NCBI GenBank assembly: GCA_045606105.1
Contig: JAZURI010000009.1
Location: forward strand, 157 to 64,156
Reading direction: 5' to 3'
Source: Spirochaetia bacterium
Lineage (GTDB): Bacteria; Spirochaetota; Spirochaetia; CADAEX01
DNA length: 64,000 nt
The position numbers were made by a program, and so were the translations under genes. Below the pieces are notes generated by a model that worked only from the letters and a program-made list of their open reading frames with translations, was not told the DNA's origin and did no database searches. Shown one piece after another: positions 1 through 64,000 of this stretch. How positions within the stretch are numbered: the stretch's first letter is position 1; each line of letters opens with the position of its first letter.

Positions 1-443
1 TGCATCCTGAAGCTCTGTACGAAATCATCGTTTTCCTCAAAGAGCCTGAAGTTGGTGAACATTACCTGATATACCCTGGGAAGCCTGCGGTAGTAATGCC
101 CCTTCATCTCGGCAGCTGATACCATGCGGCAGCCGTAGTAGAGGGACCTGAGCCGGAGATTGTCGTTTCCGATGAAGGTCTGCATCTCGATGTCGATAAG
201 GCTTCCGTCCTTCATACGGCAACTGAGATCCAGCCTTATATTCTTGGCATGGGCGATATCCTTTGGAAGCTCGCTGTTGAGTACCGTGATCTCCTGCGGT
301 TCGAAGCCGGTGACTGCCTTCACAAGTCCTTTCAGGGCAGATTCCGAGCCAGGGGCAGATTGGGTAAACAGGGTCTTGAAGGTACTGTCCACCTTGGGAT
401 CCAGAAGCTTCATATCATGGGGGATGTATATTTTTTCACTCAT
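1..443 (-). CDS. Rpn-family recombination-promoting nuclease / putative transposase (TIGR01784-like), truncated by the window edge
   Basis: Minus-strand ATG at 443..441 preceded by an AAGGAG RBS. Translation starts MSEKIYIPHDMKLLDPKVDSTFKTLF and contains LIDIEMQ, matching the conserved N-terminus and DxEMQ core of YhgA/Rpn-type PD-(D/E)XK proteins. There is no stop inside the window, so the ORF track omits it. Confidence 0.65.
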   Translation of the reverse strand, partial: MSEKIYIPHDMKLLDPKVDSTFKTLFTQSAPGSESALKGLVKAVTGFEPQEITVLNSELPKDIAHAKNIRLDLSCRMKDGSLIDIEMQTFIGNDNLRLRSLYYGCRMVSAAEMKGHYYRRLPRVYQVMFTNFRLFEENDDFVQSFRM

Positions 444-521
444 GTTTTCTCCTTTTCCTATATCACAAGGAGAAATGGGAATTCTGATTCAGTATGAGAA
501 AAATTTTATATCAGGCAATCA

Positions 522-848
522 TCAGAAAAGGGTCTGCACCAGAAGCATGTAGCATACGGTGCCGCCGGCTATGGAGAGGAGCATATTCCGTTTCAGGAGG
601 TGCAGGAGGATCACTGCAAAGATGGATATAAGCTCCGGGATTCCGTGATTGCCGGAAATGAATGAGACATCCCTGAGACAGTAGACGACCAGCATGCCGA
701 AGGTTGCTGCCGGAAGTGCCTTGCCAAGATAATGTATTACCGGCGGTACCGGTTTCCGAGAAGAGAATATTATAAACGGGAGTGCCCGTGTCAGTACGGT
801 TCCCAGAACGCATAGGGCAATTGTAATTATCTGAAGGGAGATGCTCAT
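522..848 (-). CDS. azlD: Branched-chain amino acid exporter, small subunit (AzlD family)
   Basis: 108-aa, highly hydrophobic protein. Its start overlaps the stop of the upstream AzlC-like gene (ATGA), the typical azlCD arrangement. Confidence 0.6.
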
Positions 849-1537
849 TTCCGGTACCCCTTTTCAATGGGCTTTTTCAACAGGATGCAAAGCAGAAGTA
901 CCGCAGCCATGGCCGGCAGCATGAATGAATCGGGCCCGAATATAAGACGGCACAAAACAGAGGCTGTAATTCCGATTATGGCTGTATAGTGCTTCCTTTC
1001 CTTCAGCCACTGTTCCAGAAAAATAACAGTTAGCAGGGCTGTCATTACAAATTCTATTCCTCCGGTATTGAAGGTAATCATAGATCCGGCGATTCCCCCG
1101 ACGGTGGAGCCTGTAACCCAGTAAATATGGTTCAGCAGCGTGACAAAGAACATGAACCATCCCTTGTCTACACCCTCGGGAGCGGTAACGGAATAATTTA
1201 TTGAAAAGCTTTCATCGCACATTCCGAAAACCAGATAATATTTCTTCCATCCCATATCTTTGTAGATATCCAGCATCGATATTCCGTAGAACAGATGCCT
1301 GGCCTGTATCAGCACCGCCATAAGAAAAACCTGAAGCGGGGCAAAGGGGGAGAGAAGCATGGATATGGCAATGAATTCCAGAGAGCCTCCGAAAATCGTA
1401 AGACTCATCAGCATGGGATAAATAAAGCTGAAGCCGGAAACATTCATATAGATTCCGTAGGTCAGGCCCAGGAACCAGAAGCCGGCAAAAATAGGAATAG
1501 TATATGGAAATGCTGCCTTGAGAGCTTTAATCTTCAT
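845..1537 (-). CDS. azlC: Branched-chain amino acid exporter, large subunit (AzlC family)
   Basis: 230-aa polytopic membrane protein with AzlC-like composition and topology, translationally coupled to azlD. Confidence 0.65.
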
Positions 1538-1639
1538 CGGATAATACCTTGGTGAAAATATAACATTATTTTTTAAATGTTACTATATTGACACATTTTT
1601 GTTTTTGGGTGTAAAACAAATTAACATTACTTTTAACCT

Positions 1640-1925
1640 TTCAAAGGCTAGGAAGGGAACAAGTAGCTTTCAAGGATACTGGAGAGAGAGTTGCCGGGTG
1701 GTGAGAGGCGCGCAGTTACTTGATTGTGAATACATCCCAGAGCCGCGTACCGAACCCGGAAGGCAGTAGGCTACGACGGGTGTGCCCGTTACAGCGCAAG
1801 GGTATAATCATGAAATCGTTGATTTTATGCCGTACCTGATGAGATTGTCATTGTGAAGTGGCAATGAATAGAGGTGGTACCGCGGAAAAATTCCGTCCTC
1901 TTTTCTCGGGGGGCGTTTTTTTTTG
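1640..1925 (+). ncRNA. Candidate T-box riboswitch leader with intrinsic terminator
   Basis: GGAGAGAGAG near the 5' end. AATAGAGGTGGTACCGCGG at 1867-1885 matches the T-box consensus AAUUAGGGUGGUACCGCG. It is followed by a GU-containing hairpin (CGTCCTC...GGGGGCG) and a T9 run at 1916-1924, immediately upstream of the transporter gene. Confidence 0.55.
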
Positions 1926-1979
1926 CCTTGACGGCATGACTGATGTCCTCCTATCAAAGCTTTTCAAAAGGAGGAATTT

Positions 1980-3560
1980 ATGAGTGTAAAAGTTTTGAGT
2001 ATCATTTTGCTGACGGTTTTTTTTGCAGGCATGATTGCAGTGGGCTTCATGACCAGAAAAAAGGCGTCAAGTGTCGAAGGCTTTGTTCTCGGCGGCAGAA
2101 CAGCAGGGCCCTGGCTTACAGCCTTTGCTTTCGGAACTTCTTACTTTTCTGCTGTTATTTTCGTTGGTTATGCAGGTCAGTTCGGATGGAACTTCGGCTT
2201 GGCAAGTACATGGGCAGGTCTGGGCAACGCCTTTATAGGCTCCCTTCTGGCATGGAACATCCTGGGAAGAAGAACCAGGATCATGACCCAGCATGTTGAT
2301 GCAAAGACAATGCCTGATTTCTTCGGCAAGCGTTTTGATTCCGGAAACATGAAGATAATCGCTTCCGTAATCGTATTCATTTTCCTTATTCCGTACACAT
2401 CATCCCTTTACAACGGACTTTCCAGCCTTTTCGGTCTGGTTTTTGATATTCCTTACTGGATTGTAATTGCAGTGATGGCTCTTCTGACCGGAATCTATGT
2501 TGTTTTCGGCGGATACATGGCTACCGCAATCAACGACTTCATCCAGGGTATCATCATGCTGGTAGGTATCAGTGCAGTTATCGGTTCGGTTCTTGCTGCA
2601 AACGGTGGCTTCATGGAGGCAACCCGTGCTCTTGCCGCAATTCCTGCAGATGGCTGGGCCGGCGGAGCTTACACCTCCTTCCTGGGACCTGATCCGCTGT
2701 CTCTGCTTTTCGTGGTAATTCTCACATCCCTGGGAACCTGGGGACTTCCTCAGATGGTAAACAAGTTCTACGCTATCAAGAGCGAGGAGGATATTCATAA
2801 GGGAACCATCATTTCCACATTCTTTGCTATTGTGGTTGCAGGCGGTTGCTACTTCCTCGGAGGATTCGGCCGTCTCTATGCCGACAGGATTGCATACAGG
2901 GCAAACGGAGCTCCTCTGTTCGATACCATTATTCCGGCCATGCTGGTTACACTTCCGGCTCTGATTATCGCCGTGGTTATAGTACTTGTTCTTTCCGCTT
3001 CAATGTCCACCCTTTCTTCTCTGGTTCTGGTATCAAGCTCAACCTTTACCCTTGATGTCATCGCCCCTCTCAGCAAGGAAAAGATGAGTGAAAAGAAAAA
3101 GATATATATAATGAGGGTTTTCATCCTGTTCTTCATCCTGATTTCCGCAGTTATCGCCATAATCAAGGATGCACATCCTGAAATGACCTTTATTGCCCAG
3201 ATGATGGGAGTTTCCTGGGGTGCCCTTGCAGGTGCGTTCCTGGCCCCTTTCCTTTATGGTCTCTACTGGAAGGGTACAACACGGGCGGCCTGCTATGTAT
3301 CCTTTGCCTGGGGCTGTTCTCTCATGATTCTTCAGATGATTGTTTCCCTCTGCGGAGTGAATGTCTCTGAATGGGGTCCTGTCCTCGGTTACCTTTTCGC
3401 ATCCTCCATCCGTTCCGGTGTACTGGCCATGGTGGGAGGTCTGATTATCGTTCCTGTTGTGAGCCTTTTCACACAGAAGCAGGATGAGGCCAGAATCAAC
3501 CATCTTTTCTCCTGCTACGAGGAGACAGTTACAGTTCCAAAGAAGGAATCCCTGGACTGA
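1980..3560 (+). CDS. Sodium:solute symporter (SSS family, PutP/OpuE-like)
   Basis: 526-aa polytopic protein. FVLGGRTAGP and KTMPDFFGKRFDSGNMKII align with PutP motifs YILGGRSLGP and LTLPDYFTGRFEDKSRILRII. Confidence 0.8.
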   Translation: MSVKVLSIILLTVFFAGMIAVGFMTRKKASSVEGFVLGGRTAGPWLTAFAFGTSYFSAVIFVGYAGQFGWNFGLASTWAGLGNAFIGSLLAWNILGRRTRIMTQHVDAKTMPDFFGKRFDSGNMKIIASVIVFIFLIPYTSSLYNGLSSLFGLVFDIPYWIVIAVMALLTGIYVVFGGYMATAINDFIQGIIMLVGISAVIGSVLAANGGFMEATRALAAIPADGWAGGAYTSFLGPDPLSLLFVVILTSLGTWGLPQMVNKFYAIKSEEDIHKGTIISTFFAIVVAGGCYFLGGFGRLYADRIAYRANGAPLFDTIIPAMLVTLPALIIAVVIVLVLSASMSTLSSLVLVSSSTFTLDVIAPLSKEKMSEKKKIYIMRVFILFFILISAVIAIIKDAHPEMTFIAQMMGVSWGALAGAFLAPFLYGLYWKGTTRAACYVSFAWGCSLMILQMIVSLCGVNVSEWGPVLGYLFASSIRSGVLAMVGGLIIVPVVSLFTQKQDEARINHLFSCYEETVTVPKKESLD

Positions 3561-3619
3561 TAATCAAATTTTAAAATTTTTAACTTGAACAGTTTATCCC
3601 ACGGGGGTAAACTGTTTAT

Positions 3620-5002
3620 ATGAGTGACATTAACAGCAGGGAAGCAGTTCAATTCCGCAGAATGACCGGAATGCCGGTTTCCAGGCTGATTCTGTCCATG
3701 TCCGGTCCCACCATAATCAGCATGCTGATTACAGCCATCTACCATACTGCAGATGCCTTCTTCGTTTCCCAGCTGGGAACCAGTGCCAGCGGTGCCGTGG
3801 GAATTGTCTTTTCCATGATGGCTCTGATCCAGGCGGTGGGCTTTACCCTGGGGACCGGAACTGCAAGCCTTATTTCCAGAAGACTGGGAGAAAGGGATGT
3901 GGATGCAGCCTGTGTTTTCGGCTCCTCCGCCTTTGTGGCAGCCCTGATTTTCGGCACCCTGTTTGCAGTTTTCGGGCTGGCCAACCTGGAATCCTTCATG
4001 CTTATGCTGGGCTCTACTCCTACAATCCTTCCCTATGCGGCCGGCTATGCCTCCATTATCCTGTGCGGCGCTCCTCTCATGTGTGCCTCCTTTGTAATGA
4101 ACAATATTCTCCGCTCCGAAGGAAAGGCCGCCTTTTCAATGATCGGTCTGACCACAGGGGGAATTCTGAATGTTATTCTGGATCCGATTCTGATTTTCGG
4201 ACTGGATATGGGAACCTCCGGTGCGGCCTTGGCTACGGTAATCAGTCAGTGTGTCAGCTTTTCTATCCTGTTCCAGTTCTTTCTCAGGAAAAAAAGCATA
4301 ACAAGGCTTTCTTTAAGATACTTTTCCTGCAGGCTTTCAACCTACGGCAGCATAATCAGGATAGGATGTCCCTCTCTTTTCCGGCAGGGGCTGGCCAGCA
4401 TAGCTACAGTCATGCTCAATGTAAGTGCTGCCGGATACGGTGATGCGGCGGTGGCAGCCATGTCTATTGTGACCAGGGTCATTATGTTCATGGCCTCCAT
4501 AATGATAGGAATCGGTCACAGCTTCATGCCTGTGTGCGGCTATAACTACGGAGCCGGTCTCTACAGCCGTGTTAAGGGAGCCTGGTGGTTCACCGTAAAG
4601 TTCGGTCTGGTCATGCTTTCGGCAAGTGCGGCCCTGCTCATGATTTTTGCTCCGGAGATAGTGAGGGCTTTCAGGGACGATCCTGCAGTTATAGAAATAG
4701 GAACCAGGGCTCTCCGGTGGCAGGCCTGTGTTCTTCCGCTTCATGCCTTTATTGTAGGGACAAACATGATGATGCAGTCCACCGGACAGGCCTTCAAGGC
4801 AGCTTATCTTGCCTGTAACAGACAGGGCTTCTTTTTTATCCCTGCAATATGTATACTGTCAGGAAGTATGGGGCTGGCAGGAGTGGAGATGGCTCAGGCC
4901 TGCTCCGATTTTCTCAGTGCTCTGGTAGCAGTACCGTTTGCCCTGGTTTTTTTCAGAACATTAAGCAAAAAGGAGAAAGCAGTTGATCAATCCATTTCCT
5001 GA
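3620..5002 (+). CDS. MATE family efflux transporter
   Basis: 460 aa, about 12 predicted TM segments, two-fold repeat typical of NorM/DinF proteins. Confidence 0.75.
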   Translation: MSDINSREAVQFRRMTGMPVSRLILSMSGPTIISMLITAIYHTADAFFVSQLGTSASGAVGIVFSMMALIQAVGFTLGTGTASLISRRLGERDVDAACVFGSSAFVAALIFGTLFAVFGLANLESFMLMLGSTPTILPYAAGYASIILCGAPLMCASFVMNNILRSEGKAAFSMIGLTTGGILNVILDPILIFGLDMGTSGAALATVISQCVSFSILFQFFLRKKSITRLSLRYFSCRLSTYGSIIRIGCPSLFRQGLASIATVMLNVSAAGYGDAAVAAMSIVTRVIMFMASIMIGIGHSFMPVCGYNYGAGLYSRVKGAWWFTVKFGLVMLSASAALLMIFAPEIVRAFRDDPAVIEIGTRALRWQACVLPLHAFIVGTNMMMQSTGQAFKAAYLACNRQGFFFIPAICILSGSMGLAGVEMAQACSDFLSALVAVPFALVFFRTLSKKEKAVDQSIS

Positions 5003-6179
5003 CAAGAAGGCCCGCAAGGTCTGTCTCAAAACAGAAACCCTTCCTCTGGGAGAAAACGAAGGGATAATGCTTGGTGTGTGTTGCTGTGATGATTCCGAGG
5101 GAAACAGGGTGGTGCTGAAGGCTTTTTCCGGCCAATACAACGGGAAATGGGAACTGCCGGGATGGTGTCCTCCGGCTTTTGACATTGAAAAATATACCGG
5201 GATTGCCACAGAGGCAGACCTTAGGATAAAGGACCCTGCAACAGGGGCGGAGGAGAGAAGCCGGATTTCAGCCAAGGCCATGGAGAAAATTTTTTCACTT
5301 TATGAGATTCACTGCATGGATGGGTCAGTGAAAAAATTCTCTCAGATTTTTCCCGACGGAAAAATCCCTTCCGGGGCAGGGGACTGCTGTGCAGTCAAGC
5401 TTCTCAATTATGCCTACAGCCATTCCCTCCGCCCCGTAAGCCTGGCCGAGTTCTACCATGGCTCTGAAAACAGATCGGGAACCAGGATTCCGGGAGAGTT
5501 CTATCCGCCGTGTCAGGATAAATGCGGTCCTATCCTGAGGGCCATGCTGGGAATGGATATTCTTTATCTTGACCGTGATCTGGTGGTGATAAACAAGCCT
5601 GCAGGGCTTCTGTCGGTACCGGGCAGGGGAGAGGATAAACAGGATTGTGCGGTAAACAGGATCAAGGCCTTGTACCCCGGCTGTATAGACAACCCTGCAG
5701 TGCACCGCCTGGATATGGATACTTCAGGGCTGCTGGTGCTGGCCCTGACCAAGGAGGCTCATCGGGAGCTTTCAATGCAGTTCGAGGCCCGGACCGTGGA
5801 GAAGAAATATGTGGCGGTGCTGGACGGAATCCTGAAAAGCGACGGCGGAAGAATGGAGCTTCCCTTCAGGCTGGACCCTGACAACAGGCCCTATCAGGTT
5901 TACGACCGGGAGCATGGACGGATCGGAATTACCCTCTGGAAAAGACTCAGGGTTTACGACGGCAGGACCAGGGTGGAATTTGTTCCCCTTACAGGCCGTA
6001 CCCATCAGCTGAGAATCCATTCTGCCAGTCCCAAGGGGCTTGGTACGCCGATTGTGGGAGACCGTCTTTACGGAACCAGGAAAGAGGGAGAAAGGCTTCT
6101 TCTACACGCAGGTTACCTGAGCTTTGTTCACCCGTACACAAAAGAGAAAATAAGCTTTGAAGCAGAGGCCCCTTTTTAG
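4983..6179 (+). CDS. RluA-family pseudouridine synthase with a long Cys-rich N-terminal extension
   Basis: The C-terminal half has VVINKPAGLLSVPG and HRLDMDTSGLLVLALTK, the RluA catalytic-Asp motif. The N-terminal roughly 190 aa have no recognisable S4 domain. The start overlaps the MATE gene, so the true start may be further downstream. Confidence 0.7.
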   Translation: MINPFPDKKARKVCLKTETLPLGENEGIMLGVCCCDDSEGNRVVLKAFSGQYNGKWELPGWCPPAFDIEKYTGIATEADLRIKDPATGAEERSRISAKAMEKIFSLYEIHCMDGSVKKFSQIFPDGKIPSGAGDCCAVKLLNYAYSHSLRPVSLAEFYHGSENRSGTRIPGEFYPPCQDKCGPILRAMLGMDILYLDRDLVVINKPAGLLSVPGRGEDKQDCAVNRIKALYPGCIDNPAVHRLDMDTSGLLVLALTKEAHRELSMQFEARTVEKKYVAVLDGILKSDGGRMELPFRLDPDNRPYQVYDREHGRIGITLWKRLRVYDGRTRVEFVPLTGRTHQLRIHSASPKGLGTPIVGDRLYGTRKEGERLLLHAGYLSFVHPYTKEKISFEAEAPF

Positions 6180-7594
6180 ATCTTGTCGATAAGGATGGAG
6201 CATTTTCCCGAAGGAATAGGAAGTCTTTTCTTCTTGCTGCCCAGAATGTTGATGGTGAAATAATAGAGCTTCTCCGATTCCATGCGTACCTCCCATCCTC
6301 TTCCGCTCTTGTTCACAAGAATGGTAATCATGTTTCTCTTCAGGGAAAGTTCCTCGATTCCCATGATTTCCAGTGTCGGAATAGTCCAGTCCACAGTCTT
6401 TCTCGGCAGGCTGATATAGAGTCCTATTACATTTTCAATCATCAGGGTTATGGTGCTCAGAGCAACATAGGAGAGGAATTTCTTTCTAGGGAAATTCTTT
6501 TTTCCTTCCCATTTTGAAGGAACACCCTTTACAGGGGAATAGGCCTCGTACACATCATCCAGCTTTTCGCCGTCCGGATGGAGTGTTTCCAGTATGAAAT
6601 AGAGATGCCTGATGGCACATTCTCTGGCAAATTCGTATCTTTCGTATTTCTCAAGCCCCTTTATCACCATGAAGGTAAGGTGCGGATATACGGAGCCGCA
6701 GTACCCTTTTCCGTCCGGATTGTAGGAAGGATGATCTGAAGCCAGTGACGGGAACGGATTGTCTGTAGCAAAGCAGCCATCCACCAGAAGCCTTATTATC
6801 GCTTCGGCCCTGTCTTCGCAAGGAATCTGAGCCATGAGAACCCAGTAGGAGGCAAGGGTCTTTACCTTGATTTTCTCCTCGTGGCGGTTCAGGTCATAAT
6901 AGAACTGATCCTCCTCGTCCCACATCATGGAATCGATCCTGGTCTTGAGAGAATAATATTTTTTCTTGTATTTGAAGCTGATTTCCTTGTCGTTGAGAAT
7001 ATCTCCGATAGCAGACATATAGAATGCGTTCACAGCCATCTGAGAGTTGAAGTCGATAAGGTATGCAGCCTTTTCTCTCGGTGAGTTGTCCATCTGGGAA
7101 ACTGAAAGAGGGGTCTTGTAAAGTCCGTTTTTCTGCTGGAATCTTCCTTCGATCCACTCATAATATTTTTCAAGAACAGTGATGACCTCCTTGAGCCTTT
7201 TCTTCAGTCCCACCTTATGGTAGATGTTGAATTCCGCCCATGCAAAGAGTGGGGGAAAGAGACCTTCGGGATTATCCCGGGTAAAAACAGGTTCGCCGGT
7301 TTCTTCGTTGTACTGACCTCTGATGGCACCGGATTCTTCCTGTTTATTGTAGAAATTATCCAGGGCTGCTGTAGGGGAATAGGTTGAGTTGCTGTAAACC
7401 AGAAAGAATGAAGAAAGACAAGCTTCCAGCTGATTCATTACATTACCTTCCGGGTAGCTGTAATATTTGTTTGGGAAACCGTTCTTTTTACTGCCTTTTT
7501 TCCAGAAATCGCTTAACCAAATCCAGGTCTTGTTGTAGATATCTTCAAAGTCCTGATCATAGAAGTGAATTATCGGAAATCCTGTTTTAATCAT
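6176..7594 (-). CDS. Putative glycoside hydrolase ((alpha/alpha)6-barrel, GH63/MGH-like)
   Basis: 472-aa soluble protein rich in aromatic residues. Assignment is by overall resemblance only. Confidence 0.35.
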   Translation of the reverse strand: MIKTGFPIIHFYDQDFEDIYNKTWIWLSDFWKKGSKKNGFPNKYYSYPEGNVMNQLEACLSSFFLVYSNSTYSPTAALDNFYNKQEESGAIRGQYNEETGEPVFTRDNPEGLFPPLFAWAEFNIYHKVGLKKRLKEVITVLEKYYEWIEGRFQQKNGLYKTPLSVSQMDNSPREKAAYLIDFNSQMAVNAFYMSAIGDILNDKEISFKYKKKYYSLKTRIDSMMWDEEDQFYYDLNRHEEKIKVKTLASYWVLMAQIPCEDRAEAIIRLLVDGCFATDNPFPSLASDHPSYNPDGKGYCGSVYPHLTFMVIKGLEKYERYEFARECAIRHLYFILETLHPDGEKLDDVYEAYSPVKGVPSKWEGKKNFPRKKFLSYVALSTITLMIENVIGLYISLPRKTVDWTIPTLEIMGIEELSLKRNMITILVNKSGRGWEVRMESEKLYYFTINILGSKKKRLPIPSGKCSILIDKI

Positions 7595-7684
7595 AGAATA
7601 TTATAATACACCTTATTATTTAAGCTGTCAAATTTTTTTCTGTTTTTTATTGACTTTTTGTTCTGCGGGGCATAGTTTGATAGT

Positions 7685-8038
7685 ATGACTACCTCTGAAT
7701 TCGCAGAAAAAATTCTGAAGCTGGAGCCTGATGTTCTGAAGCGCAGGACAGTTTTCATCAAGTTTATAGTTGCCTCGGGAAAGGTTATATTTGATCCTGA
7801 GCTTTTTGTTTTCTATGAGACCAACTACGGGGAGGACTCCCTTTATCACAAGGATATCGCAGGGGCTAACAATGCTCCGCTCCATACAGTCCAGGGTGGT
7901 GCCTTCGTGGGAATAAGCTTTGACAAGGTCATCATTTCGGGATACAGCACCCAGTTCGGCGGTATAGAGGATCATATCGACCAGGCAGTCAGCTATTTCA
8001 GCTCTTATTTTGACTGTCCGGTGGAAGTGAAGCTCTGA
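7685..8038 (+). CDS. Hypothetical protein
   Basis: 117-aa ORF immediately upstream of, and same strand as, the radical-SAM gene. Confidence 0.4.
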   Translation: MTTSEFAEKILKLEPDVLKRRTVFIKFIVASGKVIFDPELFVFYETNYGEDSLYHKDIAGANNAPLHTVQGGAFVGISFDKVIISGYSTQFGGIEDHIDQAVSYFSSYFDCPVEVKL

Positions 8039-8047
8039 GGAGGGGCC

Positions 8048-9025
8048 ATGGAGTACAGGAATCCTGAGGTTGCCGCAAGGGTGGCCGAGGCTCACGGAAT
8101 CACTGAAAAGATTTTCGGAAACAAGGTATATATCAGAGGAATCATAGAATTCTCCAACTATTGCCGCAAGAACTGCAATTACTGCGGTATCAGACGGGAA
8201 AACCTGGATGTGAAGCGCTACAGGATGAGTGCGGACGAGATTGTGGAGGCCGCTGAAAGGAACCTGAAGCAGGGAATCAGGACCATTGTCCTGCAGTCTG
8301 GGGAGGACATGAGCTATTCCAGAGCCGATATGGTGGATATCATACAGCGCATCAAGGCAATAGATCCGGAATGTGCCATAACCCTGTCGATCGGAGAGAG
8401 ATCCCGTGAGGATTATGCAGCCTTCAAGGAGGCGGGAGCAGACCGTTTTCTCATGCGCTTCGAGACAGCGGACCGGGAGCTTTTTGCATCTCTTCATCCC
8501 GATGATGATTTTGATGTGAGACTTGAGGCACTCAGGAACCTGAAGGAGCTGGGTTACGAGACCGGCTCGGGCTTCATGATAGGGATTCCCGGAGAAAAAG
8601 AGGATGCGGACGACAGGAATATCGAGCTCCTGAAGGAAATAGGGGTTCATATGGTGGGATGCGGCCCTTTTATACCGGCAGCCGGCACCCCTATGGAGAA
8701 CGACGGAATACATGCGGATATGGAACGGTGCATGGATGTGTATGCCAAGGTAAGGCTTGCCCTGCCGGATGCAAACATTGCGGCGGCCACAGCGCTGGAT
8801 GCACTGGAGAAGGGGGCTCGGAAGATTTCCCTTTCCGTGGCAGCCAATGTAGTGATGCCCAACACCACTCCTATAAAATACAGAGATGACTATTCAATCT
8901 ACAGAAGAAAGGGAAAGCTGGACGAGAACCTGGCAGATGCCCATTATCTGGGACAGGAGCTGGAGAAGCTGGGATTTACCCCGATGTGGAACGTAAAAGG
9001 AAATTCAAGACTTAAAGGAGAATAA
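8048..9025 (+). CDS. hydE: Radical SAM protein, HydE-like ([FeFe]-hydrogenase maturase) / BioB family
   Basis: FSNYCRKNCNYCGIRREN contains the CxxxCxxC cluster motif in the context typical of HydE. Length 325 aa, with a TIM-barrel-like continuation. Confidence 0.55.
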   Translation: MEYRNPEVAARVAEAHGITEKIFGNKVYIRGIIEFSNYCRKNCNYCGIRRENLDVKRYRMSADEIVEAAERNLKQGIRTIVLQSGEDMSYSRADMVDIIQRIKAIDPECAITLSIGERSREDYAAFKEAGADRFLMRFETADRELFASLHPDDDFDVRLEALRNLKELGYETGSGFMIGIPGEKEDADDRNIELLKEIGVHMVGCGPFIPAAGTPMENDGIHADMERCMDVYAKVRLALPDANIAAATALDALEKGARKISLSVAANVVMPNTTPIKYRDDYSIYRRKGKLDENLADAHYLGQELEKLGFTPMWNVKGNSRLKGE

Positions 9026-9027
9026 CA

Positions 9028-9411
9028 ATGAGAATCGCAGTAACCTACGAAAACGGACAGATATTTCAGCATTTCGGACATACCGAAAGCTTCAAGATAT
9101 ATGATGTGGAAGAGGGCAAGGTAACAGAAAGCCGTGTCATGGGAACCGACGGACAGGGGCACGGAGCTCTGGCCTGTCTGCTGAGGGAAGCAGGAGCCGA
9201 GGTGCTTATCTGCGGAGGAATCGGCGGCGGTGCCAGAATGGCGCTGGAAGCGGCCGGAATCAGGCTTTATGGCGGGGTTTCAGGCTCCTGTGATGCTGCT
9301 GTGGAGGCGCTTCTGGCAGGTAAGCTGGAATACAATCCGGATGTAAAATGCAGCCACCACGGACACGACCACGGAGCAGGGCACAGCTGCGGCAGTCACA
9401 GGTGCGGGTGA
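9028..9411 (+). CDS. NifB/NifX-like dinitrogenase FeMo-cofactor-binding domain protein with a His-rich tail
   Basis: The 127-aa sequence MRIAVTYENGQIFQHFGHTESFKIYDV...ICGGIGGGA matches PF02579-type proteins. The C-terminus is HHGHDHGAGHSCGSHRCG. Confidence 0.7.
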   Translation: MRIAVTYENGQIFQHFGHTESFKIYDVEEGKVTESRVMGTDGQGHGALACLLREAGAEVLICGGIGGGARMALEAAGIRLYGGVSGSCDAAVEALLAGKLEYNPDVKCSHHGHDHGAGHSCGSHRCG

Positions 9412-9424
9412 GGGTTACCCGAAA

Positions 9425-9463
9425 TCCCGACTAATTTAAAGTACAACTTTAGATTAGTCGGGA
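9425..9463. terminator. Perfect 11-bp inverted repeat hairpin at the core/island junction
   Basis: TCCCGACTAAT-17 nt-ATTAGTCGGGA between two convergent genes. No clear U-tract on either side. Confidence 0.4.
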
Positions 9464-9488
9464 AATGGGCAGAAGTCAGGGGTGCCTT

Positions 9489-10127
9489 TTACCACATTAC
9501 ATTCCTTTTGTGTTGTAAAAGATCAATCGCTTCCATTAACTTTCCGTATGCAGGATGCTTGTCCGTTATTTTTTTACATAGCCCACGCATATTTAACAGC
9601 AAATAATCAAGTCTATGTGATTGATTTCCTAAGTCAACCTTGTCATAAAATTCCTTGATGCTATTGTCGCCATTTTTTGCTTGATTGATTCTTATATAGT
9701 AATTCTCATCTCTAATGAAAGCCTCGGTTATCTCTGTCTCATCGGGATGAATTTTGTGAAGATCTTCATCCGGAATTTCTAGCATACTTTTGGCTCTATT
9801 ACAACCATAACAAGACAAAACCAGATTTTCTATGTATCCTGCATTAGCTTTTTTCTTTCCAAAGCGATCAGCTTCTTTGGGGATTAAATGGTCGATTTCA
9901 AACATTTGCCACGGAATAATTTCGGTAGACACCCCGCAATAGGCACATTTACCATTATATGCTTCTACAAATTGTTGTTTAAAAGGTTTATCGTTCCTTG
10001 AGATATATGTATGCATATCTTTTGCCCTAGGATGTTTTTCGCACACTGAATCTTTTACATCGTTTTTCTTTTTTGCCAGATTTGTAAGTGTAGGACAATA
10101 TTTTGAATTTCTATAATCGTCAGCCAT
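9489..10127 (-). CDS. HNH endonuclease domain protein
   Basis: CAYCG...EIDHLIPK...NLVLSCYGCN is a zinc-finger HNH motif. 212 aa. Its start overlaps the stop of the upstream receiver-domain gene (AATGGCTGA). Confidence 0.8.
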   Translation of the reverse strand: MADDYRNSKYCPTLTNLAKKKNDVKDSVCEKHPRAKDMHTYISRNDKPFKQQFVEAYNGKCAYCGVSTEIIPWQMFEIDHLIPKEADRFGKKKANAGYIENLVLSCYGCNRAKSMLEIPDEDLHKIHPDETEITEAFIRDENYYIRINQAKNGDNSIKEFYDKVDLGNQSHRLDYLLLNMRGLCKKITDKHPAYGKLMEAIDLLQHKRNVMW

Positions 10128-10716
10128 TTAAACTCTCCTGTATTTCTTTGAAAGCTAAAATCAAACTGTCAATATCGTCTTTTGTAAGTTTATCGTATGT
10201 ATTTGTACCTTCTAGCGTTGCAATAACCTTATCCTTTAAAACGTCTTCCCACGTATCATTTTTCCTAACCAAATCAGCCAGTAGCCGATATTGTTTAATA
10301 TCAGCTACCGCTTCATTGATGATTTTAGGGAGTTTCGAAGAATAATACTCAGAAGCAGATCCAGCGAGAGATTTATCATATTTTGCTATTTTTCTGATTT
10401 CCGAATCTGTACCATTCTGTGTGATGACAATTACTTCGATGAAAGGAAGCAACTTTTTGAGTATCAGTTTAAACTCTTCGCCGGTAAATTTTACATCGGC
10501 GGCAGTGCGGTTTTCAAAAAGCCACGAGTCAATTAGAATAATATTTGCGTTGCTAACTCTTTGATCAGAAAGTAAACTTTCGTATCCGTCTTCAGGATTA
10601 AATATTATTTCCGAACAAAGAATTTCATAATTATCACTTTTAAATTCTTCATCCAAATATCTAGTTAAAGCCGTTTCAGGATTATCATCAATATATACTA
10701 AAGAATACTTCTCCAT
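10120..10716 (-). CDS. Stand-alone response-regulator receiver (REC) domain protein with a C-terminal helical extension
   Basis: SLVYIDDNPE gives the acidic pair; ANIILIDSWL the phospho-acceptor Asp; IEVIVITQNGT the Thr; a Lys follows downstream. No output domain is recognisable. Confidence 0.6.
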   Translation of the reverse strand: MEKYSLVYIDDNPETALTRYLDEEFKSDNYEILCSEIIFNPEDGYESLLSDQRVSNANIILIDSWLFENRTAADVKFTGEEFKLILKKLLPFIEVIVITQNGTDSEIRKIAKYDKSLAGSASEYYSSKLPKIINEAVADIKQYRLLADLVRKNDTWEDVLKDKVIATLEGTNTYDKLTKDDIDSLILAFKEIQESLNG

Positions 10717-12857
10717 TATTTTGATCCTCCAATGGTAAATTCGATATGAAAACCGTTATTACCATCTATTTTAGTAATTTCACCGCTAGACATTGTAACA
10801 GTATTATTTACTATCCACATGCCAAGACCGTGTCCTTTTTTGCGTGTAGTCTCATGAACTTCTAGTATCTTTTCGGGATTTTTTAAATACTTTTTATCCA
10901 ACCCTTTTCCACTATCAGCATAAGAGAACAACAGTACACTTCCAGAGAGGGTTACACCAATTGTTATATCCAAATGATTAAGGCTTTCATTTTGCTGTAT
11001 GCTGTTGAGGATTAGATTATCAAAAATCACTTGCAAATAATCTTCCGATATCATAAAGCAAAGATTATCATCCATATTGATTGTGATACTGATCCAAGCA
11101 TAGTCATTTTCCCAGTTCTTTTTAATTCGCTGAATAATATCATTAATGCTTTGCCAAGAAGGTTCAAATTGTTTCTTTTCTATTTCTGAAAGCATTGTAT
11201 TCATAAAAGCCAACAATTTCGAGCTTACTTGTTTATTTGTTTCTAAAAGATAAGGCACATTTTGATAAGACTTTTCGGTATACTCTGGTGAAGTTAGTTC
11301 ATCCCACATATCAAATTTCTTCAATGCGGCAACAATATTATCAATATTGTCAGCAACCGAATTTCTATCATTTCTCATTTCGTGTGCAATTGATGATGCT
11401 TTCAACCCAACGGTTGCTAACACATTTAGGATTCGAACATCATATTTGTATCTCGTTTCTACATCATCACGCTCACGTTGTGCTTCTGTATGCGCTTTTT
11501 GATACGCCTTGATTTCAGCCGCCAACAACATAGTTTCCTCTTTGGATAAATTAGCCACTGAACTGGGATTAGATACGATTTTTTCACTAACAGGTGCTTG
11601 CTTTTCTTCAACAGGGGCGTTCTTAACATTTATGTGACGAATAATATTTTGACGATATCTTTCAAAACCTTTTATGCCGGAAAGCACGATTTCAACAAAC
11701 AATTCATAAAAAATATTTTCGTCTAAGCCCTGTCTGTTTGAAAGATCCTGCAATACACCGTTACGCTGTTTATCAATTTCCACTTTGCCTGCCATTTGGT
11801 TTTCTCTTACACGCCAAGAACCCGTTGGGTGTGTTGCAGCAGCAGGAGATTTTCTGGAACGTTTTCCAAAACCAAGCCAGTCTTTTTTACCTTCGTAGGA
11901 AGATATACTAAAGGCATTTCGATAAAGAATAACACCCTTTAGCGCCTCACTTGGTAAAGTGTAATGTTTATATAAGAATTTTTCGACATCAGCTTTGGTA
12001 GGGCTAATTGTGAAAGAAAATTCCGCAGAAAAATCGCCTAGTTGTAGCAAATTGTTTTTGAGTTCATTTTCAGATAATTCCCATTGATCATTCGCTTTAA
12101 GTTCATCGAAAATATCAATTGTCTGAAAATAATACTTCAAATCAATGTCTTTACAATACTTTTCTGCTGCATCTAAAAACTCATCCGAAACAACCTCGGT
12201 AGTTAAAGTGTGCGTAGTGCTATCATATTTCAAGTTGATTTTTGCCAAACAATTAATGCCGGGAATCAGCTCCGTGATATATGATGTGATCTCCGTATTG
12301 ATATCTGGATGCGATACAATAATCCTCATAACATTATCGTTATAGGTTTTAGATAGGAACAAAACGAGATTTTCAATTTTCTTTTTATTCCACTTGATTC
12401 TAAGATTCTTTATAATAATTTTTGTGCCTTGTTCAGTGATAGTTTCATCAATAGCTACTGTAGAAGTATTCCAATCGGTTTCCCATACGACACCGGGGAA
12501 CCCATCTTTTTGGGAAAATACAGAAGTGGCTTCACCAAGTCTTGCTAAAGCAAAACGTCCAACACCCTTGGAACCAGCCAAAACTCTAATTTGATTGTTT
12601 TCTAAAACGGTACTATATTTTTTTGGACTCTTGCCAACATGCATCCAGTTTGTCTTAATATCATTGATATTCATTCCTGTTCCATCATCGATTACTGTAA
12701 GAATGTCATTTTCGAAGATTAACTTTACAAAAGAGGCACTTGCGTCATATGCATTTTTCACCAGTTCAAGAATTGCGGATTCGTCAGTAGAAAAGTTTTG
12801 TTTACCCAATAATTCGGAAATGGTTTTATCCTCAATTACATATTGTAGTTTTTCCAT
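10716..12857 (-). CDS. Histidine kinase with an additional N-terminal GHKL (HATPase_c_3/MORC-MutL-like) ATPase domain
   Basis: N-terminal ELVKNAYDA, IDDGTGM and GSKGVGRFA boxes. Central ASSIAHEMRNDRNS H-box. C-terminal IFDNLILNSIQQN (N-box), YADSGKGLD (G1) and KKGHGLGMWIV (G2). Confidence 0.7.
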   Translation of the reverse strand: MEKLQYVIEDKTISELLGKQNFSTDESAILELVKNAYDASASFVKLIFENDILTVIDDGTGMNINDIKTNWMHVGKSPKKYSTVLENNQIRVLAGSKGVGRFALARLGEATSVFSQKDGFPGVVWETDWNTSTVAIDETITEQGTKIIIKNLRIKWNKKKIENLVLFLSKTYNDNVMRIIVSHPDINTEITSYITELIPGINCLAKINLKYDSTTHTLTTEVVSDEFLDAAEKYCKDIDLKYYFQTIDIFDELKANDQWELSENELKNNLLQLGDFSAEFSFTISPTKADVEKFLYKHYTLPSEALKGVILYRNAFSISSYEGKKDWLGFGKRSRKSPAAATHPTGSWRVRENQMAGKVEIDKQRNGVLQDLSNRQGLDENIFYELFVEIVLSGIKGFERYRQNIIRHINVKNAPVEEKQAPVSEKIVSNPSSVANLSKEETMLLAAEIKAYQKAHTEAQRERDDVETRYKYDVRILNVLATVGLKASSIAHEMRNDRNSVADNIDNIVAALKKFDMWDELTSPEYTEKSYQNVPYLLETNKQVSSKLLAFMNTMLSEIEKKQFEPSWQSINDIIQRIKKNWENDYAWISITINMDDNLCFMISEDYLQVIFDNLILNSIQQNESLNHLDITIGVTLSGSVLLFSYADSGKGLDKKYLKNPEKILEVHETTRKKGHGLGMWIVNNTVTMSSGEITKIDGNNGFHIEFTIGGSK

Positions 12858-12858
12858 T

Positions 12859-14286
12859 TCATTGCCCTCCTATAAAAAGATAGTTATTGATATCTTTACA
12901 AGTTACTCGTAATGATTTACCGCTAATGTTTATGCCTATATTTTGGACATACCGTAAAAATTGCTCGCTTTTAAGTATTTCAACAGCATCGTTTAGATTA
13001 TAAGCAGGGTTTTTCACGGTAATATATATTCCTGAAAAAGGAATCGTATTGGCATCCACTTCATAAACTTCGACTGTATTTGTGATTATTGTAGAAATAA
13101 GAAGTTTTTCCTTATTTAAGTGTGCCAAGGCTTGTGATCTGCCGTACTCAAACCAAGTTGCTTTTTCATCACTATTTCTTGCGTCAAGTTCTTTAGAGTA
13201 CTGTCTTAAATGTTTTGCCGTATTCGGAAAAAGCTCTTCGAAGGTTTCTTCGGAGTATCGGCACAGTCCCTTATCATCATAGAAATAAGGGAAAATTATT
13301 TTTTTCTTTTTCTTATATCTTAGAGTATTGGGACTCACTGCATCCCTCAAGATATTTTGTTCCAAGTTCTCTTCACCAATGCACGCATCATCCACTATAA
13401 ATGCCTTATTATAAAGGGTTGCGATAGTTATTGAGGCGTGAAAAATATCGCCAAACCTAAGCATTTTCTGAGTGTTGTTGTTAGGAATTGAAAACATCCA
13501 TTTGTCACCAAGAGAGTGACGACAAAGACTTCTTTTTGTGCCTTCAGTAACGTTTTCATAGTGTATGTTTTCATTTGAGTTTTCTTTGTCGTATAAAAAT
13601 ATGCTTACTGATGTCAAGGTTTTATCGAATAATTTTTGATCCGGATAATCTAGCACAGTAGCAATATGGTCTACAAGAAGTTCCCTTAATTTTTTCGCAA
13701 AAACATTCTTATAAATGTTATTGGGAATTAATTGAACAAGTTTTCCAGTTTCTTTCAGGTGTTTAATGCCCGATTCAATGAAAGCATAACAGTAGTCAAA
13801 TTTTCCGATTGCACACGACTCAAATTTCTTTTTAAGTGATATCCTACTGTCTTCGTCCATTTCTTTATAAGAAATGTAAGGAGGGTTACCAATAATATAA
13901 TCGAAAGAAATGTTAAGGTTTATAGACAATGCGTTATCATTGAAAAGCTTCCAGTCTACAGAAGGAATGTTATAGGATTCGAGTATGGCATTTAATTCTA
14001 AAATACAGTTATCGTAAAGAGTTTTATCCAATTCAATCCCATATACATCTTGAGCTAATCCTGCTGAAATAGATACTAAATCAACACCTGCTGCGATAGC
14101 GCTTTCTATATATCTAACAACAATTGCTTTTAGAATGTTACCTGAACCAAATGAGTTCTCTAATATAGTTTTTCCCATAAGGTCTGTGTTATAATTCACA
14201 AGATTCAACATTGTATCTACCAACGCTGAAGGTGTGAATTTTTGGCACTTGGTTTTATTTTTGCCGATTTCTAATATAGAACTCAT
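12859..14286 (-). CDS. N6-adenine DNA methyltransferase (type II, gamma-class)
   Basis: FTP...ENSFGSGNIL (SAM-binding motif I) and IIGNPPY (motif IV). 475 aa. Confidence 0.8.
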   Translation of the reverse strand: MSSILEIGKNKTKCQKFTPSALVDTMLNLVNYNTDLMGKTILENSFGSGNILKAIVVRYIESAIAAGVDLVSISAGLAQDVYGIELDKTLYDNCILELNAILESYNIPSVDWKLFNDNALSINLNISFDYIIGNPPYISYKEMDEDSRISLKKKFESCAIGKFDYCYAFIESGIKHLKETGKLVQLIPNNIYKNVFAKKLRELLVDHIATVLDYPDQKLFDKTLTSVSIFLYDKENSNENIHYENVTEGTKRSLCRHSLGDKWMFSIPNNNTQKMLRFGDIFHASITIATLYNKAFIVDDACIGEENLEQNILRDAVSPNTLRYKKKKKIIFPYFYDDKGLCRYSEETFEELFPNTAKHLRQYSKELDARNSDEKATWFEYGRSQALAHLNKEKLLISTIITNTVEVYEVDANTIPFSGIYITVKNPAYNLNDAVEILKSEQFLRYVQNIGINISGKSLRVTCKDINNYLFIGGQ

Positions 14287-14311
14287 TTTATCACCATTTA
14301 TTACTTAAAAT

Positions 14312-15319
14312 TTATTTCCACAGATCGTCCAAGTTTTTCGCCTTTGAAATTAGTTCATAAGATGAATATCTTGGCGCCTGCGGAGCTTGGCCTTTCTTCT
14401 TTCCAAGACCAATTTTATTGATTTCTACCGTTGTGTTTGGCTTGAAATAGAGAATGTATTTGTTAGTATCTTTATACTTATCAATGCGCTCAACTTCGGC
14501 TATATGAGTAATGCCTGAAACCGGTGCAACTTGATATGCGGCAATGTACTTGATTTTATCAAGCATTGCTCCGGAAATGCGAACGGCATACCAACGATTG
14601 TTCTTCAAGAACTCTTCGTTAAAACCATCTTCACGAGCGGGTACGACAATAGTATTCAACTCATCAGCATCCTCAACGACAGGAAGATCGGTGAGAACAG
14701 CATCGTTAAAAGGCGTAAACCTATGCAGCTTTTTATCCCCACATATGTATGTCTGTGCTTCAATAACGTCTGTTGCCATTGTAAGCTGCCCCAATACATT
14801 GTAGAGTTCTTCTGTCGCTTCGTCGATAATAATGATTGCTGAAGGTTTATTCTCAAAAATTACTTTATCCAGTAACTCGTTAATATTGTCGTATTTGGAT
14901 TGCTTGAAAAATTCTTTTAGCGTTGCTTTTTTAGCCGCATCTTTATTTATTGCTTCAAGTAATAGGTTCTTCATTTTATATTTATCTGTTTCTGAAGAAA
15001 TACCAAAACGAAGAATCTGTTCACCGATATGTCCGTAAACATCGTGGCTTTGAAGTTCTACTTCTACAAGATATAAACGAGGATCATTATGGAAAGTCAA
15101 ATCAAGATAATATCCGTCAGGTATGGCTGCACCTTTTTTAGGCTTGCCAATCAATTTCTTCATAGCAAAATAGATGCCATTTCCTCCAAATATGGCTTCG
15201 GAGTTATCAATAATCATAGATTCGAATTCCGACTCGCCGTCATATTTATACAGTGTGTATGTAGTACCGTTTTCATCTATAATCTTGTACATAGATATTT
15301 TCCCTTTACTATACATCAA
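14312..15319 (-). CDS. Hypothetical protein, possible cognate restriction endonuclease of the adjacent methyltransferase
   Basis: 335-aa AT-rich ORF 25 bp downstream of the methyltransferase on the same strand. No confident catalytic motif; contains IPDGYYLD...VEVELQ. Confidence 0.3.
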   Translation of the reverse strand: MMYSKGKISMYKIIDENGTTYTLYKYDGESEFESMIIDNSEAIFGGNGIYFAMKKLIGKPKKGAAIPDGYYLDLTFHNDPRLYLVEVELQSHDVYGHIGEQILRFGISSETDKYKMKNLLLEAINKDAAKKATLKEFFKQSKYDNINELLDKVIFENKPSAIIIIDEATEELYNVLGQLTMATDVIEAQTYICGDKKLHRFTPFNDAVLTDLPVVEDADELNTIVVPAREDGFNEEFLKNNRWYAVRISGAMLDKIKYIAAYQVAPVSGITHIAEVERIDKYKDTNKYILYFKPNTTVEINKIGLGKKKGQAPQAPRYSSYELISKAKNLDDLWK

Positions 15320-15367
15320 ACTAAAAGTTTTGACAAAAGTTTGATATTATTTACCTTAATGGCAGTT

Positions 15368-15526
15368 TTATATCAATATATTATGTTGCATCTCTCTGTG
15401 CATAGGTTTCACTTCAGTAAACTCCTGAAATTCGTTAAGTAACCCTTTGAAAATAGTTAATATTCCAACCAAGACAACTGTGCCACCACCAACTGCAGTA
15501 AGCAGATGTTCCAACCACTCAGGCAT
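15368..15526 (-). CDS. Possible 52-aa single-TM micro-protein
   Basis: GGTGGAG RBS then ATG. Translation is MPEWLEHLLTAVGGGTVVLVGILTIFKGLLNEFQEFTEVKPMHREMQHNILI. It is below the ORF-track length cut-off and sits within an operon context. Confidence 0.3.
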   Translation of the reverse strand: MPEWLEHLLTAVGGGTVVLVGILTIFKGLLNEFQEFTEVKPMHREMQHNILI

Positions 15527-15593
15527 AATCTCCACCTCATTTCAACCTTTCACATAGCGGCAGGATTTCTTCTAGTTTGGTAAAGAAATAAAC

Positions 15594-16514
15594 TTATACC
15601 AAATGTTTCGGGACATCTGATGCAGAACTCATAATTTTTTCTTTTTCTGCATTGCGAATTCTGTCCGCCATTTTCTGAATTTTACTTGTTATCCACATAT
15701 GAGCGGTAGTTCCTTCAGAATAGTCTGCTTCTGCATACATATCTACACGACCGTCTGCTCGCATTTGCTCCACTTGTTGCATGGCATCTTTGTCACCTTT
15801 GGGATATATTGCAAAAGTAGCTCCACCATTTTGCTTAACCACGGAAAAAGCAGGAATATCACTGGGACCGTCTGCAATATAAATCATATTTTTAAAATGA
15901 ACTCGTCTATATTCTTCAGGTATTTTAGAATTAACTTCGATTCCATCAAGTTTTTCGATGCCTTTATTGATTTCAAATAAAGCTCGAGTTTTTGTAGTGT
16001 TATCAATTGTATATAGAATCTCGCTTATAATTAGATTTCCATTTTCGTCTGGAGCGTCCAGCAACTCACACCCCCAGATGCCATCTACGTATGGCTTTAA
16101 AACAGAACCACGGATAATCTCAGCAAAACCAGTACTTACAATGTAATGTTCTACTTGAATTCCATATTCTGAGTAGCTTTTATCATCTTTGAACATATTT
16201 TTTGTTTGCTCAAAAATTTCAGGAATACCTTTATAGAATTTTTGTTTTGCCCCATACTCATGGAGTTTTTTATTATTCAAACCAGAAAGCGTCCCGTCAT
16301 GAGCACATTTTATAAAATGATTAAGATAGTATGTATCCTTATTTACACGAATTCCTTTTGCTTTATACTCGGATGGAATTAAATCAACTTGTTTCCAAAA
16401 ATCTCCGGATTTAATATTATATTCTTCAAAAATCGGGTCTTGCATATAACCATCAATTAGAGTTTTGTCACAATCCCAAATTACAGCAATAATGTTTGCC
16501 ATATTTTTCCTCAC
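15594..16514 (-). CDS. HAD-superfamily hydrolase-like protein
   Basis: IAVIWDCDKTL supplies motif I (DxDxT) and MIYIADGPSDIP is motif IV-like (DGxxD). 306 aa, embedded between hsdS and the type II pair. Confidence 0.55.
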   Translation of the reverse strand: MRKNMANIIAVIWDCDKTLIDGYMQDPIFEEYNIKSGDFWKQVDLIPSEYKAKGIRVNKDTYYLNHFIKCAHDGTLSGLNNKKLHEYGAKQKFYKGIPEIFEQTKNMFKDDKSYSEYGIQVEHYIVSTGFAEIIRGSVLKPYVDGIWGCELLDAPDENGNLIISEILYTIDNTTKTRALFEINKGIEKLDGIEVNSKIPEEYRRVHFKNMIYIADGPSDIPAFSVVKQNGGATFAIYPKGDKDAMQQVEQMRADGRVDMYAEADYSEGTTAHMWITSKIQKMADRIRNAEKEKIMSSASDVPKHLV

Positions 16515-16518
16515 TTTC

Positions 16519-17913
16519 TTATTTCAATTTTTCACACAGTGGCAAGATTTCTTCCAGTTTGGCAACGATACGATTTTGCTCTGAAACTGGCGGTACGGGA
16601 ACGACTGCTCTATAAAGGCGATCATCATTTATCGCAGGATAGGCTACGCCTTTAGCATTCTCCGTATCATTGGCGTAGTTATCAAAAGAGGGTGATAACA
16701 AGTAATAGAATAAGTATTTATTATTAACACCCTTAAAACAAGTCATTGCAGCAAAGCCCGTACTTGCAATTGGCTCCAAACTGAATTCACGGTCAATGAT
16801 ACACATATTGTGGAGATACGGTCTAACTGTAGAATAAAGAATATCGCCCATTTGAACAATTTTCCTTGCTCGGGAAGGCGCTTTGTTTGCCTCTGTAATA
16901 TTGTCCTCGGGGTTTAGCCTTTGTCGCTTATTATCAATAGAACCTATATCTATATAACAAAATGTCTTGTTCGGTATTTTCTGTCCACGATTGTATACAA
17001 GATCTTGTAACCTTGCCCAAATCCATGTTTCAGGGATATCAAAGGGAACTTCATCTTCGTCAATTGTAGGGTATGATTTTCCTTTTTTTACTTTGCCAGC
17101 TTTTATCATGGCTTGTCTTTTTGTCTGGATCTCCCAGAACAAATCTTCTCCATTACCTTCTTCTGGGAGTTGGGGAACCAGTTTACCCTGAATGGCCATT
17201 TGGAGAATGGATTTCTGCATATCCGCAGGGAACCGTTTGTTGAAGTCCTCCAGCTTGCTCCACGCCTGATCATAGCGGTCGATCAGTGGCAACAATTCCT
17301 CAATTTTTGCCACAATGCGCTTCTGCTCGGCAAGCGGAGCAACAGGAATGGAGATTTCCTTTAGTTTCTTTATACTTACACCACCGATAATTCCAGTCAT
17401 ATTCCCTGAAAATAGCTCTTTGAACAACCAGCTCTGCAGATAGTAATATAGGTACCTATTATCAATGCCCTGAGCGTGAAAACAGCAGAGCTTATTGCCA
17501 AAGCAGACATCCCTATCAAGTATTCCAATCTTACGTCCTGCACTTCCGCCTTCAATACACATCAATACAGCATCTTTATGCGCCACCTTAAATCCTTCGT
17601 TATATGGGATTCTGACGCCATTGTCATAACAGATTTCTTGATTAAAGGTTACATCTTTTGTGGCGATGTAATCATATCCTGTTTCCAGTCCAGCATATTT
17701 TGCTGATTTGACTGTTTCGGCAATGCTATTTCCGGTATACATTTCGCAACATAAGCCTAAAGTTGACCAAACCCAAGTTTCAGGAACATCAAACGGTATT
17801 TCCGACAATTCGATTGTCTTAACTCCTCCAAAATCTTTGGTTTCAACATGTTCACAAAGTTTACCAGTGAATGCGTTACCTAAAATGCTATATTTAAACT
17901 CCTGCGGTGTCAT
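16519..17913 (-). CDS. hsdS: Type I restriction-modification specificity subunit HsdS (two target-recognition domains)
   Basis: Duplicated conserved spacers LAEQKRIVAKIEELLPLIDRY and VSEQNRIVAKLEEILPLCEKL. The stop overlaps the hsdM start. Confidence 0.85.
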   Translation of the reverse strand: MTPQEFKYSILGNAFTGKLCEHVETKDFGGVKTIELSEIPFDVPETWVWSTLGLCCEMYTGNSIAETVKSAKYAGLETGYDYIATKDVTFNQEICYDNGVRIPYNEGFKVAHKDAVLMCIEGGSAGRKIGILDRDVCFGNKLCCFHAQGIDNRYLYYYLQSWLFKELFSGNMTGIIGGVSIKKLKEISIPVAPLAEQKRIVAKIEELLPLIDRYDQAWSKLEDFNKRFPADMQKSILQMAIQGKLVPQLPEEGNGEDLFWEIQTKRQAMIKAGKVKKGKSYPTIDEDEVPFDIPETWIWARLQDLVYNRGQKIPNKTFCYIDIGSIDNKRQRLNPEDNITEANKAPSRARKIVQMGDILYSTVRPYLHNMCIIDREFSLEPIASTGFAAMTCFKGVNNKYLFYYLLSPSFDNYANDTENAKGVAYPAINDDRLYRAVVPVPPVSEQNRIVAKLEEILPLCEKLK

Positions 17914-19430
17914 CTCTGACCACCTCCGAGAATAACGGTGATATCAGCCAATACCCGGTCGATTTCAGCATTTAGAGAGGCACGCTCCTCCTGATAACGC
18001 TGTATTAAATCCATAGGATCAAGAATTTCTTCCTCAATGTGAGGATAGCCGCACTGATCAAGGTTGTAACCCAGTTCTTCGGTGAGTTGTTGTACCGTAA
18101 ACTTCTTAGCCTTGTCAAAACCATCTACTGTGATTTCCTGACGGTTGTTCCACCATTCTACAACAGGTGCAAAATGTTCCAACTTCATAGGCTTGGTCTT
18201 TGAGAAATGCTTATAACCTTCAGGCATATCCATGCGATAAAACCAAGTTTCTTCTGTAGGTTTGGTACGATCAAAGAATAGAATGTTGGTAGTAATCGAG
18301 GTGTAGGGCGCAAAAACACTACCCGGCATACGGATGATGGTATGCAGGTTGAATTCGGACAACAGTTTCTTTTTAATGTTCACCTTGGCGTTATCGGTAC
18401 CGAACAGGAAACCGTCGGGTAGGATAACTGCCACACGACCATTTTTCTTTAATCGGTACATAATTACGGACATAAAGAGGTCAGCGGTTTCGGAGCTTGC
18501 AAGGTCTGCGGGAAAATGATTCTTTACATCCGCCTTTTCGCTACCGCCGTAGGGAGGATTCATAAGGATAATGTCAAACTGATCGTCCACAGTGTAGTCC
18601 AGCACGTCCTTCAACAGTGTGTTGTCGTGGAATACACGAGGAATATCCAGCCCATGCAGCAAAAGGTTGGTGATACAAAGCATATAGGGGAATTGCTTTT
18701 TCTCAATACCGTAAATAGAATTTCCATATTTCTCTGCATCGGCTGTACTGCGTACTTGCTTCTGCAGTTCTTTGAGCCAGCTTGTGATAAAGCCACCGGT
18801 ACCGCATGCGAAGTCCGCCATTGTTTCACCGATCTTTGGTTGAATCATTTGTGCCATAAAGTCAGTTACAGCACGAGGGGTATAGAATTCACCCGCCGAA
18901 CCTGCGCTCTGCAATTCTTTCAAAATAGATTCATAGATCTCACCGAATGCATGGCTTTCCTCATAGTCGGAAAGGTCAAGTTCGTCAATAACGTTGATGA
19001 CCTGACGAAGAAGAACACCGTCTTTCATATACTGATTTGCATCGGCAAAGGTTGTTTGAACAATAGCTTTTTTAATAGGGGTTGATGCATCTACTTTTAC
19101 ACCACCTATCAAAACATTGCCGTTAGAGTCTTTGATATCGTTACCCTTAAGCACAGGAAAAAGAGTGTTATTCACAAAATCAAGCAATCTATCACCGGTC
19201 ATAGCTGAACCGGATTTATCATCAACTGCCCAATTCGCCCAGCGGCATTCTTCAGGAATGATCGATGTATAGCTATCATCATCGAATTCCCAGTCCTGCT
19301 CTTTGGCATCATATACTTTCAAAAAGAGCATCCATGCGATCTGCTCAATACGCTGTGCATCACCATTGATACCTGCGTCATTGCGCATAATGTCACGAAT
19401 TCTTTTTACAAATCCTGATAGATTGCTCAT
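17910..19430 (-). CDS. hsdM: Type I restriction-modification DNA methyltransferase HsdM
   Basis: N6-adenine methyltransferase motifs including ILMNPPYGG, plus an HsdM N-terminal domain. 506 aa. Confidence 0.9.
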   Translation of the reverse strand: MSNLSGFVKRIRDIMRNDAGINGDAQRIEQIAWMLFLKVYDAKEQDWEFDDDSYTSIIPEECRWANWAVDDKSGSAMTGDRLLDFVNNTLFPVLKGNDIKDSNGNVLIGGVKVDASTPIKKAIVQTTFADANQYMKDGVLLRQVINVIDELDLSDYEESHAFGEIYESILKELQSAGSAGEFYTPRAVTDFMAQMIQPKIGETMADFACGTGGFITSWLKELQKQVRSTADAEKYGNSIYGIEKKQFPYMLCITNLLLHGLDIPRVFHDNTLLKDVLDYTVDDQFDIILMNPPYGGSEKADVKNHFPADLASSETADLFMSVIMYRLKKNGRVAVILPDGFLFGTDNAKVNIKKKLLSEFNLHTIIRMPGSVFAPYTSITTNILFFDRTKPTEETWFYRMDMPEGYKHFSKTKPMKLEHFAPVVEWWNNRQEITVDGFDKAKKFTVQQLTEELGYNLDQCGYPHIEEEILDPMDLIQRYQEERASLNAEIDRVLADITVILGGGQR

Positions 19431-19435
19431 ATAAT

Positions 19436-21811
19436 TTAACCTGCCTTATATAATTCTGTTTCAAGTTCTCTGATTGCCGCCAGATAACCCGCCTTGCCAC
19501 CAAAATATGTAGCAATTTTGGAAGGTTTACCGAACTTATTGAAAGGGTCAAGCTGAAGAATTTCGGTCTTTTCAATTTCATAAATACCGGTATTCATATA
19601 CTTGTCAAGCAACGCTTCCAGCACTTCTCTTGCCACGCCGCTATATTTGCTTAAGAAATCACGTTTCTTAACGTTGTTTGCACGTTCACGGCGGGTGAGA
19701 GGCTTCTGGTCATAGGCAACGTGACAAATAAAGTCAAAGTCGTCCACATCGGTCATTCCTTGATCTGCTTTCATTTGCTCAAGGTCGATGCCTTGTTCTT
19801 TCAGCAGTTCTCGAATGACCTCCTTCTTTTCTTCAGACGTCCATTTAAGAATGAAGTTGTCAAGGGATGCAAATTTGCCGAGAATATTGGACTTTGTATA
19901 GTCTACAATACTTTCTTGACGGAGGAGTTTGCCATCCACATCATAAACTTCAACACGTTTGCCGATAATGTGAACATCGCAGCCGTTTTCATCTACGATA
20001 TATTTATCAACTGTTGGAGGAGTAACGGGATCATTACCATTACCGGGTTTCGGAGGTCTTGGCGTCGGTTTATGTTCGGGATCGTAACCGTCTACCATTT
20101 CAATAGGTCCATCCCAATCAGGATCAGAGAACAGTCTTGTTACATTGCGGAAGTCCATAACAACAAAATGACTCTTGCCTTCTTTCTCACGAAGACGGGT
20201 ACCACGACCGATAATCTGCTTGAACTCGGTCATAGAACTGATCATTTCATCAAGAACAATCAGTTTTGTCATTTTACAATCTGCACCGGTGGAAAGTAGT
20301 TTTGAAGTTGTGGCAATAACTGGATATGGTGCAGAAACAGAAATAAAGTAATCAAGTTTACTTTTGCCGTAAGTATCGGAACCCGTAATACGCACAACGT
20401 AATCCGGATTTTCTTTGACCATATCGGCGTTAAGATTATTAAGAGCAATACGCATACGCTCGGCATGATCTTCGGTAGCGCAGAACACAATAGTTTTCTG
20501 CTTTCTGTCAGTACTCTTTAAGTATTCGGTTATTTCTTTGGCAACTTCATAGGTTCGATCTTCTAAAATGATGTTGTAATCAAAATCGCTATTGGTATAG
20601 ATGCGATCTTCGATTTCATTACCAAACTTATCAAGCTGACCTTTACAAGGGCGCCATCCATCCGAAATGTCAGTTTTGATGTTAATAACTTTAAATGGCG
20701 CAAGAAAGCCGTCTTTAATTCCTTCACGCAAACTGTAGGTATATACAGGCTCGCCGAAGTAATCGATGTTGGAAATATACTTGGTTTCCTTCGGTGTTGC
20801 GGTCATACCGATTTGAGTAGCAGAAGAAAAATAGTCAAGGATTTTTCTCCAGTTACTGTCTTTTTTTGCTGAACCTCTGTGGCACTCGTCAACGATAATA
20901 AGATCGAAGAAGTCCTTATTAAAGAGTTTTGCAAATCGTGCAACCGCTTCTTCTCCGTTTCCTTCATCTTCATTTTCCTCATTACCTGCAAGCTGTTGGT
21001 ACAGGGAGAAATAAACTTCGTGAGAAGTGATGGTAACAGGATCGTCTTTGGCAAAGTTGATTTTATGAATTGTTTTTTCAAGCGGAGAAAAGTCCTGCTG
21101 AATAGATTGATCCACGAGAATATTACGGTCGGCTAAATATAACACTTTTCTCTTCACTCCGCTTTTCAGTAAGCGATAAACAATTTGGAAAGCGGTATAG
21201 GTTTTACCGGTACCCGTAGCCATAACCAATAAAAGACGTTCTTGCCCCTTGGCAATAGCTTCTACAGTACGGTTAATAGCGTTGCGCTGATAATATCTGG
21301 GGTCATAGGTATTCTGACTAGAGTAATACGGCTGTCCGATTACTTTCTTTTCATCAGCAGAAAGTCCTTCGCCACCGTTGGATTCGGTTTCCCAACGCTT
21401 AGTGAGTTCATCGACAGTAGGAAATTCATCCATAGACAAGGTGCGTTCCATACCGGTTAAAAGGTCGTGTTCTTGAAAACCATCACCGTTGGAACTATAC
21501 GCAAAAGGAATGTCCTGCATCTTGGCATAGGTGATTGCTTGTTGAAGGCCATAAGAAACAGAATGATTGTTATCCTTGGCTTCAACAATTGCAATAGGTT
21601 TATTATTTGTCAAGTACAATACATAGTCCGTCTTCTTGGGTTTTTCGCGAGTTACAATATTACCTTTAAGATTGATTCTACCATCAGTAATCTTAGTTTC
21701 CATTGTAATACGATCGAGTCCCCATTTTGCTTGGATTGCAGGGGTTATATATTGTAACTTTATGTCTTCTTCAGACATTTCTTTTTTTGAAAAAACAGTA
21801 GCCGATTTCAT
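19436..21811 (-). CDS. hsdR: Type I restriction enzyme R subunit HsdR
   Basis: N-terminal PD-(D/E)xK motif IAIVEAKD. SF2 helicase motifs MATGTGKT and DECHR. 791 aa. Confidence 0.9.
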   Translation of the reverse strand: MKSATVFSKKEMSEEDIKLQYITPAIQAKWGLDRITMETKITDGRINLKGNIVTREKPKKTDYVLYLTNNKPIAIVEAKDNNHSVSYGLQQAITYAKMQDIPFAYSSNGDGFQEHDLLTGMERTLSMDEFPTVDELTKRWETESNGGEGLSADEKKVIGQPYYSSQNTYDPRYYQRNAINRTVEAIAKGQERLLLVMATGTGKTYTAFQIVYRLLKSGVKRKVLYLADRNILVDQSIQQDFSPLEKTIHKINFAKDDPVTITSHEVYFSLYQQLAGNEENEDEGNGEEAVARFAKLFNKDFFDLIIVDECHRGSAKKDSNWRKILDYFSSATQIGMTATPKETKYISNIDYFGEPVYTYSLREGIKDGFLAPFKVINIKTDISDGWRPCKGQLDKFGNEIEDRIYTNSDFDYNIILEDRTYEVAKEITEYLKSTDRKQKTIVFCATEDHAERMRIALNNLNADMVKENPDYVVRITGSDTYGKSKLDYFISVSAPYPVIATTSKLLSTGADCKMTKLIVLDEMISSMTEFKQIIGRGTRLREKEGKSHFVVMDFRNVTRLFSDPDWDGPIEMVDGYDPEHKPTPRPPKPGNGNDPVTPPTVDKYIVDENGCDVHIIGKRVEVYDVDGKLLRQESIVDYTKSNILGKFASLDNFILKWTSEEKKEVIRELLKEQGIDLEQMKADQGMTDVDDFDFICHVAYDQKPLTRRERANNVKKRDFLSKYSGVAREVLEALLDKYMNTGIYEIEKTEILQLDPFNKFGKPSKIATYFGGKAGYLAAIRELETELYKAG

Positions 21812-21923
21812 TTATCCTTATTATCCCTTTTCTATCTTATCATATAAAAATAATATTTCAATATTTTTATCTTGAAGCAAAGTACCGGATTTCTTCTGTG
21901 AATTAGAAGAAAAGGGAATTCTT

Positions 21924-23261
21924 ATGGACGATTTATTCTATTTGCGTTTTAGGAACTGTAATGGTATACTTAATAAAAGTATGTGTTCTGGAACTATAAA
22001 AATAAAGATAAGAAATTTTGGTCCGGTGAAAGGTGGGCTGACTGAAAATGACGGTTTTATGGATATCTTCCCGGTTACGGTATTCTGCGGAGAGCAGGCT
22101 ACAGGAAAAAGTACAGTAGCCAAGATATATTCCATAATGTCCTGGATCGAGAAGACACTTGTCAAAAACGATATCAAGGATAGCTTTTCCGAGAAACAGG
22201 ATATTGTTACAGTAAATTATAATTTTTTTCTTGATTGCTGCCATTGGCAGAAGATTCATGAGTATTTTTCCCCGGATACATTGATTCAATACGAGGGAAC
22301 TGCTTACCGTATTAAATATGAAAACAAAGATTTTTTTTATGAAAGGGCAGAGACTTATTCTAATTATATCAGACCTAAAATAATGTATGTCCCTGCGGAG
22401 CGAAATCTTCTTGCAGCTCTGGAAGAGGCTGAAAAAATGAAGTATCTTCCAGAAATTCTCTCTTACTTGTTTGATGAATACAGTTTGGCTAGAAAGAAAA
22501 TTGATGTCTGTAGGTTGCCTGTTTCCGATATTATGCTTGTGAATGACAAGGTAAGAAACATTCTTCGTGTTGTCGTTGACAAAAATAGGTCAATTCCTAT
22601 ATGGAATGCATCAAGCGGCATTCAGTCTGTAGCTCCGTTATCTCTTGTAACAAGGCATATTTCCTATGAAATCTTTTCAAAGAAGGAAGGAAAAAATTTT
22701 CGCAATCTATCACTGAATGAAAGAGAACAGTTGAAACAGAAATTTTATGAAGAAATGAATATATGTGTTCCGGAGGAATTAAAAGCTTCCTGGGAAGAAT
22801 TCTCCCATCGTATGTTTCAAAGGTGGTATAGTGACATAAGGAATCTCTTCAACGAATGTTTCATTAATATTGTGGAGGAGCCAGAACAGAACCTTTATCC
22901 TGAATCTCAGGGAAAAGTTCTTTATGAACTGCTTGAATTCATGAATCTGAACCAAAATAACAAGCTAGTCATCACAACCCATAGTCCGTATATACTATCT
23001 TGTTTGACTTTGTGTGCAAAGGCATATGAACTTTTGAAAAAAGGGGTGTCTGATGACAAGATAGACAGGATTATTCCTTCTGTCGCAGCTGTTCCTGGAA
23101 ATAAAATTGCAATATACGAAAATGGTGAAGACGGGGTTCTAAAACGCCTGCAGCATTTTGATAATCTTCCATCAGACAATAACCTTTTAAACAATGCTCT
23201 TAATGAAACAAATGAAATCTTTGCTAGTCTGATAGAGCTGGAAGAAGATAATGGCAGATAG
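21924..23261 (+). CDS. AAA15/ABC-type (OLD-like) ATPase
   Basis: GEQATGKST (Walker A), IVEEPEQNLYPE (Walker B/D-loop) and ITTHSP (H-loop). 445 aa. Divergent from hsdR. Confidence 0.7.
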   Translation: MDDLFYLRFRNCNGILNKSMCSGTIKIKIRNFGPVKGGLTENDGFMDIFPVTVFCGEQATGKSTVAKIYSIMSWIEKTLVKNDIKDSFSEKQDIVTVNYNFFLDCCHWQKIHEYFSPDTLIQYEGTAYRIKYENKDFFYERAETYSNYIRPKIMYVPAERNLLAALEEAEKMKYLPEILSYLFDEYSLARKKIDVCRLPVSDIMLVNDKVRNILRVVVDKNRSIPIWNASSGIQSVAPLSLVTRHISYEIFSKKEGKNFRNLSLNEREQLKQKFYEEMNICVPEELKASWEEFSHRMFQRWYSDIRNLFNECFINIVEEPEQNLYPESQGKVLYELLEFMNLNQNNKLVITTHSPYILSCLTLCAKAYELLKKGVSDDKIDRIIPSVAAVPGNKIAIYENGEDGVLKRLQHFDNLPSDNNLLNNALNETNEIFASLIELEEDNGR

Positions 23262-23733
23262 AATTGATTTTTTCAGATATTGTGAAATTTCCGTTTGTTC
23301 AAAAAATCGTTTCGGTCTCTGTGATCCCCGGACACAGACTCCGGCCTATATTGATTTCTACAATTTCGATAGCTGGATTGCAGTTGTGGAAAACGATCTT
23401 GAAAAAGAAATTGGATTTCTTGCTGTTGACCATAATGTTCCTTTTCCCGTGGATAAGAAAAGATGTGATGCCCTCCTTTTTGATAAAGAGATGCTGTTGT
23501 TCGTGGAACTAAAAAAACAGAGAGGAAGCTGGCTTCCTGAAGCTTTAGTTCAGCTGACGGATACAGTGGAGTTCTTTAAGGAGAATCATGATGTGTCAGT
23601 ATATAAAAACCGTAAGGCTTATGCTTGCAATAAGTGTCATCCCAACTTTAATTTCAGTTATAAGGAGTATATGCAGGATTTTCGAAAACGACACGGATTT
23701 ATTTTGAGAATCAGCACAGAAATAAAAATCTGA
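23251..23733 (+). CDS. Small protein with a PD-(D/E)xK-like motif, partner of the AAA15 ATPase
   Basis: Start overlaps the ATPase stop. VDHN...CDALLFDKEMLLFVELKK gives D...ExK spacing typical of restriction-fold nucleases. 160 aa. Confidence 0.4.
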   Translation: MADRIDFFRYCEISVCSKNRFGLCDPRTQTPAYIDFYNFDSWIAVVENDLEKEIGFLAVDHNVPFPVDKKRCDALLFDKEMLLFVELKKQRGSWLPEALVQLTDTVEFFKENHDVSVYKNRKAYACNKCHPNFNFSYKEYMQDFRKRHGFILRISTEIKI

Positions 23734-23736
23734 TTC

Positions 23737-24351
23737 TTACAGCTCGTCTGCCTTGTAGGTTGTATAGCCTTCGTAAAAATAGCTGTGATCTATTCCTTTC
23801 ATGTAGATTTCCCTGTTGTGGATATCCGGAGTCAGGGCCGCTTTAAGAATATGCTTTATTTCGGTATCCCGGATGGGGCTTCGTTCCATGGCCAACAGAT
23901 AATCTTCCTTGTCTACCTTGCTCCAGTCAACGACTTTTCCTATTTCTTTTTTCAGGATACAGTCAAGCCAGATTCGTGTACTTCTGCCGTTTCCCTCTCT
24001 GAACGGATGTGCCACATTCATTTCCACATATTTTTCTATGATTTCATCAAAATCAGACTGGGGCATTTTTTCAATGTTTTCAATAGCTGCTTCAAGGTAC
24101 ATTACCGGTGCAAATCTGAAATTTCCCTTGGCAATGTTTACTGACCTGAGCTTGCCTGCAAAATCATAGATTTCTTCGAAAAGATATTTGTGAATGGCTT
24201 TGAGAGATGAAAATTTTCCGGCATCAAGTTTATTAAGCATGCCTGTTTCAAACAATTCTACAGCCTTTTTCTTACTGATGCGCTCTTCTTCTCTTGCAAG
24301 CTCTGCCGGCTCCGTAATTCCCAATCTGTTTTCAAGTATCATAGTTTTCAT
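23737..24351 (-). CDS. fic: Fic/Doc family protein (AMPylase-type)
   Basis: HPFREGNGRSTR is the Fic motif HxFx(D/E)GNGRxxR. Start placed at MKTMILENRL; the ORF track's start at 24393 adds 14 unlikely residues. Confidence 0.8.
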   Translation of the reverse strand: MKTMILENRLGITEPAELAREEERISKKKAVELFETGMLNKLDAGKFSSLKAIHKYLFEEIYDFAGKLRSVNIAKGNFRFAPVMYLEAAIENIEKMPQSDFDEIIEKYVEMNVAHPFREGNGRSTRIWLDCILKKEIGKVVDWSKVDKEDYLLAMERSPIRDTEIKHILKAALTPDIHNREIYMKGIDHSYFYEGYTTYKADEL

Positions 24352-24441
24352 ATTGTAACACAGAAACGGGAAGTTGAAAATGAGAAAAAGCAAATCTGAA
24401 ATTTTCTTTCAATCTCCCGGCTAAATTTGAAATAAACCCAT

Positions 24442-24468
24442 AAAAAAACCCCGTCCTGAGACGGGGCC
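24442..24468 (-). terminator. Rho-independent terminator downstream of serA
   Basis: On the minus strand: GGCCCCGTC-TCAG-GACGGGG followed by T7. Confidence 0.8.
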
Positions 24469-24490
24469 TTGATTCTGTTTCCTATGGAAA

Positions 24491-25669
24491 TCAGCCGATA
24501 AGTCTTACTGCGATAACGCCTTCTGCAGCCTTGAGTTTTTCAATTACATCAGCCATGAGCTCGTCAGATACTTCGCTGTCGATCTCGATGATGTTGTATG
24601 CATAGCCCTTCTTGCTCTTGTTGATGAACTCTGCAATGTTGATCTTGTCTGCAGCGATGATGGAAGAGAACTGTCCGATTACGTTAGGCATGTCCTTGTT
24701 GATGATGGTGATTCTCTTTCTTCCTGTGAAAGGCATTGAGCAGTCAGGGAAGTTAACGGAATTCTTGATGTTTCCGTATTCAAGGAAATCCTTGATTTCT
24801 GTTGCTGCCATTGCTGCACAGTTGTCCTCTGCCTCTTCTGTTGATGCACCGAGGTGAGGTACGCAGATTACATTCTTCATTCCGATGAGCTCTGCATCCG
24901 GGAAGTCTGTCATGTATGTAGAGATTATGCCTGCTTCGATAGCTGCATTCAGGTCTTCGTTCTTTACCAGTCCGCCTCTTGCGAAGTTGAGAAGAACTGT
25001 TCCCTTCTTCATGATGTTGAACTTGTCGGCATTGAACATACCCTTTGTTGTATCTGTAAGAGGAACATGAACTGTGATGAAGTCTGATTCAGCGATAAGG
25101 CTGTCCAGGCTGATGGCTTTTTTAACCTCTCTTGAAAGTCCCCATGCTGCATCTACTGAGATATATGGGTCGCTTCCGATAACCTTCATGCCCATGGCTG
25201 CAGCTGTGTTTGCAACCATTACACCGATAGCTCCGAGACCGATGACACCGAGTGTCTTGCCCTTGATTTCGCTTCCGGCAAACTGTGATTTTCCCTTTTC
25301 AACAAGCTGAGGAACCTCGTCTCCCTTGTCAGCCAGTGTCTTGCACCAGTCGATTGCTTCAGGGATTCTTCTTACAGCTGTAAGCATACCTGCGATAACA
25401 AGCTCCTTAACGCTGTTTGCATTTGCACCTGGTGTGTTGAATACAACGATACCTTTTTCTGTGCACTTGTCGATAGGAATGTTGTTTACTCCGGCACCTG
25501 CTCTTGCTACTGCCTTGAGGGAAGCAGGGAGCTCCATATCGTGCATCTTGAAGCTTCTGAGGATGATTCCGTCAGGATTTGTCATTTCTGATGCTGTTTC
25601 ATATTTGTCTCTTTCAAGCAGTGAAAGACCTGCCAGAGAAATCTTGTTTAAAGTCTGAATCTTGAACAT
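24491..25669 (-). CDS. serA: D-3-phosphoglycerate dehydrogenase
   Basis: 2-hydroxyacid dehydrogenase fold with a GxGxxG NAD-binding motif (GVIGLGAIG) and a C-terminal ACT domain. Start placed at MFKIQTL. Confidence 0.85.
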   Translation of the reverse strand: MFKIQTLNKISLAGLSLLERDKYETASEMTNPDGIILRSFKMHDMELPASLKAVARAGAGVNNIPIDKCTEKGIVVFNTPGANANSVKELVIAGMLTAVRRIPEAIDWCKTLADKGDEVPQLVEKGKSQFAGSEIKGKTLGVIGLGAIGVMVANTAAAMGMKVIGSDPYISVDAAWGLSREVKKAISLDSLIAESDFITVHVPLTDTTKGMFNADKFNIMKKGTVLLNFARGGLVKNEDLNAAIEAGIISTYMTDFPDAELIGMKNVICVPHLGASTEEAEDNCAAMAATEIKDFLEYGNIKNSVNFPDCSMPFTGRKRITIINKDMPNVIGQFSSIIAADKINIAEFINKSKKGYAYNIIEIDSEVSDELMADVIEKLKAAEGVIAVRLIG

Positions 25670-25670
25670 A

Positions 25671-26762
25671 TTAGTTTTCCTTTGCAAATTTTTCCATGAA
25701 ATCAACAAGAGCCTTTACACCGGCCATATCCATGGCATTGTAGATGCTTGCTCTCATTCCACCTACGAGACGATGTCCGCCAAGGTTTACGAGACCTGCG
25801 GCAGCAGCTTCCTTAACAAACTTCTTGTTGATGGCATCTGCTTCTTCACCTGTATATTTTGTAAGGAAAGGAACATTCATGAGTGAGCGGCTTCCCACTG
25901 CTGCTGTTGCATGGTAGAAATCGCTGTTGTCAAGGTAATTGTAGAGGAAATCTGCCTTTTCCCTGTTTCTTGCTTCCATTCCTTCTGCTCCGCCGTTCTT
26001 CTCGATCCAGTGGAGAACCTTGCCTACAACGTAGATTGCGTGGCATGGAGGTGTGTTGTACATGCTTTCTCCGTCAACGTGTGTCTTGTATGAAAGCATT
26101 GTAGGTGTTCCAGGGAGAGGTTCTTCTGTGATAAGGTCTTCTCTGATGATTACTACTGTAACACCGGAAGGTCCCAGGTTCTTCTGTGCACCTGCGAAGA
26201 GAACGCCGAACTTGGTTACGTCGAGCGGTTCGCTGAGGATACATGATGAGATGTCTGCTACCAGAGGAATATCTCCTGTGTCAGGAATGTATTCGTAGTG
26301 AGTACCCATGATTGTGTTGTTGAAGCAGATATAAGCGTAGTCGTAGTCTCCTTCGATCTTGTCTACCTTAGGGATGTAGCTGAATCCCTTATCCTCTGAG
26401 GATGCGATTTCATCAACTGTGATGAACTTCTTTGCTTCTGCAGCTGCCTTCTTTGCCCATACACCGGTTCTGATGTAAGCAGCCTTCTTGTATTTGAGTC
26501 CCAGGTTGAGAGGAATCATTGCAAACTGTGTGGATCCGCCGCCCTGAAGGAACAGAATCTTGTAGTTTTCAGGAACATTCATCAGCTTTCTTACCATAGC
26601 TTCTGCATCTGTGATGATAGGCTTGTAGGCTGCTGAGCGATGGCTCATTTCCATTACGGACTGACCTGTTCCGTTGTAGTTAAGCATTTCTGCCGCACAT
26701 TCTTTAAGTACCTCTTCAGGAAGACAGGAAGGACCTGCTGAAAAATTATAAACTCTATCCAT
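25671..26762 (-). CDS. serC: Phosphoserine aminotransferase
   Basis: 363 aa, class V aminotransferase. N-terminus reads MDRVYNFSAGPSCLPEEVL, typical of SerC. Confidence 0.9.
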   Translation of the reverse strand: MDRVYNFSAGPSCLPEEVLKECAAEMLNYNGTGQSVMEMSHRSAAYKPIITDAEAMVRKLMNVPENYKILFLQGGGSTQFAMIPLNLGLKYKKAAYIRTGVWAKKAAAEAKKFITVDEIASSEDKGFSYIPKVDKIEGDYDYAYICFNNTIMGTHYEYIPDTGDIPLVADISSCILSEPLDVTKFGVLFAGAQKNLGPSGVTVVIIREDLITEEPLPGTPTMLSYKTHVDGESMYNTPPCHAIYVVGKVLHWIEKNGGAEGMEARNREKADFLYNYLDNSDFYHATAAVGSRSLMNVPFLTKYTGEEADAINKKFVKEAAAAGLVNLGGHRLVGGMRASIYNAMDMAGVKALVDFMEKFAKEN

Positions 26763-26765
26763 TTT

Positions 26766-27389
26766 TTACTCCTTTTCTAAATTCGGTATCATTGCTGTGA
26801 GAAATCTCAGCTCTTCGGTAAAATGAACATTTCTTACAGCTATATCTTTATCTCCCAATATGGCGGGAGAGAAATTCAATATTCCCTTTATGCCGGCTTC
26901 CTTCATCCTTAACATGACGGTTTCGGCAGCCTGGGCCGGAACTGCTATTATTCCCAGGTCTATCCTGAGCTCCCTTATCCTGTCCTCCATTTCATAGGCA
27001 GGGAAGAGGGGAACCTCCGATTTCATTGTTTCTATCTTGTTTATGTTGTTGTCAAAGCCGGCAGCGATAACATACTGACCGCCCTCCAGAACCGGATTCT
27101 TTATAAAGGATGAACCCATAAGACCGATTCCCGCAACACAAACCCTGATCGGTGCACCGAAGCTGAACAGCCCGCCTATGAAATCCAGAAGCTCGCCGCT
27201 GTTGTAGCCTGCAGTGGAGCTTTTCAGCTTTCCTGCCATGCTCAGATCCTTGCGGATGGTATGAGCCGGTACATTTATCAGCTTTCCAAGCTTGGAGGAT
27301 GAAAGTGTCTCGCTTCTGCCCATTCCCTGAAGCACTCTGTAAAGGAGGCAAAGTCTGGAAATTGTCTGGACTGATAGATTATCTTTCAC
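26766..27389 (-). CDS. rex: Redox-sensing transcriptional repressor Rex
   Basis: Winged-helix N-terminus ISRLCLLYRVL plus a Rossmann NADH-binding domain. Start reassigned to a GTG preceded by a GGAG RBS, because a Rex operator lies inside the longer ORF-track N-terminus. Confidence 0.85.
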   Translation of the reverse strand: MKDNLSVQTISRLCLLYRVLQGMGRSETLSSSKLGKLINVPAHTIRKDLSMAGKLKSSTAGYNSGELLDFIGGLFSFGAPIRVCVAGIGLMGSSFIKNPVLEGGQYVIAAGFDNNINKIETMKSEVPLFPAYEMEDRIRELRIDLGIIAVPAQAAETVMLRMKEAGIKGILNFSPAILGDKDIAVRNVHFTEELRFLTAMIPNLEKE

Positions 27390-27400
27390 GATTTCTCCGC

Positions 27401-27418
27401 TTGTGAAATATTTCACAA
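27401..27418. promoter_or_regulatory. Rex operator (TTGTGAA-N4-TTCACAA)
   Basis: Perfect palindrome TTGTGAAATATTTCACAA, 12 bp upstream of the rex start and directly downstream of the promoter -10 element. Confidence 0.8.
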
Positions 27419-27420
27419 GT

Positions 27421-27449
27421 AGTATAGATGGATGAAAGTTTATTGTCAA
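27421..27449 (-). promoter_or_regulatory. Sigma70-type promoter of the rex-serC-serA operon
   Basis: Minus strand TTGACA-N17-TATACT, immediately upstream of the Rex operator. Confidence 0.6.
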
Positions 27450-27503
27450 TATGTTTTTTTTATTATTATTAACAAAATACCAAAATAGTGATAATATGTA
27501 TGT

Positions 27504-28748
27504 ATGAGAAAGTTGTGGTGTACAGTTTTGATTCCTGTTATGATTTTCACATCCTGCATGACAGGTAACAGTGCGGTGGTTTCCGGTATGCCTCTTCCGG
27601 CTTCGGAAAATGTTGCGGAAGCAGTGGAACAGCCGATTTCCGATGAGCTTGAACAGGTCAATTCTCTGATCCGTCTGACCATGAAGGAAAATCCGGGCAA
27701 GATCATCATTTCCCTTTCGGGCGGAGAGAATACAAGGCGCTTTACCTTTGACAATCCCCGCAGCAATGTCCTGACCTTCAGTACATCATTTCTCGGATTC
27801 GATCCCGAAGATATCAAGGTTTTCTCCTGGGGCGGAATTGCCGAAGTGGAGTTCACCGTTGAAAAAATACCTGTATATTCAGATGGAAAGCCTCCTGTGG
27901 AACCGTTGCCTGCCGACTTCCGGGAGATTATCTATTCCGGTACCGGCGGATGGAGATACAGCGATTATGAAATCTACAGATGGGAAAGCTTCCCTGAAAT
28001 AATTGTTTTTGACATATTGAATTACGATATCCAGAGCTCCATGCTCAAGAGACTTTCCTTCTTTGTGGAAAAGAAGGGCTTTGCCGGAGAAATCCACAGC
28101 TTTGCGGAGCTTTCCGGAAAATCGGACTGGAATGCCCACAATTATCTGGCAAAGGATCTGGCAGCTTTCTTTACCCTGGCCGAAGAGAAGGGCATACATC
28201 TTACCTCCGGTGAAAAAAATCTCAGGAGCGCCCTGGTTGCAGCCGGTATCATTGAACCTGCCAAGGGAGGCAGCGGATATACCGGTATCAAAAACGGCGG
28301 TATCCTTTCCGTATCCCAGGAATCCAGGGTCTATCTCAGAAGTCTTCTGCTGAACCATGAAGGCTATCACGGTCTTTTCTATGCGGTACCTGAACTCAGG
28401 GACCTGGTTTTCGATGCATGGGAAAAGCTGATACCTGAAGCCAGGGAAATGTGGATCGATTATCTCCGTACCTCTGTATACTGGAACTACGATTACGAAA
28501 ACCAGTATCTGCTCAAGAACGAAATGCTGGGATATCTTATGCAGCAGCAGGATTTCGGCCGTTATTACGACGGTACCATGTTTCCCCGTGTTCTGAAGCA
28601 GTGTTCGGAAAAAGCTGATTACTATGTTGAAAAAAGCGATGCTGTAAGGGAAAGCTTCATGTCAATGGCGGGAACCATAGACGAGTTTCTGGGGACCAAC
28701 TACAATCTTGAGGCCGGCAATCTTTCCTATCTGAGGGAGCTGAAATAA
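27504..28748 (+). CDS. Hypothetical lipoprotein
   Basis: Signal peptide with lipobox-like IFTSC. 414 aa with no recognisable domain. Confidence 0.5.
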   Translation: MRKLWCTVLIPVMIFTSCMTGNSAVVSGMPLPASENVAEAVEQPISDELEQVNSLIRLTMKENPGKIIISLSGGENTRRFTFDNPRSNVLTFSTSFLGFDPEDIKVFSWGGIAEVEFTVEKIPVYSDGKPPVEPLPADFREIIYSGTGGWRYSDYEIYRWESFPEIIVFDILNYDIQSSMLKRLSFFVEKKGFAGEIHSFAELSGKSDWNAHNYLAKDLAAFFTLAEEKGIHLTSGEKNLRSALVAAGIIEPAKGGSGYTGIKNGGILSVSQESRVYLRSLLLNHEGYHGLFYAVPELRDLVFDAWEKLIPEAREMWIDYLRTSVYWNYDYENQYLLKNEMLGYLMQQQDFGRYYDGTMFPRVLKQCSEKADYYVEKSDAVRESFMSMAGTIDEFLGTNYNLEAGNLSYLRELK

Positions 28749-29362
28749 GAGCACATTCCCGAAAGTATGCATTCTCCGCATCCGGGCTTTCTGGCATGGC
28801 AGCATTTTCTTCCGTGAAGATTGGCGGTCATGGAGAATCTGTACTGCATTTCTGCCGGAAGCAGCTTCCTTATATCCTGTTCCACCTTGTCGGGATCTGT
28901 GTTTGAGGTCAGTCCCAGCCTGTATGTCACTCTCTTGAAATGGGTATCCACTATTACGGCCGGTGTGTCGAAAAGGGTTCCCACCACCACATTTGCAGTT
29001 TTTCTCCCTACGCCGGGCAGCTTTACAAGATCTTCGATGGTTCTCGGAACCCTGCCCCCGTGATTTTCGATAAGTGCAGCTGCTGTTCCCTTTATATTTT
29101 TTGCCTTTGAATGAAAAAAACCGGTGGTTCTTATCAGTTCCTCAATTTCTCCTATATCGCCCTGAGCCAGTGCCTCCGGGTCGGGAAACCTTGCGAAAAG
29201 GGCAGGCGCAGCCCTCATTACCTGCTCGTCAGTGGTCTGTGCACTCAGTATGACACATATCAGAAGCTCAAATTCATTGTTGAATTTCAGGAACTGAATC
29301 TCCTCCGGATAGTGATTATCCAGGGTTTCAGCTATTTTTTTACATTTTTTCTTCAGAACCAT
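28727..29362 (-). CDS. nth: Endonuclease III (DNA-(apurinic or apyrimidinic site) lyase)
   Basis: HhH-GPD motif LPGVGRKTANVV and a C-terminal four-Cys FeS cluster loop CxxxxxxCxxCxxxxxC. Confidence 0.9.
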   Translation of the reverse strand: MVLKKKCKKIAETLDNHYPEEIQFLKFNNEFELLICVILSAQTTDEQVMRAAPALFARFPDPEALAQGDIGEIEELIRTTGFFHSKAKNIKGTAAALIENHGGRVPRTIEDLVKLPGVGRKTANVVVGTLFDTPAVIVDTHFKRVTYRLGLTSNTDPDKVEQDIRKLLPAEMQYRFSMTANLHGRKCCHARKPGCGECILSGMCSYFSSLR

Positions 29363-29385
29363 GAAAATAAAATATCATTTACATC

Positions 29386-29414
29386 TTGACCGTGTAAAGA
29401 GAAATCTTTATACT
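29386..29414 (+). promoter_or_regulatory. Sigma70-type promoter of tRNA-Pro
   Basis: TTGACC-N17-TATACT, ending 12 bp before the tRNA 5' end. Confidence 0.6.
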
Positions 29415-29425
29415 AAACATCGTTA

Positions 29426-29498
29426 CGGAATGTGGCCCAGTGGCTAGGGCACCTGCTTTGGGAGCAGGGTATCGTGAGTTCGAGTCTCACCATTCCGA
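29426..29498 (+). tRNA. tRNA-Pro (anticodon UGG)
   Basis: Cloverleaf folded by hand: acceptor CGGAATG/CATTCCG; D-arm GCCC/GGGC; anticodon stem CCTGC/GCAGG with loop TTTGGGA; T-arm GTGAG-TTCGAGT-CTCAC; discriminator A. CCA is not encoded. Confidence 0.85.
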
Positions 29499-29500
29499 CT

Positions 29501-29527
29501 ATCCCGCTTTATGCGGGATTTTTTTTG
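29501..29527 (+). terminator. Rho-independent terminator after tRNA-Pro
   Basis: ATCCCGC-TTTAT-GCGGGAT followed by T8. Confidence 0.75.
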
Positions 29528-29537
29528 CCCTGATGCT

Positions 29538-31682
29538 TCAGATCTTTTTCCTGATTATCCAGCACTTGTGGATATTCTTGTTTCTTCCGAAATCGAACGG
29601 AATGGACTCCTTGGTAATATCCTTTATTTCAAACCTGTCTGACAGATCCTCATCCAACCTGAATTTTCTGTAGTTGTTAGAGAAAAGAATGGTTCCGTCA
29701 TCCTTCAGTGAATTTTCTGCCAGGAGAAGAAGAATCCTGTGATCTCTCTGTACATCAAAAATATCCTCCCTGCTTTTTGAATTGGAGAATGTAGGGGGAT
29801 CTATGAAGATGAAATCATATTTCTTTCTCGATTTTTTCAGGAATTCGATACAGTCCTCCCTGACAAAGCTGTGCTTTTCGGGATTGAAGCCGTTAAGGAT
29901 GAAATTTCTTTTTCCCCACTCCAGGTAGGTGGCCGATGTATCCACGCTGGTGGTTTCGGTTGCTCCCCCTGCAGCGGCATGAACCGATGCAGTACATGTA
30001 TAAGAGAAGAGATTCAGCATGGATTTTCCGCTGCAGCTCTCCTTGATAAGCTTTCTTACCAGCCTGTGATCCAGGAAAATTCCGGTATCCAGGTAGTCGT
30101 TGAAGTTGACCCACAGCTGCAGACCGTTTTCCCGTACGGTGTGGAAGGAGCCGGTTTCCCCCTCTTTCATATACTGGGCCGAGCCCTTCTGCTTTTCCCT
30201 TCTTCTGATAAATATCTCTCTGTCCGGGAACTGCTCTCTCAGGACTCTTTCCATCTCCTTCACCCTTCTTTTTGTTTTCTGGGGGTCGATATATGCCGGT
30301 GCGGCATACTCCTGGAGATATATCCATTTATCCTCGTAGATATCGATGGCAGCCGAATAATCGGGAAGATCCGCATCATAGAGCCTGTAGCAGGTTATGC
30401 CGTTCTTCCGGGCCGGTTTTCCGATCAGCCTGAGATTCTTTACTATCCTGTTTGCAAACATCTGTGCACTCTGGGACAGCTGATGGGTGTGTTCCTCCCG
30501 GTATGCCGAATTTATGCTGAAAACAGCAGAGATACATTCGATAGGACCGTTGTACAGCTTGTTTATCCTGGAGGCCTTGAGTCCTGTTTTTCTGGCCAGC
30601 TCCTCGTCGCCTGTGATGAAGATTCCTTTCCAGCCCTCAAACCGTTCCTTGAATACGGCTCCCATGTCTGCATAGAGCTTCAGCACATCGTCCCAGGCTC
30701 CCAGTCTTTCGCCGTAAGGTGGGTTGACCCCGATAAGGCCCGGTTTTCCGGCAGCCGCCTCAGGAACAGAGAGCTTATGTATATCCTTTTTTGCAATGGT
30801 TATCTTGTCCAGCAGCTCCGGATAGAAGGAAAAAGCCTTGGAAACATTCTTTCTGGCGGCGTGGACAGCATCGGTATTGCAGTCGTAGCCGAAAAGGGGA
30901 GGTACCTTGTCGATATTTTCGCTGATTGCGGCATCTGCCTCCTTTCTGAGGGATTCCCAGAGTGCCCTGTCAAATTTTTTCCAGTACTTGAAGCAGAAGT
31001 AGCTTCTTTCCAGAGCAGGAGGTATTTTTGCTGCCATCATGGCTGCCTCTATTACCAGTGTTCCGGAGCCGCACATAGGGTCGATAAAGCTGCCCCCGTC
31101 TGCAGATACCCCTTCCCAGCCTCCGCGGTAAAGGAGGGCTGCTGCCGCATTTTCCTTGAGCGGGGCCTCCACATGGGCTATTCTGTAGCCTCGTCTGTGA
31201 AGCGAGTTTCCTGTCATGTCCAGGCTTACGGTTGCATGGTTTCTTTCTATAAACAGATTTATCCTGATATCGGGAGAATCGGTTTCCACGAAGGGGCGTC
31301 TTCCCGTATTCTTCCTGAAGCTGTCGGCAATTCCGTCCTTGAGGACAAGGGAGGTGTAGGAGCTGTTCCTGAAGCTTCCCGTAACCAGGGCCGAATCCAC
31401 GGCAAAGGTTCTGGATACATCAAACACGGAACTCCAGTCAAAATCTGCGGCCATCCTGTAGATATCATCCTCTCTGTAGACATCTGCTTCGAAAAGGGTT
31501 AGGAGCACCTTGGAGGCTACCCTGGACCAGAGGCAGACCTTGAGTCCCTCCTTCTGGGTGCCGGTAAAGGTTACATTTCCCTTTCCGATCCTGTATCTTG
31601 AGATGCCCAGAGCTTCCAATTCCCTGGCTGCAATGCTTTCGTATCCGTTGGCCGATGTTACGGTAAATCTGTATAAATCCAT
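29538..31682 (-). CDS. rlmKL: 23S rRNA (m2G2445/m7G2069) methyltransferase RlmKL (fused RlmL/RlmK)
   Basis: 714 aa. N-terminal THUMP domain plus SAM methyltransferase (IDPMCGSGTL...NPPYG) and a second C-terminal methyltransferase domain. Confidence 0.85.
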   Translation of the reverse strand: MDLYRFTVTSANGYESIAARELEALGISRYRIGKGNVTFTGTQKEGLKVCLWSRVASKVLLTLFEADVYREDDIYRMAADFDWSSVFDVSRTFAVDSALVTGSFRNSSYTSLVLKDGIADSFRKNTGRRPFVETDSPDIRINLFIERNHATVSLDMTGNSLHRRGYRIAHVEAPLKENAAAALLYRGGWEGVSADGGSFIDPMCGSGTLVIEAAMMAAKIPPALERSYFCFKYWKKFDRALWESLRKEADAAISENIDKVPPLFGYDCNTDAVHAARKNVSKAFSFYPELLDKITIAKKDIHKLSVPEAAAGKPGLIGVNPPYGERLGAWDDVLKLYADMGAVFKERFEGWKGIFITGDEELARKTGLKASRINKLYNGPIECISAVFSINSAYREEHTHQLSQSAQMFANRIVKNLRLIGKPARKNGITCYRLYDADLPDYSAAIDIYEDKWIYLQEYAAPAYIDPQKTKRRVKEMERVLREQFPDREIFIRRREKQKGSAQYMKEGETGSFHTVRENGLQLWVNFNDYLDTGIFLDHRLVRKLIKESCSGKSMLNLFSYTCTASVHAAAGGATETTSVDTSATYLEWGKRNFILNGFNPEKHSFVREDCIEFLKKSRKKYDFIFIDPPTFSNSKSREDIFDVQRDHRILLLLAENSLKDDGTILFSNNYRKFRLDEDLSDRFEIKDITKESIPFDFGRNKNIHKCWIIRKKI

Positions 31683-31758
31683 ATCTTACGATAACTTTTT
31701 TTTTCAACAGAAACAAGTGCAGGTTGTATTTTGCCCATATTTATTTTATTCTTGATAT

Positions 31759-34089
31759 ATGGAAAGAAAAATGCCTCTTATACTGGCTCCGGCCGGGGAC
31801 TACGACTGTGCCAGGGCCGCCGTTCTGGCAGGTGCCGATGCAATATACATGGGTCTTAAAAAGTTCAATGCCCGGGAAAGGGCCTCAAACCTGGATACGG
31901 AACAGCTGAAAAATATTGTCTCCATAGCCCACAGCCGGGGAGTGCAGGTTTTTGTAACCATGAATACCCTCCTGACAGAGGAGGAGCTTTATGAGGCCTT
32001 TGATTGTGCTGCCGGAATCTGCAGTGCGGGAGCCGATGCCCTCATAGTTCAGGACCCCGGCCTTGCCTATGTTCTAAGCCGTTATCTGCCGGAACTGGAA
32101 CTCCATGCCTCCACCCAGATGACCACCAACAATTCCCTGCAGGTGGATTTCCTGAAAAAGCTTGGTATCAGTAATGTCAACTTTGCCCGGGAGCTCTCAT
32201 TTCAGGAACTGAAGGATATAACCGCATATACGAAATCCCTGGGGCTTACGGCCGAAATCTTTGTCCACGGAGCCTACTGCATCTCCTGTTCGGGAATCTG
32301 CTACATGAGCTCCTTTATCTCCTCCCAGGCGGGAAACCGGGGAAAATGTCTCCAACCCTGCCGCCGTCGCTACAGTCTGACACCGGAAGGGGAAAAAAGC
32401 TATTTTCTCAGCCTCAAGGACAACAATGCCCTGGATAATCTGGAAAAGGTGCTGGAAACCGGTGCCGATTCCCTTAAAATCGAGGGGCGTATAAAAAATT
32501 TCAATTATGTATACACCACTGTCTCTGCATGGAGGGAAAAGCTGGACCGGATCTTCGGTCGTCCCGTAAAGGGGGAGGAATCCGATGTGGGCAAGGTCTT
32601 CAACCGGGGCTTCAGCACAGGCTATTTTGATGACGACATTTCTCCCGATATGTTTGTGGAGTCTCCGCTGGACCAGTCCATGGTTGAGGTGGGACAGGTT
32701 GTCTCCTATTCTGCCGATAAAAAGGAGCTGCTTCTGGATGATGCCGCAGATATTTCCGACGGAAGCAGAATCAGCATCTACACTCCGGAAAATTCCTTTG
32801 TATGCAGTGCAGCGGTAAAGGGCTCTGTTTCCCCGGGCTGCTATAGGATAGAAATAGAAAATCTCCTTTACGGCAAGATCCTGAAGGGGCAGATTGTCAC
32901 CATGCTGCCGGACCAGGAGCGGATGGGCCGGATCAGGGAGCAGATAGATTCCGTGGTCCCGGAAGCTCTGTTCTACGATGCGAAGGTCCGGGCCGAAGAG
33001 GGAAAGCCTCTGAAGGCGGTGTTCAGTCTCGGAGGCCGTTCCATTGAGGTCTGCAGCTCCGTACCTCTTGAAAGGGCGGTAAACAGAGGGCTGACAGCCG
33101 AAGGTATAAAAACCCAGTTCGAAAAGAGCGGCGATCCTCTTCTCCGGCTGGGTAGCCTGACAGCCGAAGGACTTGAACAGGGTTTCTTTCTCTCTGTCCG
33201 GGAGCTTAACGGCATGAGAAGGGAGGCCCTGGATAAGTTGGTTTCCGGTGAAAACTGTTCACAGGCCCGTCCTGAACGCATCGGTTATGAGGTGGTCAGA
33301 AACAAGAAGCTGGCTGTTCTGGTTTCATCCCCGGAGGACAGAAGATTGTTTCAGGGCTGTGCCGACATGATTTTTACCGAGGGTGAAAACTGGTTTGCCC
33401 CTTTCATACCGGACAGCGAGCTTCCGGCCGCAACGGAGGCCCTGGAAAAAAGGCCTGAATATATTGTTTCCGACAATGTGGGAATCGGTCTCCGGGCGGC
33501 GGAAATGGGTATAAAATGGATTGCCGGCCCTATGCTGAACAGCACCAACAGCTATGCCCTCCGGGCTTACCGGGAGGTGGCCGGAGCCTCCGGAGCCTTC
33601 CTTTCCCAGGAGCTTAACAGCGAACAGCTGAAGCAGATCACCGCTCCGGAGGATTTTCTTCTGTTTGCCCAGGCTTTCGGTCCCATAACCATGATGTCCA
33701 CCCGGCAGTGTCTCATAGCCTCGGCCGGAAAATGCAGGAGCGGACGGAACAGGTTTACCGAAAAATGCCGGAGCTGCAGTGCCTATGAGAAATTCTACGA
33801 TGAAAAGAATATCCCTTTCCATGTGGTAAAAACCCCGGGTCAGATAAACAGGGTCTTCAATGACAGCCTTTTCTTCCTGCCGGAGCTCTGCAGGGATGTG
33901 AATGCAGATTATCTGCTTCTGGATTTCAGGCAGCTTCCGTTTGTCAGTTTCACGGACCGGGAGAAAAAGGAAATCTTCAATTATTTTGCATCTCTCATAA
34001 AAACCGGAAAGAACGATAGGGATAAGGCCGATGCGGTAAAACGGATAGCAGGAGCTGTTACCAGGGGTAATTTCCGCAGGGGCTTCTGA
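31759..34089 (+). CDS. Peptidase U32 family protein (collagenase-like), extended form
   Basis: N-terminus MPLILAPAGDYDCARAAVLAGADAIYMG with the U32 signature region. 776 aa. Confidence 0.75.
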   Translation: MERKMPLILAPAGDYDCARAAVLAGADAIYMGLKKFNARERASNLDTEQLKNIVSIAHSRGVQVFVTMNTLLTEEELYEAFDCAAGICSAGADALIVQDPGLAYVLSRYLPELELHASTQMTTNNSLQVDFLKKLGISNVNFARELSFQELKDITAYTKSLGLTAEIFVHGAYCISCSGICYMSSFISSQAGNRGKCLQPCRRRYSLTPEGEKSYFLSLKDNNALDNLEKVLETGADSLKIEGRIKNFNYVYTTVSAWREKLDRIFGRPVKGEESDVGKVFNRGFSTGYFDDDISPDMFVESPLDQSMVEVGQVVSYSADKKELLLDDAADISDGSRISIYTPENSFVCSAAVKGSVSPGCYRIEIENLLYGKILKGQIVTMLPDQERMGRIREQIDSVVPEALFYDAKVRAEEGKPLKAVFSLGGRSIEVCSSVPLERAVNRGLTAEGIKTQFEKSGDPLLRLGSLTAEGLEQGFFLSVRELNGMRREALDKLVSGENCSQARPERIGYEVVRNKKLAVLVSSPEDRRLFQGCADMIFTEGENWFAPFIPDSELPAATEALEKRPEYIVSDNVGIGLRAAEMGIKWIAGPMLNSTNSYALRAYREVAGASGAFLSQELNSEQLKQITAPEDFLLFAQAFGPITMMSTRQCLIASAGKCRSGRNRFTEKCRSCSAYEKFYDEKNIPFHVVKTPGQINRVFNDSLFFLPELCRDVNADYLLLDFRQLPFVSFTDREKKEIFNYFASLIKTGKNDRDKADAVKRIAGAVTRGNFRRGF

Positions 34090-34139
34090 TGGGGATATGT
34101 GTAATTGACTTGTGTCGGTAAAGCTGATAAAATAAAAGA

Positions 34140-34625
34140 ATGCAAAAAGTGATTTTTCCCGGATCCTTTGACCCGGTTACAAACGGACATCTTAATGTTA
34201 TAGACAGAGCTGCAAAGATTTTCGACAAGATTGAAGTTGTAATATCAGTCAATCACCAGAAGAAATATCTTTTTTCGGTTGAAGAGCGCTACGATATGCT
34301 TGAAAAGCTGACAGCGCATTACGGCAATGTTCATATTTCGGTATGGGACAAGCTTATAGTTGATTTTGCCGAAAAGATCGGAACCTACCTTTTTATCAGA
34401 GGGGTAAGATCTACAGGGGATTTCAACTACGAATTCGAGCTTTCTCTCATGAACAGAGGGCTTAATCACAAGATTGATACCCTGTTCATTCCCACCGATA
34501 CAGAGTATTCTCTGCTGAGATCCTCGGCCATAAAGGAGCTGGCCTATTTCGGAGGTGATATCTCCAAAATGGTTCCTCCGATTGTGGAAAAAGCTCTCAA
34601 GGCAAAAATGGCAAAGGGTTCTTGA
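34140..34625 (+). CDS. coaD: Phosphopantetheine adenylyltransferase
   Basis: [13 protein letters not shown] nucleotidyltransferase motif. 161 aa. Confidence 0.9.
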
Positions 34626-34716
34626 CATATTGTTCTGTATGGGATAAATTTATTTATTGCATAATCAATATTATGGAAATTTATTATATTAACATATTAT
34701 TTAAGAGGTAATTAAA

Positions 34717-34905
34717 ATGGCAGTACCTAAAAGAAAGCCTTCAAAAGCAAGAAGCAGAAGAAGAGAAGCTATAAATATGAGAATGGAAAGCCCGGCTCTT
34801 ACAGAATGCTCAACATGCGGAAACAAGGTTGCACGTCATCAGGTTTGTCCTAAGTGCGGTTTCTATAAAGGCAAACAGTATCTTGATCTCGAAGACATGG
34901 CTTGA
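34717..34905 (+). CDS. rpmF: 50S ribosomal protein L32
   Basis: MAVPKRKPSKARSRRR start and a CxxC...CxxC zinc ribbon. Confidence 0.9.
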   Translation: MAVPKRKPSKARSRRREAINMRMESPALTECSTCGNKVARHQVCPKCGFYKGKQYLDLEDMA

Positions 34906-34919
34906 TCGGGAGGATTTTG

Positions 34920-35156
34920 ATGGACGAAGTATTTGAAAAAGTAAAAGCAATTATCGCTGAAAAACTTGATATTGAAGAAAACAGAGTTACTCTCGAAGCT
35001 TCATTCCGCCAGGATCTCGGAGCAGACAGCCTCGACACATATGAACTCATCTATGCTCTTGAAGAGGAACTCGGTATTCAGATTCCGGATGAAAAAGCCA
35101 ACGAATTTGAAACTGTAGGCAACGCTGTAGACTTTATTAAGTCGGTGGTAAAATAA
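34920..35156 (+). CDS. acpP: Acyl carrier protein
   Basis: LGADSLD phosphopantetheine attachment motif. Start set at MDEVFEK after a GGGAGG RBS; the ORF-track start is 6 codons upstream. Confidence 0.9.
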   Translation: MDEVFEKVKAIIAEKLDIEENRVTLEASFRQDLGADSLDTYELIYALEEELGIQIPDEKANEFETVGNAVDFIKSVVK

Positions 35157-35234
35157 ACGATTTTTACATTTAATTCACAGAAAAAAATCTCAATTAAAGC
35201 TCCCCGCATTGATGCAAAAAGACGAAGGGAGCTT

Positions 35235-35990
35235 ATGTTATTTCAAAATCAGGTAGGTCTTGAATTTTACGACATGGACCTTCTTAATCTTGCTTTCTGT
35301 CACAGATCCTACGTAAATGAAAGCAACGAGGATATTGAGAATAACGAAAAACTCGAATTTCTGGGTGACTCCGTACTGGGGCTTATCACCAGTGAGTATC
35401 TTTTTACCAATTTCCCTGAAAAGGCAGAGGGAGAGCTGGCCAGGATCAAATCCTTTGTCGTAAGCGAAAACACCCTCAGCAAGATTGCAAAGGTAATCAA
35501 GATTGATAACTTCATCCTTATCGGAAAGGGGGAGGAGTACTCCGGGGGAAGGGCAAAGAAGGCTATTCTTGCAGACTGCATGGAGGCCATGATCGGTGCT
35601 TACTATCTGGATTCGGGGCTCAAGAATGTCCGCGATTTCATGATCGGCTATCTGGTGCCGGAAATCATGTGCGTTATTGAGGATAAGCACGAAAAGGATT
35701 ACAAGACTCTTCTTCAGGAATATATCCAGAAAAACTTCAAAACCTGTCCTAAATACAAGATGATCAAGAAAATAGGGCCGGACCATGACAAGACCTTCCT
35801 GGTTGAGGTTCGTATCAAGGACTCTGTTTTCGGACCGGGAGAGGGAAAAAACAAGAAGGCGGCTGAACAGAATGCAGCCTGCATTGCCTATAGCGAATAC
35901 ATGAAGAGTGAGGCTGAAGGCTTGGATCCGGAGCTGACAGTGGGAAATCTTGAATCCACCGAAGAGACTGACCCGGAATCTGAAGAATAA
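35235..35990 (+). CDS. rnc: Ribonuclease III
   Basis: ERLEFLGDSVL catalytic signature and a C-terminal dsRBD. Confidence 0.9.
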   Translation: MLFQNQVGLEFYDMDLLNLAFCHRSYVNESNEDIENNEKLEFLGDSVLGLITSEYLFTNFPEKAEGELARIKSFVVSENTLSKIAKVIKIDNFILIGKGEEYSGGRAKKAILADCMEAMIGAYYLDSGLKNVRDFMIGYLVPEIMCVIEDKHEKDYKTLLQEYIQKNFKTCPKYKMIKKIGPDHDKTFLVEVRIKDSVFGPGEGKNKKAAEQNAACIAYSEYMKSEAEGLDPELTVGNLESTEETDPESEE

Positions 35991-36009
35991 TTACTTTTCA
36001 GTATAGCGC

Positions 36010-37293
36010 TTATTTATTGGAAGGCATCCGTCTTTCAAGCTTAACCATCTGCTCTGCAACTTTTTTTATCTCATCCCTGAGTACGAAGATACAGTCGGTT
36101 TTCTGTGCCTTGCCTGTAACAATGTCCTCTGCCAGGGAACGGCAGGTCGGTGCTCCGCAGGAGCCGCAGTCCAGACCCGGAAGTGTTTCGCAGATTTCTT
36201 CTATTTCATCCATCATCTTTATGGCAACTGAAAGATCCTCGGAAAGCTTGAGAATAGGACGGGAATAGATTTCCTTTGTCCATGAGATGTCAAAGTTAGG
36301 CGGCATGACAGATGTAGATTCGTTGCTGCAGTTTTCTATGATATGCTTCATTCTGGATTTTGCCACAAAAGGGTTTTCCACGGTAAGGGTTCCACCTACG
36401 CAACCCCCCGGACAGGCCATGGCTTCGATAAAGTCTATACAGGAAAAATCCTCGGTCTCAATCTGCTCAAGAACCTTGATTACATTTGAAATACCATCCA
36501 CGGCAATACTTCTCTGAGGACCGATAGCCTCGCTTTCGCCGTCGTTGTGACCCCATTTTATGCCGTTCCCCGAAGCTCTGGAAAGAGGTTCCGGTTTGGC
36601 GATGGTCTTGATGAGCTTACGCAGTGCAGGATAGATATCCTTCTGGGCTATTACGCCGTCTACAGCCGATTCCTCGTCTCCCAGAGGGGATCTGACACTG
36701 GTTATCTTTGCAGGACAAGGAGAGATAAAGAATACCCCGATGTTTTTCTTGTCCGGATAAAGCTGATGCTTTACTATTCTTGCCGCAATTTCCATAGGTG
36801 TCTGGAGCTTGATTACATGCTCGATAAGGCTTGGAAAGCGGACCTGTATGAGCCTTACCACCGCCGGACAGGAGGATGATATGAGAGGTCTCGGATAGTT
36901 GCCCTTGGATATGAGCTCTGCTGTGGCCAGGGATGCAATTTCAGCGGCGCTGGCTACCTCGTATACATCATCAAAGCCGAAAGCCTTCAATGCAGTAAGG
37001 ACTGTATCTACGGAAACCTTCTTGAACTGACCGTAGAAGCTCGGTGCCGGAATGGCAACCTTGAAATCGTATTTGTTGATTATATCCAGCGGATCGCTTA
37101 CCGCTTTCTTGGCATGTGACGGGCACTTTCTGATACATTCACCGCAGTCAATACATTTCTGGGAAAGAATGATAGCTTTGCCGTCCCGGACCCTGATGGC
37201 CTCGGTAGGGCATTCTGAGATACAGTTTGTGCATCCCTTGCACAGTTCCTTTTCCAATGTTACTGAATGAAAATACTCTGCTGCCATAACCAA
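36010..37293 (-). CDS. [FeFe]-hydrogenase-like sensory/regulatory protein (H-cluster domain plus ferredoxin-like and C-terminal 4-Cys domains)
   Basis: Two CxxCxxCxxxCP ferredoxin motifs. H-cluster motifs SSSCPAV (L1), SPCPAK (L2) and EAMACPGGCVGG (L3). C-terminal CGSCGAPTC. Confidence 0.7.
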   Translation of the reverse strand: MVMAAEYFHSVTLEKELCKGCTNCISECPTEAIRVRDGKAIILSQKCIDCGECIRKCPSHAKKAVSDPLDIINKYDFKVAIPAPSFYGQFKKVSVDTVLTALKAFGFDDVYEVASAAEIASLATAELISKGNYPRPLISSSCPAVVRLIQVRFPSLIEHVIKLQTPMEIAARIVKHQLYPDKKNIGVFFISPCPAKITSVRSPLGDEESAVDGVIAQKDIYPALRKLIKTIAKPEPLSRASGNGIKWGHNDGESEAIGPQRSIAVDGISNVIKVLEQIETEDFSCIDFIEAMACPGGCVGGTLTVENPFVAKSRMKHIIENCSNESTSVMPPNFDISWTKEIYSRPILKLSEDLSVAIKMMDEIEEICETLPGLDCGSCGAPTCRSLAEDIVTGKAQKTDCIFVLRDEIKKVAEQMVKLERRMPSNK

Positions 37294-37299
37294 TCCTGT

Positions 37300-37713
37300 C
37301 TATTTTATTTTTACTGTAATCGTAACTATTGTTCCTACTCCGGGTTTGGTTTCAATTTCCAGGGAATCTGAATTTTTCTTGATATTCGGAAGTCCCATAC
37401 CGGCTCCGAAGCCCATTTCCCTGATTGCATCAGTGGCGGTTGAATATCCCTCCTGCATTGCAAGATTCAGATCCGGGATACCCGGTCCATGATCCACAAG
37501 AACGCATTTTATCTGGTTCGGGTCTACATCTATGGTAATGTCTCCGCCACCTCCGTGGATAACCATGTTGATTTCTGCTTCGTAAAGAGCAATTACACTC
37601 TTCTTGATGATTGCGTTATCAACTCCGATCTGCTGAAGCTTTTTCTTCAATGTTGTGGAGCCGACTCCCGCCAGATCCATGTCTCCTTCCGGAACAGTAA
37701 ACTTAAGTTGCAT
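37300..37713 (-). CDS. Anti-sigma-factor-type Ser/Thr kinase (RsbW/SpoIIAB-like GHKL ATPase)
   Basis: EAEINMVIHG (N-box), DHGPGIP (G1) and GFGAGMGLPNI (G2). 137 aa. Confidence 0.7.
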   Translation of the reverse strand: MQLKFTVPEGDMDLAGVGSTTLKKKLQQIGVDNAIIKKSVIALYEAEINMVIHGGGGDITIDVDPNQIKCVLVDHGPGIPDLNLAMQEGYSTATDAIREMGFGAGMGLPNIKKNSDSLEIETKPGVGTIVTITVKIK

Positions 37714-37719
37714 AAATCT

Positions 37720-38262
37720 CTACCATTTGTAATTTACTACAGGCGGATAGGCATGTGCCACTGTTGATGACAGGAGCAGACCTCCGACTGTTCCAACTGC
37801 ATTCTGCAGTATGTTCATAGGGATTTCCACCGCAGCGGCTGCTGCACCGACCATAATGCTTCCGGCAAGAAAATACCCTCCTGCCATTATAACAGTTCCT
37901 GCCAGGAATGCAAGGAATCTTGATAAAATCAGAGAAAATCTGTTCTCTCTGCGGAAAAACAGGACGATATATCCTACTGCCAGTCCCTGGAGTCCGTGAA
38001 TGAGAAACGAAAACGGTGCCCACTGTGAATATCCGCTGACTATATCTGCCATGGCTGTTCCCAGACCTCCCGCAATGAATGCCGAAAAAGGTCCGAACGT
38101 AAGGGCTGAAAAAAAGATAGCCATATCTCCGAGATTAAGGTAGCCCCTTGTCGGTCCTACCGGAATCCTTACCACAAGTGTCATGACCGCAACTACGGCT
38201 GTAAGTATTGCTGCAGAAGCAATTTTGAATGCAAGTGATCTTGTTCCCGATTCTTTTTCCAT
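37720..38262 (-). CDS. ECF transporter substrate-specific (S) component
   Basis: About 180-aa, six-TM hydrophobic protein. Start set at MEKESG, just after the EcfT stop. Confidence 0.55.
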   Translation of the reverse strand: MEKESGTRSLAFKIASAAILTAVVAVMTLVVRIPVGPTRGYLNLGDMAIFFSALTFGPFSAFIAGGLGTAMADIVSGYSQWAPFSFLIHGLQGLAVGYIVLFFRRENRFSLILSRFLAFLAGTVIMAGGYFLAGSIMVGAAAAAVEIPMNILQNAVGTVGGLLLSSTVAHAYPPVVNYKW

Positions 38263-38282
38263 AAACGTTACCTCTTTAAACT

Positions 38283-38990
38283 TTATAAATATATTAACAC
38301 AATAATAATAAAAAGTATTCCGGAAAAAAACAATACTGTCTGTCTTGTTATGGAGCATCTGAGGGTAATCTGTCTGAAGCAGGTTGGCTTTACCGCATTG
38401 TTGAGACCTCTGGTTTCAAGCGCCATGGCCAGAACCGGTATATTCTTTATGGCCTGGACAAGCACCGATGTAAGGACAGGAAGCATTGCCTTTACCTTTG
38501 CAAATATGTTCCATTTTCCCGGTTCCGGGGTAATATCGGTTTTTCTCAGTCTGTGGGCTGCCTCTGCATTTTTATGGGCCCGCAGCAGAAACGGGATATA
38601 TCTCGATGCAATTGATATTATCAGTGCAAACCTGAAGGGAATTCCGAAAAAACGGAGGGTCAGTATAAAATCATCCGAGGTGGTGGTCCGGAAATAGAGA
38701 TAGAAAAGGAGGGTTATTCCGGTGAATCTGAAAAGGATTCTGACGGTTTCGCTTATTCCCAGGAAGAGGGGGGACATAAGGGCTGTAAGAAGCAGTATGG
38801 GAAAAATAATCCGGAGAGCCGCAACCATGTTCCTGAACCCGCATGTGTATACGGTAAGCAGGGCTGAAGCGGCGGCAAGGACTCCGTATCCGGCCGGTGA
38901 GGCAGGGGCGAAAAAGGAGGCTGTGCACAGAAGCAGCATCACAAGCTTCAGCCTTGGGTCGGCAGCAAAAAGGAAGGAATTCTTTCTCAT
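38283..38990 (-). CDS. ecfT: ECF transporter transmembrane (T) component EcfT
   Basis: Polytopic, with the conserved Ala-Arg-Gly-like coupling region (ASRYIPFLLRAHKNAEAAHRLR). Confidence 0.7.
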   Translation of the reverse strand: MRKNSFLFAADPRLKLVMLLLCTASFFAPASPAGYGVLAAASALLTVYTCGFRNMVAALRIIFPILLLTALMSPLFLGISETVRILFRFTGITLLFYLYFRTTTSDDFILTLRFFGIPFRFALIISIASRYIPFLLRAHKNAEAAHRLRKTDITPEPGKWNIFAKVKAMLPVLTSVLVQAIKNIPVLAMALETRGLNNAVKPTCFRQITLRCSITRQTVLFFSGILFIIIVLIYL

Positions 38991-40387
38991 AGACCCAGCT
39001 CCGGCGGAATATCGGCAAATCTGCCGTTTTTCATATAATAGATGTAATCGGCAAAGGTGGATGCCAGCCTCAGATCATGGGTTATGACCAGTATGGCCGG
39101 AGCTGCGGCGGAGCTTCTGAGATTCTCCAGCATCTGACGGAACTCCCGGAAGGATACTCCCGAATCGGCTTCGTCAATTATCACTATCTCCTTGTTCAGA
39201 AGAAAATAGACTGCAGCCTGGAGCTTTTTTCTTTCTCCGTAGCTCATGAGCGAAGGTGGTGCACCGGGATATCTGATACCGAACAGCTCGGCCGCCCTGT
39301 CACAGCGCAGCTTTATTTCCTCCTCCGGAAGCTTCATGAGCTTCAGGCCGTAGGCCAGCTCCTCCCGTGCCGTAGGGAGAAAGAACTGACAGTCCGGGTT
39401 CTGGAAAAGATAGGAGGTGCTTCTGTTCAGAAGTGAAGCCTCTGCTTTCCTTCCGTTCAGGAGGAGCTCTCCGGAGTCGGGAGTTATCAGTCCGGCCGCA
39501 ATTCTGGAAAGGGTGGATTTGCCGCATCCGTTGGTTCCGATAAGGGCGGTTATTCTCCCTTTCTCAAGGAAAAAGCTTTCTGCCTCCAGAGTGAATTCGG
39601 ATTCCGGATAGGTGTAGCTTATGTTTTTCATCTCCAGGATATACTGTGTCCCGGGATTTCTTTCCTTCCGCTCCTTGGGTGGGATATCGGGCAGAAAGCC
39701 CTTTTCTCCCAGGGCTGCCTTAAGCCGGCTGTCCTGAGGGTCGTCATACCTGTCCAGAACTCCCTTGTGATATACGAAAAAACAGTTGCCGTATTCCAGA
39801 TACAGATCCGGCAGCTTTGAGGTAAAGATAAGAATGCTTTTCCCTCTTCTTGAGAGAAAGTCCAGTATTTCCCTTTTGCCGAAGATGTCAATCTCCTCCA
39901 GGGGCTCATCCAGTATCCACAGGGATGGGTCGGTGCAGCAGAGGGCGGCCAGCATGAGCCGTCTCTTTTCTCCGCCCGAAAATCCGGCCGGATTATTGTA
40001 CCTCAGGTGGGAAATGCCTGTAAGTTCCAGTGCCTCCGTTATTTTTTTCTCTATGATTTCCGGCTCGGTGCCCCTGCATTCCAGAGGAAAGGCCAGTTCC
40101 TTCTCGGCGGTGTCGCAGAAGATCTGCTCATCCGGGTCCTGGAATACTATCCCCGCTTCCCCGTTTATCTTCACGGTGCCGGAAAGGTCTCCGCCGGTAT
40201 AGGCCGGTACCAGGGAGGCAAGTATGCGGGATAATGTGGTTTTGCCCGAGCCGGGCAGAGCCAGGAAAAAGGATATCTTTCCTTCCGGTATGTCAAATGA
40301 GATATTGTCGAAAAGCTGTTCTCCTTCAAGGCCGGGATAGGAGCGGTATCTGAAGGAAAGATTTCTTACTGAGCAGGATTCTGACAT
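38987..40387 (-). CDS. ecfA: ECF transporter ATPase, fused tandem A/A' subunits
   Basis: Two ABC domains: GSGKTTL and GCGKSTL Walker A motifs, two LSGGEKRR-like signatures, two Walker B motifs. Confidence 0.85.
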   Translation of the reverse strand: MSESCSVRNLSFRYRSYPGLEGEQLFDNISFDIPEGKISFFLALPGSGKTTLSRILASLVPAYTGGDLSGTVKINGEAGIVFQDPDEQIFCDTAEKELAFPLECRGTEPEIIEKKITEALELTGISHLRYNNPAGFSGGEKRRLMLAALCCTDPSLWILDEPLEEIDIFGKREILDFLSRRGKSILIFTSKLPDLYLEYGNCFFVYHKGVLDRYDDPQDSRLKAALGEKGFLPDIPPKERKERNPGTQYILEMKNISYTYPESEFTLEAESFFLEKGRITALIGTNGCGKSTLSRIAAGLITPDSGELLLNGRKAEASLLNRSTSYLFQNPDCQFFLPTAREELAYGLKLMKLPEEEIKLRCDRAAELFGIRYPGAPPSLMSYGERKKLQAAVYFLLNKEIVIIDEADSGVSFREFRQMLENLRSSAAAPAILVITHDLRLASTFADYIYYMKNGRFADIPPELGL

Positions 40388-40869
40388 TTCAGGCTTTGTT
40401 CCATGAGGTTTACAACATCACCGAAGGTCTTTTCGTTTTTATCGTTGATCTTCATCAGACATTTATGGGCATCCAGCATCATCAGGGTCCTGTCCTTCTT
40501 CTCAAATCCGGAAGGATCTATGATACAGCTTTCACCGTCAGGCTCAGGTCTGGTTTTTTCCAGGTTGAAAATCTCGTCAAAGCCTACGCTTTCAAGGGTG
40601 CGGTTCACATCGTCGGAGATGGAATGGATGGTGGTCTTGCTGCCGTTCCTGTCCAGCATGAATTCCGCTATCTTTGCCAGGAAACCCAGGTTTGTACTGT
40701 CGAGAAAATCAGCTTCCGTAAGATCAATGACAATTTTTTCTATATCGCCTGCAGATGCAAAGAAACTGTCAAGAAATGAATCGAAATGTCCGCAGGTGGT
40801 GTATTTAAGTGTTCCGGTAAGCTTGAAAATAACCTTGTTTCCGTCTTTTGCAAAAAAATATTCACCCAT
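40366..40869 (-). CDS. STAS-domain anti-sigma-factor antagonist-like protein with a C-terminal extension
   Basis: SpoIIAA-like fold signature FLDSTNLGFL. 167 aa. Confidence 0.55.
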   Translation of the reverse strand: MGEYFFAKDGNKVIFKLTGTLKYTTCGHFDSFLDSFFASAGDIEKIVIDLTEADFLDSTNLGFLAKIAEFMLDRNGSKTTIHSISDDVNRTLESVGFDEIFNLEKTRPEPDGESCIIDPSGFEKKDRTLMMLDAHKCLMKINDKNEKTFGDVVNLMEQSLKCQNPAQ

Positions 40870-40906
40870 CTTTATACCCTATTAGATAATTATATCATAA
40901 AAGGTT

Positions 40907-42295
40907 TTAATCTGCAACTTTTTTTATGAGCATGAAGGTAATATCGTCGGGAAGGTTTTCTTTATTATTCAGATCCAGTTTTTCTATGATGTTTTCCAGG
41001 GAATCATGCTCCTTGCTGACAAGCTCAAGCATGTAGTCCGATTTTTCCGAAACGCTTCTGTTTTCCAGAATGTCCAGGAATCCGTCTGATGCAAAGAACA
41101 TTGAAAAGCTGTCCGGAAGAGGGGTTTCTCCCTGCCTGAATACGGGATTTCTGAAAAGTCCTACCGGTGTTCCCTTGTCCTCAATATAAAAGGCCTTGGT
41201 GCCGTCGTATACGGCAGGGAACGGAAACTGACCGCAGTTGGCATATTTCATGGTGTTGGTTTCGGTGTCTATGATACCGTAGAATATGGTCATGTACTTG
41301 CCCAGGTTCTCCCGCTTCAGGTTGCTGTTGAGTCTGCGGCATATTTCCACCGGATCAAGTATGGTCAGGTCGTTCCTGAGGCTGTATTTCTCCAGTCTGT
41401 TGTCTATGAAATTCTTCAGAAGCACGGTAACAATGGCTGATGAGACGCCGTGTCCCGATACGTCAGCCATGTAGAAGCCGATATACCTGTTCCCGATCTC
41501 GAAGTAATCCACGAAATCCCCGCTGAGGGTGAGGGACGGAAAAAGCTTTCTTGAAAAGTTGTAGCTTCCTATGGTTTTTTCCTGGTCCGGGAGAATCCTG
41601 AACTGCATCTTTTTCCCCGCATCCTGGTCTGACTGAAGGATTTCCAGGGCATCGCTGAGCTTCCTGTTGGTTTCTTTCAGTTCCGCAACCCGTTCGGCCA
41701 CCATCTGTTCCAGCTCATTGTTCATGTTCCTCATGGCCATGATATATTCGTAGTTCCTGAATGCCACTATGACACAGGTAATGAGCTTCTGTGCCGACAT
41801 TTCAGTCTTTTCCTTGTAATCGTTTATGTCGTAGGAGATGATTACTTCCTGCTCAGGTGCATATCCCGGCTGTCCTGTCCTGAGAATAATCCTGATGTCG
41901 GAATTGTTCATGATGTTGCGGATATACTCCACCAGACGGAGTCCTGCGTCGTCCTCCTCCATAACCACATCCACCAGCGCCAGACAGATGTCCGGGTTCT
42001 CGGCCAGTACCTTCTTGGCCTCCAGTGCAGAGTATGCGTTGTAGAATTTTATCTTTTTTCCTTTGAAGACAACTCCCCTGAGTACAAGCTCCGTAACGGT
42101 ATGGACCTGTGGCTCGTCATCCACCACCATGACTTTCCAGAAGTCCTCCTGTGAGTCTTCAAGGTTTTCCGGGGCTGCTTCCGTTTCTTCGTCCCGGAAC
42201 TGGATTTCATCCGCAAAAATCAGTTCATCGTCCTGAGGGTTCACCTGTATATCTCCGTAGAAAAAAATTATAATATCCCATTTTTCATAAGTCAA
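40907..42295 (-). CDS. Response-regulator receiver fused to a PP2C/SpoIIE-type Ser/Thr phosphatase (RsbU-like)
   Basis: REC domain VMVVDDEPQ...ALVDVVMEEDDAG. C-terminal PP2C motifs GDFVDY and ADVSGHG. Confidence 0.75.
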   Translation of the reverse strand: MTYEKWDIIIFFYGDIQVNPQDDELIFADEIQFRDEETEAAPENLEDSQEDFWKVMVVDDEPQVHTVTELVLRGVVFKGKKIKFYNAYSALEAKKVLAENPDICLALVDVVMEEDDAGLRLVEYIRNIMNNSDIRIILRTGQPGYAPEQEVIISYDINDYKEKTEMSAQKLITCVIVAFRNYEYIMAMRNMNNELEQMVAERVAELKETNRKLSDALEILQSDQDAGKKMQFRILPDQEKTIGSYNFSRKLFPSLTLSGDFVDYFEIGNRYIGFYMADVSGHGVSSAIVTVLLKNFIDNRLEKYSLRNDLTILDPVEICRRLNSNLKRENLGKYMTIFYGIIDTETNTMKYANCGQFPFPAVYDGTKAFYIEDKGTPVGLFRNPVFRQGETPLPDSFSMFFASDGFLDILENRSVSEKSDYMLELVSKEHDSLENIIEKLDLNNKENLPDDITFMLIKKVAD

Positions 42296-42378
42296 GTAAA
42301 ATCAGTTGGGTTATATTATGGTTGACACAAAGGCCCTTTTTTGGATATAAAATATAATCTTAGGAATATAATATAAAA

Positions 42379-43707
42379 ATGCTGGACGGAATTTCTAACA
42401 AATTTAGTGACTTGATAAAAAGAATCTCAGGCAAATCCTCCATTACCGAAAAGAATGTTCAGGATGCCGTAGAAGAGATTAAGATTGCTCTCCTTGATGC
42501 AGACGTAAACCTCCGTGTTGTACGCCGTTTCATCAATTCCACATTGGAAGAGGCAGTAGGTGAGAAGGTTCTCAAATCTGTTAACCCGGGTCAGCAGTTC
42601 ACCAAGATCGTCTATGACAAGATGGTATCCTTTCTGGGAGACGAGAAACAGGGTCTCCAGCTGAAGGGTCCGGATACGGTTTCAGGTATCCTCATGCTGG
42701 GGCTCCAGGGTTCCGGTAAGACAACAGCATCGGCAAAGCTTGCCAACAGGCTGAAGAACGAGGGAAGAAAGGTTCTCCTTGTTGCTGCAGACCTTGTAAG
42801 ACCTGCGGCGGTTGAACAGCTGAAGGTTCTGGGAAGCCAGATCGGTGTGGAGGTATACAGCGAGGAAACAAAAAATCCGGTGGCAGTGGTAAAGAATGCC
42901 CTTGCCTATGCAAGAAAGAACCAGTTCAGTGTTCTTATTGCCGATACCTCAGGTCGTCTCCATCTTGATGATGATATGATGAAGGAGCTGGAATCCATAA
43001 GAAAGGTTCTGGACCCTGTTGAGGCTCTTCTGGTTGCCGATGCCATGACAGGTCAGCATGCAGTTGACATTGCCAAGGAATTCAATGAAAGAATCGGTAT
43101 CAGCGGTATTATCCTCAGCAAGTTCGACTCAGATACCAGGGGCGGTGCCGCACTTTCACTCAAGACCATTACCGGAAAGCCTATAAAGTTCATAGGTACC
43201 GGAGAAAAAATACAGGATCTGGATGCATTCTATCCGGATCGTATCGCATCAAGAATCCTGGGAATGGGAGATATTGTTTCCTTCGTTGAAAAGGCTCAGG
43301 AGACGGTGGATGCGGCAGAGGCTGCAAAGCTTCAGGAAAAAATAGAAAAAGCTTCCTTTACATTGGAGGATTATCTGGAGCAGTTCGGAAGAATCCGCAA
43401 GATGGGCAGTCTTAAATCGGTGGTTGACATGCTTCCGGGGCTCAAGGGCAACATCGATGAAGACAAGCTGGATGACAGGGAGATGAAAAGGGAAGAGGCC
43501 ATGATTCTTTCCATGACAAAGATGGAAAGGCAGAATCATCGTATCATCGGTCCTTCAAGAAGGAAGAGAATTGCCAAGGGAAGCGGTGTTTCCGTGGCCG
43601 AGGTAAACAGTTTCCTTAAAAAATTTGATAAAACAAGGCTTATGATGAAAAAAGTCTCAAAAAATAAAAAATATCAAGCTGATCTGATGTCCAGGTTCGG
43701 TGGTTAA
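42379..43707 (+). CDS. ffh: Signal recognition particle protein Ffh
   Basis: NG domain with GLQGSGKTT, a C-terminal Met-rich M domain, and conserved ffh-rpsP-rimM-trmD-rplS synteny. Confidence 0.95.
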   Translation: MLDGISNKFSDLIKRISGKSSITEKNVQDAVEEIKIALLDADVNLRVVRRFINSTLEEAVGEKVLKSVNPGQQFTKIVYDKMVSFLGDEKQGLQLKGPDTVSGILMLGLQGSGKTTASAKLANRLKNEGRKVLLVAADLVRPAAVEQLKVLGSQIGVEVYSEETKNPVAVVKNALAYARKNQFSVLIADTSGRLHLDDDMMKELESIRKVLDPVEALLVADAMTGQHAVDIAKEFNERIGISGIILSKFDSDTRGGAALSLKTITGKPIKFIGTGEKIQDLDAFYPDRIASRILGMGDIVSFVEKAQETVDAAEAAKLQEKIEKASFTLEDYLEQFGRIRKMGSLKSVVDMLPGLKGNIDEDKLDDREMKREEAMILSMTKMERQNHRIIGPSRRKRIAKGSGVSVAEVNSFLKKFDKTRLMMKKVSKNKKYQADLMSRFGG

Positions 43708-43731
43708 GACAGCTTGCAGGAGGAAGTTGAA

Positions 43732-43980
43732 GTGAGCGTAAAAATCAGACTTAAACGTTTTGGAACAAAGAAAAGAGTTTACTACAGATTGGTTGTTATC
43801 GATTCAAGAGCACCAAGAGACGGAAAAACTATTGAAGAAGTAGGACAGTATCGTCCGGTTGAACCTGAAAATCAGGTAACACTTGATGCAGAAAGAATCA
43901 AGGAATGGATTGCAAAGGGTGCTTTGCCAAGTCAGACAGTTAAGAAACTCCTTAACAAGCAGAATATTGCTGTAAAATAA
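43732..43980 (+). CDS. rpsP: 30S ribosomal protein S16
   Basis: GTG start after an AGGAGG RBS. VSVKIRLKRFG matches the S16 N-terminus. Confidence 0.9.
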   Translation: MSVKIRLKRFGTKKRVYYRLVVIDSRAPRDGKTIEEVGQYRPVEPENQVTLDAERIKEWIAKGALPSQTVKKLLNKQNIAVK

Positions 43981-43992
43981 TCGGAGTAACCA

Positions 43993-44232
43993 ATGACTTT
44001 GGAAAAGGATCTTGTAGAATATATCGCAAAATCTCTCGTGGATGATCCTGAAAATGTTAATGTGAATATCATCGAAGGGGAAAAATCCACTATTCTCGAG
44101 CTCAAAGTTTCACAGGAAGATATCGGAAAGGTTATCGGAAAACATGGCAGAATCGCAAAGGCTGTAAGAACAGTTCTCAGCGCAGCTGCTTCAAAGAGCG
44201 GAAAGAGGGTGGTTCTGGAAATTCTCGATTGA
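43993..44232 (+). CDS. KH-domain RNA-binding protein (YlqC family)
   Basis: VIGKHGRIAKAVRTV contains the GxxG KH motif. Conserved position between rpsP and rimM. Confidence 0.85.
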   Translation: MTLEKDLVEYIAKSLVDDPENVNVNIIEGEKSTILELKVSQEDIGKVIGKHGRIAKAVRTVLSAAASKSGKRVVLEILD

Positions 44233-44239
44233 GGCAGCC

Positions 44240-44746
44240 GTGGAAAATCAGGAGCTGATAGCAATCGGGTATATTAAGACCTCCTATGGAGTCAGAGGTT
44301 ATTTTAAAGTTGCAAGCTATTCGGGTGAAACGGAGCATTTTTACAGGCTCAGCACCGTGTGGCTGAAACGACAGGGCGTGACCAGACAGTTCGCAGTAGA
44401 AAACGTTACGGAAAAGAGCGGGGATATTCTCCTTAAGCTGAAGGGGATAGATACTCCGGAGGCTGCCAAGATGTTTGCTACATGGGATGTTACGGTACCC
44501 AGGGAATTTGCTTCTCCTCTTCAGGAGGGAGAATTTTATTTTTGTGATTTGTTCGGGAGTACCTTACTCCATGAGGGACAGAAGATGGGCGTTGTTAAAT
44601 CTGTAATAGACAGCGGTGCTTCCCATCTGCTGGAAATCGAATGTGAAAAAGGGATTGTGCTTGTCCCTTTCCTTGACCGTTTTATCGGCGAGGTCGACAT
44701 TCAGGGTAAGACTATCGAACTCAAGGAAACATGGTTTTTTGAATGA
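44240..44746 (+). CDS. rimM: Ribosome maturation factor RimM
   Basis: Synteny plus PRC-barrel-like C-terminus. 168 aa. Confidence 0.85.
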   Translation: MENQELIAIGYIKTSYGVRGYFKVASYSGETEHFYRLSTVWLKRQGVTRQFAVENVTEKSGDILLKLKGIDTPEAAKMFATWDVTVPREFASPLQEGEFYFCDLFGSTLLHEGQKMGVVKSVIDSGASHLLEIECEKGIVLVPFLDRFIGEVDIQGKTIELKETWFFE

Positions 44747-45453
44747 AAATTACAATATTGACCCTGTTTCCCGATATAATTGAGGGGTATTTCAGAAGCT
44801 CCATAATGGCCAAGGCAGTAGAGCGGGGTATCATTTCCTACAAGGTTGTGGATATCAGGGAATTCAGCCAGGATCATTATAAAAGCTGTGATGATTATCC
44901 TTATGGTGGCGGCGCCGGAATGGTGATGAAGCCCGGACCTCTTGCCGGAGCTCTCGATTCCGTGAATGCAAAGGCCATCAGGACTATCTATCCTTCTCCC
45001 GGCGGAAAGGTTTTTAGTCAGAAATATGCATCGGCTCTTGCAGGTGAAGAAGAGCTGGTATTTATCTGCGGGCGGTACGAAGGTATTGACCAACGGATAA
45101 TTGACAGTTATGTTGATGATGAGATCTGTGTGGGAGACTATGTGTTGTCTTCCGGAGAGATTGCATCGCTGGTTATTGTTGATGCTGTTTACAGGCTCCT
45201 GGACGGGGTCATAAGCAGGGAATCCCTGGAGGAGGAGAGCTTTTCCAACGGACTTCTTGAATATCCGCAGTATACCAGACCCGAGGTATTCAGGGATATG
45301 AAGGTACCGGATGTGCTTCTGTCCGGACATCATAGGAATATCAAGGAATGGAGGCTGGCCAAAAGCCTCGAAAAAACAAAAATTAACAGGCCTGATCTTC
45401 TGGGACCTGAGCACATAGGAGGAAATCATAATGGATCTGATCAAAGCAATTGA
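44743..45453 (+). CDS. trmD: tRNA (guanine37-N1)-methyltransferase
   Basis: SPOUT fold motifs [13 protein letters not shown] and synteny. Confidence 0.9.
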
Positions 45454-45787
45454 AGCTGAACAGATTAAAGAAAATGTAGAAACATTCAGAATCGGAGATA
45501 CAGTTAAGGTATATTTCGAGATTATTGAAGGTGCTACAAAAAGAGTACAGATTTTCGAAGGTCTCTGCATTGCAAAAAACAACAGTGGAATCAGAAAGAC
45601 TTTTACAATCAGAAAAATTTCATATGGAGTAGGAGTAGAAAGAGTTTTCCCATTCAGTTCTCCTAGAATCCAGAAAATTGAAATCGTTAAATTCGGTAAG
45701 GTAAGAAGAGCTAAACTTTACTACATCCGCGGAAGAGTCGGAAAAGCAGCAAAGGTTAAAGAGCTCATCAAGAAGAAGGAAAACTGA
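45431..45787 (+). CDS. rplS: 50S ribosomal protein L19
   Basis: FRIGDTVKV...[12 protein letters not shown] is the L19 signature. Confidence 0.9.
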
Positions 45788-45881
45788 TTATTTCAGACCT
45801 TTTTTTAAAAATCAAATTCCTCATCAGCAAATTTGTCCTGGACAGGGCAGATTTGTTGTTTTTATACGATAGCACCGAAAA

Positions 45882-46241
45882 ATGTTGAGTTCTGCGGCAA
45901 AAGGTAAACAGGGAGAAGAGAGGGCGGAGGAGTATCTCAGAGGCCTCGGCTATGTTCCGGTTGCCAGGAATTTCAGGGCATATCAGGGAGAGGTGGACCT
46001 TGTCATGAAAGATGGAAACGATCTGGTTTTCGTCGAGGTGAAGGCCTGGAAAAACATTCCTGAAACTGATCTGGAATACAGTATCGACAGGCGTAAGCAG
46101 GGAAAAATAATCAGGACTGCCGGGGTTTTTATGGAAAGAAACAGAAATATCCGGGAGGGCTGCAATATCCGTTTCGATGTGATATTCATTGACGGCTGCG
46201 GAAAAATTTCCCATCTGAAGGATGTTATCGGGGAATTCTGA
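45882..46241 (+). CDS. yraN: YraN-family (UPF0102) endonuclease
   Basis: GEVDLVMKDGNDLVFVEVK restriction-fold motif, and the conserved position after rplS. Confidence 0.8.
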   Translation: MLSSAAKGKQGEERAEEYLRGLGYVPVARNFRAYQGEVDLVMKDGNDLVFVEVKAWKNIPETDLEYSIDRRKQGKIIRTAGVFMERNRNIREGCNIRFDVIFIDGCGKISHLKDVIGEF

Positions 46242-46266
46242 CTGAAGGAAAACAGGGGGTGCAGAG

Positions 46267-46635
46267 ATGAAAATGAGACGCCGTGACAACAGACAAAGAC
46301 ACAACAACCATAAAGGAAGGGAAATAGGTATCATCTATCCTGAGAAGGAGGAGCTTACCTGTGCCATCTGCGGTGAAATCATAGACAGGACTGCGGAAAG
46401 TCTTTCCATGCCCGATTCCGGAGAGCCTGCCCACTTCGACTGCGTTATCAAGGAGTTCGAAAAAACTGAGGAACTCAGCGACGGTGAGGTGATTGCATAC
46501 CTGGGAAGCGGAAATTTCGGGATCATAAAGAAGAATCGTCAGGCTCCGGCCGGATTTGAAATCCACAAGAAGCTTGATTTTGAAAACAAGGAAAAAATAG
46601 GAGAGTGGAGAAAAAAACTCTCTTACAAGTTATAA
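46267..46635 (+). CDS. Hypothetical small basic protein with a CxxC...HxxC motif
   Basis: 122-aa ORF. CAICGEI...HFDC suggests a zinc-binding site. Confidence 0.4.
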   Translation: MKMRRRDNRQRHNNHKGREIGIIYPEKEELTCAICGEIIDRTAESLSMPDSGEPAHFDCVIKEFEKTEELSDGEVIAYLGSGNFGIIKKNRQAPAGFEIHKKLDFENKEKIGEWRKKLSYKL

Positions 46636-46649
46636 AAATAAAAAAATTG

Positions 46650-46678
46650 TTGACATATAAAATAAATAAAAGTAAAAT
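46650..46678 (+). promoter_or_regulatory. Sigma70-type promoter
   Basis: TTGACA-N17-TAAAAT, 32 bp upstream of the small zinc-ribbon ORF. Confidence 0.55.
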
Positions 46679-46709
46679 AAATCATAATAATTAAATTTTA
46701 TCGGAGTTA

Positions 46710-46922
46710 ATGGAAATGAGTTTCAAAGACGTTATTGCTATTGGTATTCTCGTTGGTATTCTTTCTTTGGTATTCATCTGGAAATGTAAGATGGCTGCCA
46801 GAAATGTAAAATGCAATGCTTGTGGAAAAGTAGTAAACAAGGATGAGTGGGATCACTTTGAACACTGCCCTGACTGCAAACACACAGAATGCACAGCAGT
46901 TACAAAAAACAAGAAAAAATAA
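46710..46922 (+). CDS. Small membrane-anchored zinc-ribbon protein
   Basis: N-terminal TM helix IAIGILVGILSLVFIW then CNACGK...CPDCKHTEC. Followed by a hairpin and T-run terminator. Confidence 0.5.
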   Translation: MEMSFKDVIAIGILVGILSLVFIWKCKMAARNVKCNACGKVVNKDEWDHFEHCPDCKHTECTAVTKNKKK

Positions 46923-46928
46923 TTTTTA

Positions 46929-46968
46929 CTTGTTTCTGAAAGGACCGGTTCTGCCGGTCTTTTTTTTT
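46929..46968 (+). terminator. Rho-independent terminator
   Basis: GGACCGGTTCTGCCGGTC hairpin followed by T10. Confidence 0.6.
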
Positions 46969-46979
46969 GGTTGATATCT

Positions 46980-47486
46980 ATGAAAGTTAATGTTGTTCTG
47001 CTTGAACCCGAAATTCCCCAGAATACGGGAAACATAGCCCGTACCTGTGCCGCCACCGGAGCTTCTCTTCATCTTATCAAGCCTCTGGGTTTTGTACTGG
47101 AGGACAGGTACCTGAAAAGGGCCGGTCTGGATTACTGGCCCCTTACCCACATATCCGTATATGAAAATATAGAAGAATTCTATTCAAAAAACGGAAGGGA
47201 CAACTGTTTTTATGTTACCACGAAAGGGCTGGGAAACTATTCCGAGGTGAATTATCCCGATGAGGTATTCATCTTTTTCGGCAAGGAAACCAGAGGTCTG
47301 CCCGAAGAGCTGCTGGCGGCCAACAAGGAGCGCTGTGTCAGGATTCCCATGGTGGAGGAGGCCCGTTCCCTCAATCTCTCAAATGCAGTTGCCGTAGTGG
47401 TTTACGACATATTCAGACAGCAAGGTTTTAAGGGTCTTAAGCAGCAGGGACAATTGACCCAGTTCAGTTGGAGTGATATAGTTTAA
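46980..47486 (+). CDS. trmL: tRNA (cytidine/uridine-2'-O)-methyltransferase TrmL (SpoU family)
   Basis: [37 protein letters not shown] motif. About 170 aa. Confidence 0.85.
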
Positions 47487-47488
47487 TT

Positions 47489-49903
47489 ATGAGTAAATAT
47501 CCTTATGCACAAATAGAAAAGAAATGGCAGAAATATTGGGAAGAGCATAAAACCTTCCGGGCTGTGGAGGATCCTTCCATTCCGGCAGAAAAAAGAAAAT
47601 ATGTTCTTGATATGTTTCCTTACCCGTCAGGAGCCGGTCTCCATGTAGGACACCCTGAGGGATATACAGCTACAGATATCTACTGCAGATATCTCAGAAT
47701 GAACAGATATGCAGTGCTTCATCCCATGGGCTTTGACTCCTTCGGTCTTCCTGCAGAAAACTACGCAATCAAGACAGGAACCCATCCTGAGGTTACAACT
47801 GAAAAGAATATCGATGTATTCCGCCGTCAGATCAAGTCCCTCGGACTCAGCTACGACTGGGACAGGGAGGTTTCAACCTGCTCCGTGGATTACTACAGAT
47901 GGACTCAGTGGATTTTCCTTAAATTATATGAAAAAGGGCTTGCCTACGAATCAGAGCAGCCTATCAACTTCTGTCCTTCCTGCAAGACCGGTCTTGCAAA
48001 CGAAGAGGTAAAGGAAGGGGGCTGTGAACGCTGCGGTACTCCGGTAATCAGAAAGAATATCCGTCAGTGGATGCTGAAGATCACAGCTTATGCAGATCGT
48101 CTTCTGGAGGATCTGGACGGACTCGACTGGCCTGAAGCCATCAAGGCAATGCAGAGAAACTGGATCGGAAGAAGCGAAGGTGCCGCTGTTTTCTTCAAGA
48201 TAGAAAATTCAGAGGATACCCTGGAGGTTTATACAACAAGATGCGATACACTTTTTGGTGCAACCTATATGGTTATTGCTCCGGAGCATCCTCTTGCAGA
48301 CAAGCTTACCACAGCAGACAGAAAGGAAGAAGTTAAGAAATACCTGGATATGGCTGCCCACAAGTCAGATCTGGAAAGAACAGACCTGGCCAAGGACAAG
48401 ACCGGTGTATTTACCGGTTCCTATGCCATCAACCCTGTAAACGGTGAAAAGATTCCGATCTGGATTGCAGACTATGTTCTCATTTCCTACGGTACCGGTG
48501 CCATCATGGCAGTTCCGGCCCATGACGACAGGGACTGGGAATTTGCAAAGAAGTTCAACCTCCCTATCATTGAGGTTCTCAGATCAGAGGTTGATATCCA
48601 GCAGCAGGCATGGACAGAGGACGGAGAGCATGTGAACTCACAGTGGCTTGACGGTCTCAACAAGAAGGATGCCATCGACAGGATGCTGGAGTTCCTTGAA
48701 AAGAACAACTGCGGCCACAAGGCTGTAAACTATAAGCTCAGGGACTGGATCTTCTCACGCCAGCGCTACTGGGGAGAGCCTATTCCTGTGGTTCATTGTC
48801 CTAAGTGCGGAAATGTTCCTCTCGATGAAAAGGATCTGCCTCTTACACTGCCTGAGGTACAGAGCTATCTTCCTACAGGTACCGGAGAATCGCCTCTGGC
48901 TGCCATCGAGGATTGGGTAAACACCACCTGTCCTGTATGCGGTGCCCCTTCCAAGAGAGAAATCAATACTATGCCTCAGTGGGCCGGCTCCTGCTGGTAC
49001 TATCTCAGGTATATCGACCCTAAGAACACAGAGCAGTTTGTTGCCCCTGAGAAGGAAAAATACTGGATGCCGGTAGACCTTTATGTAGGTGGTGCTGAGC
49101 ATGCCGTTCTCCATCTTCTCTATGCACGCTTCTGGCACAAGGTTCTCTACGATTTCGGTCTGGTTACAACCAAGGAGCCATTCCAGAGACTGGTTAACCA
49201 GGGAATGATTCTGGGTGAGGGTGGCGTGAAGATGTCCAAGAGCCTCGGAAACGTTATCAATCCGGACGAGGTAATCAGGGATTTCGGTGCCGATTCAATG
49301 CGTCTTTATGAAATGTTCATGGGACCTCTCAGTGTTTCCAAACCATGGTCCACCACAGGAATTACCGGTGTTTACCGCTTCCTTGACAGGATCTGGAGAA
49401 TTTCTGAGGACAAGAAATTCACTGACGGCAAGGCCCCTGCAGAGCTTGAAAGACTGCTTCACAAGACAATCAAGAAGGTTTCCAACGATACTGCAAACCT
49501 TGAGTTCAATACAGCTATTGCCCAGATGATGATTTTCATCAACGAGGTTAACCGCCACGAGGAAATTCCTGCAGACATGTGGGAAAAATTCCTTATGCTC
49601 CTTAACCCATATGCTCCGCATCTTGCAGAAGAGCTCTGGGAAAGAATGGGACATGATAATTCCATCGCTCTTGAGCAGTGGCCTGAATGGGACGAAGCCC
49701 TTACAATCGAGGACAAGGTTACTGTTGTTGTTCAGATCAACAGCAAGAACAGAAGCCAGCTTGAGCTTCCAAAGGGAGTTTCCAAGGATGTTATCGAGAA
49801 AGAGGCTCTTGCAAACAGCAGAATCAAGGAGCTTCTTGAAGGAAAGACAATAATCAAGACTATTGTAGTTCCTGAAAAGCTTGTTAACTTTGTTGTAAGA
49901 TAA
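47489..49903 (+). CDS. leuS: Leucyl-tRNA synthetase
   Basis: HVGHPEGY (HIGH region) and KMSKSLGN (KMSKS motif). 804 aa. Confidence 0.95.
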
Positions 49904-51012
49904 TGAAGGAATTTTACTCCGATCGTCGTAAGAAAGTATCCTCTCTGCTTGCCGGAGAGGGTATAACTCTTCTTGTGCTCTGTGACAGGGAAGGAATGCG
50001 CAATGCCAATATCCGGTACCTGACAGGGCATCCCTCAGATGCAGTTCTTTTTATTTTTGCCGACGGGGAAAGCATTCTCCTGCCGTGGGATATGAATCTT
50101 GCGGAAAAGATGGCTTTCTGCGACAGCATCAGACCCTATAACAACTACGGACGGGATCTTTACCGGGCCGTAATGGGGATAATCGGGGAAAAGGAGCTGA
50201 AGGACGGAGCAGGAATCGAGCTTCCGGCCCTGATACCCTATCCTGAGTTCATGAAATATAAGGAAAACAAGGATTTCCGTTTCATCTGCCGGGATGCAGA
50301 CTTTGATGCCCATATCAAGAAAATGCGCCGTATCAAGGATAAGGCCGAGCTGGATATACTCAGGACAGGGGCTGCAATTACCGACGATATCATCAATAAA
50401 ATCGAAGCTGCCGTCAGGAGCGGTGATACCACCGAGGCAGACATAGCTCTTCTTATAGACCGGGAGGCAAGGCTTGCCGGTGCAGAGGGACTGGGCTTTG
50501 AGACCCTGGTTGCAGGACCGGGAAGAAGCAACAATATCCATGCATTCCCTTCCTATACGGGAGCCTCTTTTCCCGGAGACGGACTTTCAATAATAGATTT
50601 CGGTGTCAGGAAGGATGGATATACCACCGATGTGACACTGACCATCACAAGAAACCTGAGCAGGGAACAGCAGCAGATGGTTCTTATTATCGAGAATACC
50701 GTAAAGATAGCCGAAAAATGCATTTGTCACGGAGCCTCCATAAACGACCTTGCCTCTGCCGTATCAGGCTTCATCAAGGCCAACGGATATGAGATGCCCC
50801 ATTCCCTGGGACACGGAATCGGACTTGATATCCATGAGATGCCTTTCCTGAACAAACGGGAAGCAGATACCATGATGGAGGCCGGCATGGTTTTCACCAT
50901 TGAACCGGGTATCTATACACCGACACAGGGCGGCATAAGGCTTGAAAACGATTATCTTGTTACAAAACAAGGATTTGAAAGACTTACCAATTCCCGCTTA
51001 ATCCGCCTCTGA
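49903..51012 (+). CDS. pepP: Xaa-Pro aminopeptidase / M24 family metallopeptidase
   Basis: Creatinase-like N-domain plus a pita-bread domain with the HSLGHGIGLDIHE metal-ligand motif. Confidence 0.8.
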   Translation: MKEFYSDRRKKVSSLLAGEGITLLVLCDREGMRNANIRYLTGHPSDAVLFIFADGESILLPWDMNLAEKMAFCDSIRPYNNYGRDLYRAVMGIIGEKELKDGAGIELPALIPYPEFMKYKENKDFRFICRDADFDAHIKKMRRIKDKAELDILRTGAAITDDIINKIEAAVRSGDTTEADIALLIDREARLAGAEGLGFETLVAGPGRSNNIHAFPSYTGASFPGDGLSIIDFGVRKDGYTTDVTLTITRNLSREQQQMVLIIENTVKIAEKCICHGASINDLASAVSGFIKANGYEMPHSLGHGIGLDIHEMPFLNKREADTMMEAGMVFTIEPGIYTPTQGGIRLENDYLVTKQGFERLTNSRLIRL

Positions 51013-51712
51013 CATCGCTGTAAACTGCAGTCCATCCCACATTGTCTGAAAAAATCCACAGGGAAGCTGTTCCCCCGGAATCGATGAACAGATTTTCTCC
51101 ATCCATTACAGGCAGGCTTTCCGAGCTGTATACAAGTTCCCTGCCGGGATAATCGGAATGCCATTTTTCTTCCGGCCCGGGGAGAGGCAGGGAGCGGACA
51201 GCCCTTTTTTTAAGATAGTTACCGTTGAATATTCCGTACTGAAGTGCGTAGACCACCTTGTTCCTGTCCAGAGCCCAGGGATTTTCTCCTGAATTTTCCT
51301 TTATTCTTTCCCCGAACAGGTCTGTATTGAGATTTTCGGTATAACCTCCGCTGCAGGCCAGGGAAACTGCTTCGGCAGCAAAGCCCTTTTCCCATGTCAG
51401 ATGATTGGTCCGGTCAAGATTGCTGCTGACTATAAAGCCTGCAGGCTTCAGGAGAGAGCTCTTTATGACAGGGTATGCAAGGACAGAGGTAACTCCTGCA
51501 ACAGGGACTGAAAGATCAAAACTTTTTTTACCCGGCGGAAGGTAGAAGTATTCGTGGGTGTGGTTTGTTACGGTAATCTTGTACCTGACAATGGGTACCG
51601 GCGGAAAGGTTTCGGGTAATTCCGGAATCACGAAGGTCACCTCCCGGTTTTTTTCCTCAAGTATGCTGCAGGAGCTGAAAATAATTGCTGTGAGAAGAAA
51701 AAAAATTCTCAT
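50984..51712 (-). CDS. Hypothetical lipoprotein
   Basis: Signal peptide and lipobox: MRIFFLLTAIIFSSCS. Confidence 0.5.
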   Translation of the reverse strand: MRIFFLLTAIIFSSCSILEEKNREVTFVIPELPETFPPVPIVRYKITVTNHTHEYFYLPPGKKSFDLSVPVAGVTSVLAYPVIKSSLLKPAGFIVSSNLDRTNHLTWEKGFAAEAVSLACSGGYTENLNTDLFGERIKENSGENPWALDRNKVVYALQYGIFNGNYLKKRAVRSLPLPGPEEKWHSDYPGRELVYSSESLPVMDGENLFIDSGGTASLWIFSDNVGWTAVYSDVRGGLSGNW

Positions 51713-51738
51713 ATCTGTAAACACAGACATGTAAAAAA

Positions 51739-52284
51739 TTATTTCTGCTTCAGTTTAACCTTTAGGTTTTTTCTCATTTCCTCAAAAATCACATGGTATT
51801 CCGGGGTTCTGTAATCGGCATAGGTCCATGGCAGAAGCTGAAACTGCCTGTTGGAGTACATGAGGGTCACCTCGCCGTAGATTCCCTTCTGAAGCGGAAT
51901 CCTGTGTACATTGTTCTTGGTGGAGGCCAGGATAAGGGAGCTGAGGCTGAGAATTCCGGGATCGATATTTATTTTTCTGTTTTCATCCACTGCAAAAAGC
52001 TTTTCCATTTCATTGGTGGCCAGCTTTATGTCGGAAAGGGAGTCGGGATAAACAAGGTCGGTAAAGGAATAGAAATATCTTTTTATTCCGGGACCCATTT
52101 CAGGCACATAATAATCGGTAAAATCAAAGTCAAATTCCCTGCTTTCGAAATCGATGGGGCCGAATCTGTCGATAAGCAATGCCCTGAGCTTTTCCTTTTC
52201 TTCCGGTCTGGTGGAAAGTATTCCGATCACCAGCTTGTTTCTGTCAAAATTCTCTGCTTTTCCCATACTGCAATGATATTCCAT
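51739..52284 (-). CDS. Hypothetical protein (DUF4416-like)
   Basis: 181-aa ORF with coding-like composition and no recognisable catalytic motif. Confidence 0.4.
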   Translation of the reverse strand: MEYHCSMGKAENFDRNKLVIGILSTRPEEKEKLRALLIDRFGPIDFESREFDFDFTDYYVPEMGPGIKRYFYSFTDLVYPDSLSDIKLATNEMEKLFAVDENRKINIDPGILSLSSLILASTKNNVHRIPLQKGIYGEVTLMYSNRQFQLLPWTYADYRTPEYHVIFEEMRKNLKVKLKQK

Positions 52285-52341
52285 CAGAATGAATTTTTCA
52301 ACACCGGAAATTGAATCAGAACCGATGCTTTTTCCTTTCTG

Positions 52342-52956
52342 ATGAGTATGAAGGGATTGGTTTTTATATCAGTTGTATTTTTCATGATTGCCTGTTCCGG
52401 CGGAGAACGGGATTATCTTTCATATAACGAAGCGGAAAAGCTGTATATGAAGGGGGAATCCTGCGAAGCGCTCAGGCTTCTGGAAAGGCTTGAGGATAAC
52501 AGCAGCTTTCTTAAGCCCTTTGTTCTTGACGGAAGAATAAATCTTTTTCTTGGAAATTATGATACGGCGGAAAGTAAGCTTGAGTATGTCCTTGAAAAGA
52601 ATCCCATGGATTTTGAGGCGGTGAGATGGCTTGCCTGGGTCTATCTGAGAAAGGATGAGACTGAAAAATGTATCCGGCTTCTGAAGAGTGCATTGAAAAA
52701 ATATCCTGAGGAACCGAGACTTCTGCTGCTGTACGGAAATGCGGAAAAAAAGGGAGGAAATCATACCGAGGCGGCAGAGGCCTACAGAAGAGCCTTTCTT
52801 TTTGAAGAGGAGCTGGCAATGGCCCACTTTGAATATGCCCTGCTTTGTTCCGGTTTTGCACTGGAGGAAAAATACAGGTACGAGCTGGAAAGGGCGGCTC
52901 TGCTGGCCGGAGAAAACCACGAGCTTTCGGAGGCGATAAGAAAGCTTTATGAGTAA
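52342..52956 (+). CDS. TPR-repeat lipoprotein
   Basis: Signal peptide with lipobox (IACSG), followed by TPR-like helical repeats. Confidence 0.55.
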   Translation: MSMKGLVFISVVFFMIACSGGERDYLSYNEAEKLYMKGESCEALRLLERLEDNSSFLKPFVLDGRINLFLGNYDTAESKLEYVLEKNPMDFEAVRWLAWVYLRKDETEKCIRLLKSALKKYPEEPRLLLLYGNAEKKGGNHTEAAEAYRRAFLFEEELAMAHFEYALLCSGFALEEKYRYELERAALLAGENHELSEAIRKLYE

Positions 52957-54334
52957 GATTTTTCCGGTTATCCTGCTTCTTTTTCTGTGTCCTCAGTTGT
53001 GGTGCGAAGAAAAATATCTCCTGTTTCCTGAAGAGGCTGTAAGAAAAGGGCTTGCAAACAATCCTGCTCTGGAGTTCGGCAGGAGAGAACTGGAGACCGG
53101 CATGAAAAATATCAGGCTTGAATACAGGAAATTTCTGCCTGAGCCCAACTTCGGCTATAGCTTTTCCGACAGCGTTTCTTATCTGGGGAATGACAGCCAT
53201 GTAAGGCAGCTGCGGTTCGGTATCGACCAGCTTCTCTATGACAAGGGAGCCCTGTTTTCAGAAATTTCCCTGGGAAAAAAGAAAATTGAACTGGGGTATC
53301 TGGAGCTGGCTGCAGAGAGGGAGCGGTTTATCTTTTCGGTAATTGAGGGCTATGCGGAGATCCTGAGATACAGGAAGGAGCTGGAAATCATAGCTTCTGC
53401 AGTAAATCTGGTAAATGAACAGCTGGAAATAGGGCGGCTGGAAAGAGATCTGGGAGAGCTTACCGAGAATGATTACCTTGAGCTGGAGATTTCGGCCTCT
53501 GACATGAGAATGGAAGAAAATGAGGTAAGACACAGGCTGAAGCAGGCATCCGAGGCTCTCAGGCTGCTGATAGATCCCGGAATGGGAGATTTTACGGCAG
53601 CAGGGGAACTGAATGCCGCATACCGTGGTTTTACGGATGAAGGTCCGGAGTTCTATCTTGCATCGGCATTGAAGAGATCCTCTGAATACAGGTCTGTGAT
53701 TCTGGCCCTGGAGCAGGCTGAAGCTGATTGCAGGCTTCTGAAAAAAAGATTTGTTCCGGAGGTTCGTTTAAGCTGCGGTTTTTATCTGTCGGGAAAATCC
53801 TTCCCCCTTGCCGAAAAGGGATATTCTCTTTCGGTTTCCTTTGATTTTGACAGTCCGGTTTTCCCGGGAAATATCAGCTCGGGTATAAGCAGGAACGGAG
53901 GAAACAACAGGGAACGGGAGCTTGAGGGCAGCGGGGTTCTTCTGGGAGAAAACGGTAAAATACATGCGGCGGAAACGGGACAGATCCGTCTTGAAAGGGC
54001 AGAACACGAGTCGGAGCAGTACAGGCTGGAGCTTGAAAATGAAATCAACGGGCTGCTTGAAGAAATTCGCATGAAGAAGGTCAATCTCAGTCTCTGGGGA
54101 GAAAAGCTGGTTATTGAAAGAAAAAAGACAGAGGCTGAAAAGGCCAGGACAGAACTGGGAGAGGCCAGAAGAACGGAGTATGTGGAGGAGCTTATCGAGC
54201 TAGCTGAAAGTGAAAAAGAGATGCTGAAGCAGGTTACCGGACTTTATTCCGCCGAGAAGAGGCTGGTCCTGCTGTGCGGTCTTGAGAAAGGGGGCAGTTC
54301 CATCCGGCTTCTGATAAAAGGGGGTGGGTTATGA
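52949..54334 (+). CDS. TolC-like outer membrane efflux protein
   Basis: Signal peptide and two coiled-coil/beta-barrel repeats, upstream of a membrane-fusion protein and RND genes. Confidence 0.6.
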   Translation: MSKIFPVILLLFLCPQLWCEEKYLLFPEEAVRKGLANNPALEFGRRELETGMKNIRLEYRKFLPEPNFGYSFSDSVSYLGNDSHVRQLRFGIDQLLYDKGALFSEISLGKKKIELGYLELAAERERFIFSVIEGYAEILRYRKELEIIASAVNLVNEQLEIGRLERDLGELTENDYLELEISASDMRMEENEVRHRLKQASEALRLLIDPGMGDFTAAGELNAAYRGFTDEGPEFYLASALKRSSEYRSVILALEQAEADCRLLKKRFVPEVRLSCGFYLSGKSFPLAEKGYSLSVSFDFDSPVFPGNISSGISRNGGNNRERELEGSGVLLGENGKIHAAETGQIRLERAEHESEQYRLELENEINGLLEEIRMKKVNLSLWGEKLVIERKKTEAEKARTELGEARRTEYVEELIELAESEKEMLKQVTGLYSAEKRLVLLCGLEKGGSSIRLLIKGGGL

Positions 54335-55644
54335 AAAAAATTCTGATTTTGTTTCTTGTTATGTGTTCCTGTACCGGCAAGACAGCCCTTAAGGAAACAG
54401 AGGGGATAAGTATTGAGGTTGAGACAGCCGGAAAGGAATATGCCGCTCCTGAGATTACTGCATTCGGCTCTGTGGTCTACGGCTCCAAGGCAGAGGTATA
54501 TCCCACAACAACCTCCTTTATAAAAGAAATATATGCGGAGGAGGGTGATTTCGTAACCAAGGGGCAGGTGCTGGCCGTTATCGACGATTCAAGGCTCAGG
54601 GTACAGCTGGAGGAGGCGGTATCTGATTTTGAGGCAAAGCAGGCTGCAGTCAGGCTGGCTTCCGCCATGCTGGAGGAGGGAAGACGGGATACCGAAAAAA
54701 TTCTCTTCAATATCAGGGAGCTTGAAATAATCAGGCAGCAGAAAGGGAGCGAATACAACAACATGCTCAGGATTTACGGAAATAAAAGCAAGCTTCACGA
54801 GGCCGGAGGATTTTCATCCGAAGAGCTGAAAAGTGTAAAGCAGGAGCTTGAAAAGAAGATGAATGAGCTTATGCAGGCCGAAAATGCCCTGGAATCGGCC
54901 AGGATCGGCTACAGGATTACCGATCTGGAAAAGGCCGGCTACAAGGTACCGGAGGAGAGGGCTGAACAGGAAAAGCTTCTTGTGATGCTGAATACCGGGG
55001 TGCTTCAGGCAGAGCTTGAGGTGGCTCAGGCCGAGTACAGGGCTGCGGAGGCGGCGGTGGAAAACATCCGTCTCTCCATTGAGGAGACAAAAATAAGGGC
55101 TCCTGTGGAGGGAACCATTGGCAAAAGATATCTGGACAGCGGAGAGACGGTAACACCGGAAACCGCCCTTTTTACCGTTTTTGATATGGAATCGGTCTAT
55201 GTCCGTACTGAACTCAATGCATCCCATTTCCGTAATGTCAGACCCGGCCAGGCAGTGAAGCTGAATATTCTGGAGGAGGAATTTGAAGGGCGTATCGAGC
55301 TGATATCTCCCTATGCAGACCCCAGAACCGGCGGAAGAAGCATAAGAATTTCGGTAGACAACAGCGGAAAAAAGCTGTATCCCGGTCTTTTTGCAGGGAT
55401 ATCGGTAATTACAGGGGCCGGTGCGGAGCGGACCTTTATCCCCCGTGAAGCAGTAAAGGATAATCAGGTTTTCGTTATCAGGGGAGAAAAAGCCTTTTCC
55501 TCAAAGGTTGATGTTGAATTTATCACCGGGGATAAAGCCTATATCTCGGCCGGTCCGGAGGCCGGTGACCGGGTGGCGGTAACAGGACTGGAGCTGCTTT
55601 GGGATGGGTGTCCTGTCAAGGCGGTCAGGAGGGGAGACCGGTGA
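54331..55644 (+). CDS. Efflux periplasmic adaptor (membrane fusion protein, HlyD/AcrA family)
   Basis: Lipoprotein signal (CSCTG), long coiled-coil hairpin, biotinyl-like and beta-barrel domains. Confidence 0.7.
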   Translation: MKKILILFLVMCSCTGKTALKETEGISIEVETAGKEYAAPEITAFGSVVYGSKAEVYPTTTSFIKEIYAEEGDFVTKGQVLAVIDDSRLRVQLEEAVSDFEAKQAAVRLASAMLEEGRRDTEKILFNIRELEIIRQQKGSEYNNMLRIYGNKSKLHEAGGFSSEELKSVKQELEKKMNELMQAENALESARIGYRITDLEKAGYKVPEERAEQEKLLVMLNTGVLQAELEVAQAEYRAAEAAVENIRLSIEETKIRAPVEGTIGKRYLDSGETVTPETALFTVFDMESVYVRTELNASHFRNVRPGQAVKLNILEEEFEGRIELISPYADPRTGGRSIRISVDNSGKKLYPGLFAGISVITGAGAERTFIPREAVKDNQVFVIRGEKAFSSKVDVEFITGDKAYISAGPEAGDRVAVTGLELLWDGCPVKAVRRGDR

Positions 55645-56681
55645 AAGCACTCTTTTTTGTTCTTTTGCTGCTGGCTGCAGGCTGCGCTCTTGAGGATCCT
55701 GATTCTCCGGAAAAGGTTACGGAAGCCGGAAAAAAAGGAATCGGTATTGTTGTTGAGGATTTTCAGCCATCCTCAGGAAGTTCTTTTTCCGGCAGGGAGC
55801 CGGTAACGGTGACCCTTTCATCGGTTGTAAGCGAAGAGGCTTTTATCAGGGAATTTTCTGTAAATCCGGCTGTTGATTACACTCTTGAGCAGCAAGACGG
55901 AAACAGGGTTGTCATCACTCCCTCCGAGGATTGGAGAGAAAGGACTGTATACCGCTTTACCCTGTCTGATGAAAGCTTTTTCCTTTATGTTGCCGGCAAT
56001 GTTGTTCCCCCGGAAATTGTCTTTTCGGCAGTGGCATACAATGATGGGGAAGAATTTCCCGTGATATCTGAAAATCTGGATTCCATGCGGAAGGACGATG
56101 TACTTCTGCTCCGTTTCTCAGCTCCACCGGTAAAGGAGAGTGCGGCAGAATCCCTTGTCATCGAACCTTCTGACAATTATCTGAAGCTGTGGCCTGATGA
56201 CAGGACCATGGTTATTATCCCTGAAAAGGGCTGGAAATGCGGAGCAGGCTACAGGCTTGAGCATGAATCTGTCTGCCTGGATTTTACTCCGGATGTCCCG
56301 TATCTGGAGCTGAAGGAAATACGGGGGCCGACTTCGGATGGTTTTCCGGTTACGGTTTTCGACAGAAGCAGGCCGGTTAATATAAACAGTGACGGAACCT
56401 ATACTTTGGGTTTTGTTTTCAGCCGGGATTTCCGGAGCCGCGAGGAAAAGGAATCGGCTTATTCAGGTTTGTCCCTCAGCCCTTTTTTTCCTGACGGTGT
56501 AAATACCCCTTCCGTCAGTTCGGTCCGTTGGTTCAACGACAATATCCTGCAGCTGGATTTCAGGGGGCTGGTTCCGGGTACATGGTATGATTTAAGGCTG
56601 AGGGGCGGCGAAAACGGGATTGTAAATGCAGAGGGATGCTTTCCGGAGGAGGATATAAGCCTGGTGCTTATAACCGGATAA
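55642..56681 (+). CDS. Hypothetical lipoprotein with Ig-like domains
   Basis: GTG start giving the lipoprotein signal VKALFFVLLLLAAGCA. Paralogous to the next gene. Confidence 0.45.
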
Positions 56682-57991
56682 TGAAAAAAATATTGATTTT
56701 TCTTATATTGCTGCTGGCTTCCTGCGATGCATCCCGGGATTTTCTCTCAATGACCCCGCCATCTGTAAAAAAGGTGGAGATAAGGGAGCAGAGATGTGTG
56801 ATGATATTCTTTTCCTGCGATATGGAAAAAAGTCTTACGGAAAAGGCCTTTGTCATGAAGAAAAACTGGGAAAAGACAGAGGGAAGCTTTACCTGGGAGG
56901 GAAATGTTCTGTGTTACAGCCCTTTGGGAGGAATAAGGGAGCGGTGCAGCTATCTGATTGAAATTTCTGCCATGGCAGAGGATACATTGGGAAACTCCCT
57001 GGTAAAGGATTTTGTCTACAGCTTCTCCACAAAGGAAAAGGAGTGTGGGTTCTGTGTTGAATCAGCCGGCTTCAACGGCGGAAACGCAGAGTTCACCTTC
57101 AGCAGCCCGGTGGACAGGGGCTCCCTTTATGGTACCTTTTCCATTTTTCCATTTGTCGACGGCAGCCTTGTTTTCAGGGATGATGACAGCAGTGTTTCCT
57201 TTGTTCCGTACCGGGAGCTGACGGCCGGCACTGCCTATACGGTATCCATGGAGCAGCAGCTGTGTGACATTTATGGCAATGCCCTCAGGGAAAAATATGA
57301 ATTCGTTTTTTCGGTCCCCACAGAGGAGGAGGTTTCTCTTGTCCGGATAGAAACAGCCTCAGGAAACAGTCCGGAGCAGATGGAAAAGGATGATGCCCTT
57401 GTTCTGGTTTTCAGCGGTCCGGCAGACAGGGCTGCAGTCAGAAAATCCATTTCAATATCACCTTATACCTCCTTCAGCTGCCGGTGGAACAGCAGTAATA
57501 CCGAATGCCGTATCGGATTTGACCGACCGCTTGTATATGGTTCCAGGCTCGATATCAAGGTTCTGGATGAAAGTTTTGTCCTGTTTGTAAAAGGGGAAAA
57601 TTCGGTTCCTCCGACGGTTGAGAGTATTTCTTATTACGATAATTATACGGCAGGAAGCATAATTCCTCTTTCTTACGGGGGCAGCATGATATTTGAATCA
57701 ACAGAAAAGGGCTGTTTTGAATTTGAATTTTCTACTGCACCTACGGCCTCTGTAATCATGGCCGATTTTCTTCAGAATCTGGAAATCAGGGTTACCTCCG
57801 GGGACATGAGGGTGAAGCTGCTCAGGGCAGAAAACAGAAGCAGTCCGGGAAAAAACATAATCCGGGTTTATTGCAGCATAACTGCGGGAACAAAATCATC
57901 CGTACTTTCATTCATTGTCGATAGTGATTTTTCAGATTCTCTGGGAAATAAGCTTGGAGAGGATTTTGTCATGAGGTTCAATTCGTTATGA
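56681..57991 (+). CDS. Hypothetical lipoprotein with Ig-like domains
   Basis: MKKILIFLILLLASCDAS signal. Start overlaps the upstream stop (TAATG). Confidence 0.5.
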   Translation: MKKILIFLILLLASCDASRDFLSMTPPSVKKVEIREQRCVMIFFSCDMEKSLTEKAFVMKKNWEKTEGSFTWEGNVLCYSPLGGIRERCSYLIEISAMAEDTLGNSLVKDFVYSFSTKEKECGFCVESAGFNGGNAEFTFSSPVDRGSLYGTFSIFPFVDGSLVFRDDDSSVSFVPYRELTAGTAYTVSMEQQLCDIYGNALREKYEFVFSVPTEEEVSLVRIETASGNSPEQMEKDDALVLVFSGPADRAAVRKSISISPYTSFSCRWNSSNTECRIGFDRPLVYGSRLDIKVLDESFVLFVKGENSVPPTVESISYYDNYTAGSIIPLSYGGSMIFESTEKGCFEFEFSTAPTASVIMADFLQNLEIRVTSGDMRVKLLRAENRSSPGKNIIRVYCSITAGTKSSVLSFIVDSDFSDSLGNKLGEDFVMRFNSL

Positions 57992-60645
57992 AAAGCGGTT
58001 TTACTGTGATGCTGACATTCCTTGCTGCTTTCATGATGGGGCTCTTTTCCCTGCTGTTTCTGAAGGCTTCATTTTATCCTGAACTTTCGGTTCCCTATGT
58101 CTGTATCGTTACCGTGCTGCCCGGAGCCTCCCCGTACGATGTGGAAAAGCTGGTAACGGTTCCGCTGGAAAGCAAGCTGGCTTCCGTAAGGAAAGTCAGG
58201 AGCATGATATCCTCTTCCGCTCGGGGAATAAGCATGATAAGGCTGAGATTCGACTGGGATGCGGATATGGAGATACTGGGAAGCGAAATCAGGAACAAGG
58301 TCGATTCCGCATATCCTTATCTGCCGGATGCAGCCTCAAGACCGGTTCCTGTTTTCGGTGAGGTTTCTGACTCTGCCGCCATGGTACTGGCCATATTTCC
58401 GGAAGAGGGAAGAAAGATTTCCGATATTTCGGCATTGGCTTCGGAAGAGCTTGCCGGCAGACTCATGGGAATAGAAGGTGTAGCCCAGGTCTGTTTCAGA
58501 GGGGTCCTTGAAAAGGAAATCCTGGCAGAGGTGGATTATCCTTCACTCATGTCGGTGGAAAATATCGACCTTGAAGCAGTAAACGAAATCATTGAACGGT
58601 GCGTTTTCAGCTATCCCGTGGGGGCTGTGGAGAACCACCGTTTCAGATATGAAATCAAAGGAAAAAGTGATATTGAAACCATTGCCGATCTGGAAAGGAT
58701 TCCCTTGAATGAGGACAATACGCTGCTGTTGGGAGATATAGCAGATATCTCATTGCAGGATAAGGAAAAAACATCGGTTTTCAGAGTGAACGGCCGGGAG
58801 TGTATAGGGGTGGAGCTTATAAAAGGGGGTACTGCGGGGCTGGCAGATACCTGCAGGGCTGTCCGTTCCCGGCTGCCGGAGCTGGAACAGCTTTACCGCA
58901 ATATATTTTCGGTGGAAATTCTGGAGGACAGGTCGGTACCTCTGGTTGAATCAATGAAGGAGCTGATCATATCCCTGATTACCGGAATTGCCTGCGGTGC
59001 CGGGGTCATTATCCTTCTTTCGGGAAACAGGAAAGCAGCTCTTGTGGTGACAGCCTCCCTGCCGCTGTCCCTTTTCCCGGTCTTTATTTTCATGTATTTC
59101 AAGGGAATAACCCTGAACATAATATCTGTTTCTGCCCTTACGATAGGGGCAGGTATGGTTTTTGACAGCAGCATTGTGGTGGCCGGAAGAAAAAAGGCTC
59201 TTATGTCGGTGCTTGGCTCCACTGTTACAACAATAATTGTTTTTCTGCCATTGATGCTGGTTTCCGGAATAGTTGGCAGGGTTTTCGGAGATCTCGCCTT
59301 TACGGTGGCGGTTTTTCTGGGCGTTTCCTGTGTTACGGCGCTTCTGTTTTCGAAAAGATGCTTCGGACAGATGAAGATTTATGAAAAAGGGGGACTGAGG
59401 TGTCCCGCAGTGGGTGTCCTGTACAGCCGGTATTTTGATTTTGCTGTTGCTCATAAACGGATTACAGCCATGGTTGCCCTTGTTTTTCTGCTGCCTGTGA
59501 TGCTGCTCTTCCATATCAGGTTTGAATTGGTTCCCGGATCTGAAAGTGAAAGGCTTGTGGCACAGGTCTGTTTTCCGGATGGTCTCTCCTTCGGGGAATA
59601 CTGCAGGAAGGGGGAAATGCTGGAAAAGGAGCTTATGCATCACGGGGCATCTGTTGTTCTCTCCGGAGGCTGTGAGCCTGATGATATTTACTCGGCCGCA
59701 TGGGAATACGGAGCTGAAAACTGCTTTACATTCAGGCTTGAGGGGATTGATGAAAGGAGTGCGGAAAGGATTCTTGAAAAAGGGGATTTTACCTTTTTTC
59801 TGGGACGGGAAAAAAGTTTTCTGCAGAATATGATGGGTTCTGTTGACGAGAAGCTGAAGCTGGCTTCCGGCCGGTATTCCGATTATCTGGAGGTAAAGGC
59901 TTCGGAGCTTTCTCCCCATGATGTTTTCAGGAACATGGTGCTGGGAACGGAGGGAAATGTTCCGGCAGAGCTGGAGGTGGAGGGAGTCAGAACCGATATC
60001 AGGGTGCGTTACAGCAGGAAATATGTCGATTCGGCAGAAAAGGTGGTCTCTCTCATGGTGAAAAAGGATGGAATTCCTGTATTTACATCTCCCCATCTGA
60101 GTCTTGAGAAAAAAAGGGTCCGGTCGGTTCTTCTCCGTAATAACAGGAAGCCTGTCACCGGTGTGGAGGAGCAGATTCTTTCCGGAAAGGAGATCAGGGA
60201 AACCGGGCTTCTCTTTGCAGGAGCCCTGATTTTTATCTGGCTGGCCCTGGCCTTTCAGTTTGAATCCCTTACCGATCCCCTTAAGGTGCTGGCTCTGATT
60301 CCGGCCGGAGCAGGCGGAAGCCTTCTGTTTCTGATGCTCACCGGGAACAGCCTGAATATCGGCTCTCTGCTGGGAATCATGATAATGTCGGGAACTGCCG
60401 TTAATTCAGGAATTCTGGTTCTGGAGGATATAAAAGAGGGTGTGCCTCTCCGGCAGGCTGCCGTATCAAGGTCTGAAACCGTGGTACTCACCGTTTCATC
60501 GACTCTTCTTGCCCTGCTTCCCGTAGCCTTTACGGGAGATAATCCTCTCATCGGAAGCTCTTCCCTTTCTCTGGCCGGAGGTCTGCTGTGGGGAACTCTG
60601 GCTTTTCTGGTATCTGTTCCGCTGCTGCAGAGGAAAAAACAATGA
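57988..60645 (+). CDS. RND-family efflux permease (AcrB-like, compact)
   Basis: 885 aa with a 1+5+1+5 TM pattern around two periplasmic loops. N-terminus SVPYVCIVTVLPGASPYDVEKLVTVPLE is typical of the RND superfamily. Confidence 0.7.
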   Translation: MKSGFTVMLTFLAAFMMGLFSLLFLKASFYPELSVPYVCIVTVLPGASPYDVEKLVTVPLESKLASVRKVRSMISSSARGISMIRLRFDWDADMEILGSEIRNKVDSAYPYLPDAASRPVPVFGEVSDSAAMVLAIFPEEGRKISDISALASEELAGRLMGIEGVAQVCFRGVLEKEILAEVDYPSLMSVENIDLEAVNEIIERCVFSYPVGAVENHRFRYEIKGKSDIETIADLERIPLNEDNTLLLGDIADISLQDKEKTSVFRVNGRECIGVELIKGGTAGLADTCRAVRSRLPELEQLYRNIFSVEILEDRSVPLVESMKELIISLITGIACGAGVIILLSGNRKAALVVTASLPLSLFPVFIFMYFKGITLNIISVSALTIGAGMVFDSSIVVAGRKKALMSVLGSTVTTIIVFLPLMLVSGIVGRVFGDLAFTVAVFLGVSCVTALLFSKRCFGQMKIYEKGGLRCPAVGVLYSRYFDFAVAHKRITAMVALVFLLPVMLLFHIRFELVPGSESERLVAQVCFPDGLSFGEYCRKGEMLEKELMHHGASVVLSGGCEPDDIYSAAWEYGAENCFTFRLEGIDERSAERILEKGDFTFFLGREKSFLQNMMGSVDEKLKLASGRYSDYLEVKASELSPHDVFRNMVLGTEGNVPAELEVEGVRTDIRVRYSRKYVDSAEKVVSLMVKKDGIPVFTSPHLSLEKKRVRSVLLRNNRKPVTGVEEQILSGKEIRETGLLFAGALIFIWLALAFQFESLTDPLKVLALIPAGAGGSLLFLMLTGNSLNIGSLLGIMIMSGTAVNSGILVLEDIKEGVPLRQAAVSRSETVVLTVSSTLLALLPVAFTGDNPLIGSSSLSLAGGLLWGTLAFLVSVPLLQRKKQ

Positions 60646-62714
60646 AATTAAGCCCTTTCAGAACATTTCTTGCATTTACGGTTACCTTTGTTCTGTTTAT
60701 CTTGGTTATCGGCATGAAAGGCTCTGTCTCCCTGATGCCGGTTCTTCCTGCAGAAAGCATTACTGTGGAATTCCGTTATGACGGGGCATCGGAGTATCAG
60801 GTCGAGGAGCTGGTTACGGTACTGGAGAATGCCTATGCCGCATTGCCTGAGGTCAGCAGTCTGTTTTCCCTGTCGGAGCCGGGCAGAGGAAGAATAGTTG
60901 TCAGCTTCAAGGAGAGCAGCAATCCGGGGCGGGCATATATCAGGATTTCCGATGAAACGGCCCGATGCTTTTCAGACTTTCCCCATAGGGTTAACCGACC
61001 TCTGATCATGAAGGGGGACAGCAGCAGCTCTCCGGTTTATATAGCGGTGTATGAGGGAAAGGAAACCGGAAAGATAAAAAGGACCCTGGAGCAGATTGAC
61101 GGTGTGGGGGAGGTGACTGTTGCCGGAGAGTCTGTAAAGGAGCTTTTTGTAAAAATTGATCCGGAACGGCTCATCAATGCCGGTTTTTTTCCCTCCGATA
61201 TATCGGGCGCAATCAGGAAATACAATTTCAGCGGTACGGTTTCGATTCCAGACGGCACACAGCTGATTTTCTCGGAAAGGCCGGAAAGAGAAGAGGATTT
61301 CGGGAGGATTCCTCTGAATGAAAACGGAATGGTTCTGTCTGATGTGGCAGAAATCAGCTTCAGGAAAAGAGAGGAACAGAGCTTCGGAAGAATCAACGGA
61401 AAAGATTCTCCCATAGTCTACATAACCGAAAACGGAGACAGGAATACGGCAGCGCTCTGCCGGGAACTGAACCGTATTGCATCCGGTCTGGGCTGCCGTA
61501 AAATCTACAGCCGGGGAGAGGATATCGAAGCAGGTCTTGCATGGGCTTTCGGGCTGACTTTGCTTTGTCAGCTGGCTGTTGTTGCCTGTATCAGAATAAG
61601 GACAGGCAGTACTTCGGCCGCATTGAAAAGTGCCTTTGGTCTTGCATACTGTACAGCCGGCGCCCTTGCCGTCATTTCTGCCGCAGGTCTCAGGATTGAT
61701 GCGGCGGTGTCCGCCTCTCTCTGTGCCGCATCCGTATTGTCGGTAAAAGGAAGCTGTTCCCGGGTCAGTTTTTCCCTGGCTGCGGCAGTCATGCTTTCCG
61801 TTGCCCTTTTCTATTGTTCTCCCGGAACAGAAATCCTTCTCAGGGCTCCGGTCTCGGCCCTCCTCTTCTTTCTCCTTTTCTCCCTGCTGTTTCCCCGTCC
61901 GGCTTCCGGCAGAATCCTGATTCTGCTTCTGATGGTTCCCATCCAGCTTTTTCCGGTTCTGAAACCGGAAAAGGAAGCCGGATTTTCCATGGAATACAGG
62001 AACGGAACCTCTGCGGAATATATCAGAAAAACTGCAGGTATTGCCGAAAGCATGCTTATTGAAAAGGGAGGCTTCGAGGATCTGGCGGTATATGGAGAGG
62101 GGGAACGGGTTTCCTTCAGTACAGGGAAGGGGAGCTTGCCCGAAATGGACGGGAGCCTGTTTCCCGATGTTTTCTTTTATTATCCCGAAAGATTCAGCCG
62201 CAGGACAACCGAGGTTGTAATTTACGGACGGAGCATGGACAGCCTCTATGAAAATGCCACTGTCCTGACCGGCAGGCTGAAGGCTCTGTTTCCAGGTGCG
62301 GAAATAGTGCTGAATTACGGAAACAGGATTATGTCTCCTGTTTTTATCTTTCCTGCAGAATGCGCTGTCACAGGGATGTTTCCGCGGGATATTTCATTGC
62401 TGGTATCGGATATTGTGTCGGCACCGGTGGTTGGCAAGCTTTTTCTTCATGACGGAGAGCACGATATCAGGATGGGAGGGGAGAGGAGGCGTTATCCCGA
62501 GGAGGCTGCTTCAAATCCGTATGCCGGCAGCCGGATAAGGATGGACCGGGAGCTTCATCCTCCCGGGATTATCCACAGAAACAGGATCAGATCTCTTTCC
62601 TTTATGGTCAGGGGAGCAGACAGGAGCCTTCTTGGGAAGGAAATTGCCTCCTTTGTTTTTACCGGAGATTGCCGCGGTGAAATCTGCAGTCATAAAGAAT
62701 TTCTTATGCCTTGA
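60642..62714 (+). CDS. RND-like half-size membrane protein
   Basis: TM1, then a loop of about 300 aa, then a five-TM bundle and a long C-terminal soluble region. No second TM bundle. N-terminal loop resembles an RND periplasmic domain. Start overlaps the upstream stop (ATGA). Confidence 0.5.
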   Translation: MKLSPFRTFLAFTVTFVLFILVIGMKGSVSLMPVLPAESITVEFRYDGASEYQVEELVTVLENAYAALPEVSSLFSLSEPGRGRIVVSFKESSNPGRAYIRISDETARCFSDFPHRVNRPLIMKGDSSSSPVYIAVYEGKETGKIKRTLEQIDGVGEVTVAGESVKELFVKIDPERLINAGFFPSDISGAIRKYNFSGTVSIPDGTQLIFSERPEREEDFGRIPLNENGMVLSDVAEISFRKREEQSFGRINGKDSPIVYITENGDRNTAALCRELNRIASGLGCRKIYSRGEDIEAGLAWAFGLTLLCQLAVVACIRIRTGSTSAALKSAFGLAYCTAGALAVISAAGLRIDAAVSASLCAASVLSVKGSCSRVSFSLAAAVMLSVALFYCSPGTEILLRAPVSALLFFLLFSLLFPRPASGRILILLLMVPIQLFPVLKPEKEAGFSMEYRNGTSAEYIRKTAGIAESMLIEKGGFEDLAVYGEGERVSFSTGKGSLPEMDGSLFPDVFFYYPERFSRRTTEVVIYGRSMDSLYENATVLTGRLKALFPGAEIVLNYGNRIMSPVFIFPAECAVTGMFPRDISLLVSDIVSAPVVGKLFLHDGEHDIRMGGERRRYPEEAASNPYAGSRIRMDRELHPPGIIHRNRIRSLSFMVRGADRSLLGKEIASFVFTGDCRGEICSHKEFLMP

Positions 62715-62791
62715 AAAAGTCTTGATAAAAAAGTATATTATAAGAAGTGAAAATAATTTAATTGGCCTGAAGGCAATAATTTGGAGGAATA

Positions 62792-63994
62792 ATGAAAATT
62801 CTTGTAATTAACTGTGGTTCCAGCTCACTCAAGTATCAGCTTATTGATATGCAGGACGAAAGCATCATCTGCAAGGGTCTCTGCGAGCGTATCGGTATCA
62901 ACGGAAGTAAGATCACTCACCAGGTAGGAAAGCAGAAATGGGAGAAAGAGGTTCCTTTCCCAACACATACAGAAGCTTTCATGGAAGTTGTAGACCAGAT
63001 GACAGCAGGCGAAGGTGCCGTTATCAAGAGCAAGGATGAAATCGACGCTATCGGACACAGAATCGTTCAGGGTGCTGAATGGTTCACAAAATCAGAAATC
63101 GTTACAGATGCCATCATTGACAAGATCGAAGAAATTGCCCCACTTGCACCTGTTCACAACCTTGCACACGTACAGGGTCTCAGAAGTGCAAAGAAGGTTT
63201 TCGGTGCAGATATGCCGAATGTTGTAGTATTCGACACAACATTCCACCAGACAATGCCTCCAAAGGCTTATATGTACGGTATTCCATACAAGTTCTATGA
63301 AGAAAACAAGATCCGCCGCTACGGTGCTCACGGAACAAGCCACAGATATGTAAGCATGAAGGCTGCAGAATTCCTCGGAAAGCCTGCTTCAGAACTCAAG
63401 ATTGTTACATGTCACCTCGGAAACGGTTCTTCCATCACAGCTGTTGACGGAGGAAAGTGCGTGGATACAAGTATGGGTCTTACTCCTCTCGCAGGTGTTC
63501 TCATGGGAACAAGATGCGGTGACATCGACCCAAGTGTTGTAACATACATGGAACAGATTACAGGTATGCACGGTCAGGAAATGGCTGATTACCTCAACAA
63601 GAAGAGCGGTCTCCTTGGTGTTTCCGGTATTTCCAGCGACAAGAGAGATATCGAGAACGCAATGATGGAAGGAAACGAAAGAGCAAAGCTTGCAAGCGAC
63701 ATGCTCAACTATCAGATCAAGAAATTCGTAGGAGCTTACACAGCAGCTATGGGTGGTCTTGACTGTATCGTATTCACAGGCGGTATCGGAGAAAACGACA
63801 AGATTGTAAGACAGGAAGTATGTGCCGGAATGGAATTCTTCGGACTTTCAATCGATCCTGCCCTCAATGACAGAAAAGGCAGAGACATTGTAGATATCAC
63901 AGGACCGGACAGCAAGGTTAAGGTTCTTATCATCTGTACAAACGAAGAGCTCATGATCGCAAGAGATACAATGGCTCTCGTAAAAAAGGACTGA
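62792..63994 (+). CDS. ackA: Acetate kinase
   Basis: MKILVINCGSSSLKYQL N-terminus and conserved ASKHGT-family motifs. 400 aa. Confidence 0.95.
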   Translation: MKILVINCGSSSLKYQLIDMQDESIICKGLCERIGINGSKITHQVGKQKWEKEVPFPTHTEAFMEVVDQMTAGEGAVIKSKDEIDAIGHRIVQGAEWFTKSEIVTDAIIDKIEEIAPLAPVHNLAHVQGLRSAKKVFGADMPNVVVFDTTFHQTMPPKAYMYGIPYKFYEENKIRRYGAHGTSHRYVSMKAAEFLGKPASELKIVTCHLGNGSSITAVDGGKCVDTSMGLTPLAGVLMGTRCGDIDPSVVTYMEQITGMHGQEMADYLNKKSGLLGVSGISSDKRDIENAMMEGNERAKLASDMLNYQIKKFVGAYTAAMGGLDCIVFTGGIGENDKIVRQEVCAGMEFFGLSIDPALNDRKGRDIVDITGPDSKVKVLIICTNEELMIARDTMALVKKD

Positions 63995-64000
63995 TCTGAC

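Follow-up and report, generated by a model that had tools for sequence, protein, structure and literature searches.

GHKL ATPases of restriction-modification (R-M) systems, the paraMORC and prokaryotic MORC proteins, were described by Iyer, Abhiman and Aravind (2008, PMC2292703); among them, paraMORC1 co-occurs with HNH endonucleases and extends C-terminally past the S5 domain. Two-component-like elements of R-M systems were later described, in a computational study only, by Bellieny-Rabelo, Pretorius and Moleleki (2021, PMC8011034), and consist of a kinase with HATPase_c_3, HEF_HK (PF19191) and HATPase_c domains encoded beside a Response_reg_2 (PF19192) protein. Their set comes mostly from Proteobacteria, with methylases of the C5-cytosine type and, in many cases, a Vsr gene, and a derivation from paraMORC ATPases was proposed. 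Both the paraMORC GHKL proteins (PMC2292703) and the two-component-like pairs (PMC8011034) are statistically linked to R-M systems. Phosphorelays are also known from Detocs (Rousset et al. 2023), where mutants in the His and the Asp abolish defence, and whose effector is a PNP ATP nucleosidase in ~80% of systems and otherwise a nuclease or transmembrane domain, leading to abortive infection. In the GHKL-Shedu protein VcSduA, residues of both the ATPase and the nuclease are needed for defence.

We analysed a window of 64,000 nucleotides from a Spirochaetia bacterium, for which a preliminary description had reported a three-gene module of histidine kinase, free receiver and HNH nuclease inside an AT-rich defence island. 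The three ORFs, encoding proteins of 713, 198 and 212 aa, lie back-to-back on the minus strand exactly where they had been placed, with overlapping or abutting junctions. A fourth gene, for an N6-adenine DNA methyltransferase, had been missed and, because it belongs to the module, the upstream boundary is 14286 and not 12857 (Table 1). We estimate at roughly 55% the probability that this four-gene cassette (9489-14286, minus strand) is an R-M-like defence system with a nuclease switched by a His-Asp phosphorelay.

Table 1. Features of the cassette and its 3' end, with positions in the window
Feature	Position	Strand	Details
N6-adenine DNA methyltransferase gene	12859..14286	-	475 aa; abuts kinase gene
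Histidine kinase gene	10716-12857	-	713 aa
Kinase aa 1-400, N-terminal GHKL ATPase and transducer-like middle region	11658..12857	-	
Kinase aa ~439-563, DHp helical hairpin	11169..11543	-	H-box S-I-A-H492-E493-M-R-N496
Kinase aa 567-713, CA domain, then stop codon	10716..11159	-	HATPase_c E 8e-14
Receiver aa 1-118, REC domain	10363..10716	-	D10-D11, D63, T99, K112
Receiver aa 119-198, acidic three-helix C-terminal domain, then stop codon	10120..10362	-	
HNH nuclease gene	9489..10127	-	212 aa; beta-beta-alpha-Me, PtuB type
Hairpin	9426..9462	-	10-bp stem (CCCGACTAAT ... ATTAGTCGGG), read directly in sequence

All four genes are translationally coupled. The TGA stop codon of the methyltransferase gene is followed after 1 nt by the kinase ATG, the sequence TAATG is common to the kinase stop and the receiver start, and the receiver gene runs 8 nt into the HNH gene (ATGGCTGA); a GGAGG-like ribosome-binding site precedes every start. 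Homology indicates that the ORFs are real genes rather than chance ORFs, since full-length homologues were found at E = 0 and relatives of the kinase form 243 clusters (50% identity) at E <= 1e-30. The hairpin lies 27 nt past the stop codon of the HNH gene, in the gap separating convergent genes, and is a possible end of the transcription unit; the indication is weak, because it was absent from the calls of a consensus terminator scan. The island itself is as previously described, with gene GC of 0.34-0.43 versus 0.45-0.57 in the flanks, and it also carries a type I R-M system and the PADLOC candidates PDC-S34, PDC-M29AB and PDC-S04; the nearest AAA_15 protein (21924-23261) corresponds to PDC-M29A, and has its own partner gene.

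The kinase is soluble and has none of the usual kinds of sensor. It had been considered to have no canonical sensor domain, which overlooked a sensor-like N-terminal GHKL ATPase module of MutL/Hsp90/MORC type, fused here to a canonical DHp-CA core. Pfam assigns aa 26-130 to HATPase_c_3 (E 4.5e-15) and aa 605-697 to HATPase_c, and both domains occur in 17/17 family kinases tested; the N-terminal half matches the folds of MutL, Hsp90 and MORC, the DHp-CA fold was also confirmed, and the core has PDB sequence matches to YycG and ZraS. Model NF050001 (E 1e-16, aa 17-255) and PADLOC REase_II models match only the N-terminus, in which Pfam found no TPR repeat, and no Pfam model matches the DHp region. 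Both ATP sites are invariant, namely the GHKL motifs (E31/N35, D57xGxG61, G95xxGxG100, G144-T145) across the family and the CA motifs (N-box N614/N618, G1 D648xGxG, G2 G675xGxG) in 59/59 sequences, and E493 occurs in 57/59. The most conserved stretch of the whole protein (aa 301-400) falls in the transducer-like middle region, which includes a conserved basic loop (aa 325-355, pI 11.6); the structural model has low confidence in the most conserved region (aa 283-380). We propose that aa 1-400 form a DNA-sensing, clamping module, of which the GHKL ATPase could be the sensor and, judging from sequence, might bind DNA or read its methylation.

The receiver adopts a (beta-alpha)5-like fold with DD/D/T/K residues and contains no other known domain, nor does any Pfam model match it. 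Around the phospho-acceptor D63 (codon 10528-10530), the acidic pair D10-D11, T99 and K112 complete the residue set; D10, D/E11 and D63 are present in 59/59 sequences, T/S99 in 58/59 and K112 in 56/59. Together with the H-box His and the N, G1 and G2 boxes of the kinase, the pair thus contains the residues of a classical phosphorelay. The C-terminal domain comprises three helices (aa 121-152, 158-168 and 179-197) with a pI of 4.7 and a net charge of -4, and 56/59 sequences retain its G170, D181 and D183. With so acidic an output domain, a role of the receiver as DNA-binding transcription factor is improbable, and we propose that the domain is instead an output surface contacting the HNH nuclease.

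The HNH protein matches Pfam HNH (E 2e-8), PADLOC PtuB (E 1.8e-12) and NCBIfam TIGR02646, a retron-type HNH. Its core (aa 56-120; 9768-9962) contains zinc ligands C61/C64/C106/C109, the catalytic D79-H80 and N110, all of which (Cys4, DH, N) are retained in 57/57 sequences. All three catalytic residues singled out in the preliminary description were therefore invariant across the family: the kinase phospho-His H492 of AHEMRN (codon 11382-11384; 59/59), the receiver Asp (59/59) and H80 of EIDHL in the HNH protein (codon 9888-9890; 57/57). That the effector has no fused receiver was also correct, because none was detected in the HNH protein, which is too short for one, and the receiver is a separate gene in 54/56 loci. 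The methyltransferase is of the gamma class, with an Eco57I-type catalytic domain containing FGSGN and GNPPY motifs and its own C-terminal target-recognition region (Pfam Eco57I E 4e-21, N6_Mtase E 3.5e-15; PADLOC MTase_II E 1e-45). The cassette thus joins, as R-M systems do, a methyltransferase with catalytic motifs to a linked nuclease, and the presence of the former points to an R-M-like system rather than to a free-standing two-component defence system. The PADLOC run suggested earlier for the island returned PtuB-like, MTase_II and other candidates and left the kinase-receiver pair unmatched. Annotation with PADLOC 2.0, whose models miss this pair, and with Pfam, which matches neither receiver nor DHp region, would consequently overlook the cassette.

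Comparison across genomes bore out the expectation that the three genes co-occur as a unit. Kinase, receiver and HNH genes follow each other directly in 54 of the 56 informative loci, spread over several phyla, and an adenine methyltransferase gene adjoins them in 52. The hosts are mostly Bacillota, and also include Rodentibacter, Succinivibrio, Brucepastera and an Acholeplasmataceae MAG. The cassette, compact at ~4.8 kb, is widespread, gut and rumen Bacillota included, and lies on mobile or low-GC DNA, on plasmids, some of them conjugative, and in defence islands, with unrelated flanking genes that differ in each genome; a HTH gene occurs upstream in other genomes. At identities as low as ~25%, the family retains the phospho-His, the Asp residues of the receiver, the two ATP sites and the HNH site; plasmids of Deinococcus gobiensis and Bacteroides finegoldii, whose kinases are ~25% identical, carry the genes in the same order.

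Variants of the cassette were also found. An Ensifer adhaerens plasmid contains kinase, an undetected 229-aa ORF, HNH and methyltransferase genes, and a Hymenobacter plasmid has methyltransferase, kinase and 227-aa protein genes followed by that of an MBL-fold hydrolase resembling defence effectors. Remote cassettes show either a swapped methyltransferase type or an MBL-fold hydrolase in place of HNH, and the nuclease slot is, by gene content, modular. One MAG contains an in-frame receiver-HNH fusion; one locus (L054) lacks an adjacent methyltransferase, and another (L047) has a type I HsdM in its place. Two triads with 79% kinase identity (L013 and L014) neighbour methyltransferases of different types, yet no triad segment, HNH included, shows extra divergence; this counts against an R-M reading, in which the restriction arm would have to match the specificity of the methyltransferase.

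From the conserved residues and domain content, we infer phosphotransfer, methylation, DNA cleavage and phage defence by this cassette family. The Eco57I-type methyltransferase, whose catalytic motifs are present, would place N6-methyladenine on host DNA, whereas the restriction arm would consist of three proteins joined by phosphotransfer. The first of these would be the 713-aa soluble hybrid, combining GHKL ATPase, transducer-like region and a class-I histidine-kinase core (DHp with H492, and CA). Its N-terminal ATPase and conserved basic loop may engage DNA and report unmodified or foreign DNA, triggering autophosphorylation of H492. The phosphoryl group would then pass to D63 of the 198-aa single-domain receiver, which has the appropriate fold and residues, and the acidic helical C-terminal domain would bind and license the PtuB-type HNH protein to cut DNA. 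A labile Asp-phosphate, with the kinase's conserved phosphatase motif (H-E-x-x-N), could provide an off-switch that limits self-damage. The substrate of the HNH protein need not be DNA, since PtuB-type HNH proteins of retron-Eco7 are reported to act on tRNA (PMC12673091).

The genes might alternatively compose a conventional type II R-M pair, the HNH protein being a sequence-specific restriction enzyme and the Eco57I-type protein its methyltransferase, with the kinase and receiver as an accessory regulator of restriction timing (for instance on establishment in a new host or with changing nucleotide pools) rather than a sensor of foreign DNA. Type II restriction enzymes include small HNH proteins such as KpnI (cited in PMC13092281), direct or indirect control of R-M by the pair, perhaps through sensing of NTP levels, was proposed by Bellieny-Rabelo et al. 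(PMC8011034), and the upstream HTH gene of other genomes recalls R-M systems controlled by C proteins. However, the HNH gene stays with kinase and receiver when the methyltransferase changes family or position, as with L013 and L014, and can be replaced by the MBL-fold hydrolase; the HNH protein matches PtuB and retron HNH models, with no type II restriction-enzyme model among its 25 best PADLOC matches; the receiver lacks a DNA-binding output domain; and the N-terminal half of the kinase belongs to DNA-handling GHKL families. We thus regard a type II pair as unlikely. A PtuB-like HNH protein would also suit abortive infection, in which the kinase would respond to a phage cue and the receiver, once phosphorylated, would set the HNH toxin free on host tRNA or chromosome, the methyltransferase being secondary, either protecting the chromosome from low-level activity or forming an addiction module. 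Retron-Eco7 PtuAB is reported to degrade host tRNA-Tyr (PMC12673091), Detocs is a precedent for abortive infection through a His-Asp relay, and the triad tolerates swaps of methyltransferase type and, in one locus, the absence of an adjacent methyltransferase. Its frequent adjacency and, in this locus, translational coupling are nevertheless a hallmark of discrimination by DNA modification, and the cassette has no PtuA-type ABC ATPase partner, making a toxin of this kind quite improbable.

The preliminary description had raised the possibility of a Detocs variant (DtcA kinase, DtcB buffer receiver, DtcC receiver-effector), and kinase, stand-alone receiver and effector genes do lie in a row inside a defence island; Rousset et al. 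also note a minority of Detocs systems with endonuclease effectors. The resemblance is only superficial: instead of the TPR sensor of DtcA there is a GHKL ATPase, the 212-aa effector has no room for the receiver domain that is fused in DtcC, the methyltransferase is part of the unit, and a single receiver, without the additional stand-alone DtcB, cannot act as a phosphate buffer for a second one. We therefore abandoned this assignment as very improbable. That an ordinary housekeeping two-component system should lie by chance beside an HNH gene, which would have refuted the earlier view of the locus, has a negligible probability. It finds some echo in weak, partial NCBIfam matches of the kinase to AtoS, ZraS and PhoR, which cover the CA and DHp region only and fall far under the curated cut-offs, but the kinase is soluble and without the usual sensor, the receiver has no DNA-binding output, and the genes travel as a cassette with methyltransferase and nuclease, through mobile, low-GC, plasmid and island settings with varying flanks.

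Restriction by phosphorelay, the reading we prefer, would extend to a class of R-M systems that assign cleavage and the detection of unmodified DNA to different proteins, connected by a diffusible, self-extinguishing phosphoryl signal from H492 through D63 to HNH, with plug-in slots for nuclease (HNH or MBL) and methyltransferase, in at least six bacterial phyla; we put this forward tentatively, at somewhat under even odds. To our knowledge, restriction enzymes couple recognition and cleavage in one protein or a stable complex, and a relay with a labile Asp-phosphate would introduce a new control logic to restriction, offering amplification, timing and an off-switch against self-damage. It would be the second known His-Asp relay to serve as an immune signalling core, after Detocs, and the first tied to epigenetic self/non-self discrimination. 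It would also give a concrete biochemical output to the bacterial paraMORC ATPases; for these relatives of eukaryotic MORC, a clear role in R-M loci has been missing since 2008.

The claim of an unreported system held only in part, because the general design was described by computer in 2021 (PMC8011034). As in those elements, the kinase is soluble and has a three-part architecture, the small protein encoded next to it shows the receiver residues and no further known domain, and a DNA methyltransferase is tightly linked, with nucleases, including HNH types, nearby. The two groups are connected at the sequence level through a dcm-containing cassette on a Campylobacter plasmid (kinase 27% identical over 75% of the query; receiver profile hhalign E 2e-5). 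The novelty that stands is that profile searches place the cassette family apart from the Pfam models of that study, and that we found no experimental test of the design in the literature searched. PF19192 was unmatched by 22 diverse receivers (E <= 10), and PF19191 by 17 family kinases (E <= 1) and 10 remote kinases (E <= 0.01), the presence of the latter model in the searched library copy not being independently confirmed. Unlike that set, our family is mostly from Bacillota, with an N6-adenine methylase, a fixed PtuB-type HNH protein and a rigid four-gene order; neither was a nuclease defined there as part of the unit, nor its gating proposed.

Among the paraMORC and prokaryotic MORC proteins, paraMORC1 is closest by description, sharing the N-terminal GHKL domain with intact ATP motifs, a putative transducer-like region, and methylases and HNH genes in the neighbourhood, although PMC2292703 describes no histidine-kinase core and no receiver (the word "receiver" occurs 0 times). 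Detocs shares the use of a His-to-Asp phosphorelay directly for defence signalling rather than transcription, and differs in its TPR sensor, its second receiver, which is fused to the effector, and its lack of a methyltransferase. In Septu and retron-Eco7 PtuAB, a PtuB-type HNH nuclease is controlled by a separate ATPase partner, whose counterpart in our cassette would be a GHKL-histidine kinase with a receiver instead of the ABC/SMC-type PtuA, and a methyltransferase is present. Finally, an N-terminal GHKL ATPase is also thought to control the nuclease in the BbrUII/HgiDII family of type II restriction enzymes and in VcSduA, but there the nuclease is fused to the GHKL domain, whereas in the cassette the nuclease is a protein of its own, separated from the ATPase by a kinase core and a receiver.

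All three ORFs of the preliminary description, encoding a histidine kinase, a putative receiver and an HNH nuclease, are present on the minus strand with exactly the limits assigned to them there. A TAATG combines the stop codon of the kinase with the start codon of the receiver, the receiver and HNH genes have 8 nt in common, and a GGAGG-like ribosome-binding site precedes each of the three starts, a packing arranged for translational coupling. Between the end of the upstream methyltransferase gene and the kinase ATG there is 1 nt. Consensus scans for promoters and terminators performed no better than on shuffled sequence.

Features of the cassette and its low-GC island, with positions in the window and database support
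Feature	Position	Support
HNH nuclease ORF, 212 aa	9489-10127	
Putative receiver ORF, 198 aa	10120-10716	
Histidine kinase ORF, 713 aa	10716-12857	
Eco57I-type gamma-class N6-adenine methyltransferase, 475 aa	12859-14286	Pfam Eco57I, E 4e-21; PADLOC MTase_II, E 1e-45; FGSGN and GNPPY motifs
335-aa ORF, minus strand, 25 nt upstream of the methyltransferase	14312-15319	
PDC-S34, HAD-like protein	15594-16514	PADLOC, E 1e-61
Type I R-M system hsdS/hsdM/hsdR	16519-21811	
PDC-M29 A and B	21924-23733	PADLOC, E 9e-120 and 3e-49
Fic protein, PDC-S04 match	23737-24393	PADLOC, E 5e-103

The GC content of all four cassette genes is 34-35%, as compared with 51-57% in the housekeeping genes just below (8048-9411), and the low-GC island extends to approximately 24.4 kb. 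No integrase gene was found for the island, nor flanking direct repeats of at least 16 nt. The 335-aa gene was considered as a further cassette member and ruled out; it is missing from all 65 related loci, and so represents an uncharacterised gene of the island in its own right. Its product had no match in Pfam, NCBIfam, PADLOC or PDB sequences; its PD...EVELQ stretch is possibly a PD-(D/E)xK nuclease motif in degenerate form.

These related loci came from scanning a single genome for each species with a pattern, after which ORFs were called and searched with the proteins of the window; 56 loci had enough DNA downstream of the kinase gene to be informative. Co-occurrence of the three genes in other genomes, proposed as a check in the preliminary description, is borne out, because the receiver and HNH genes lie directly downstream of the kinase in 54 of the 56, the exceptions being a degraded locus and an in-frame receiver-HNH fusion. 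An adenine methyltransferase adjoins in 52/56. The hosts are mainly Bacillota, and include Rodentibacter, Succinivibrio, the spirochaete Brucepastera and an Acholeplasmataceae MAG. In an exhaustive representative search, kinase relatives formed 1712 clusters (50% identity) at E ≤ 1e-10, of which 243 reached E ≤ 1e-30; no relative among the matches listed exceeds approximately 870 aa, indicating that the kinase is unfused to receiver or nuclease among those listed. In 57-59 aligned sequences, remote plasmid ones included, little or no variation is seen at either ATP-binding site, at H492/E493 of the kinase, at the Asp residues of the receiver or in the HNH active site, as would be expected were ATP use, phosphotransfer and cleavage all under selection. 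In a Lachnospiraceae MAG (L053:5214-6278), receiver and HNH form a single in-frame 354-aa ORF, in which some 20 aa are missing from the receiver C-terminus and some 40 aa from the HNH N-terminus; because the kinase gene of this locus is frameshifted, the ORF could reflect decay of the copy and not a working fusion.

The kinase had been described as lacking a canonical sensor domain, but Pfam searches place two GHKL domains in it, HATPase_c_3 (aa 26-130) at the N-terminus, a candidate sensor, and HATPase_c (aa 605-697). HisKA of Pfam matched none of the family members or remote relatives examined, a weak DUF6794 match appeared in 5 of 17 kinases (best E 1.2e-4), and a phage collection gave only partial matches, confined to the N-terminal GHKL domain. 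The H-box reads S-I-A-H492-E493-M-R-N496. A His-acidic pair is needed for kinase activity and an Asn at +4 is linked to phosphatase activity (discussion of a bioRxiv paper); here H492-E493 is this pair and N496 the +4 Asn. The AlphaFold2 model is of mixed quality (mean pLDDT 64.5), with low confidence at aa 283-380 and 459-503, but is useful where confidence is good. The best-conserved stretch, aa 301-400 (window 11658-11957; 64-94% family identity, versus 35-85% elsewhere), contains the basic loop KRSRKSPAAATHPTGSWRVRENQ (pI 11.6) and is the part worst modelled (pLDDT 25-47), which would be consistent with a segment that gains order only upon contact with DNA or a partner protein.

Neither the 198-aa protein, searched against Pfam, NCBIfam and PDB sequences (phmmer), nor 22 diverse members of its family, searched against Pfam at E ≤ 10, gave any meaningful match. 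Alignment of the family profile with E. coli CheY by hhalign covered beta-1 alone; the assignment as a receiver is thus based on the fold predicted, on the set of residues conserved and, transitively, on a Campylobacter plasmid protein. The HNH protein has the zinc-ribbon beta-beta-alpha-Me nuclease fold (C61/C64/C106/C109, D79-H80, N110), with PtuB and retron-type HNH models as its nearest matches in Pfam, PADLOC and NCBIfam searches.

Related cassettes occur on plasmids at approximately 25% kinase identity. Those of Deinococcus gobiensis and Bacteroides finegoldii keep the four-gene order of the window, and that of Ensifer adhaerens encodes kinase, a 229-aa ORF missed by the receiver profile, HNH and methyltransferase. 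In Hymenobacter volaticus plasmid NZ_CP095070.1 (L075:3571-8705), an N6-methylase, a 687-aa kinase and a 227-aa protein are followed by an MBL-fold hydrolase that replaces the HNH. This hydrolase resembles defence-associated MBL effectors (PADLOC RTasMBL and LmuA models). Forty Campylobacter plasmid records carry a kinase, a 340-aa receiver-containing protein and a dcm gene; in the conjugative C. jejuni plasmid NZ_CP044170.1 (L074:5959-10424), the kinase has 736 aa and the dcm gene is convergent. The 340-aa protein combines a receiver domain (Pfam Response_reg, E 2e-5) with a C-terminal domain of about 220 aa without assignment, and the window family is linked at the sequence level to this dcm-linked version.

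The methyltransferase is variable. The window type lies upstream in most loci, and on the opposite strand in one; a second type, which combines an Eco57I domain with M_Eco57I_C, is found upstream in two loci and after the HNH gene in eight. The rule is broken in L047:11435-14250, where a type I HsdM and a 404-aa ORF follow the HNH gene, and L054:11526-12437 has no adjacent methyltransferase. We also considered that a segment of the kinase-receiver-HNH triad might serve as a specificity module co-varying with methyltransferase type; none does in a comparison of three related loci (L013, L014 and L015). Because triads 79% identical adjoin unrelated methyltransferase types, without compensating divergence, the main weak point of our interpretation is that the match in sequence specificity between restriction arm and methyltransferase is unexplained. 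Possible explanations are a restriction arm that recognises methylation in a generic way, a target common to the two methyltransferase types, or a restriction arm that is blind to methylation.

Our model builds on what the analysis shows, namely which genes the cassette contains and how they are conserved, their folds, the conserved catalytic residues, the acidic output domain of the receiver, the interchangeable nuclease and methyltransferase slots, and the defence-island and plasmid settings. The methyltransferase would mark self DNA, and the GHKL/transducer half of the kinase, which holds the best-conserved 100 residues and the basic loop, would engage DNA. This engagement would drive autophosphorylation of H492, from which the phosphoryl group would pass to D63, the phospho-acceptor Asp of the receiver; the phosphorylated receiver would then license the HNH nuclease through its helical domain. 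Self-damage could be limited by a short-lived Asp-phosphate and the kinase phosphatase motif. The predicted mechanism, phosphorylation-gated restriction, lends itself readily to testing.

We give lower weight to an abortive-infection nuclease with a PtuB-like substrate, and to a housekeeping two-component system; the flanks of the cassette vary between genomes. A Detocs variant, the possibility raised in the preliminary description, is also weighted lower. Detocs combines a kinase bearing TPR repeats with a buffer receiver and with an effector, usually a PNP domain, fused to a receiver (Rousset et al. 2023), and all three features were looked for and none was found; the likeness is functional only, a His-Asp relay as immune signal. 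What stands of that earlier interpretation is a real, widespread nuclease module containing a phosphorelay, which we now place in a four-gene R-M-like cassette, as its restriction arm, instead of among Detocs relatives.

The closest published description (Bellieny-Rabelo et al. 2021, PMC8011034) concerns soluble HATPase_c_3 + DHp + HATPase_c proteins beside receiver-like proteins in R-M loci, mostly proteobacterial and usually with C5 methylases and Vsr genes. Regulation of R-M systems by the pair, and its origin from the paraMORC ATPases (Iyer et al. 2008, PMC2292703), are put forward there as speculation; the corresponding reading here, in which kinase and receiver regulate an otherwise ordinary type II R-M pair, we likewise weight below phosphorylation-gated restriction. 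[quoted passage not shown] The window family shares the architecture and R-M context of the 2021 elements, but differs in its fixed N6-adenine methyltransferase, PtuB-type HNH and rigid four-gene order. The general design of the cassette had already been described, by computation only.

What the first reader, a model, noticed from the sequence alone, without database searches (positions are those of the whole stretch)
10716..12857. One polypeptide carries two Bergerat-fold ATPase domains: an N-terminal MORC/MutL-type GHKL and a C-terminal histidine-kinase catalytic domain
The N-terminal roughly 130 aa carry the N-box, G1 and G2 boxes ELVKNAYDA, IDDGTGM and GSKGVGRFA, spaced as in HATPase_c_3-type proteins (MutL, MORC, Hsp90). 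The C-terminal roughly 230 aa carry an H-box (SSIAHEMRNDRNS) and a second set of N, G1 and G2 boxes typical of sensor kinases. MORC-like GHKL ATPases have been predicted to partner with restriction-modification systems. Fusing one in place of a sensor domain would suggest that DNA or nucleotide-state sensing is wired into a phosphorelay. About 300 aa between the two modules have no recognisable domain.
Basis: seen in the sequence. Interest (0 to 1): 0.65.

Follow-up and report, generated by a model that had tools for sequence, protein, structure and literature searches.

The report
Sensor kinase of an Ambrosia-like defence operon
The gene does encode one protein with an Hsp90/MutL/MORC-type ATPase fused to a histidine kinase, but this design is already described: it is the sensor of a four-gene methylase–kinase–receiver–nuclease phage-defence operon related to the recently validated "Ambrosia" system.

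Summary
The ORF at 10716-12857 lies on the minus strand and encodes 713 aa. It has an N-terminal HATPase_c_3 GHKL domain (E 4.5e-15) and a C-terminal H-box plus HATPase_c kinase core (E 8e-14). All catalytic residues are conserved across more than 1,900 homologues.

The "unassigned" middle is an Hsp90/MORC-like transducer domain followed by a helical linker and the DHp helices. The gene is translationally coupled to three others: an N6-adenine methyltransferase upstream, then a 198-aa stand-alone receiver (DD10-11, D63, T99, K115) and an HNH nuclease downstream.

This four-gene module recurs in 52 of 79 surveyed species across many phyla. The architecture and its restriction-modification (R-M) linkage were described in 2021 (HEF_HK/Response_reg_2). 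A homologous Pseudomonas operon, Ambrosia (AbrA-D), was shown in a 2025 preprint to block phage. There, mutations in the N-terminal ATPase Asn, the receiver Asp and the HNH His each abolished defence.

The window copy is a divergent Clostridia member, 27% identical to AbrB. It has no XRE regulator and sits in a low-GC defence island.

What the kinase senses, and whether the receiver acts on transcription or directly on the nuclease, remains open.

The parts
12859..14286 (-). N6-adenine DNA methyltransferase (475 aa), AbrA-like. It is the first gene of the operon. It carries FGSG (motif I) and NPPY (motif IV).
   Evidence: Pfam Eco57I 4e-21 and N6_Mtase 3.5e-15; PADLOC MTase_II 1e-45. The motifs were located. 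A homologue is adjacent to the kinase (position -1 or +3) in 58/79 loci. Ambrosia AbrA matches the family HMM at 5.4e-37.
10716..12857 (-). The finding: a 713-aa dual-GHKL sensor histidine kinase (AbrB-like). It starts 1 nt after the MTase stop codon.
12468..12782 (-). N-terminal GHL-type ATPase domain (aa 26-130), with catalytic E31, Mg-binding N35, D57 and the Gly-rich lid.
   Evidence: Pfam HATPase_c_3 4.5e-15. NCBIfam BbrUII/HgiDII REase family 1.2e-16 and MutL 1e-8. PDB sequence hits to Hsp90, TRAP1 and MutL. K34, N35, D38, D57, G59, G61, G95, G98 and G100 are invariant in 79 sequences.
11613..12452 (-). Middle/transducer domain and connecting helices (aa about 136-415). It includes the most conserved non-ATP-site block, YR.AF...YEG..DWLG.G.R...SP (aa 312-338), and the invariant R375.
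   Evidence: AF2 model with pLDDT mostly 80-95 for aa 110-300. Foldseek aligns 450-490 columns with Hsp90 N+M and 461 columns with MORC2.
11175..11543 (-). DHp helices (aa about 439-561) with the phospho-accepting His492 (codon 11382-11384) in the H-box SSIAHEMRN.
   Evidence: NCBIfam AtoS alignment over aa 470-695. H492 is invariant in A2 and at least 90% in A6. The codon was checked. This stretch of the monomer AF2 model has low confidence.
10728..11159 (-). Catalytic ATP-binding (CA) domain of the kinase (aa about 567-710): N-box N614/N618, G1 D648/G650/G652, G2 G675/G677/G679.
   Evidence: Pfam HATPase_c 8.2e-14. PDB YycG/ZraS CA domains at 1.6e-5 and 3.9e-5. Foldseek to ZraS and YycG cytoplasmic domains.
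10120..10716 (-). Stand-alone receiver (REC) protein of 198 aa (AbrC-like). Active-site residues are D10, D11, D63 (codon 10528-10530), T99 and K115. It has an acidic, all-helical C-terminal tail of about 80 aa. Its ATG overlaps the kinase TAA by 1 nt.
   Evidence: There is no Pfam hit for this protein on its own. The syntenic family is REC: 30/62 members match PF00072, and the family profile hits PDB receivers at 1e-10. hhalign of the window subfamily against the rest gives 97% probability, E 5e-11. The AF2 model has pLDDT 79 and its top Foldseek hits are REC domains. AbrC matches the family HMM at 6.7e-34.
9489..10127 (-). HNH endonuclease of 212 aa (AbrD-like, PtuB/retron-HNH type). It has CxxC 61/64, the D79-H80 catalytic His, N101, and CxxC-N 106/109/110. 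It overlaps the REC gene by 8 nt.
   Evidence: Pfam HNH 2.3e-8; PADLOC PtuB 1.8e-12; NCBIfam retron HNH TIGR02646. The sequence is and the codons. It is at position +2 in 56/79 loci. AbrD matches the family HMM at 2.3e-42.

Best explanation
The ORF is the sensor kinase (AbrB homologue) of a four-gene, horizontally acquired R-M-like anti-phage operon of the Ambrosia type. The gene order is N6-adenine methyltransferase, then dual-GHKL histidine kinase, then stand-alone receiver, then HNH nuclease. SHOWN HERE: an intact Hsp90/MutL/MORC-type ATPase plus transducer module takes the place of the usual sensor domain. A helical linker joins it to a HisKA-type DHp (His492) and CA domain. The next gene is a receiver with all five canonical active-site residues. 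The four genes are translationally coupled and co-occur across many phyla. SHOWN BY OTHERS for the Pseudomonas homologue (a preprint): the cluster blocks phage, and defence is lost in AbrB N40A (the N-terminal ATPase Asn, equivalent to N35 here), AbrC D60A (D63 here) and AbrD H60A (H80 here). INFERRED mechanism: ATP-driven closure or dimerisation of the N-terminal GHKL/transducer module is triggered by an infection cue, plausibly foreign or unmodified DNA or a nucleotide-state change. This closure is transmitted through the linker helices to switch on trans-autophosphorylation of His492. The phosphoryl group then passes to Asp63 of the receiver, and the phospho-receiver unleashes the HNH nuclease. 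It could do so by raising operon transcription (the preprint's model) or by acting directly on the nuclease. The methyltransferase supplies the DNA-modification component, but its role is unresolved. It may mark self DNA for protection, or it may create the nuclease's substrate.
For: Domains and motifs. Conservation of both ATP sites and of His492 over 37 and 79 relatives. Structure: Hsp90 N+M, MORC2 and HK cytoplasmic domains. Receiver identity. Synteny in 79 species-level loci: REC at +1 in 67, HNH at +2 in 56, MTase adjacent in 58, all three in 52. The same order is seen in close relatives and on a Bacteroides plasmid. Homology to all four Ambrosia proteins: AbrB residues 1-400 are 27% identical to the window kinase (E 4e-28) and match the family HMM at 5.6e-88. 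AbrC matches at 6.7e-34, AbrD at 2.3e-42 and AbrA at 5.4e-37. Experimental data are from the preprint. The overlapping or 1-nt junctions, and GC of 34% for the operon against 47% outside the island, are. The operon lies in a defence island with type I R-M, PDC-S34, PDC-M29 and PDC-S04.
Against: No biochemistry exists for any member: autophosphorylation, phosphotransfer, DNA binding and the trigger are all untested. The window operon lacks the XRE regulator AbrR that belongs to the five-gene Ambrosia. Identity to AbrB is only 27%, and I could not run the authors' own HMM thresholds. The DHp region of the AF2 monomer has low confidence. The only experimental support is a non-peer-reviewed preprint. 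[quoted passage not shown]
Confidence: 0.8

Rival explanations
1. The phosphorelay gates the nuclease post-translationally and not through transcription. The phospho-receiver, whose output is only a short acidic helical tail, would bind, release or activate the HNH protein directly. The kinase's paraMORC module would act as the DNA or methylation-state reader. This is a variant of the best explanation at its last step.
For: None of the 62 receiver homologues carries a Pfam DNA-binding domain. The C-terminal tail is net acidic in 47/62. A profile of the tail finds only helical bundles in the PDB and no HTH. The AF2 model shows three helices and no wing. Its best structural matches extend into REC-plus-long-helix proteins. 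The REC and HNH genes overlap by 8 nt, and the REC-then-HNH order holds in 56/79 loci. The HNH is of the PtuB/retron-effector type. From general knowledge, PtuB-type nucleases work in complex with a partner ATPase.
Against: The Ambrosia preprint reports a wHTH in AbrC. It also reports infection-induced expression of reporters placed at the abrA and abrD positions. No REC-HNH fusion protein was found among the loci. No co-folding or interaction data are available here. The absence of an HTH hit is negative evidence only.
Confidence: 0.35
2. It is simply the restriction subunit of a conventional type II R-M system, which is how automated tools would label it. The GHKL protein would be the REase, partnered with the adjacent MTase, and the kinase part would be incidental.
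For: PADLOC REase_II models hit the protein (2e-10 and 6e-7). NCBIfam BbrUII/HgiDII restriction enzyme family hits at 1.2e-16. DefenseFinder likewise tags AbrB as a type II REase, according to Table S1 of the preprint.
Against: Those hits cover only aa about 11-255, the shared GHKL module. The NF050001 score is 60 bits against a cutoff of 550. No nuclease domain is detectable in the 713 aa, whereas a separate HNH gene is conserved in the operon. The H-box and CA residues, and a cognate receiver, are conserved.
Confidence: 0.04
3. It is an ordinary cytoplasmic two-component system that regulates host genes and merely sits next to R-M genes in a mobile island.
For: The H, N, G1 and G2 boxes and the receiver are canonical. 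RefSeq annotates homologues just as 'sensor histidine kinase'.
Against: The kinase-receiver-HNH-MTase linkage is conserved across phyla with overlapping genes. The receiver has no recognisable output domain. The homologous cluster is required as a whole for phage defence.
Confidence: 0.05
4. The C-terminal kinase is a degenerate pseudo-kinase used only as a dimerisation scaffold for the N-terminal ATPase. In that case there would be no phosphorelay.
For: The N-terminal ATP-site residues are conserved more strictly than the kinase residues. They are invariant in 79/79, whereas H492, N614, N618, G650, G675, G677 and G679 are conserved in at least 90%.
Against: His492, both N-box Asn residues and the G1 and G2 glycines are still conserved in at least 90% of sequences at 20-25% identity. 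The receiver keeps D63 in 60/62 and T/S99 in 60/62. AbrC D60A abolishes defence.
Confidence: 0.05

Closest known systems
Ambrosia anti-phage system of Pseudomonas aeruginosa: AbrR-AbrA-AbrB-AbrC-AbrD (van den Berg et al., bioRxiv 10.1101/2025.09.30.679545, 30 Sep 2025)
   Same: The gene order is the same: N6-MTase, then HATPase_c_3+HATPase_c kinase, then REC, then HNH. All four proteins are homologous. The residues mutated there are present here: AbrB N40 corresponds to N35, AbrC D60 to D63 and AbrD H60 to H80. Protein sizes are similar: 747/209/213 aa there against 713/198/212 aa here.
   Different: The relationship is distant, 27% identity over the first 400 aa of AbrB. The window has no XRE/HipB-like AbrR; the upstream slot holds an unrelated 326-aa gene instead. 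The host is a Clostridia gut bacterium, whereas Ambrosia was reported only in Gammaproteobacteria (537 instances). I found no evidence for the wHTH the authors assign to AbrC.
HEF_HK (PF19191) / Response_reg_2 (PF19192) 'TCS-like' pairs linked to R-M systems and paraMORCs (Bellieny-Rabelo et al., Genome Biol Evol 2021, PMC8011034)
   Same: The overall architecture is identical: HATPase_c_3, then a DHp with a conserved His, then HATPase_c, soluble, followed by a receiver-like gene and embedded among R-M genes. The authors drew the same inference that the N-terminal GHKL replaces the sensor domain.
   Different: The window kinase and 70 of 71 relatives tested do not match PF19191; the single hit has E 0.005. 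The partner does not match PF19192, and its family resembles canonical PF00072. The published group is associated mainly with C5-cytosine MTases, Vsr and HNH_2, whereas this branch has N6-adenine MTase plus HNH. That work was purely computational.
Prokaryotic MORC/paraMORC GHKL+S5 ATPases of R-M systems (Iyer, Abhiman & Aravind, Biol Direct 2008, PMC2292703). [quoted passage not shown]
   Same: An N-terminal GHKL with intact ATPase motifs is followed by a transducer-like domain. The operon context includes methylases and HNH nucleases, and there is lateral mobility.
   Different: The C-terminal half here is a complete histidine-kinase core. Whether paraMORC1 is this same family could not be checked because no accessions were available to me. 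The MORC-specific signature motif was not tested.
BbrUII/HgiDII family type II restriction enzymes (NCBIfam NF050001)
   Same: They share the N-terminal GHKL module and part of the following domain: aa 17-255 align to profile positions 13-270 at E 1.2e-16.
   Different: The score of 60 bits is far below the 550-bit family cutoff. The C-terminal halves are unrelated, a kinase core here against a nuclease or recognition part there.
Septu (PtuA ATPase + PtuB HNH) and retron-associated HNH effectors
   Same: The nuclease is of the same HNH subtype (PADLOC PtuB 1.8e-12; TIGR02646) and is paired with an ATPase that presumably controls it.
   Different: The controlling ATPase here is a GHKL-histidine kinase acting through a receiver protein, not an ABC/AAA_15-type ATPase. 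A methyltransferase is also part of the module.

Membership tests
Ambrosia defence system (AbrR/A/B/C/D) | AbrB: one protein with an N-terminal HATPase_c_3 and a C-terminal HATPase_c | tested here: met
   Pfam. BLASTP to AbrB(1-400) gives 27% identity and E 4e-28. AbrB matches the family HMM at 5.6e-88.
Ambrosia defence system (AbrR/A/B/C/D) | AbrC: an adjacent receiver with the phospho-acceptor Asp (D60 in AbrC) | tested here: met
   D63 is in register. AbrC matches the receiver family HMM at 6.7e-34 over its full length.
Ambrosia defence system (AbrR/A/B/C/D) | AbrD: an HNH nuclease downstream of the receiver | tested here: met
   Pfam HNH 2.3e-8. AbrD matches the family HMM at 2.3e-42. The catalytic H80 aligns with AbrD H60.
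Ambrosia defence system (AbrR/A/B/C/D) | AbrA: an N6-adenine MTase upstream of the kinase | tested here: met
   Pfam Eco57I/N6_Mtase and the NPPY motif. AbrA matches the family HMM at 5.4e-37, although direct BLASTP is weak at E 0.005.
Ambrosia defence system (AbrR/A/B/C/D) | AbrR: a HipB-like XRE regulator as the fifth gene | tested here: not met
   There is no HTH ORF next to the operon. The upstream gene is an unrelated 326-aa protein and the downstream genes are NifX-like and radical SAM. Some 82%-identical relatives do have an HTH_26 gene upstream.
Ambrosia defence system (AbrR/A/B/C/D) | Scores above the authors' HMM thresholds (AbrA 100, AbrB 500, AbrC 150, AbrD 200 bits) | not testable with these tools
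   The authors' HMMs are not available here. The thresholds are quoted.
Ambrosia defence system (AbrR/A/B/C/D) | Confers phage resistance | not testable with these tools
   This needs an experiment. It has been shown only for the P. aeruginosa homologue.
HEF_HK / Response_reg_2 TCS-like pair (Pfam PF19191 / PF19192) | Match to PF19191 HEF_HK in the kinase | tested here: not met
   There is no hit even at E<=10 for the window protein. Relatives give 0/37 and 1/34 hits, the one hit at E 0.005.
HEF_HK / Response_reg_2 TCS-like pair (Pfam PF19191 / PF19192) | Adjacent gene matching PF19192 Response_reg_2 | tested here: not met
   There is no hit for the 198-aa protein. Among 62 syntenic homologues, 1 matches PF19192 and 30 match PF00072.
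HEF_HK / Response_reg_2 TCS-like pair (Pfam PF19191 / PF19192) | Architecture HATPase_c_3 + His-containing DHp + HATPase_c, soluble, with R-M neighbours | tested here: met
MORC / paraMORC ATPases | N-terminal GHKL with an intact ATPase site (catalytic Glu, Mg-binding Asn, Asp, Gly-rich loops) | tested here: met
   E31, N35, D57, G59, G61, G95, G98 and G100 are conserved. Pfam HATPase_c_3.
MORC / paraMORC ATPases | GHKL followed by an S5-fold transducer domain | tested here: inconclusive
MORC / paraMORC ATPases | MORC-family-specific signature motif (Iyer et al. 2008) | not tested
   The motif is not given in the accessible text, so only the term 'paraMORC-like' is justified.
HisKA-type two-component sensor histidine kinase | H-box His in DHp plus N, G1 and G2 boxes in the CA domain | tested here: met
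   H492-E493-x-x-N496. N614 and N618; D648, G650 and G652; G675, G677 and G679.
HisKA-type two-component sensor histidine kinase | Cognate receiver with the acidic pair, phospho-Asp, Thr/Ser and Lys | tested here: met
   D10, D11, D63, T99 and K115. Family counts are 60/62, 60/62, 60/62 and 52/62.
HisKA-type two-component sensor histidine kinase | Autophosphorylation and phosphotransfer | not testable with these tools
   This needs biochemistry.
BbrUII/HgiDII type II restriction enzyme (NF050001) | Full-length match above the curated cutoff (550 bits) | tested here: not met
   The score is 60.4 bits and covers the N-terminal 255 aa only.

The most novel reading that the evidence does not exclude
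The most novel reading not excluded is that the His-Asp phosphorelay is the self/non-self decision line of a restriction system, not a transcriptional switch. In this reading the paraMORC-type ATPase module clamps or scans DNA and reads its modification or nucleotide state. That event licenses autophosphorylation. The phospho-receiver has no detectable DNA-binding output in 62/62 homologues, and it would directly switch on the co-translated HNH nuclease. This would be a phosphorylation-gated restriction enzyme. It would be spread far beyond Gammaproteobacteria, across Bacillota, Bacteroidota, Gastranaerophilales, Chloroflexota, Nitrospinota and Patescibacteria.
Probability: 0.3. Interest if true: 0.7.

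Novelty: new member of a known kind. Interest (0 to 1): 0.33.

Why it matters
The protein answers a specific question: what happens when the sensor domain of a histidine kinase is replaced by a complete Hsp90/MutL/MORC-type ATPase engine. Together with its receiver, nuclease and methylase it forms a compact module in which immune signalling appears to run through classical two-component chemistry.

The design has been noticed before (2021) and one homologue has been validated (2025 preprint), so the window copy is not a discovery of kind. It does add three things.
- The four-gene module is far more widely distributed than the "Gammaproteobacteria" range reported for Ambrosia. 52 of 79 species-level loci from many phyla carry it.
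- The XRE regulator is dispensable for the conserved core.
- The receiver's output looks more like a protein-interaction tail than a DNA-binding domain, which questions the published transcription-only model.

Current annotation pipelines call these genes [quoted passage not shown] or "type II REase". The system is therefore systematically mislabelled in genomes.

Tried and rejected
1. MADS (methylation-associated defence system). NCBIfam gave weak MAD2/MAD5 hits to neighbouring type I R-M genes. The MADS preprint mentions a histidine kinase only as a genomic landmark, so it is unrelated.
2. Membership in Pfam HEF_HK/Response_reg_2. I tested this at permissive thresholds on the window proteins and on 71 relatives, and it was not met.
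3. A narrow profile of the 198-aa subfamily against PDB sequences found nothing. Receiver identity only emerged from the broader syntenic family, from profile-profile comparison and from the structure model.
4. Search for an AbrR-like XRE gene beside the window operon. None was found.
5. The 335-aa ORF directly upstream (14312-15319) as a fifth system gene. I rejected this because it is absent from the other 78 loci. It also occurs alone or beside Hachiman and type I R-M elsewhere.
6. Rosetta-stone REC-HNH fusions as evidence for direct coupling. None were found among the loci.
7. A wHTH in the receiver tail. Pfam, a PDB profile search and the AF2 secondary structure gave no support. This is negative evidence only.
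9. Internal duplication as the origin of the two GHKL domains. I rejected this because they show no detectable similarity.
10. Phage-borne copies. Only two N-terminal-fragment hits turned up in phage records.


Full report
**1. The observation**

The coordinates 10716-12857 delimit an ORF on the minus strand. The + strand reading is full of stops.
- ELVKNAYDA at aa 31-39
- IDDGTGM at aa 56-62
- GSKGVGRFA at aa 95-103
- SSIAHEMRNDRNS at aa 488-500

It also has a second set of N, G1 and G2 boxes at aa 613-681.

Profile searches show these are not chance matches.
- Pfam HATPase_c_3 covers aa 26-130 at E 4.5e-15.
- Pfam HATPase_c covers aa 605-697 at E 8.2e-14. Both are well above the curated cutoffs.
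- NCBIfam aligns aa 470-695 with the DHp+CA of AtoS at 4.5e-14.
- NCBIfam aligns aa 17-255 with the BbrUII/HgiDII restriction-enzyme family at 1.2e-16, and with MutL at 1e-8.
- PDB sequence hits split the same way: Hsp90, TRAP1 and MutL for the N-terminus, YycG and ZraS for the C-terminus.

The two GHKL domains have no detectable similarity to one another. This is a fusion of two GHKL clades and not a duplication.

**2. Is the fusion real and conserved?**

A search of 5.8 billion proteins returned more than 1,900 homologues. The top 120 are almost all 713-726 aa with both Pfam domains. An exhaustive scan of 1.84 billion cluster representatives gave 243 clusters at E<1e-30, mostly full length.

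In 37 relatives at 25-50% identity the following are invariant: E31, N35, D38, D57, G59, G61, G95, G98 and G100 in the N-terminal ATPase site; H492; and N614, N618, G677 and G679 in the kinase. D648, G650, G652 and G675 are conserved in at least 90%. In 79 sequences down to about 20% identity the N-terminal site remains invariant, and H492 and the kinase boxes remain at 90% or above.

**3. The middle region**

An AlphaFold2 model has mean pLDDT 70, with 80-95 over aa 110-300 and low values in the DHp helices, as expected for a monomer. Compared with the PDB it aligned over 450-490 columns with Hsp90 and TRAP1 N-terminal plus middle domains. It aligned over 461 columns with MORC2, and over about 250 columns with histidine-kinase cytoplasmic domains such as ZraS and YycG.

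**4. Surroundings**

The kinase gene is the second of four tightly packed minus-strand genes.

| Coordinates | Product | Key evidence |
|---|---|---|
| 12859-14286 | N6-adenine methyltransferase | Eco57I/N6_Mtase, NPPY; PADLOC MTase_II 1e-45 |
| 10716-12857 | dual-GHKL kinase | starts 1 nt after the MTase stop |
| 10120-10716 | 198-aa protein with no database hit | its ATG overlaps the kinase TAA |
| 9489-10127 | HNH nuclease | CxxC...DH...N...CxxCN; PADLOC PtuB 1.8e-12; overlaps the previous gene by 8 nt |

The operon has 34% GC, against 47% for the window outside the island. It lies in a defence island with PDC-S34, an EcoAI-family type I R-M system, PDC-M29 and a Fic/PDC-S04 gene.

**5. The 198-aa protein is a receiver**

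I fetched 80 loci, one per species, from the genome collection. I called ORFs and compared neighbours in 79 loci, the window plus 78 fetched loci in which the kinase ORF was recovered.

The gene immediately downstream of the kinase is about 200-230 aa in most loci. An alignment of 62 of these shows the CheY signature. Of these, 30/62 match Pfam Response_reg (best 3.5e-10). The family profile hits solved receiver domains at 1e-10 to 1e-7.

The window's own subfamily is too narrow to reach the PDB alone. However, it aligns with the rest of the family at 97% hhalign probability, E 5e-11, with the key residues in register.

The conserved residues are:
- D10-D11 (an acidic pair in 60/62)
- D63 (60/62)
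- T99 (T or S in 60/62)
- K115 (K or R in 52/62)

The AF2 model (pLDDT 79) has receiver domains as its best structural matches.

After the receiver fold comes a tail of about 80 aa made of three helices. The tail is net acidic in 47/62 homologues. It carries no Pfam DNA-binding domain in any of the 62. As a profile it finds only helical bundles in the PDB.

**6. Conservation of the module**

In 79 loci the receiver is at +1 in 67, and the HNH homologue is at +2 in 56. A homologous MTase is directly upstream or directly after the HNH in 58. All three are present in 52, and several of the rest are cut by contig ends.

Complete modules occur in Bacillota, Bacteroidota, Pseudomonadota, Mycoplasma sp. 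CAG:956, Gastranaerophilales, Chloroflexota, Nitrospinota, Desulfobacterales and Paceibacterota. A Bacteroides finegoldii plasmid carries it too. It is annotated there as [quoted passage not shown].

Close relatives (78-82% identity) keep the same four genes.

**7. What is already known**

*(a) Iyer et al. 2008 (PMC2292703).* They defined prokaryotic MORC and paraMORC GHKL+S5 ATPases as R-M components. They mention a paraMORC1 family with an unexplained C-terminal extension and HNH neighbours. This may be the same family, but I could not check.

*(b) Bellieny-Rabelo et al. 2021 (PMC8011034).* They described exactly this architecture, HATPase_c_3 + DHp (HEF_HK, PF19191) + HATPase_c, next to a receiver-like gene (Response_reg_2, PF19192) and R-M genes. 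They proposed that the N-terminal GHKL replaces the sensor. The window kinase and 70 of 71 relatives do not match PF19191, and the partner does not match PF19192. So this is a sister branch, not that Pfam family.

*(c) van den Berg et al., bioRxiv 30 Sep 2025.* They validated "Ambrosia" in P. aeruginosa: AbrR (XRE), AbrA (N6-MTase), AbrB (HATPase_c_3+HATPase_c, 747 aa), AbrC (REC, 209 aa) and AbrD (HNH, 213 aa).
- The cluster blocks siphophages and myophages.
- A point mutation in each predicted functional domain abolishes defence. The constructs include AbrB N40A (the Asn of the N-terminal ELVKN box), AbrC D60A and AbrD H60A.
- Reporters at the abrA and abrD positions are induced on infection.
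- AbrA methylation does not protect phage.
- The system was reported only in Gammaproteobacteria.

Using the sequences in their Table S1, all four proteins are homologous to the window's.

| Comparison | Result |
|---|---|
| AbrB(1-400) vs window kinase, BLASTP | 27% identity, E 4e-28 |
| AbrB vs kinase-family HMM | 5.6e-88 |
| AbrC vs receiver HMM | 6.7e-34, full length |
| AbrD vs HNH HMM | 2.3e-42 |
| AbrA vs MTase HMM | 5.4e-37 |

**8. Differences from Ambrosia**

The window has no XRE regulator. The gene in that slot is a 326-aa conserved hypothetical. It is independent of the system, because it occurs alone or next to Hachiman and type I R-M elsewhere and is absent from the other loci. 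Some 82%-identical relatives do carry an HTH_26 gene upstream.

I found no support for a wHTH in the receiver. The host is a Clostridia gut bacterium; the nearest named relatives are Oscillospiraceae, Lawsonibacter and Clostridium.

**9. Mechanism**

*Shown here:* the architecture, the intact catalytic residues in both ATP sites, the His and the receiver, the coupled operon and the conserved synteny.

*Shown by others, for a 27%-identical homologue, in a preprint:* the defence phenotype and the requirement for the N-terminal ATPase Asn, the receiver Asp and the HNH His.

*Inferred:* ATP-dependent closure of the GHKL/transducer module on an infection cue switches on His492 autophosphorylation. 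The phosphoryl group passes to Asp63, and the phospho-receiver releases HNH activity.

The output step is open. The preprint favours transcriptional induction. The sequence evidence here makes direct gating of the nuclease a serious alternative: an acidic helical tail, no HTH, an 8-nt REC/HNH overlap and a PtuB-type effector. I put it at about 0.35.

The role of the methylase is also unresolved. It may protect self DNA or create the nuclease's substrate.

**10. Verdict**

The feature is a new, divergent member of a known kind, not a new kind.

Residual interest lies in three points:
- The distribution is much wider than published.
- The XRE regulator is dispensable for the conserved core.
- The input and output of the phosphorelay are still unknown.

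Noticed in passing
window 14312-15319 (-), probable true start at 15292 (326 aa): A conserved hypothetical protein lies 25 nt upstream of the methyltransferase on the same strand. It has about 2,400 homologues, mostly 326-328 aa, and no hit in Pfam, PADLOC, PHROGs or the PDB. Elsewhere it sits alone (Qiania dongpingensis) or between a type I R-M system and Hachiman (HamA/HamB). It looks like an unannotated single-gene defence-island resident.
   Followed up: partly
window 15594-16514 (-): A 306-aa protein matches the PADLOC candidate defence family PDC-S34 (E 1.3e-61). It has only a weak HAD-like Pfam hit.
   Followed up: no
window 16519-21811 (-): A complete type I R-M system: hsdS 16519-17913, hsdM 17910-19430 and hsdR 19436-21811. 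The hsdR is EcoAI/FtnUII family, 1079 bits against a cutoff of 550.
   Followed up: no
window 21924-23733 (+): A two-gene PADLOC candidate system, PDC-M29. It consists of an AAA_15/AAA_21 ATPase (445 aa, PDC-M29A at 9e-120) and a 160-aa partner (PDC-M29B at 3e-49).
   Followed up: no
window 23737-24393 (-): A Fic/DOC-domain protein matches PDC-S04 (5e-103). It marks the far end of the defence island.
   Followed up: no
window 9489-24393 versus the rest: The island is compositionally foreign. GC is 34.4% for the four-gene operon and 37.5% for the whole island, against 47.4% for the remaining window. It is flanked by housekeeping-type genes: radical SAM at 8048-9025, a Nitro_FeMo-Co/NifX-like gene at 9028-9411, and a glycoside hydrolase at 6176-7594.
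   Followed up: partly
loci L044, L053, L055, L059, L061, L065, L066, L070-L073, L076, L079: A lower-scoring sub-branch of dual-GHKL kinases is followed by a longer (358-458 aa) protein. That protein keeps an N-terminal DD...D...K receiver-like pattern but has a large extra C-terminal region. The next gene is not the HNH of the main branch. This may be a variant system with a different effector.
   Followed up: partly
L049 (Nitrosopumilus sp. chromosome), L045 (Candidatus Paceibacterota): The kinase-receiver pair also occurs in an archaeon, where no HNH or MTase homologue was detected beside it. The complete four-gene module occurs in a CPR/Patescibacteria genome. Both are far outside the Gammaproteobacteria range reported for Ambrosia.
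   Followed up: no
L056 10533-11162 (Niallia taxi): There is a 630-bp gap without a called ORF exactly where the receiver gene is expected, between the kinase and the HNH. It may be a disrupted receiver gene or an unusual start codon.
   Followed up: no
alignment A7 (kinases of 34 loci): Two of the 34 dual-GHKL kinases carry a hit to Rv2175c_wHTH (PF21531, best E 1.7e-4) and one to EcoRII-N (E 0.005). This hints that some family members have acquired DNA-binding modules within the kinase itself.
   Followed up: no

Follow-up and report, generated by a model that had tools for sequence, protein, structure and literature searches.

A low-GC defence island of 15 kb in the window, by which we mean the whole 64,000-nt stretch of Spirochaetia DNA that was analysed, has at its right edge two co-oriented genes, here called A and B (Table 1). 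The island also holds type I and type II restriction–modification (RM) systems, PDC-S34, an HNH operon and Fic/PDC-S04. The pair and the type I RM operon are transcribed in opposite directions from a spacer of 112 bp, hsdR starting at 21811 on the minus strand. A first-pass annotation had described both open reading frames as divergently transcribed, with the A stop overlapping the B start; these coordinates were confirmed, as was the overlap, which is 11 nt long.

Table 1. Features of the A–B locus (positions in the window)
Feature	Position	Strand	Basis
Gene A, stand-alone ABC-type (AAA_15/AAA_21) ATPase, 445 aa, PADLOC PDC-M29A	21924..23261	+	ORF, HMM, motifs, model
Gene B, predicted PD-(D/E)xK-fold nuclease, 160 aa, PADLOC PDC-M29B	23251..23733	+	ORF, HMM, conservation, model
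A stop/B start overlap, 11 nt, ATGGCAGATAG	23251..23261	+	sequence
Divergent intergenic region between the hsdR and A starts, 112 bp	21812..21923	.	ORF coordinates

The ATG of gene B (23251) lies 8 nt upstream of the TAG of gene A (23259–23261), and a purine-rich, Shine–Dalgarno-like GGAAGAAG is found just upstream of the B start, inside the 3' end of A. From its sequence, this arrangement appears to be a translational-coupling junction. The promoter of the pair is presumably located in the divergent region, although a scan for sigma-70 promoters and terminators around the operon gave nothing above shuffled controls and found no plus-strand promoter. Gene A has an RBS-like AAGGGA 8 nt ahead of its ATG (21924). 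However, the true start of A may be M20 (nt 21981), since homologues of 423–425 aa begin at the position equivalent to residue 24 of A and residues 1–21 are disordered in the structural model. Homology indicates that both are genuine genes rather than chance ORFs: homologues of A number in the thousands and reach 98% identity, and the B family comprises 919 representatives at 50% identity.

Gene A encodes a predicted ABC-type ATPase

Protein A matched Pfam AAA_15 well above its cut-off (1.3e-15; 58.4 bits against 32.1 bits) and also AAA_21 (2e-10). The strings GEQATGKST, IVEEPE and ITTHSP, on which the first-pass annotation had based its assignment to the AAA15/ABC ATPases, are all present, and the motif columns are invariant in the family alignment. 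These comprise the Walker A motif with lysine K62 (invariant at G56, Q58, G61 and K62), a signature-like S230-S-G-I-Q-S235 (S231, G232, Q234 and S235), Walker B I316-V-E-E319 (I316, V317, E318 and the catalytic glutamate E319) and an H-loop centred on H353 (T351, T352, H353, S354 and P355). A C-terminal LPSDxNxLN motif (415–423) is conserved as well, and the entropy profile reveals a hypervariable helical insert at about residues 271–300.

The AlphaFold2 model of A (pLDDT 84.4) ends at residue 445 in a small alpha/beta region and contains no long coiled coil. In a Foldseek search, which returned 82 PDB hits at E<=1e-3, the best match was PtuA (8eea; E 1.3e-8, probability 1.0, TM ~0.4, identity ~11%). 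After PtuA, of Septu and retron systems, the nearest folds were the heads of SMC proteins and cohesin (probability 1.0), and PtuA was also the best match among PDB sequences (2e-5). Taken with the motifs, the model indicates that A has an ABC ATPase fold with the full motif set of the ABC/SMC-type ATPases, a class whose members dimerise head to head to hydrolyse ATP. The earlier label "OLD-like" was imprecise: no TOPRIM domain was found in A by Pfam, PADLOC or Foldseek or in the AlphaFold2 model, and the protein appears to be a stand-alone ABC ATPase. Membership of the OLD family, or of the GajA family of Gabija, was rejected on the same ground, a C-terminal TOPRIM fusion having been sought in A and found absent; matches to GajA were local only (1e-10, PADLOC).

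Gene B encodes a divergent PD-(D/E)xK-like protein

The first-pass annotation had proposed that B carries a PD-(D/E)xK-like core, pointing to the strings VDHN, DALLF and VELKK, all of which were found. In the family alignment the corresponding residues are near-invariant: D60 in 84/84 sequences, an acidic residue (D/E) at position 73 in 85/85, E86 and K88 each in 85/85 and Q101 in 79/83. C72 and N127 are likewise invariant. The AlphaFold2 model of B (pLDDT 96.2, pTM 0.91) places D73 at the start of a strand (74–77), E86 and K88 in a second strand (81–88) and Q101 in a helix (95–112). Thus alignment and model agree on the pattern of the superfamily, in which neighbouring beta-strands carry a conserved acidic residue and then (D/E)xK, and D60, D73, E86, K88 and Q101 are the putative catalytic residues.

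Comparisons of several kinds point the same way, none of them individually significant. Foldseek, suggested in the first-pass annotation as a check on this protein, returned only PD-(D/E)xK nucleases as top neighbours (best E 0.06, TM ~0.4), among them restriction and nicking endonucleases such as Nt.BspD6I, EcoT38I and BstEII. The weak Pfam matches of the B family, all sub-threshold, cluster in the PD-(D/E)xK clan (NERD, SduA_C, HSDR_N_2, PDDEXK_9 and NucS_C), the commonest being NERD, with 12/112 members and a best E of 0.0064. Finally, hhalign set the B motif in register with the D..ExK motif of the HsdR nuclease (E 0.0012, probability 20%). These observations suggest that B has a divergent fold of the restriction-endonuclease type, with D-x12-E-x-K and Q, all conserved, as its predicted active site, and the proposal of a PD-(D/E)xK-like core is in that sense upheld.

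Other searches with B were negative. Nothing significant was found among viral structures (BFVD, Foldseek), and a profile search of PDB sequences gave only a spurious match to eIF3b (E 0.5). As had been claimed, B is neither an HNH nor a TOPRIM/DUF4435 protein: Pfam gave no such signal and none for RloB, also when the members of the B family were included, and PADLOC gave none for HNH. Pfam also gave no indication of an Mre11-type phosphoesterase.

The pair belongs to the candidate system PDC-M29

A check of the pair with PADLOC, also suggested earlier, matched both proteins to the candidate defence system PDC-M29. A matched PDLC04562 (PDC-M29A) with an E-value of 8.8e-120 and 398.7 bits, residues 26–442 aligning to model positions 3–409 of 410. 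B matched PDLC04563 (PDC-M29B) with an E-value of 2.8e-49, residues 5–160 aligning to 3–163 of 164, as well as PDLC04564 (E 1.1e-31); besides PDC-M29B, no PADLOC model matched it at E<=1. Because both proteins match over their full length, we assign the pair by profile to PDC-M29, which is already catalogued in PADLOC-DB. The arrangement agrees with this: the genes are adjacent, overlap and lie on the same (plus) strand beside type I RM genes, the context that defines such candidates. The window copy differs in being transcribed away from the RM operon instead of lying within it, and its A can be annotated with an N-terminal extension of 19–23 residues that is probably not real; otherwise nothing essential differs. 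PDC-M29 is one of 145 candidates in PADLOC-DB v2 predicted solely from their embedding in other defence operons, or "guilt-by-embedding" (Payne et al, 2024; bioRxiv 10.1101/2024.01.29.577857). Among the papers searched, none mentions PDC-M29 by name.

The first-pass annotation had suggested that the pair might be "AbiL-like or unclassified", which the PDC-M29 assignment replaces; there is no RloB or TOPRIM partner. It does resemble several characterised systems. Septu (PtuA–PtuB) and the PtuAB of retron type I-A are likewise two-gene operons of an ATPase and a nuclease. However, the nuclease PtuB is of the HNH type and B is PD-(D/E)xK-like, and the matches of A to PtuA models in PADLOC and NCBIfam were local and far below cut-off (NCBIfam, 32.9 bits against 500). 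Membership of Septu was rejected on these two grounds, the HNH partner having been sought and found absent. In PARIS (AriA–AriB) and AbiL/RloAB too, an ABC ATPase of the AAA_15 type works with a small nuclease that is a protein of its own, and within type I RM operons RloAB and PrrC-type genes are found where some PDC-M29 pairs lie. In contrast to B, AriB and AbiLii/RloB are of the TOPRIM/DUF4435 type. The similarity of A to AriA (2e-16) is confined to residues 314–358, from Walker B to the H-loop, and that to AbiLi reaches 2.4e-7 (both PADLOC); with this local match, and with a TOPRIM/DUF4435 or RloB-type partner sought and absent, membership of PARIS or AbiL was also rejected.

A parallel in logic is HEC-02, in which an ABC ATPase and a NERD nuclease protect cells experimentally and both genes are needed. 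In both systems the partner of a stand-alone ABC ATPase is a small separate protein, a PD-(D/E)xK nuclease or, for B, a predicted one, and both occur embedded in other defence systems. Nevertheless, they are different families: the NERD similarity of B remains below the Pfam threshold, and HEC-02A is absent from the 25 best PADLOC hits of A.

A and B travel together between defence loci

To describe the family more widely, we collected 88 related loci with the A alignment and counted type I RM genes within 10 kb in 80 species genomes. A and B are adjacent in 85/88 loci, and among these 85 pairs the genes overlap by 4 nt in 35 and by 10–11 nt in 37. Type I RM genes stand beside or around the pair in 14/80 loci, in several gene orders, and none occurs within 10 kb in the other 66 (~83%). 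Five loci (L035, L055, L065, L068 and L081) have the order hsdM-hsdS-A-B-hsdR. Five of the embedded loci carry near-identical HsdR and may reflect one ancestral event. Other orders abutting type I RM genes are seen in L033/L037, L076 and L023.

The family is patchily spread over Spirochaetota, Bacillota, Cyanobacteriota, Bacteroidota, Fibrobacterota and others, with one copy on a plasmid. Comparison by blastn with two 98%-identical relatives (L090 and L091) places a homology breakpoint at 21821, beyond which the upstream genes differ: the relatives retain A, B and Fic, lack the RM operon and have other genes instead. These sequence comparisons indicate that A–B moves as a cassette among distant phyla and sits in defence hotspots. 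Two candidate additional components were rejected. The type I RM operon is not an obligatory partner, being missing from the 66 loci and from the 98%-identical relatives, and Fic adjoins A–B only in near-identical relatives (0/80 other loci).

We conclude, with a probability of roughly two in three (0.68), that A and B form one translationally coupled operon of the anti-phage class in which an ABC ATPase sensor is paired with a separate nuclease effector, as a member of PDC-M29. That the pair is a defence system with an ATPase-controlled nuclease effector we consider probable, given the PDC-M29 match, the motifs of A, the residues and fold of B, the tight linkage, the patchy spread, the association with RM genes, the island setting and the swapped upstream genes; the sensor–effector reading is further supported by the precedent of HEC-02. 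The earlier suggestion of a two-gene defence module therefore stands as to the module, which the full-length PDC-M29 match supports, while its defence function is deduced from genomic context.

Might the pair instead have no role in defence, and be a selfish, toxin–antitoxin-like addiction module or a repair pair of the SbcCD/Rad50–Mre11 kind that hitchhikes in variable regions? Repair complexes also combine an ABC ATPase with a nuclease, and the Pfam description of AAA_21 mentions an AbiEii/type IV toxin–antitoxin context. Moreover, as Payne et al point out, "genomic sink" effects can bring unrelated genes into defence loci. However, the distribution across phyla is patchy and suggestive of horizontal transfer, with no conserved housekeeping synteny, and A–B is strongly enriched beside type I RM genes. 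No long coiled coil is present in A, nor is B a phosphoesterase of the Mre11 type. In addition, the PADLOC curation of candidates left out families with non-defence annotations. We therefore regard a non-defence role as highly improbable.

A proposed model for an ATPase-controlled nuclease

How might such a pair act? The analogy of HEC-02, Septu and PARIS suggests that the two proteins would form a complex in which A keeps the nuclease B inactive. A phage-derived cue would be sensed through variable inserts of A, for example residues 271–300, and would alter the nucleotide state or conformation of A such that B is activated or released. B would then cut nucleic acid, most likely DNA, and so stop the infection, with the infected cell probably sacrificed. 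This specific sequester-then-release, abortive version is tentative, and we would put it at somewhat less than an even chance.

A different possibility is that A–B cuts invading, perhaps modified, DNA directly, as an NTP-dependent nuclease of the type IV or McrBC kind (an NTPase with a PD-(D/E)xK subunit), rather than acting by abortive infection. Like TgvAB and BrxU, it would then complement the type I system. Indeed, the type IV system TgvAB consists of two proteins, needs both genes and lies inside a type I RM operon, the enzymes of the PD-(D/E)xK superfamily are mostly DNases and the top fold neighbours of B are restriction and nicking endonucleases. Against this, Pfam and NCBIfam searches recognised no DNA-binding or modification-reader domain in A or B, A is of the ABC type, unlike McrB, an AAA+ GTPase, and the closest structural relatives of A, the PtuA proteins, belong to trigger-activated systems. 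Direct restriction thus seems unlikely.

For the window alone, these results amount to the routine annotation of a known candidate family within a defence island. For PDC-M29 they add a testable model, in which a divergent PD-(D/E)xK-like B with a defined putative catalytic set is translationally coupled to a complete ABC ATPase. If validated, the sensor–effector reading would bring another effector type into the ABC-ATPase defence superfamily, to which Septu, PARIS, Gabija, Lamassu and HEC-01 to HEC-04 belong.

Relationship to type I restriction

The embedded loci raise an alternative in which A–B is a backup guard of type I RM, silent while the complex works and firing when an anti-restriction protein (Ocr, Stp or ArdA-like) disables it. 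Such a guard would mirror PARIS and the PrrC of the prr locus, and its target could then be tRNA or another RNA, not DNA. PrrC of the EcoprrI locus (hsdM-hsdS-prrC-hsdR) is also an ABC-type NTPase, is held inactive by EcoprrI and has the position between hsdS and hsdR that several PDC-M29 loci share; the five hsdM-hsdS-A-B-hsdR loci reproduce the prr order, and type I RM genes are abutted in further orders too. Furthermore, where the trigger of an ABC-ATPase defence is known, it is often an anti-restriction protein. However, PrrC combines its NTPase with a fused anticodon-nuclease domain in one polypeptide and is found almost exclusively embedded in RM operons, whereas PDC-M29 consists of two proteins with a predicted PD-(D/E)xK effector, mostly outside RM operons, and no anticodon-nuclease-like domain was found in the pair. 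The absence of type I RM from most loci, and from 98%-identical relatives that keep A–B, argues that no cognate RM complex is required. A guard function is accordingly doubtful, and the sensor–effector operon described above remains our preferred reading.

Finally, we noted a solitary A homologue (Mic1_13), 38% identical and without B, in the Microcystis phage Mic1; Microcystis itself carries an A–B pair, as at locus L014. In an extended and very unlikely form of the guard idea, PDC-M29 would be a type I restriction guard with a structurally new PD-(D/E)xK effector, triggered by anti-restriction proteins as for PrrC and PARIS, and the Mic1 protein would be a decoy that titrates or poisons the host A–B. 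If true, such a decoy ATPase would represent a new anti-defence strategy against ABC-ATPase systems. The recurrent hsdS-A-B-hsdR layout, together with the ATPase-only copy in the phage, offers a starting point for tracing how restriction systems and their backup defences are connected.

The gene pair corresponds to the candidate system PDC-M29

The two open reading frames, gene A (encoding an ABC-type ATPase) and gene B (its small partner), lie where the first-pass annotation had placed them, and all the motifs quoted there are present. Both proteins matched PDC-M29 of PADLOC-DB over essentially their full length (A, PDLC04562, E = 8.8e-120; B, PDLC04563, E = 2.8e-49). On sequence grounds, then, the pair is already catalogued as a candidate system and is not the unclassified system that had been suggested as one possibility. 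The other PADLOC matches of A were all local, chiefly to the Walker B to H-loop region (AriA 2e-16, PtuA 1e-11, GajA 1e-10, HEC-01A 5e-10, AbiLi 2e-7), and A scored 32.9 bits against NCBIfam PtuA, for which the cut-off is 500. PDC systems, including PDC-M29, were put forward by Payne et al. as candidates only (bioRxiv 10.1101/2024.01.29.577857). We found no mention of PDC-M29 in the searchable literature, and it was not among the several PDCs tested in a cold-seep study. Its interest lies in being a widespread candidate family whose effector is a structurally isolated predicted nuclease.

A and B overlap by 11 nt, with the ATG of B 8 nt ahead of the TAG of A, and the purine-rich GGAAGAAG lies within A immediately upstream of the B start. 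The divergent hsdR gene (minus strand, start 21811) is separated from the pair by a 112-bp spacer. The start codon of A is uncertain: since homologues 423-425 aa long start at the equivalent of residue 24, and residues 1-21 were modelled with pLDDT <50, M20 (nt 21981) is a plausible alternative true start, although an AAGGGA motif upstream of the ATG at 21924 speaks otherwise.

Coordinates of the gene pair, its neighbours and a phage homologue of A (window positions unless stated)
Feature	Position	Strand	Description
Radical-SAM gene	8048-9025		homologue precedes A-B in a related species
Three-gene operon	9489-12857	-	overlapping genes: GHKL/histidine-kinase fusion, then 198-aa protein, then HNH protein
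Gene cluster	12859-16514	-	Eco57I-type methyltransferase, 335-aa protein, PDC-S34
Gene A	21924-23261	+	ORF, 445 aa
Gene B	23251-23733	+	ORF, 160 aa
Fic gene	23737-24393	-	convergent with B; class III, NmFic equivalog, PADLOC PDC-S04
tRNA-Pro(TGG)	29426-29499		single gene
Mic1_13	L088 (phage Mic1 locus) 3995-5233; record 16586-17824		full-length A homologue

An intact ATPase and a predicted nuclease

A is an intact ABC ATPase. Invariant across its homologues are Walker A residues G56, Q58, G61 and K62, a signature-like SSGxQS (230-235), the Walker B and D-loop IVEEPEQNLYP (316-326), the H-loop TTHSPY (351-356) and a C-terminal LPSDxNxLN motif. The model of A (pLDDT 84.4, pTM 0.85) best matched PtuA from Septu/retron complexes (E = 1.3e-8, probability 1.0; TM ~0.4, identity ~11%), followed by SMC and cohesin heads. 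Sequence matches in the PDB (PtuA 2e-5, OLD nuclease 2e-4) are confined to the C-terminal half of A, beginning near the signature motif and ending in the Walker B/H-loop region. A has neither a TOPRIM domain nor a long coiled coil, and the absence of the former removes the earlier 'OLD-like' label. Residues 271-300, the most variable segment by column entropy, indels and low pLDDT, are on these grounds a candidate specificity or sensor insert.

An exhaustive HMMER search recovered 919 representatives of the B family at 50% identity, 528 of them with E<=1e-10; among the best 150 of the 919, nearly all were 160-175 aa and none carried a domain fusion. Across 112 diverse members, E86 and Q101 were invariant and D60, D73, K88, C72 and N127 were conserved in at least 90%. 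A second count, on 86 B proteins from genomic loci, gave D60 in 84/84, D/E73, E86 and K88 each in 85/85, and Q101 in 79/83. The AlphaFold2 model of B was very confident (pLDDT 96.2, pTM 0.91): D73 opens strand 74-77, whose hairpin partner (strand 81-88) holds E86 and K88, and the next helix bears Q101; in the model, this is the canonical PD-(D/E)xK active-site layout. Foldseek returned no significant PDB match (best E 0.06, TM ~0.4); the top matches were almost all PD-(D/E)xK nucleases (Cdn1, Nt.BspD6I, EcoT38I, Mus81, Bax1, Hjc, Hef, arenavirus endonuclease and BstEII). A permissive Pfam scan of the 112 members gave recurrent weak matches (NERD 12, SduA_C 5, HSDR_N_2 5, PDDEXK_9 4, NucS_C 3, HSDR_N 2; also Hjc and AHJR-like), all of which fell in the PD-(D/E)xK clan. 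Finally, when the B profile was compared with a profile of the nuclease domain at the N terminus of HsdR (11 sequences), D73/E86/K88 aligned with D63/E77/K79, albeit with a low score (E 0.0012, probability 20%); E77 and K79 are invariant in the 11 sequences, and at least 90% of them retain D63. From the convergence of these similarities, each individually non-significant, we conclude that B is a predicted, divergent PD-(D/E)xK nuclease that lacks a close relative of known structure.

Pfam scans, including the permissive one, gave no HNH, TOPRIM/DUF4435 or RloB signal in B. The first two had rightly been set aside by the first-pass annotation; its 'AbiL-like' alternative is rejected, since B shows no TOPRIM/DUF4435- or RloB-type similarity. 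Its central proposal, a candidate defence module of an ABC ATPase with a PD-(D/E)xK-like partner, is supported by the PDC-M29 matches and the conserved active-site residues of B.

By analogy with HEC-02, Septu and PARIS, A and B would assemble into a complex, A would detect a phage cue, and its ATPase cycle would license nucleic-acid cleavage by B. HEC-02, an ABC ATPase with NERD, has been reported to require both genes. DNA would be the favoured substrate of B and abortive infection the favoured outcome; rival readings are a direct restriction enzyme of the type IV/McrBC-like kind and a non-defence addiction or repair module.

The pair is mobile, tightly linked and recurrently embedded in type I RM loci

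With one genome scanned per species, 80 loci had full-length A homologues (35-49% identity); including weaker relatives brought the number to 559. The 80 loci span Spirochaetota, Bacillota, Cyanobacteriota, Bacteroidota, Fibrobacterota, Desulfobacterota, Chlorobiota, Verrucomicrobiota and Pseudomonadota. Linkage is near-obligatory and translationally coupled: in 85 of 88 loci A was followed by a co-directional B, and in these 85 pairs the overlap was 4 nt in 35 and 10-11 nt in 37. A occurred without B in three bacterial loci (L012, L019 and L056). The pair is also horizontally mobile, with wholly different flanking genes between lineages and a complete copy on a Persicobacter plasmid.

Type I RM genes recur beside the pair. 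Among 145 nearest-neighbour genes there were 9-11 HsdR, ~5 HsdM and 4 HsdS, and 14/80 loci had at least one type I RM gene no more than 10 kb away; by a rough estimate from general knowledge, a random 20-kb stretch would contain one in well under 1% of cases. The orders were hsdM-hsdS-A-B-hsdR (L035, L055, L065, L068, L081), A-B-hsdR-hsdM...hsdS (L033, L037), hsdM-hsdS-hsdR-A-B (L076) and A-B-hsdM-hsdS (L023). In the first five loci the 992-aa HsdR is almost identical, and all five may derive from a single event. This context bears on a third rival explanation, in which A-B would guard type I restriction in the manner of PrrC or PARIS.

In four Nostocales loci (L016, L018, L025 and L019, the last with A but no B), the next gene after the A-B position is co-directional and encodes a GNAT acetyltransferase of ~158 aa. 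GNAT families match 5/145 nearest-neighbour genes, and the Nostocales gene may reflect lineage-specific synteny or be an accessory gene. Separately, the lytic cyanophage Microcystis phage Mic1 (MN013189.1) encodes a full-length A homologue, Mic1_13 (38% identity, HMM E 4.9e-150), followed by a convergent Dam methylase gene; even a six-frame search found no B in this locus. Mic1_13 could be a decoy, an anti-defence protein or a captured remnant.

A defence hotspot with local turnover

The pair sits in a defence island. GC content is 34-42% across 9489-24393, compared with 45-53% in the flanks, and the interval is densely filled with defence genes: the HNH operon, the methyltransferase, PDC-S34, a complete type I RM operon (HsdS, HsdM, HsdR), A-B and Fic. 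Obvious mobility genes are missing from the island, whose ORFs showed neither an integrase nor a transposase; to its right lie the housekeeping genes serA and serC.

From position 21821 rightward, the window is matched at 98% identity by two metagenomic contigs, L090 and L091; the match runs across A, B and Fic and enters serA. Homology breaks off sharply at this position, 10 nt beyond the start codon of hsdR, and to its left both contigs have, in place of the type I RM operon, a 90-aa gene and one for a 571-aa protein of the PAPS-reductase family (L090 193-2311). L092, from a related species whose A is 55% identical, has A-B immediately after its counterpart of the radical-SAM gene. Given this swap and this placement, the interval from the radical-SAM gene to serA is a defence hotspot with content turnover, of which A-B is the most persistent occupant.

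Fic matched the NmFic equivalog at 5.5e-94 and PDC-S04 at 4.9e-103. Its stop codon and that of B are 3 nt apart, with no terminator found between them. Despite its retention beside A-B in L090 and L091, Fic is missing from all 80 other A-B loci and is therefore probably an independent neighbour.

Several other genes deserve mention. The 571-aa protein combines Zn-ribbon, PAPS-reductase/DndC-like and 4Fe-4S domains and may itself be a defence cassette. The HNH operon encodes a 713-aa fusion, with a GHKL ATPase of the MutL/BbrUII type at its N terminus (26-130) and a histidine-kinase HATPase_c module at its C terminus (605-697); the 198-aa protein has no family match, and the 212-aa HNH nuclease is PtuB-like or retron-HNH-like; PADLOC did not call a system here, and the operon looks like an unclassified, two-component-style defence system with an HNH effector. 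The Eco57I-type N6-adenine methyltransferase (475 aa) is followed by the 335-aa protein, which has no family match and may be its cognate restriction endonuclease. A 306-aa protein directly downstream of hsdS matches PDC-S34 (1.3e-61), and the tRNA-Pro(TGG) gene is found ~5 kb beyond the right edge of the island.
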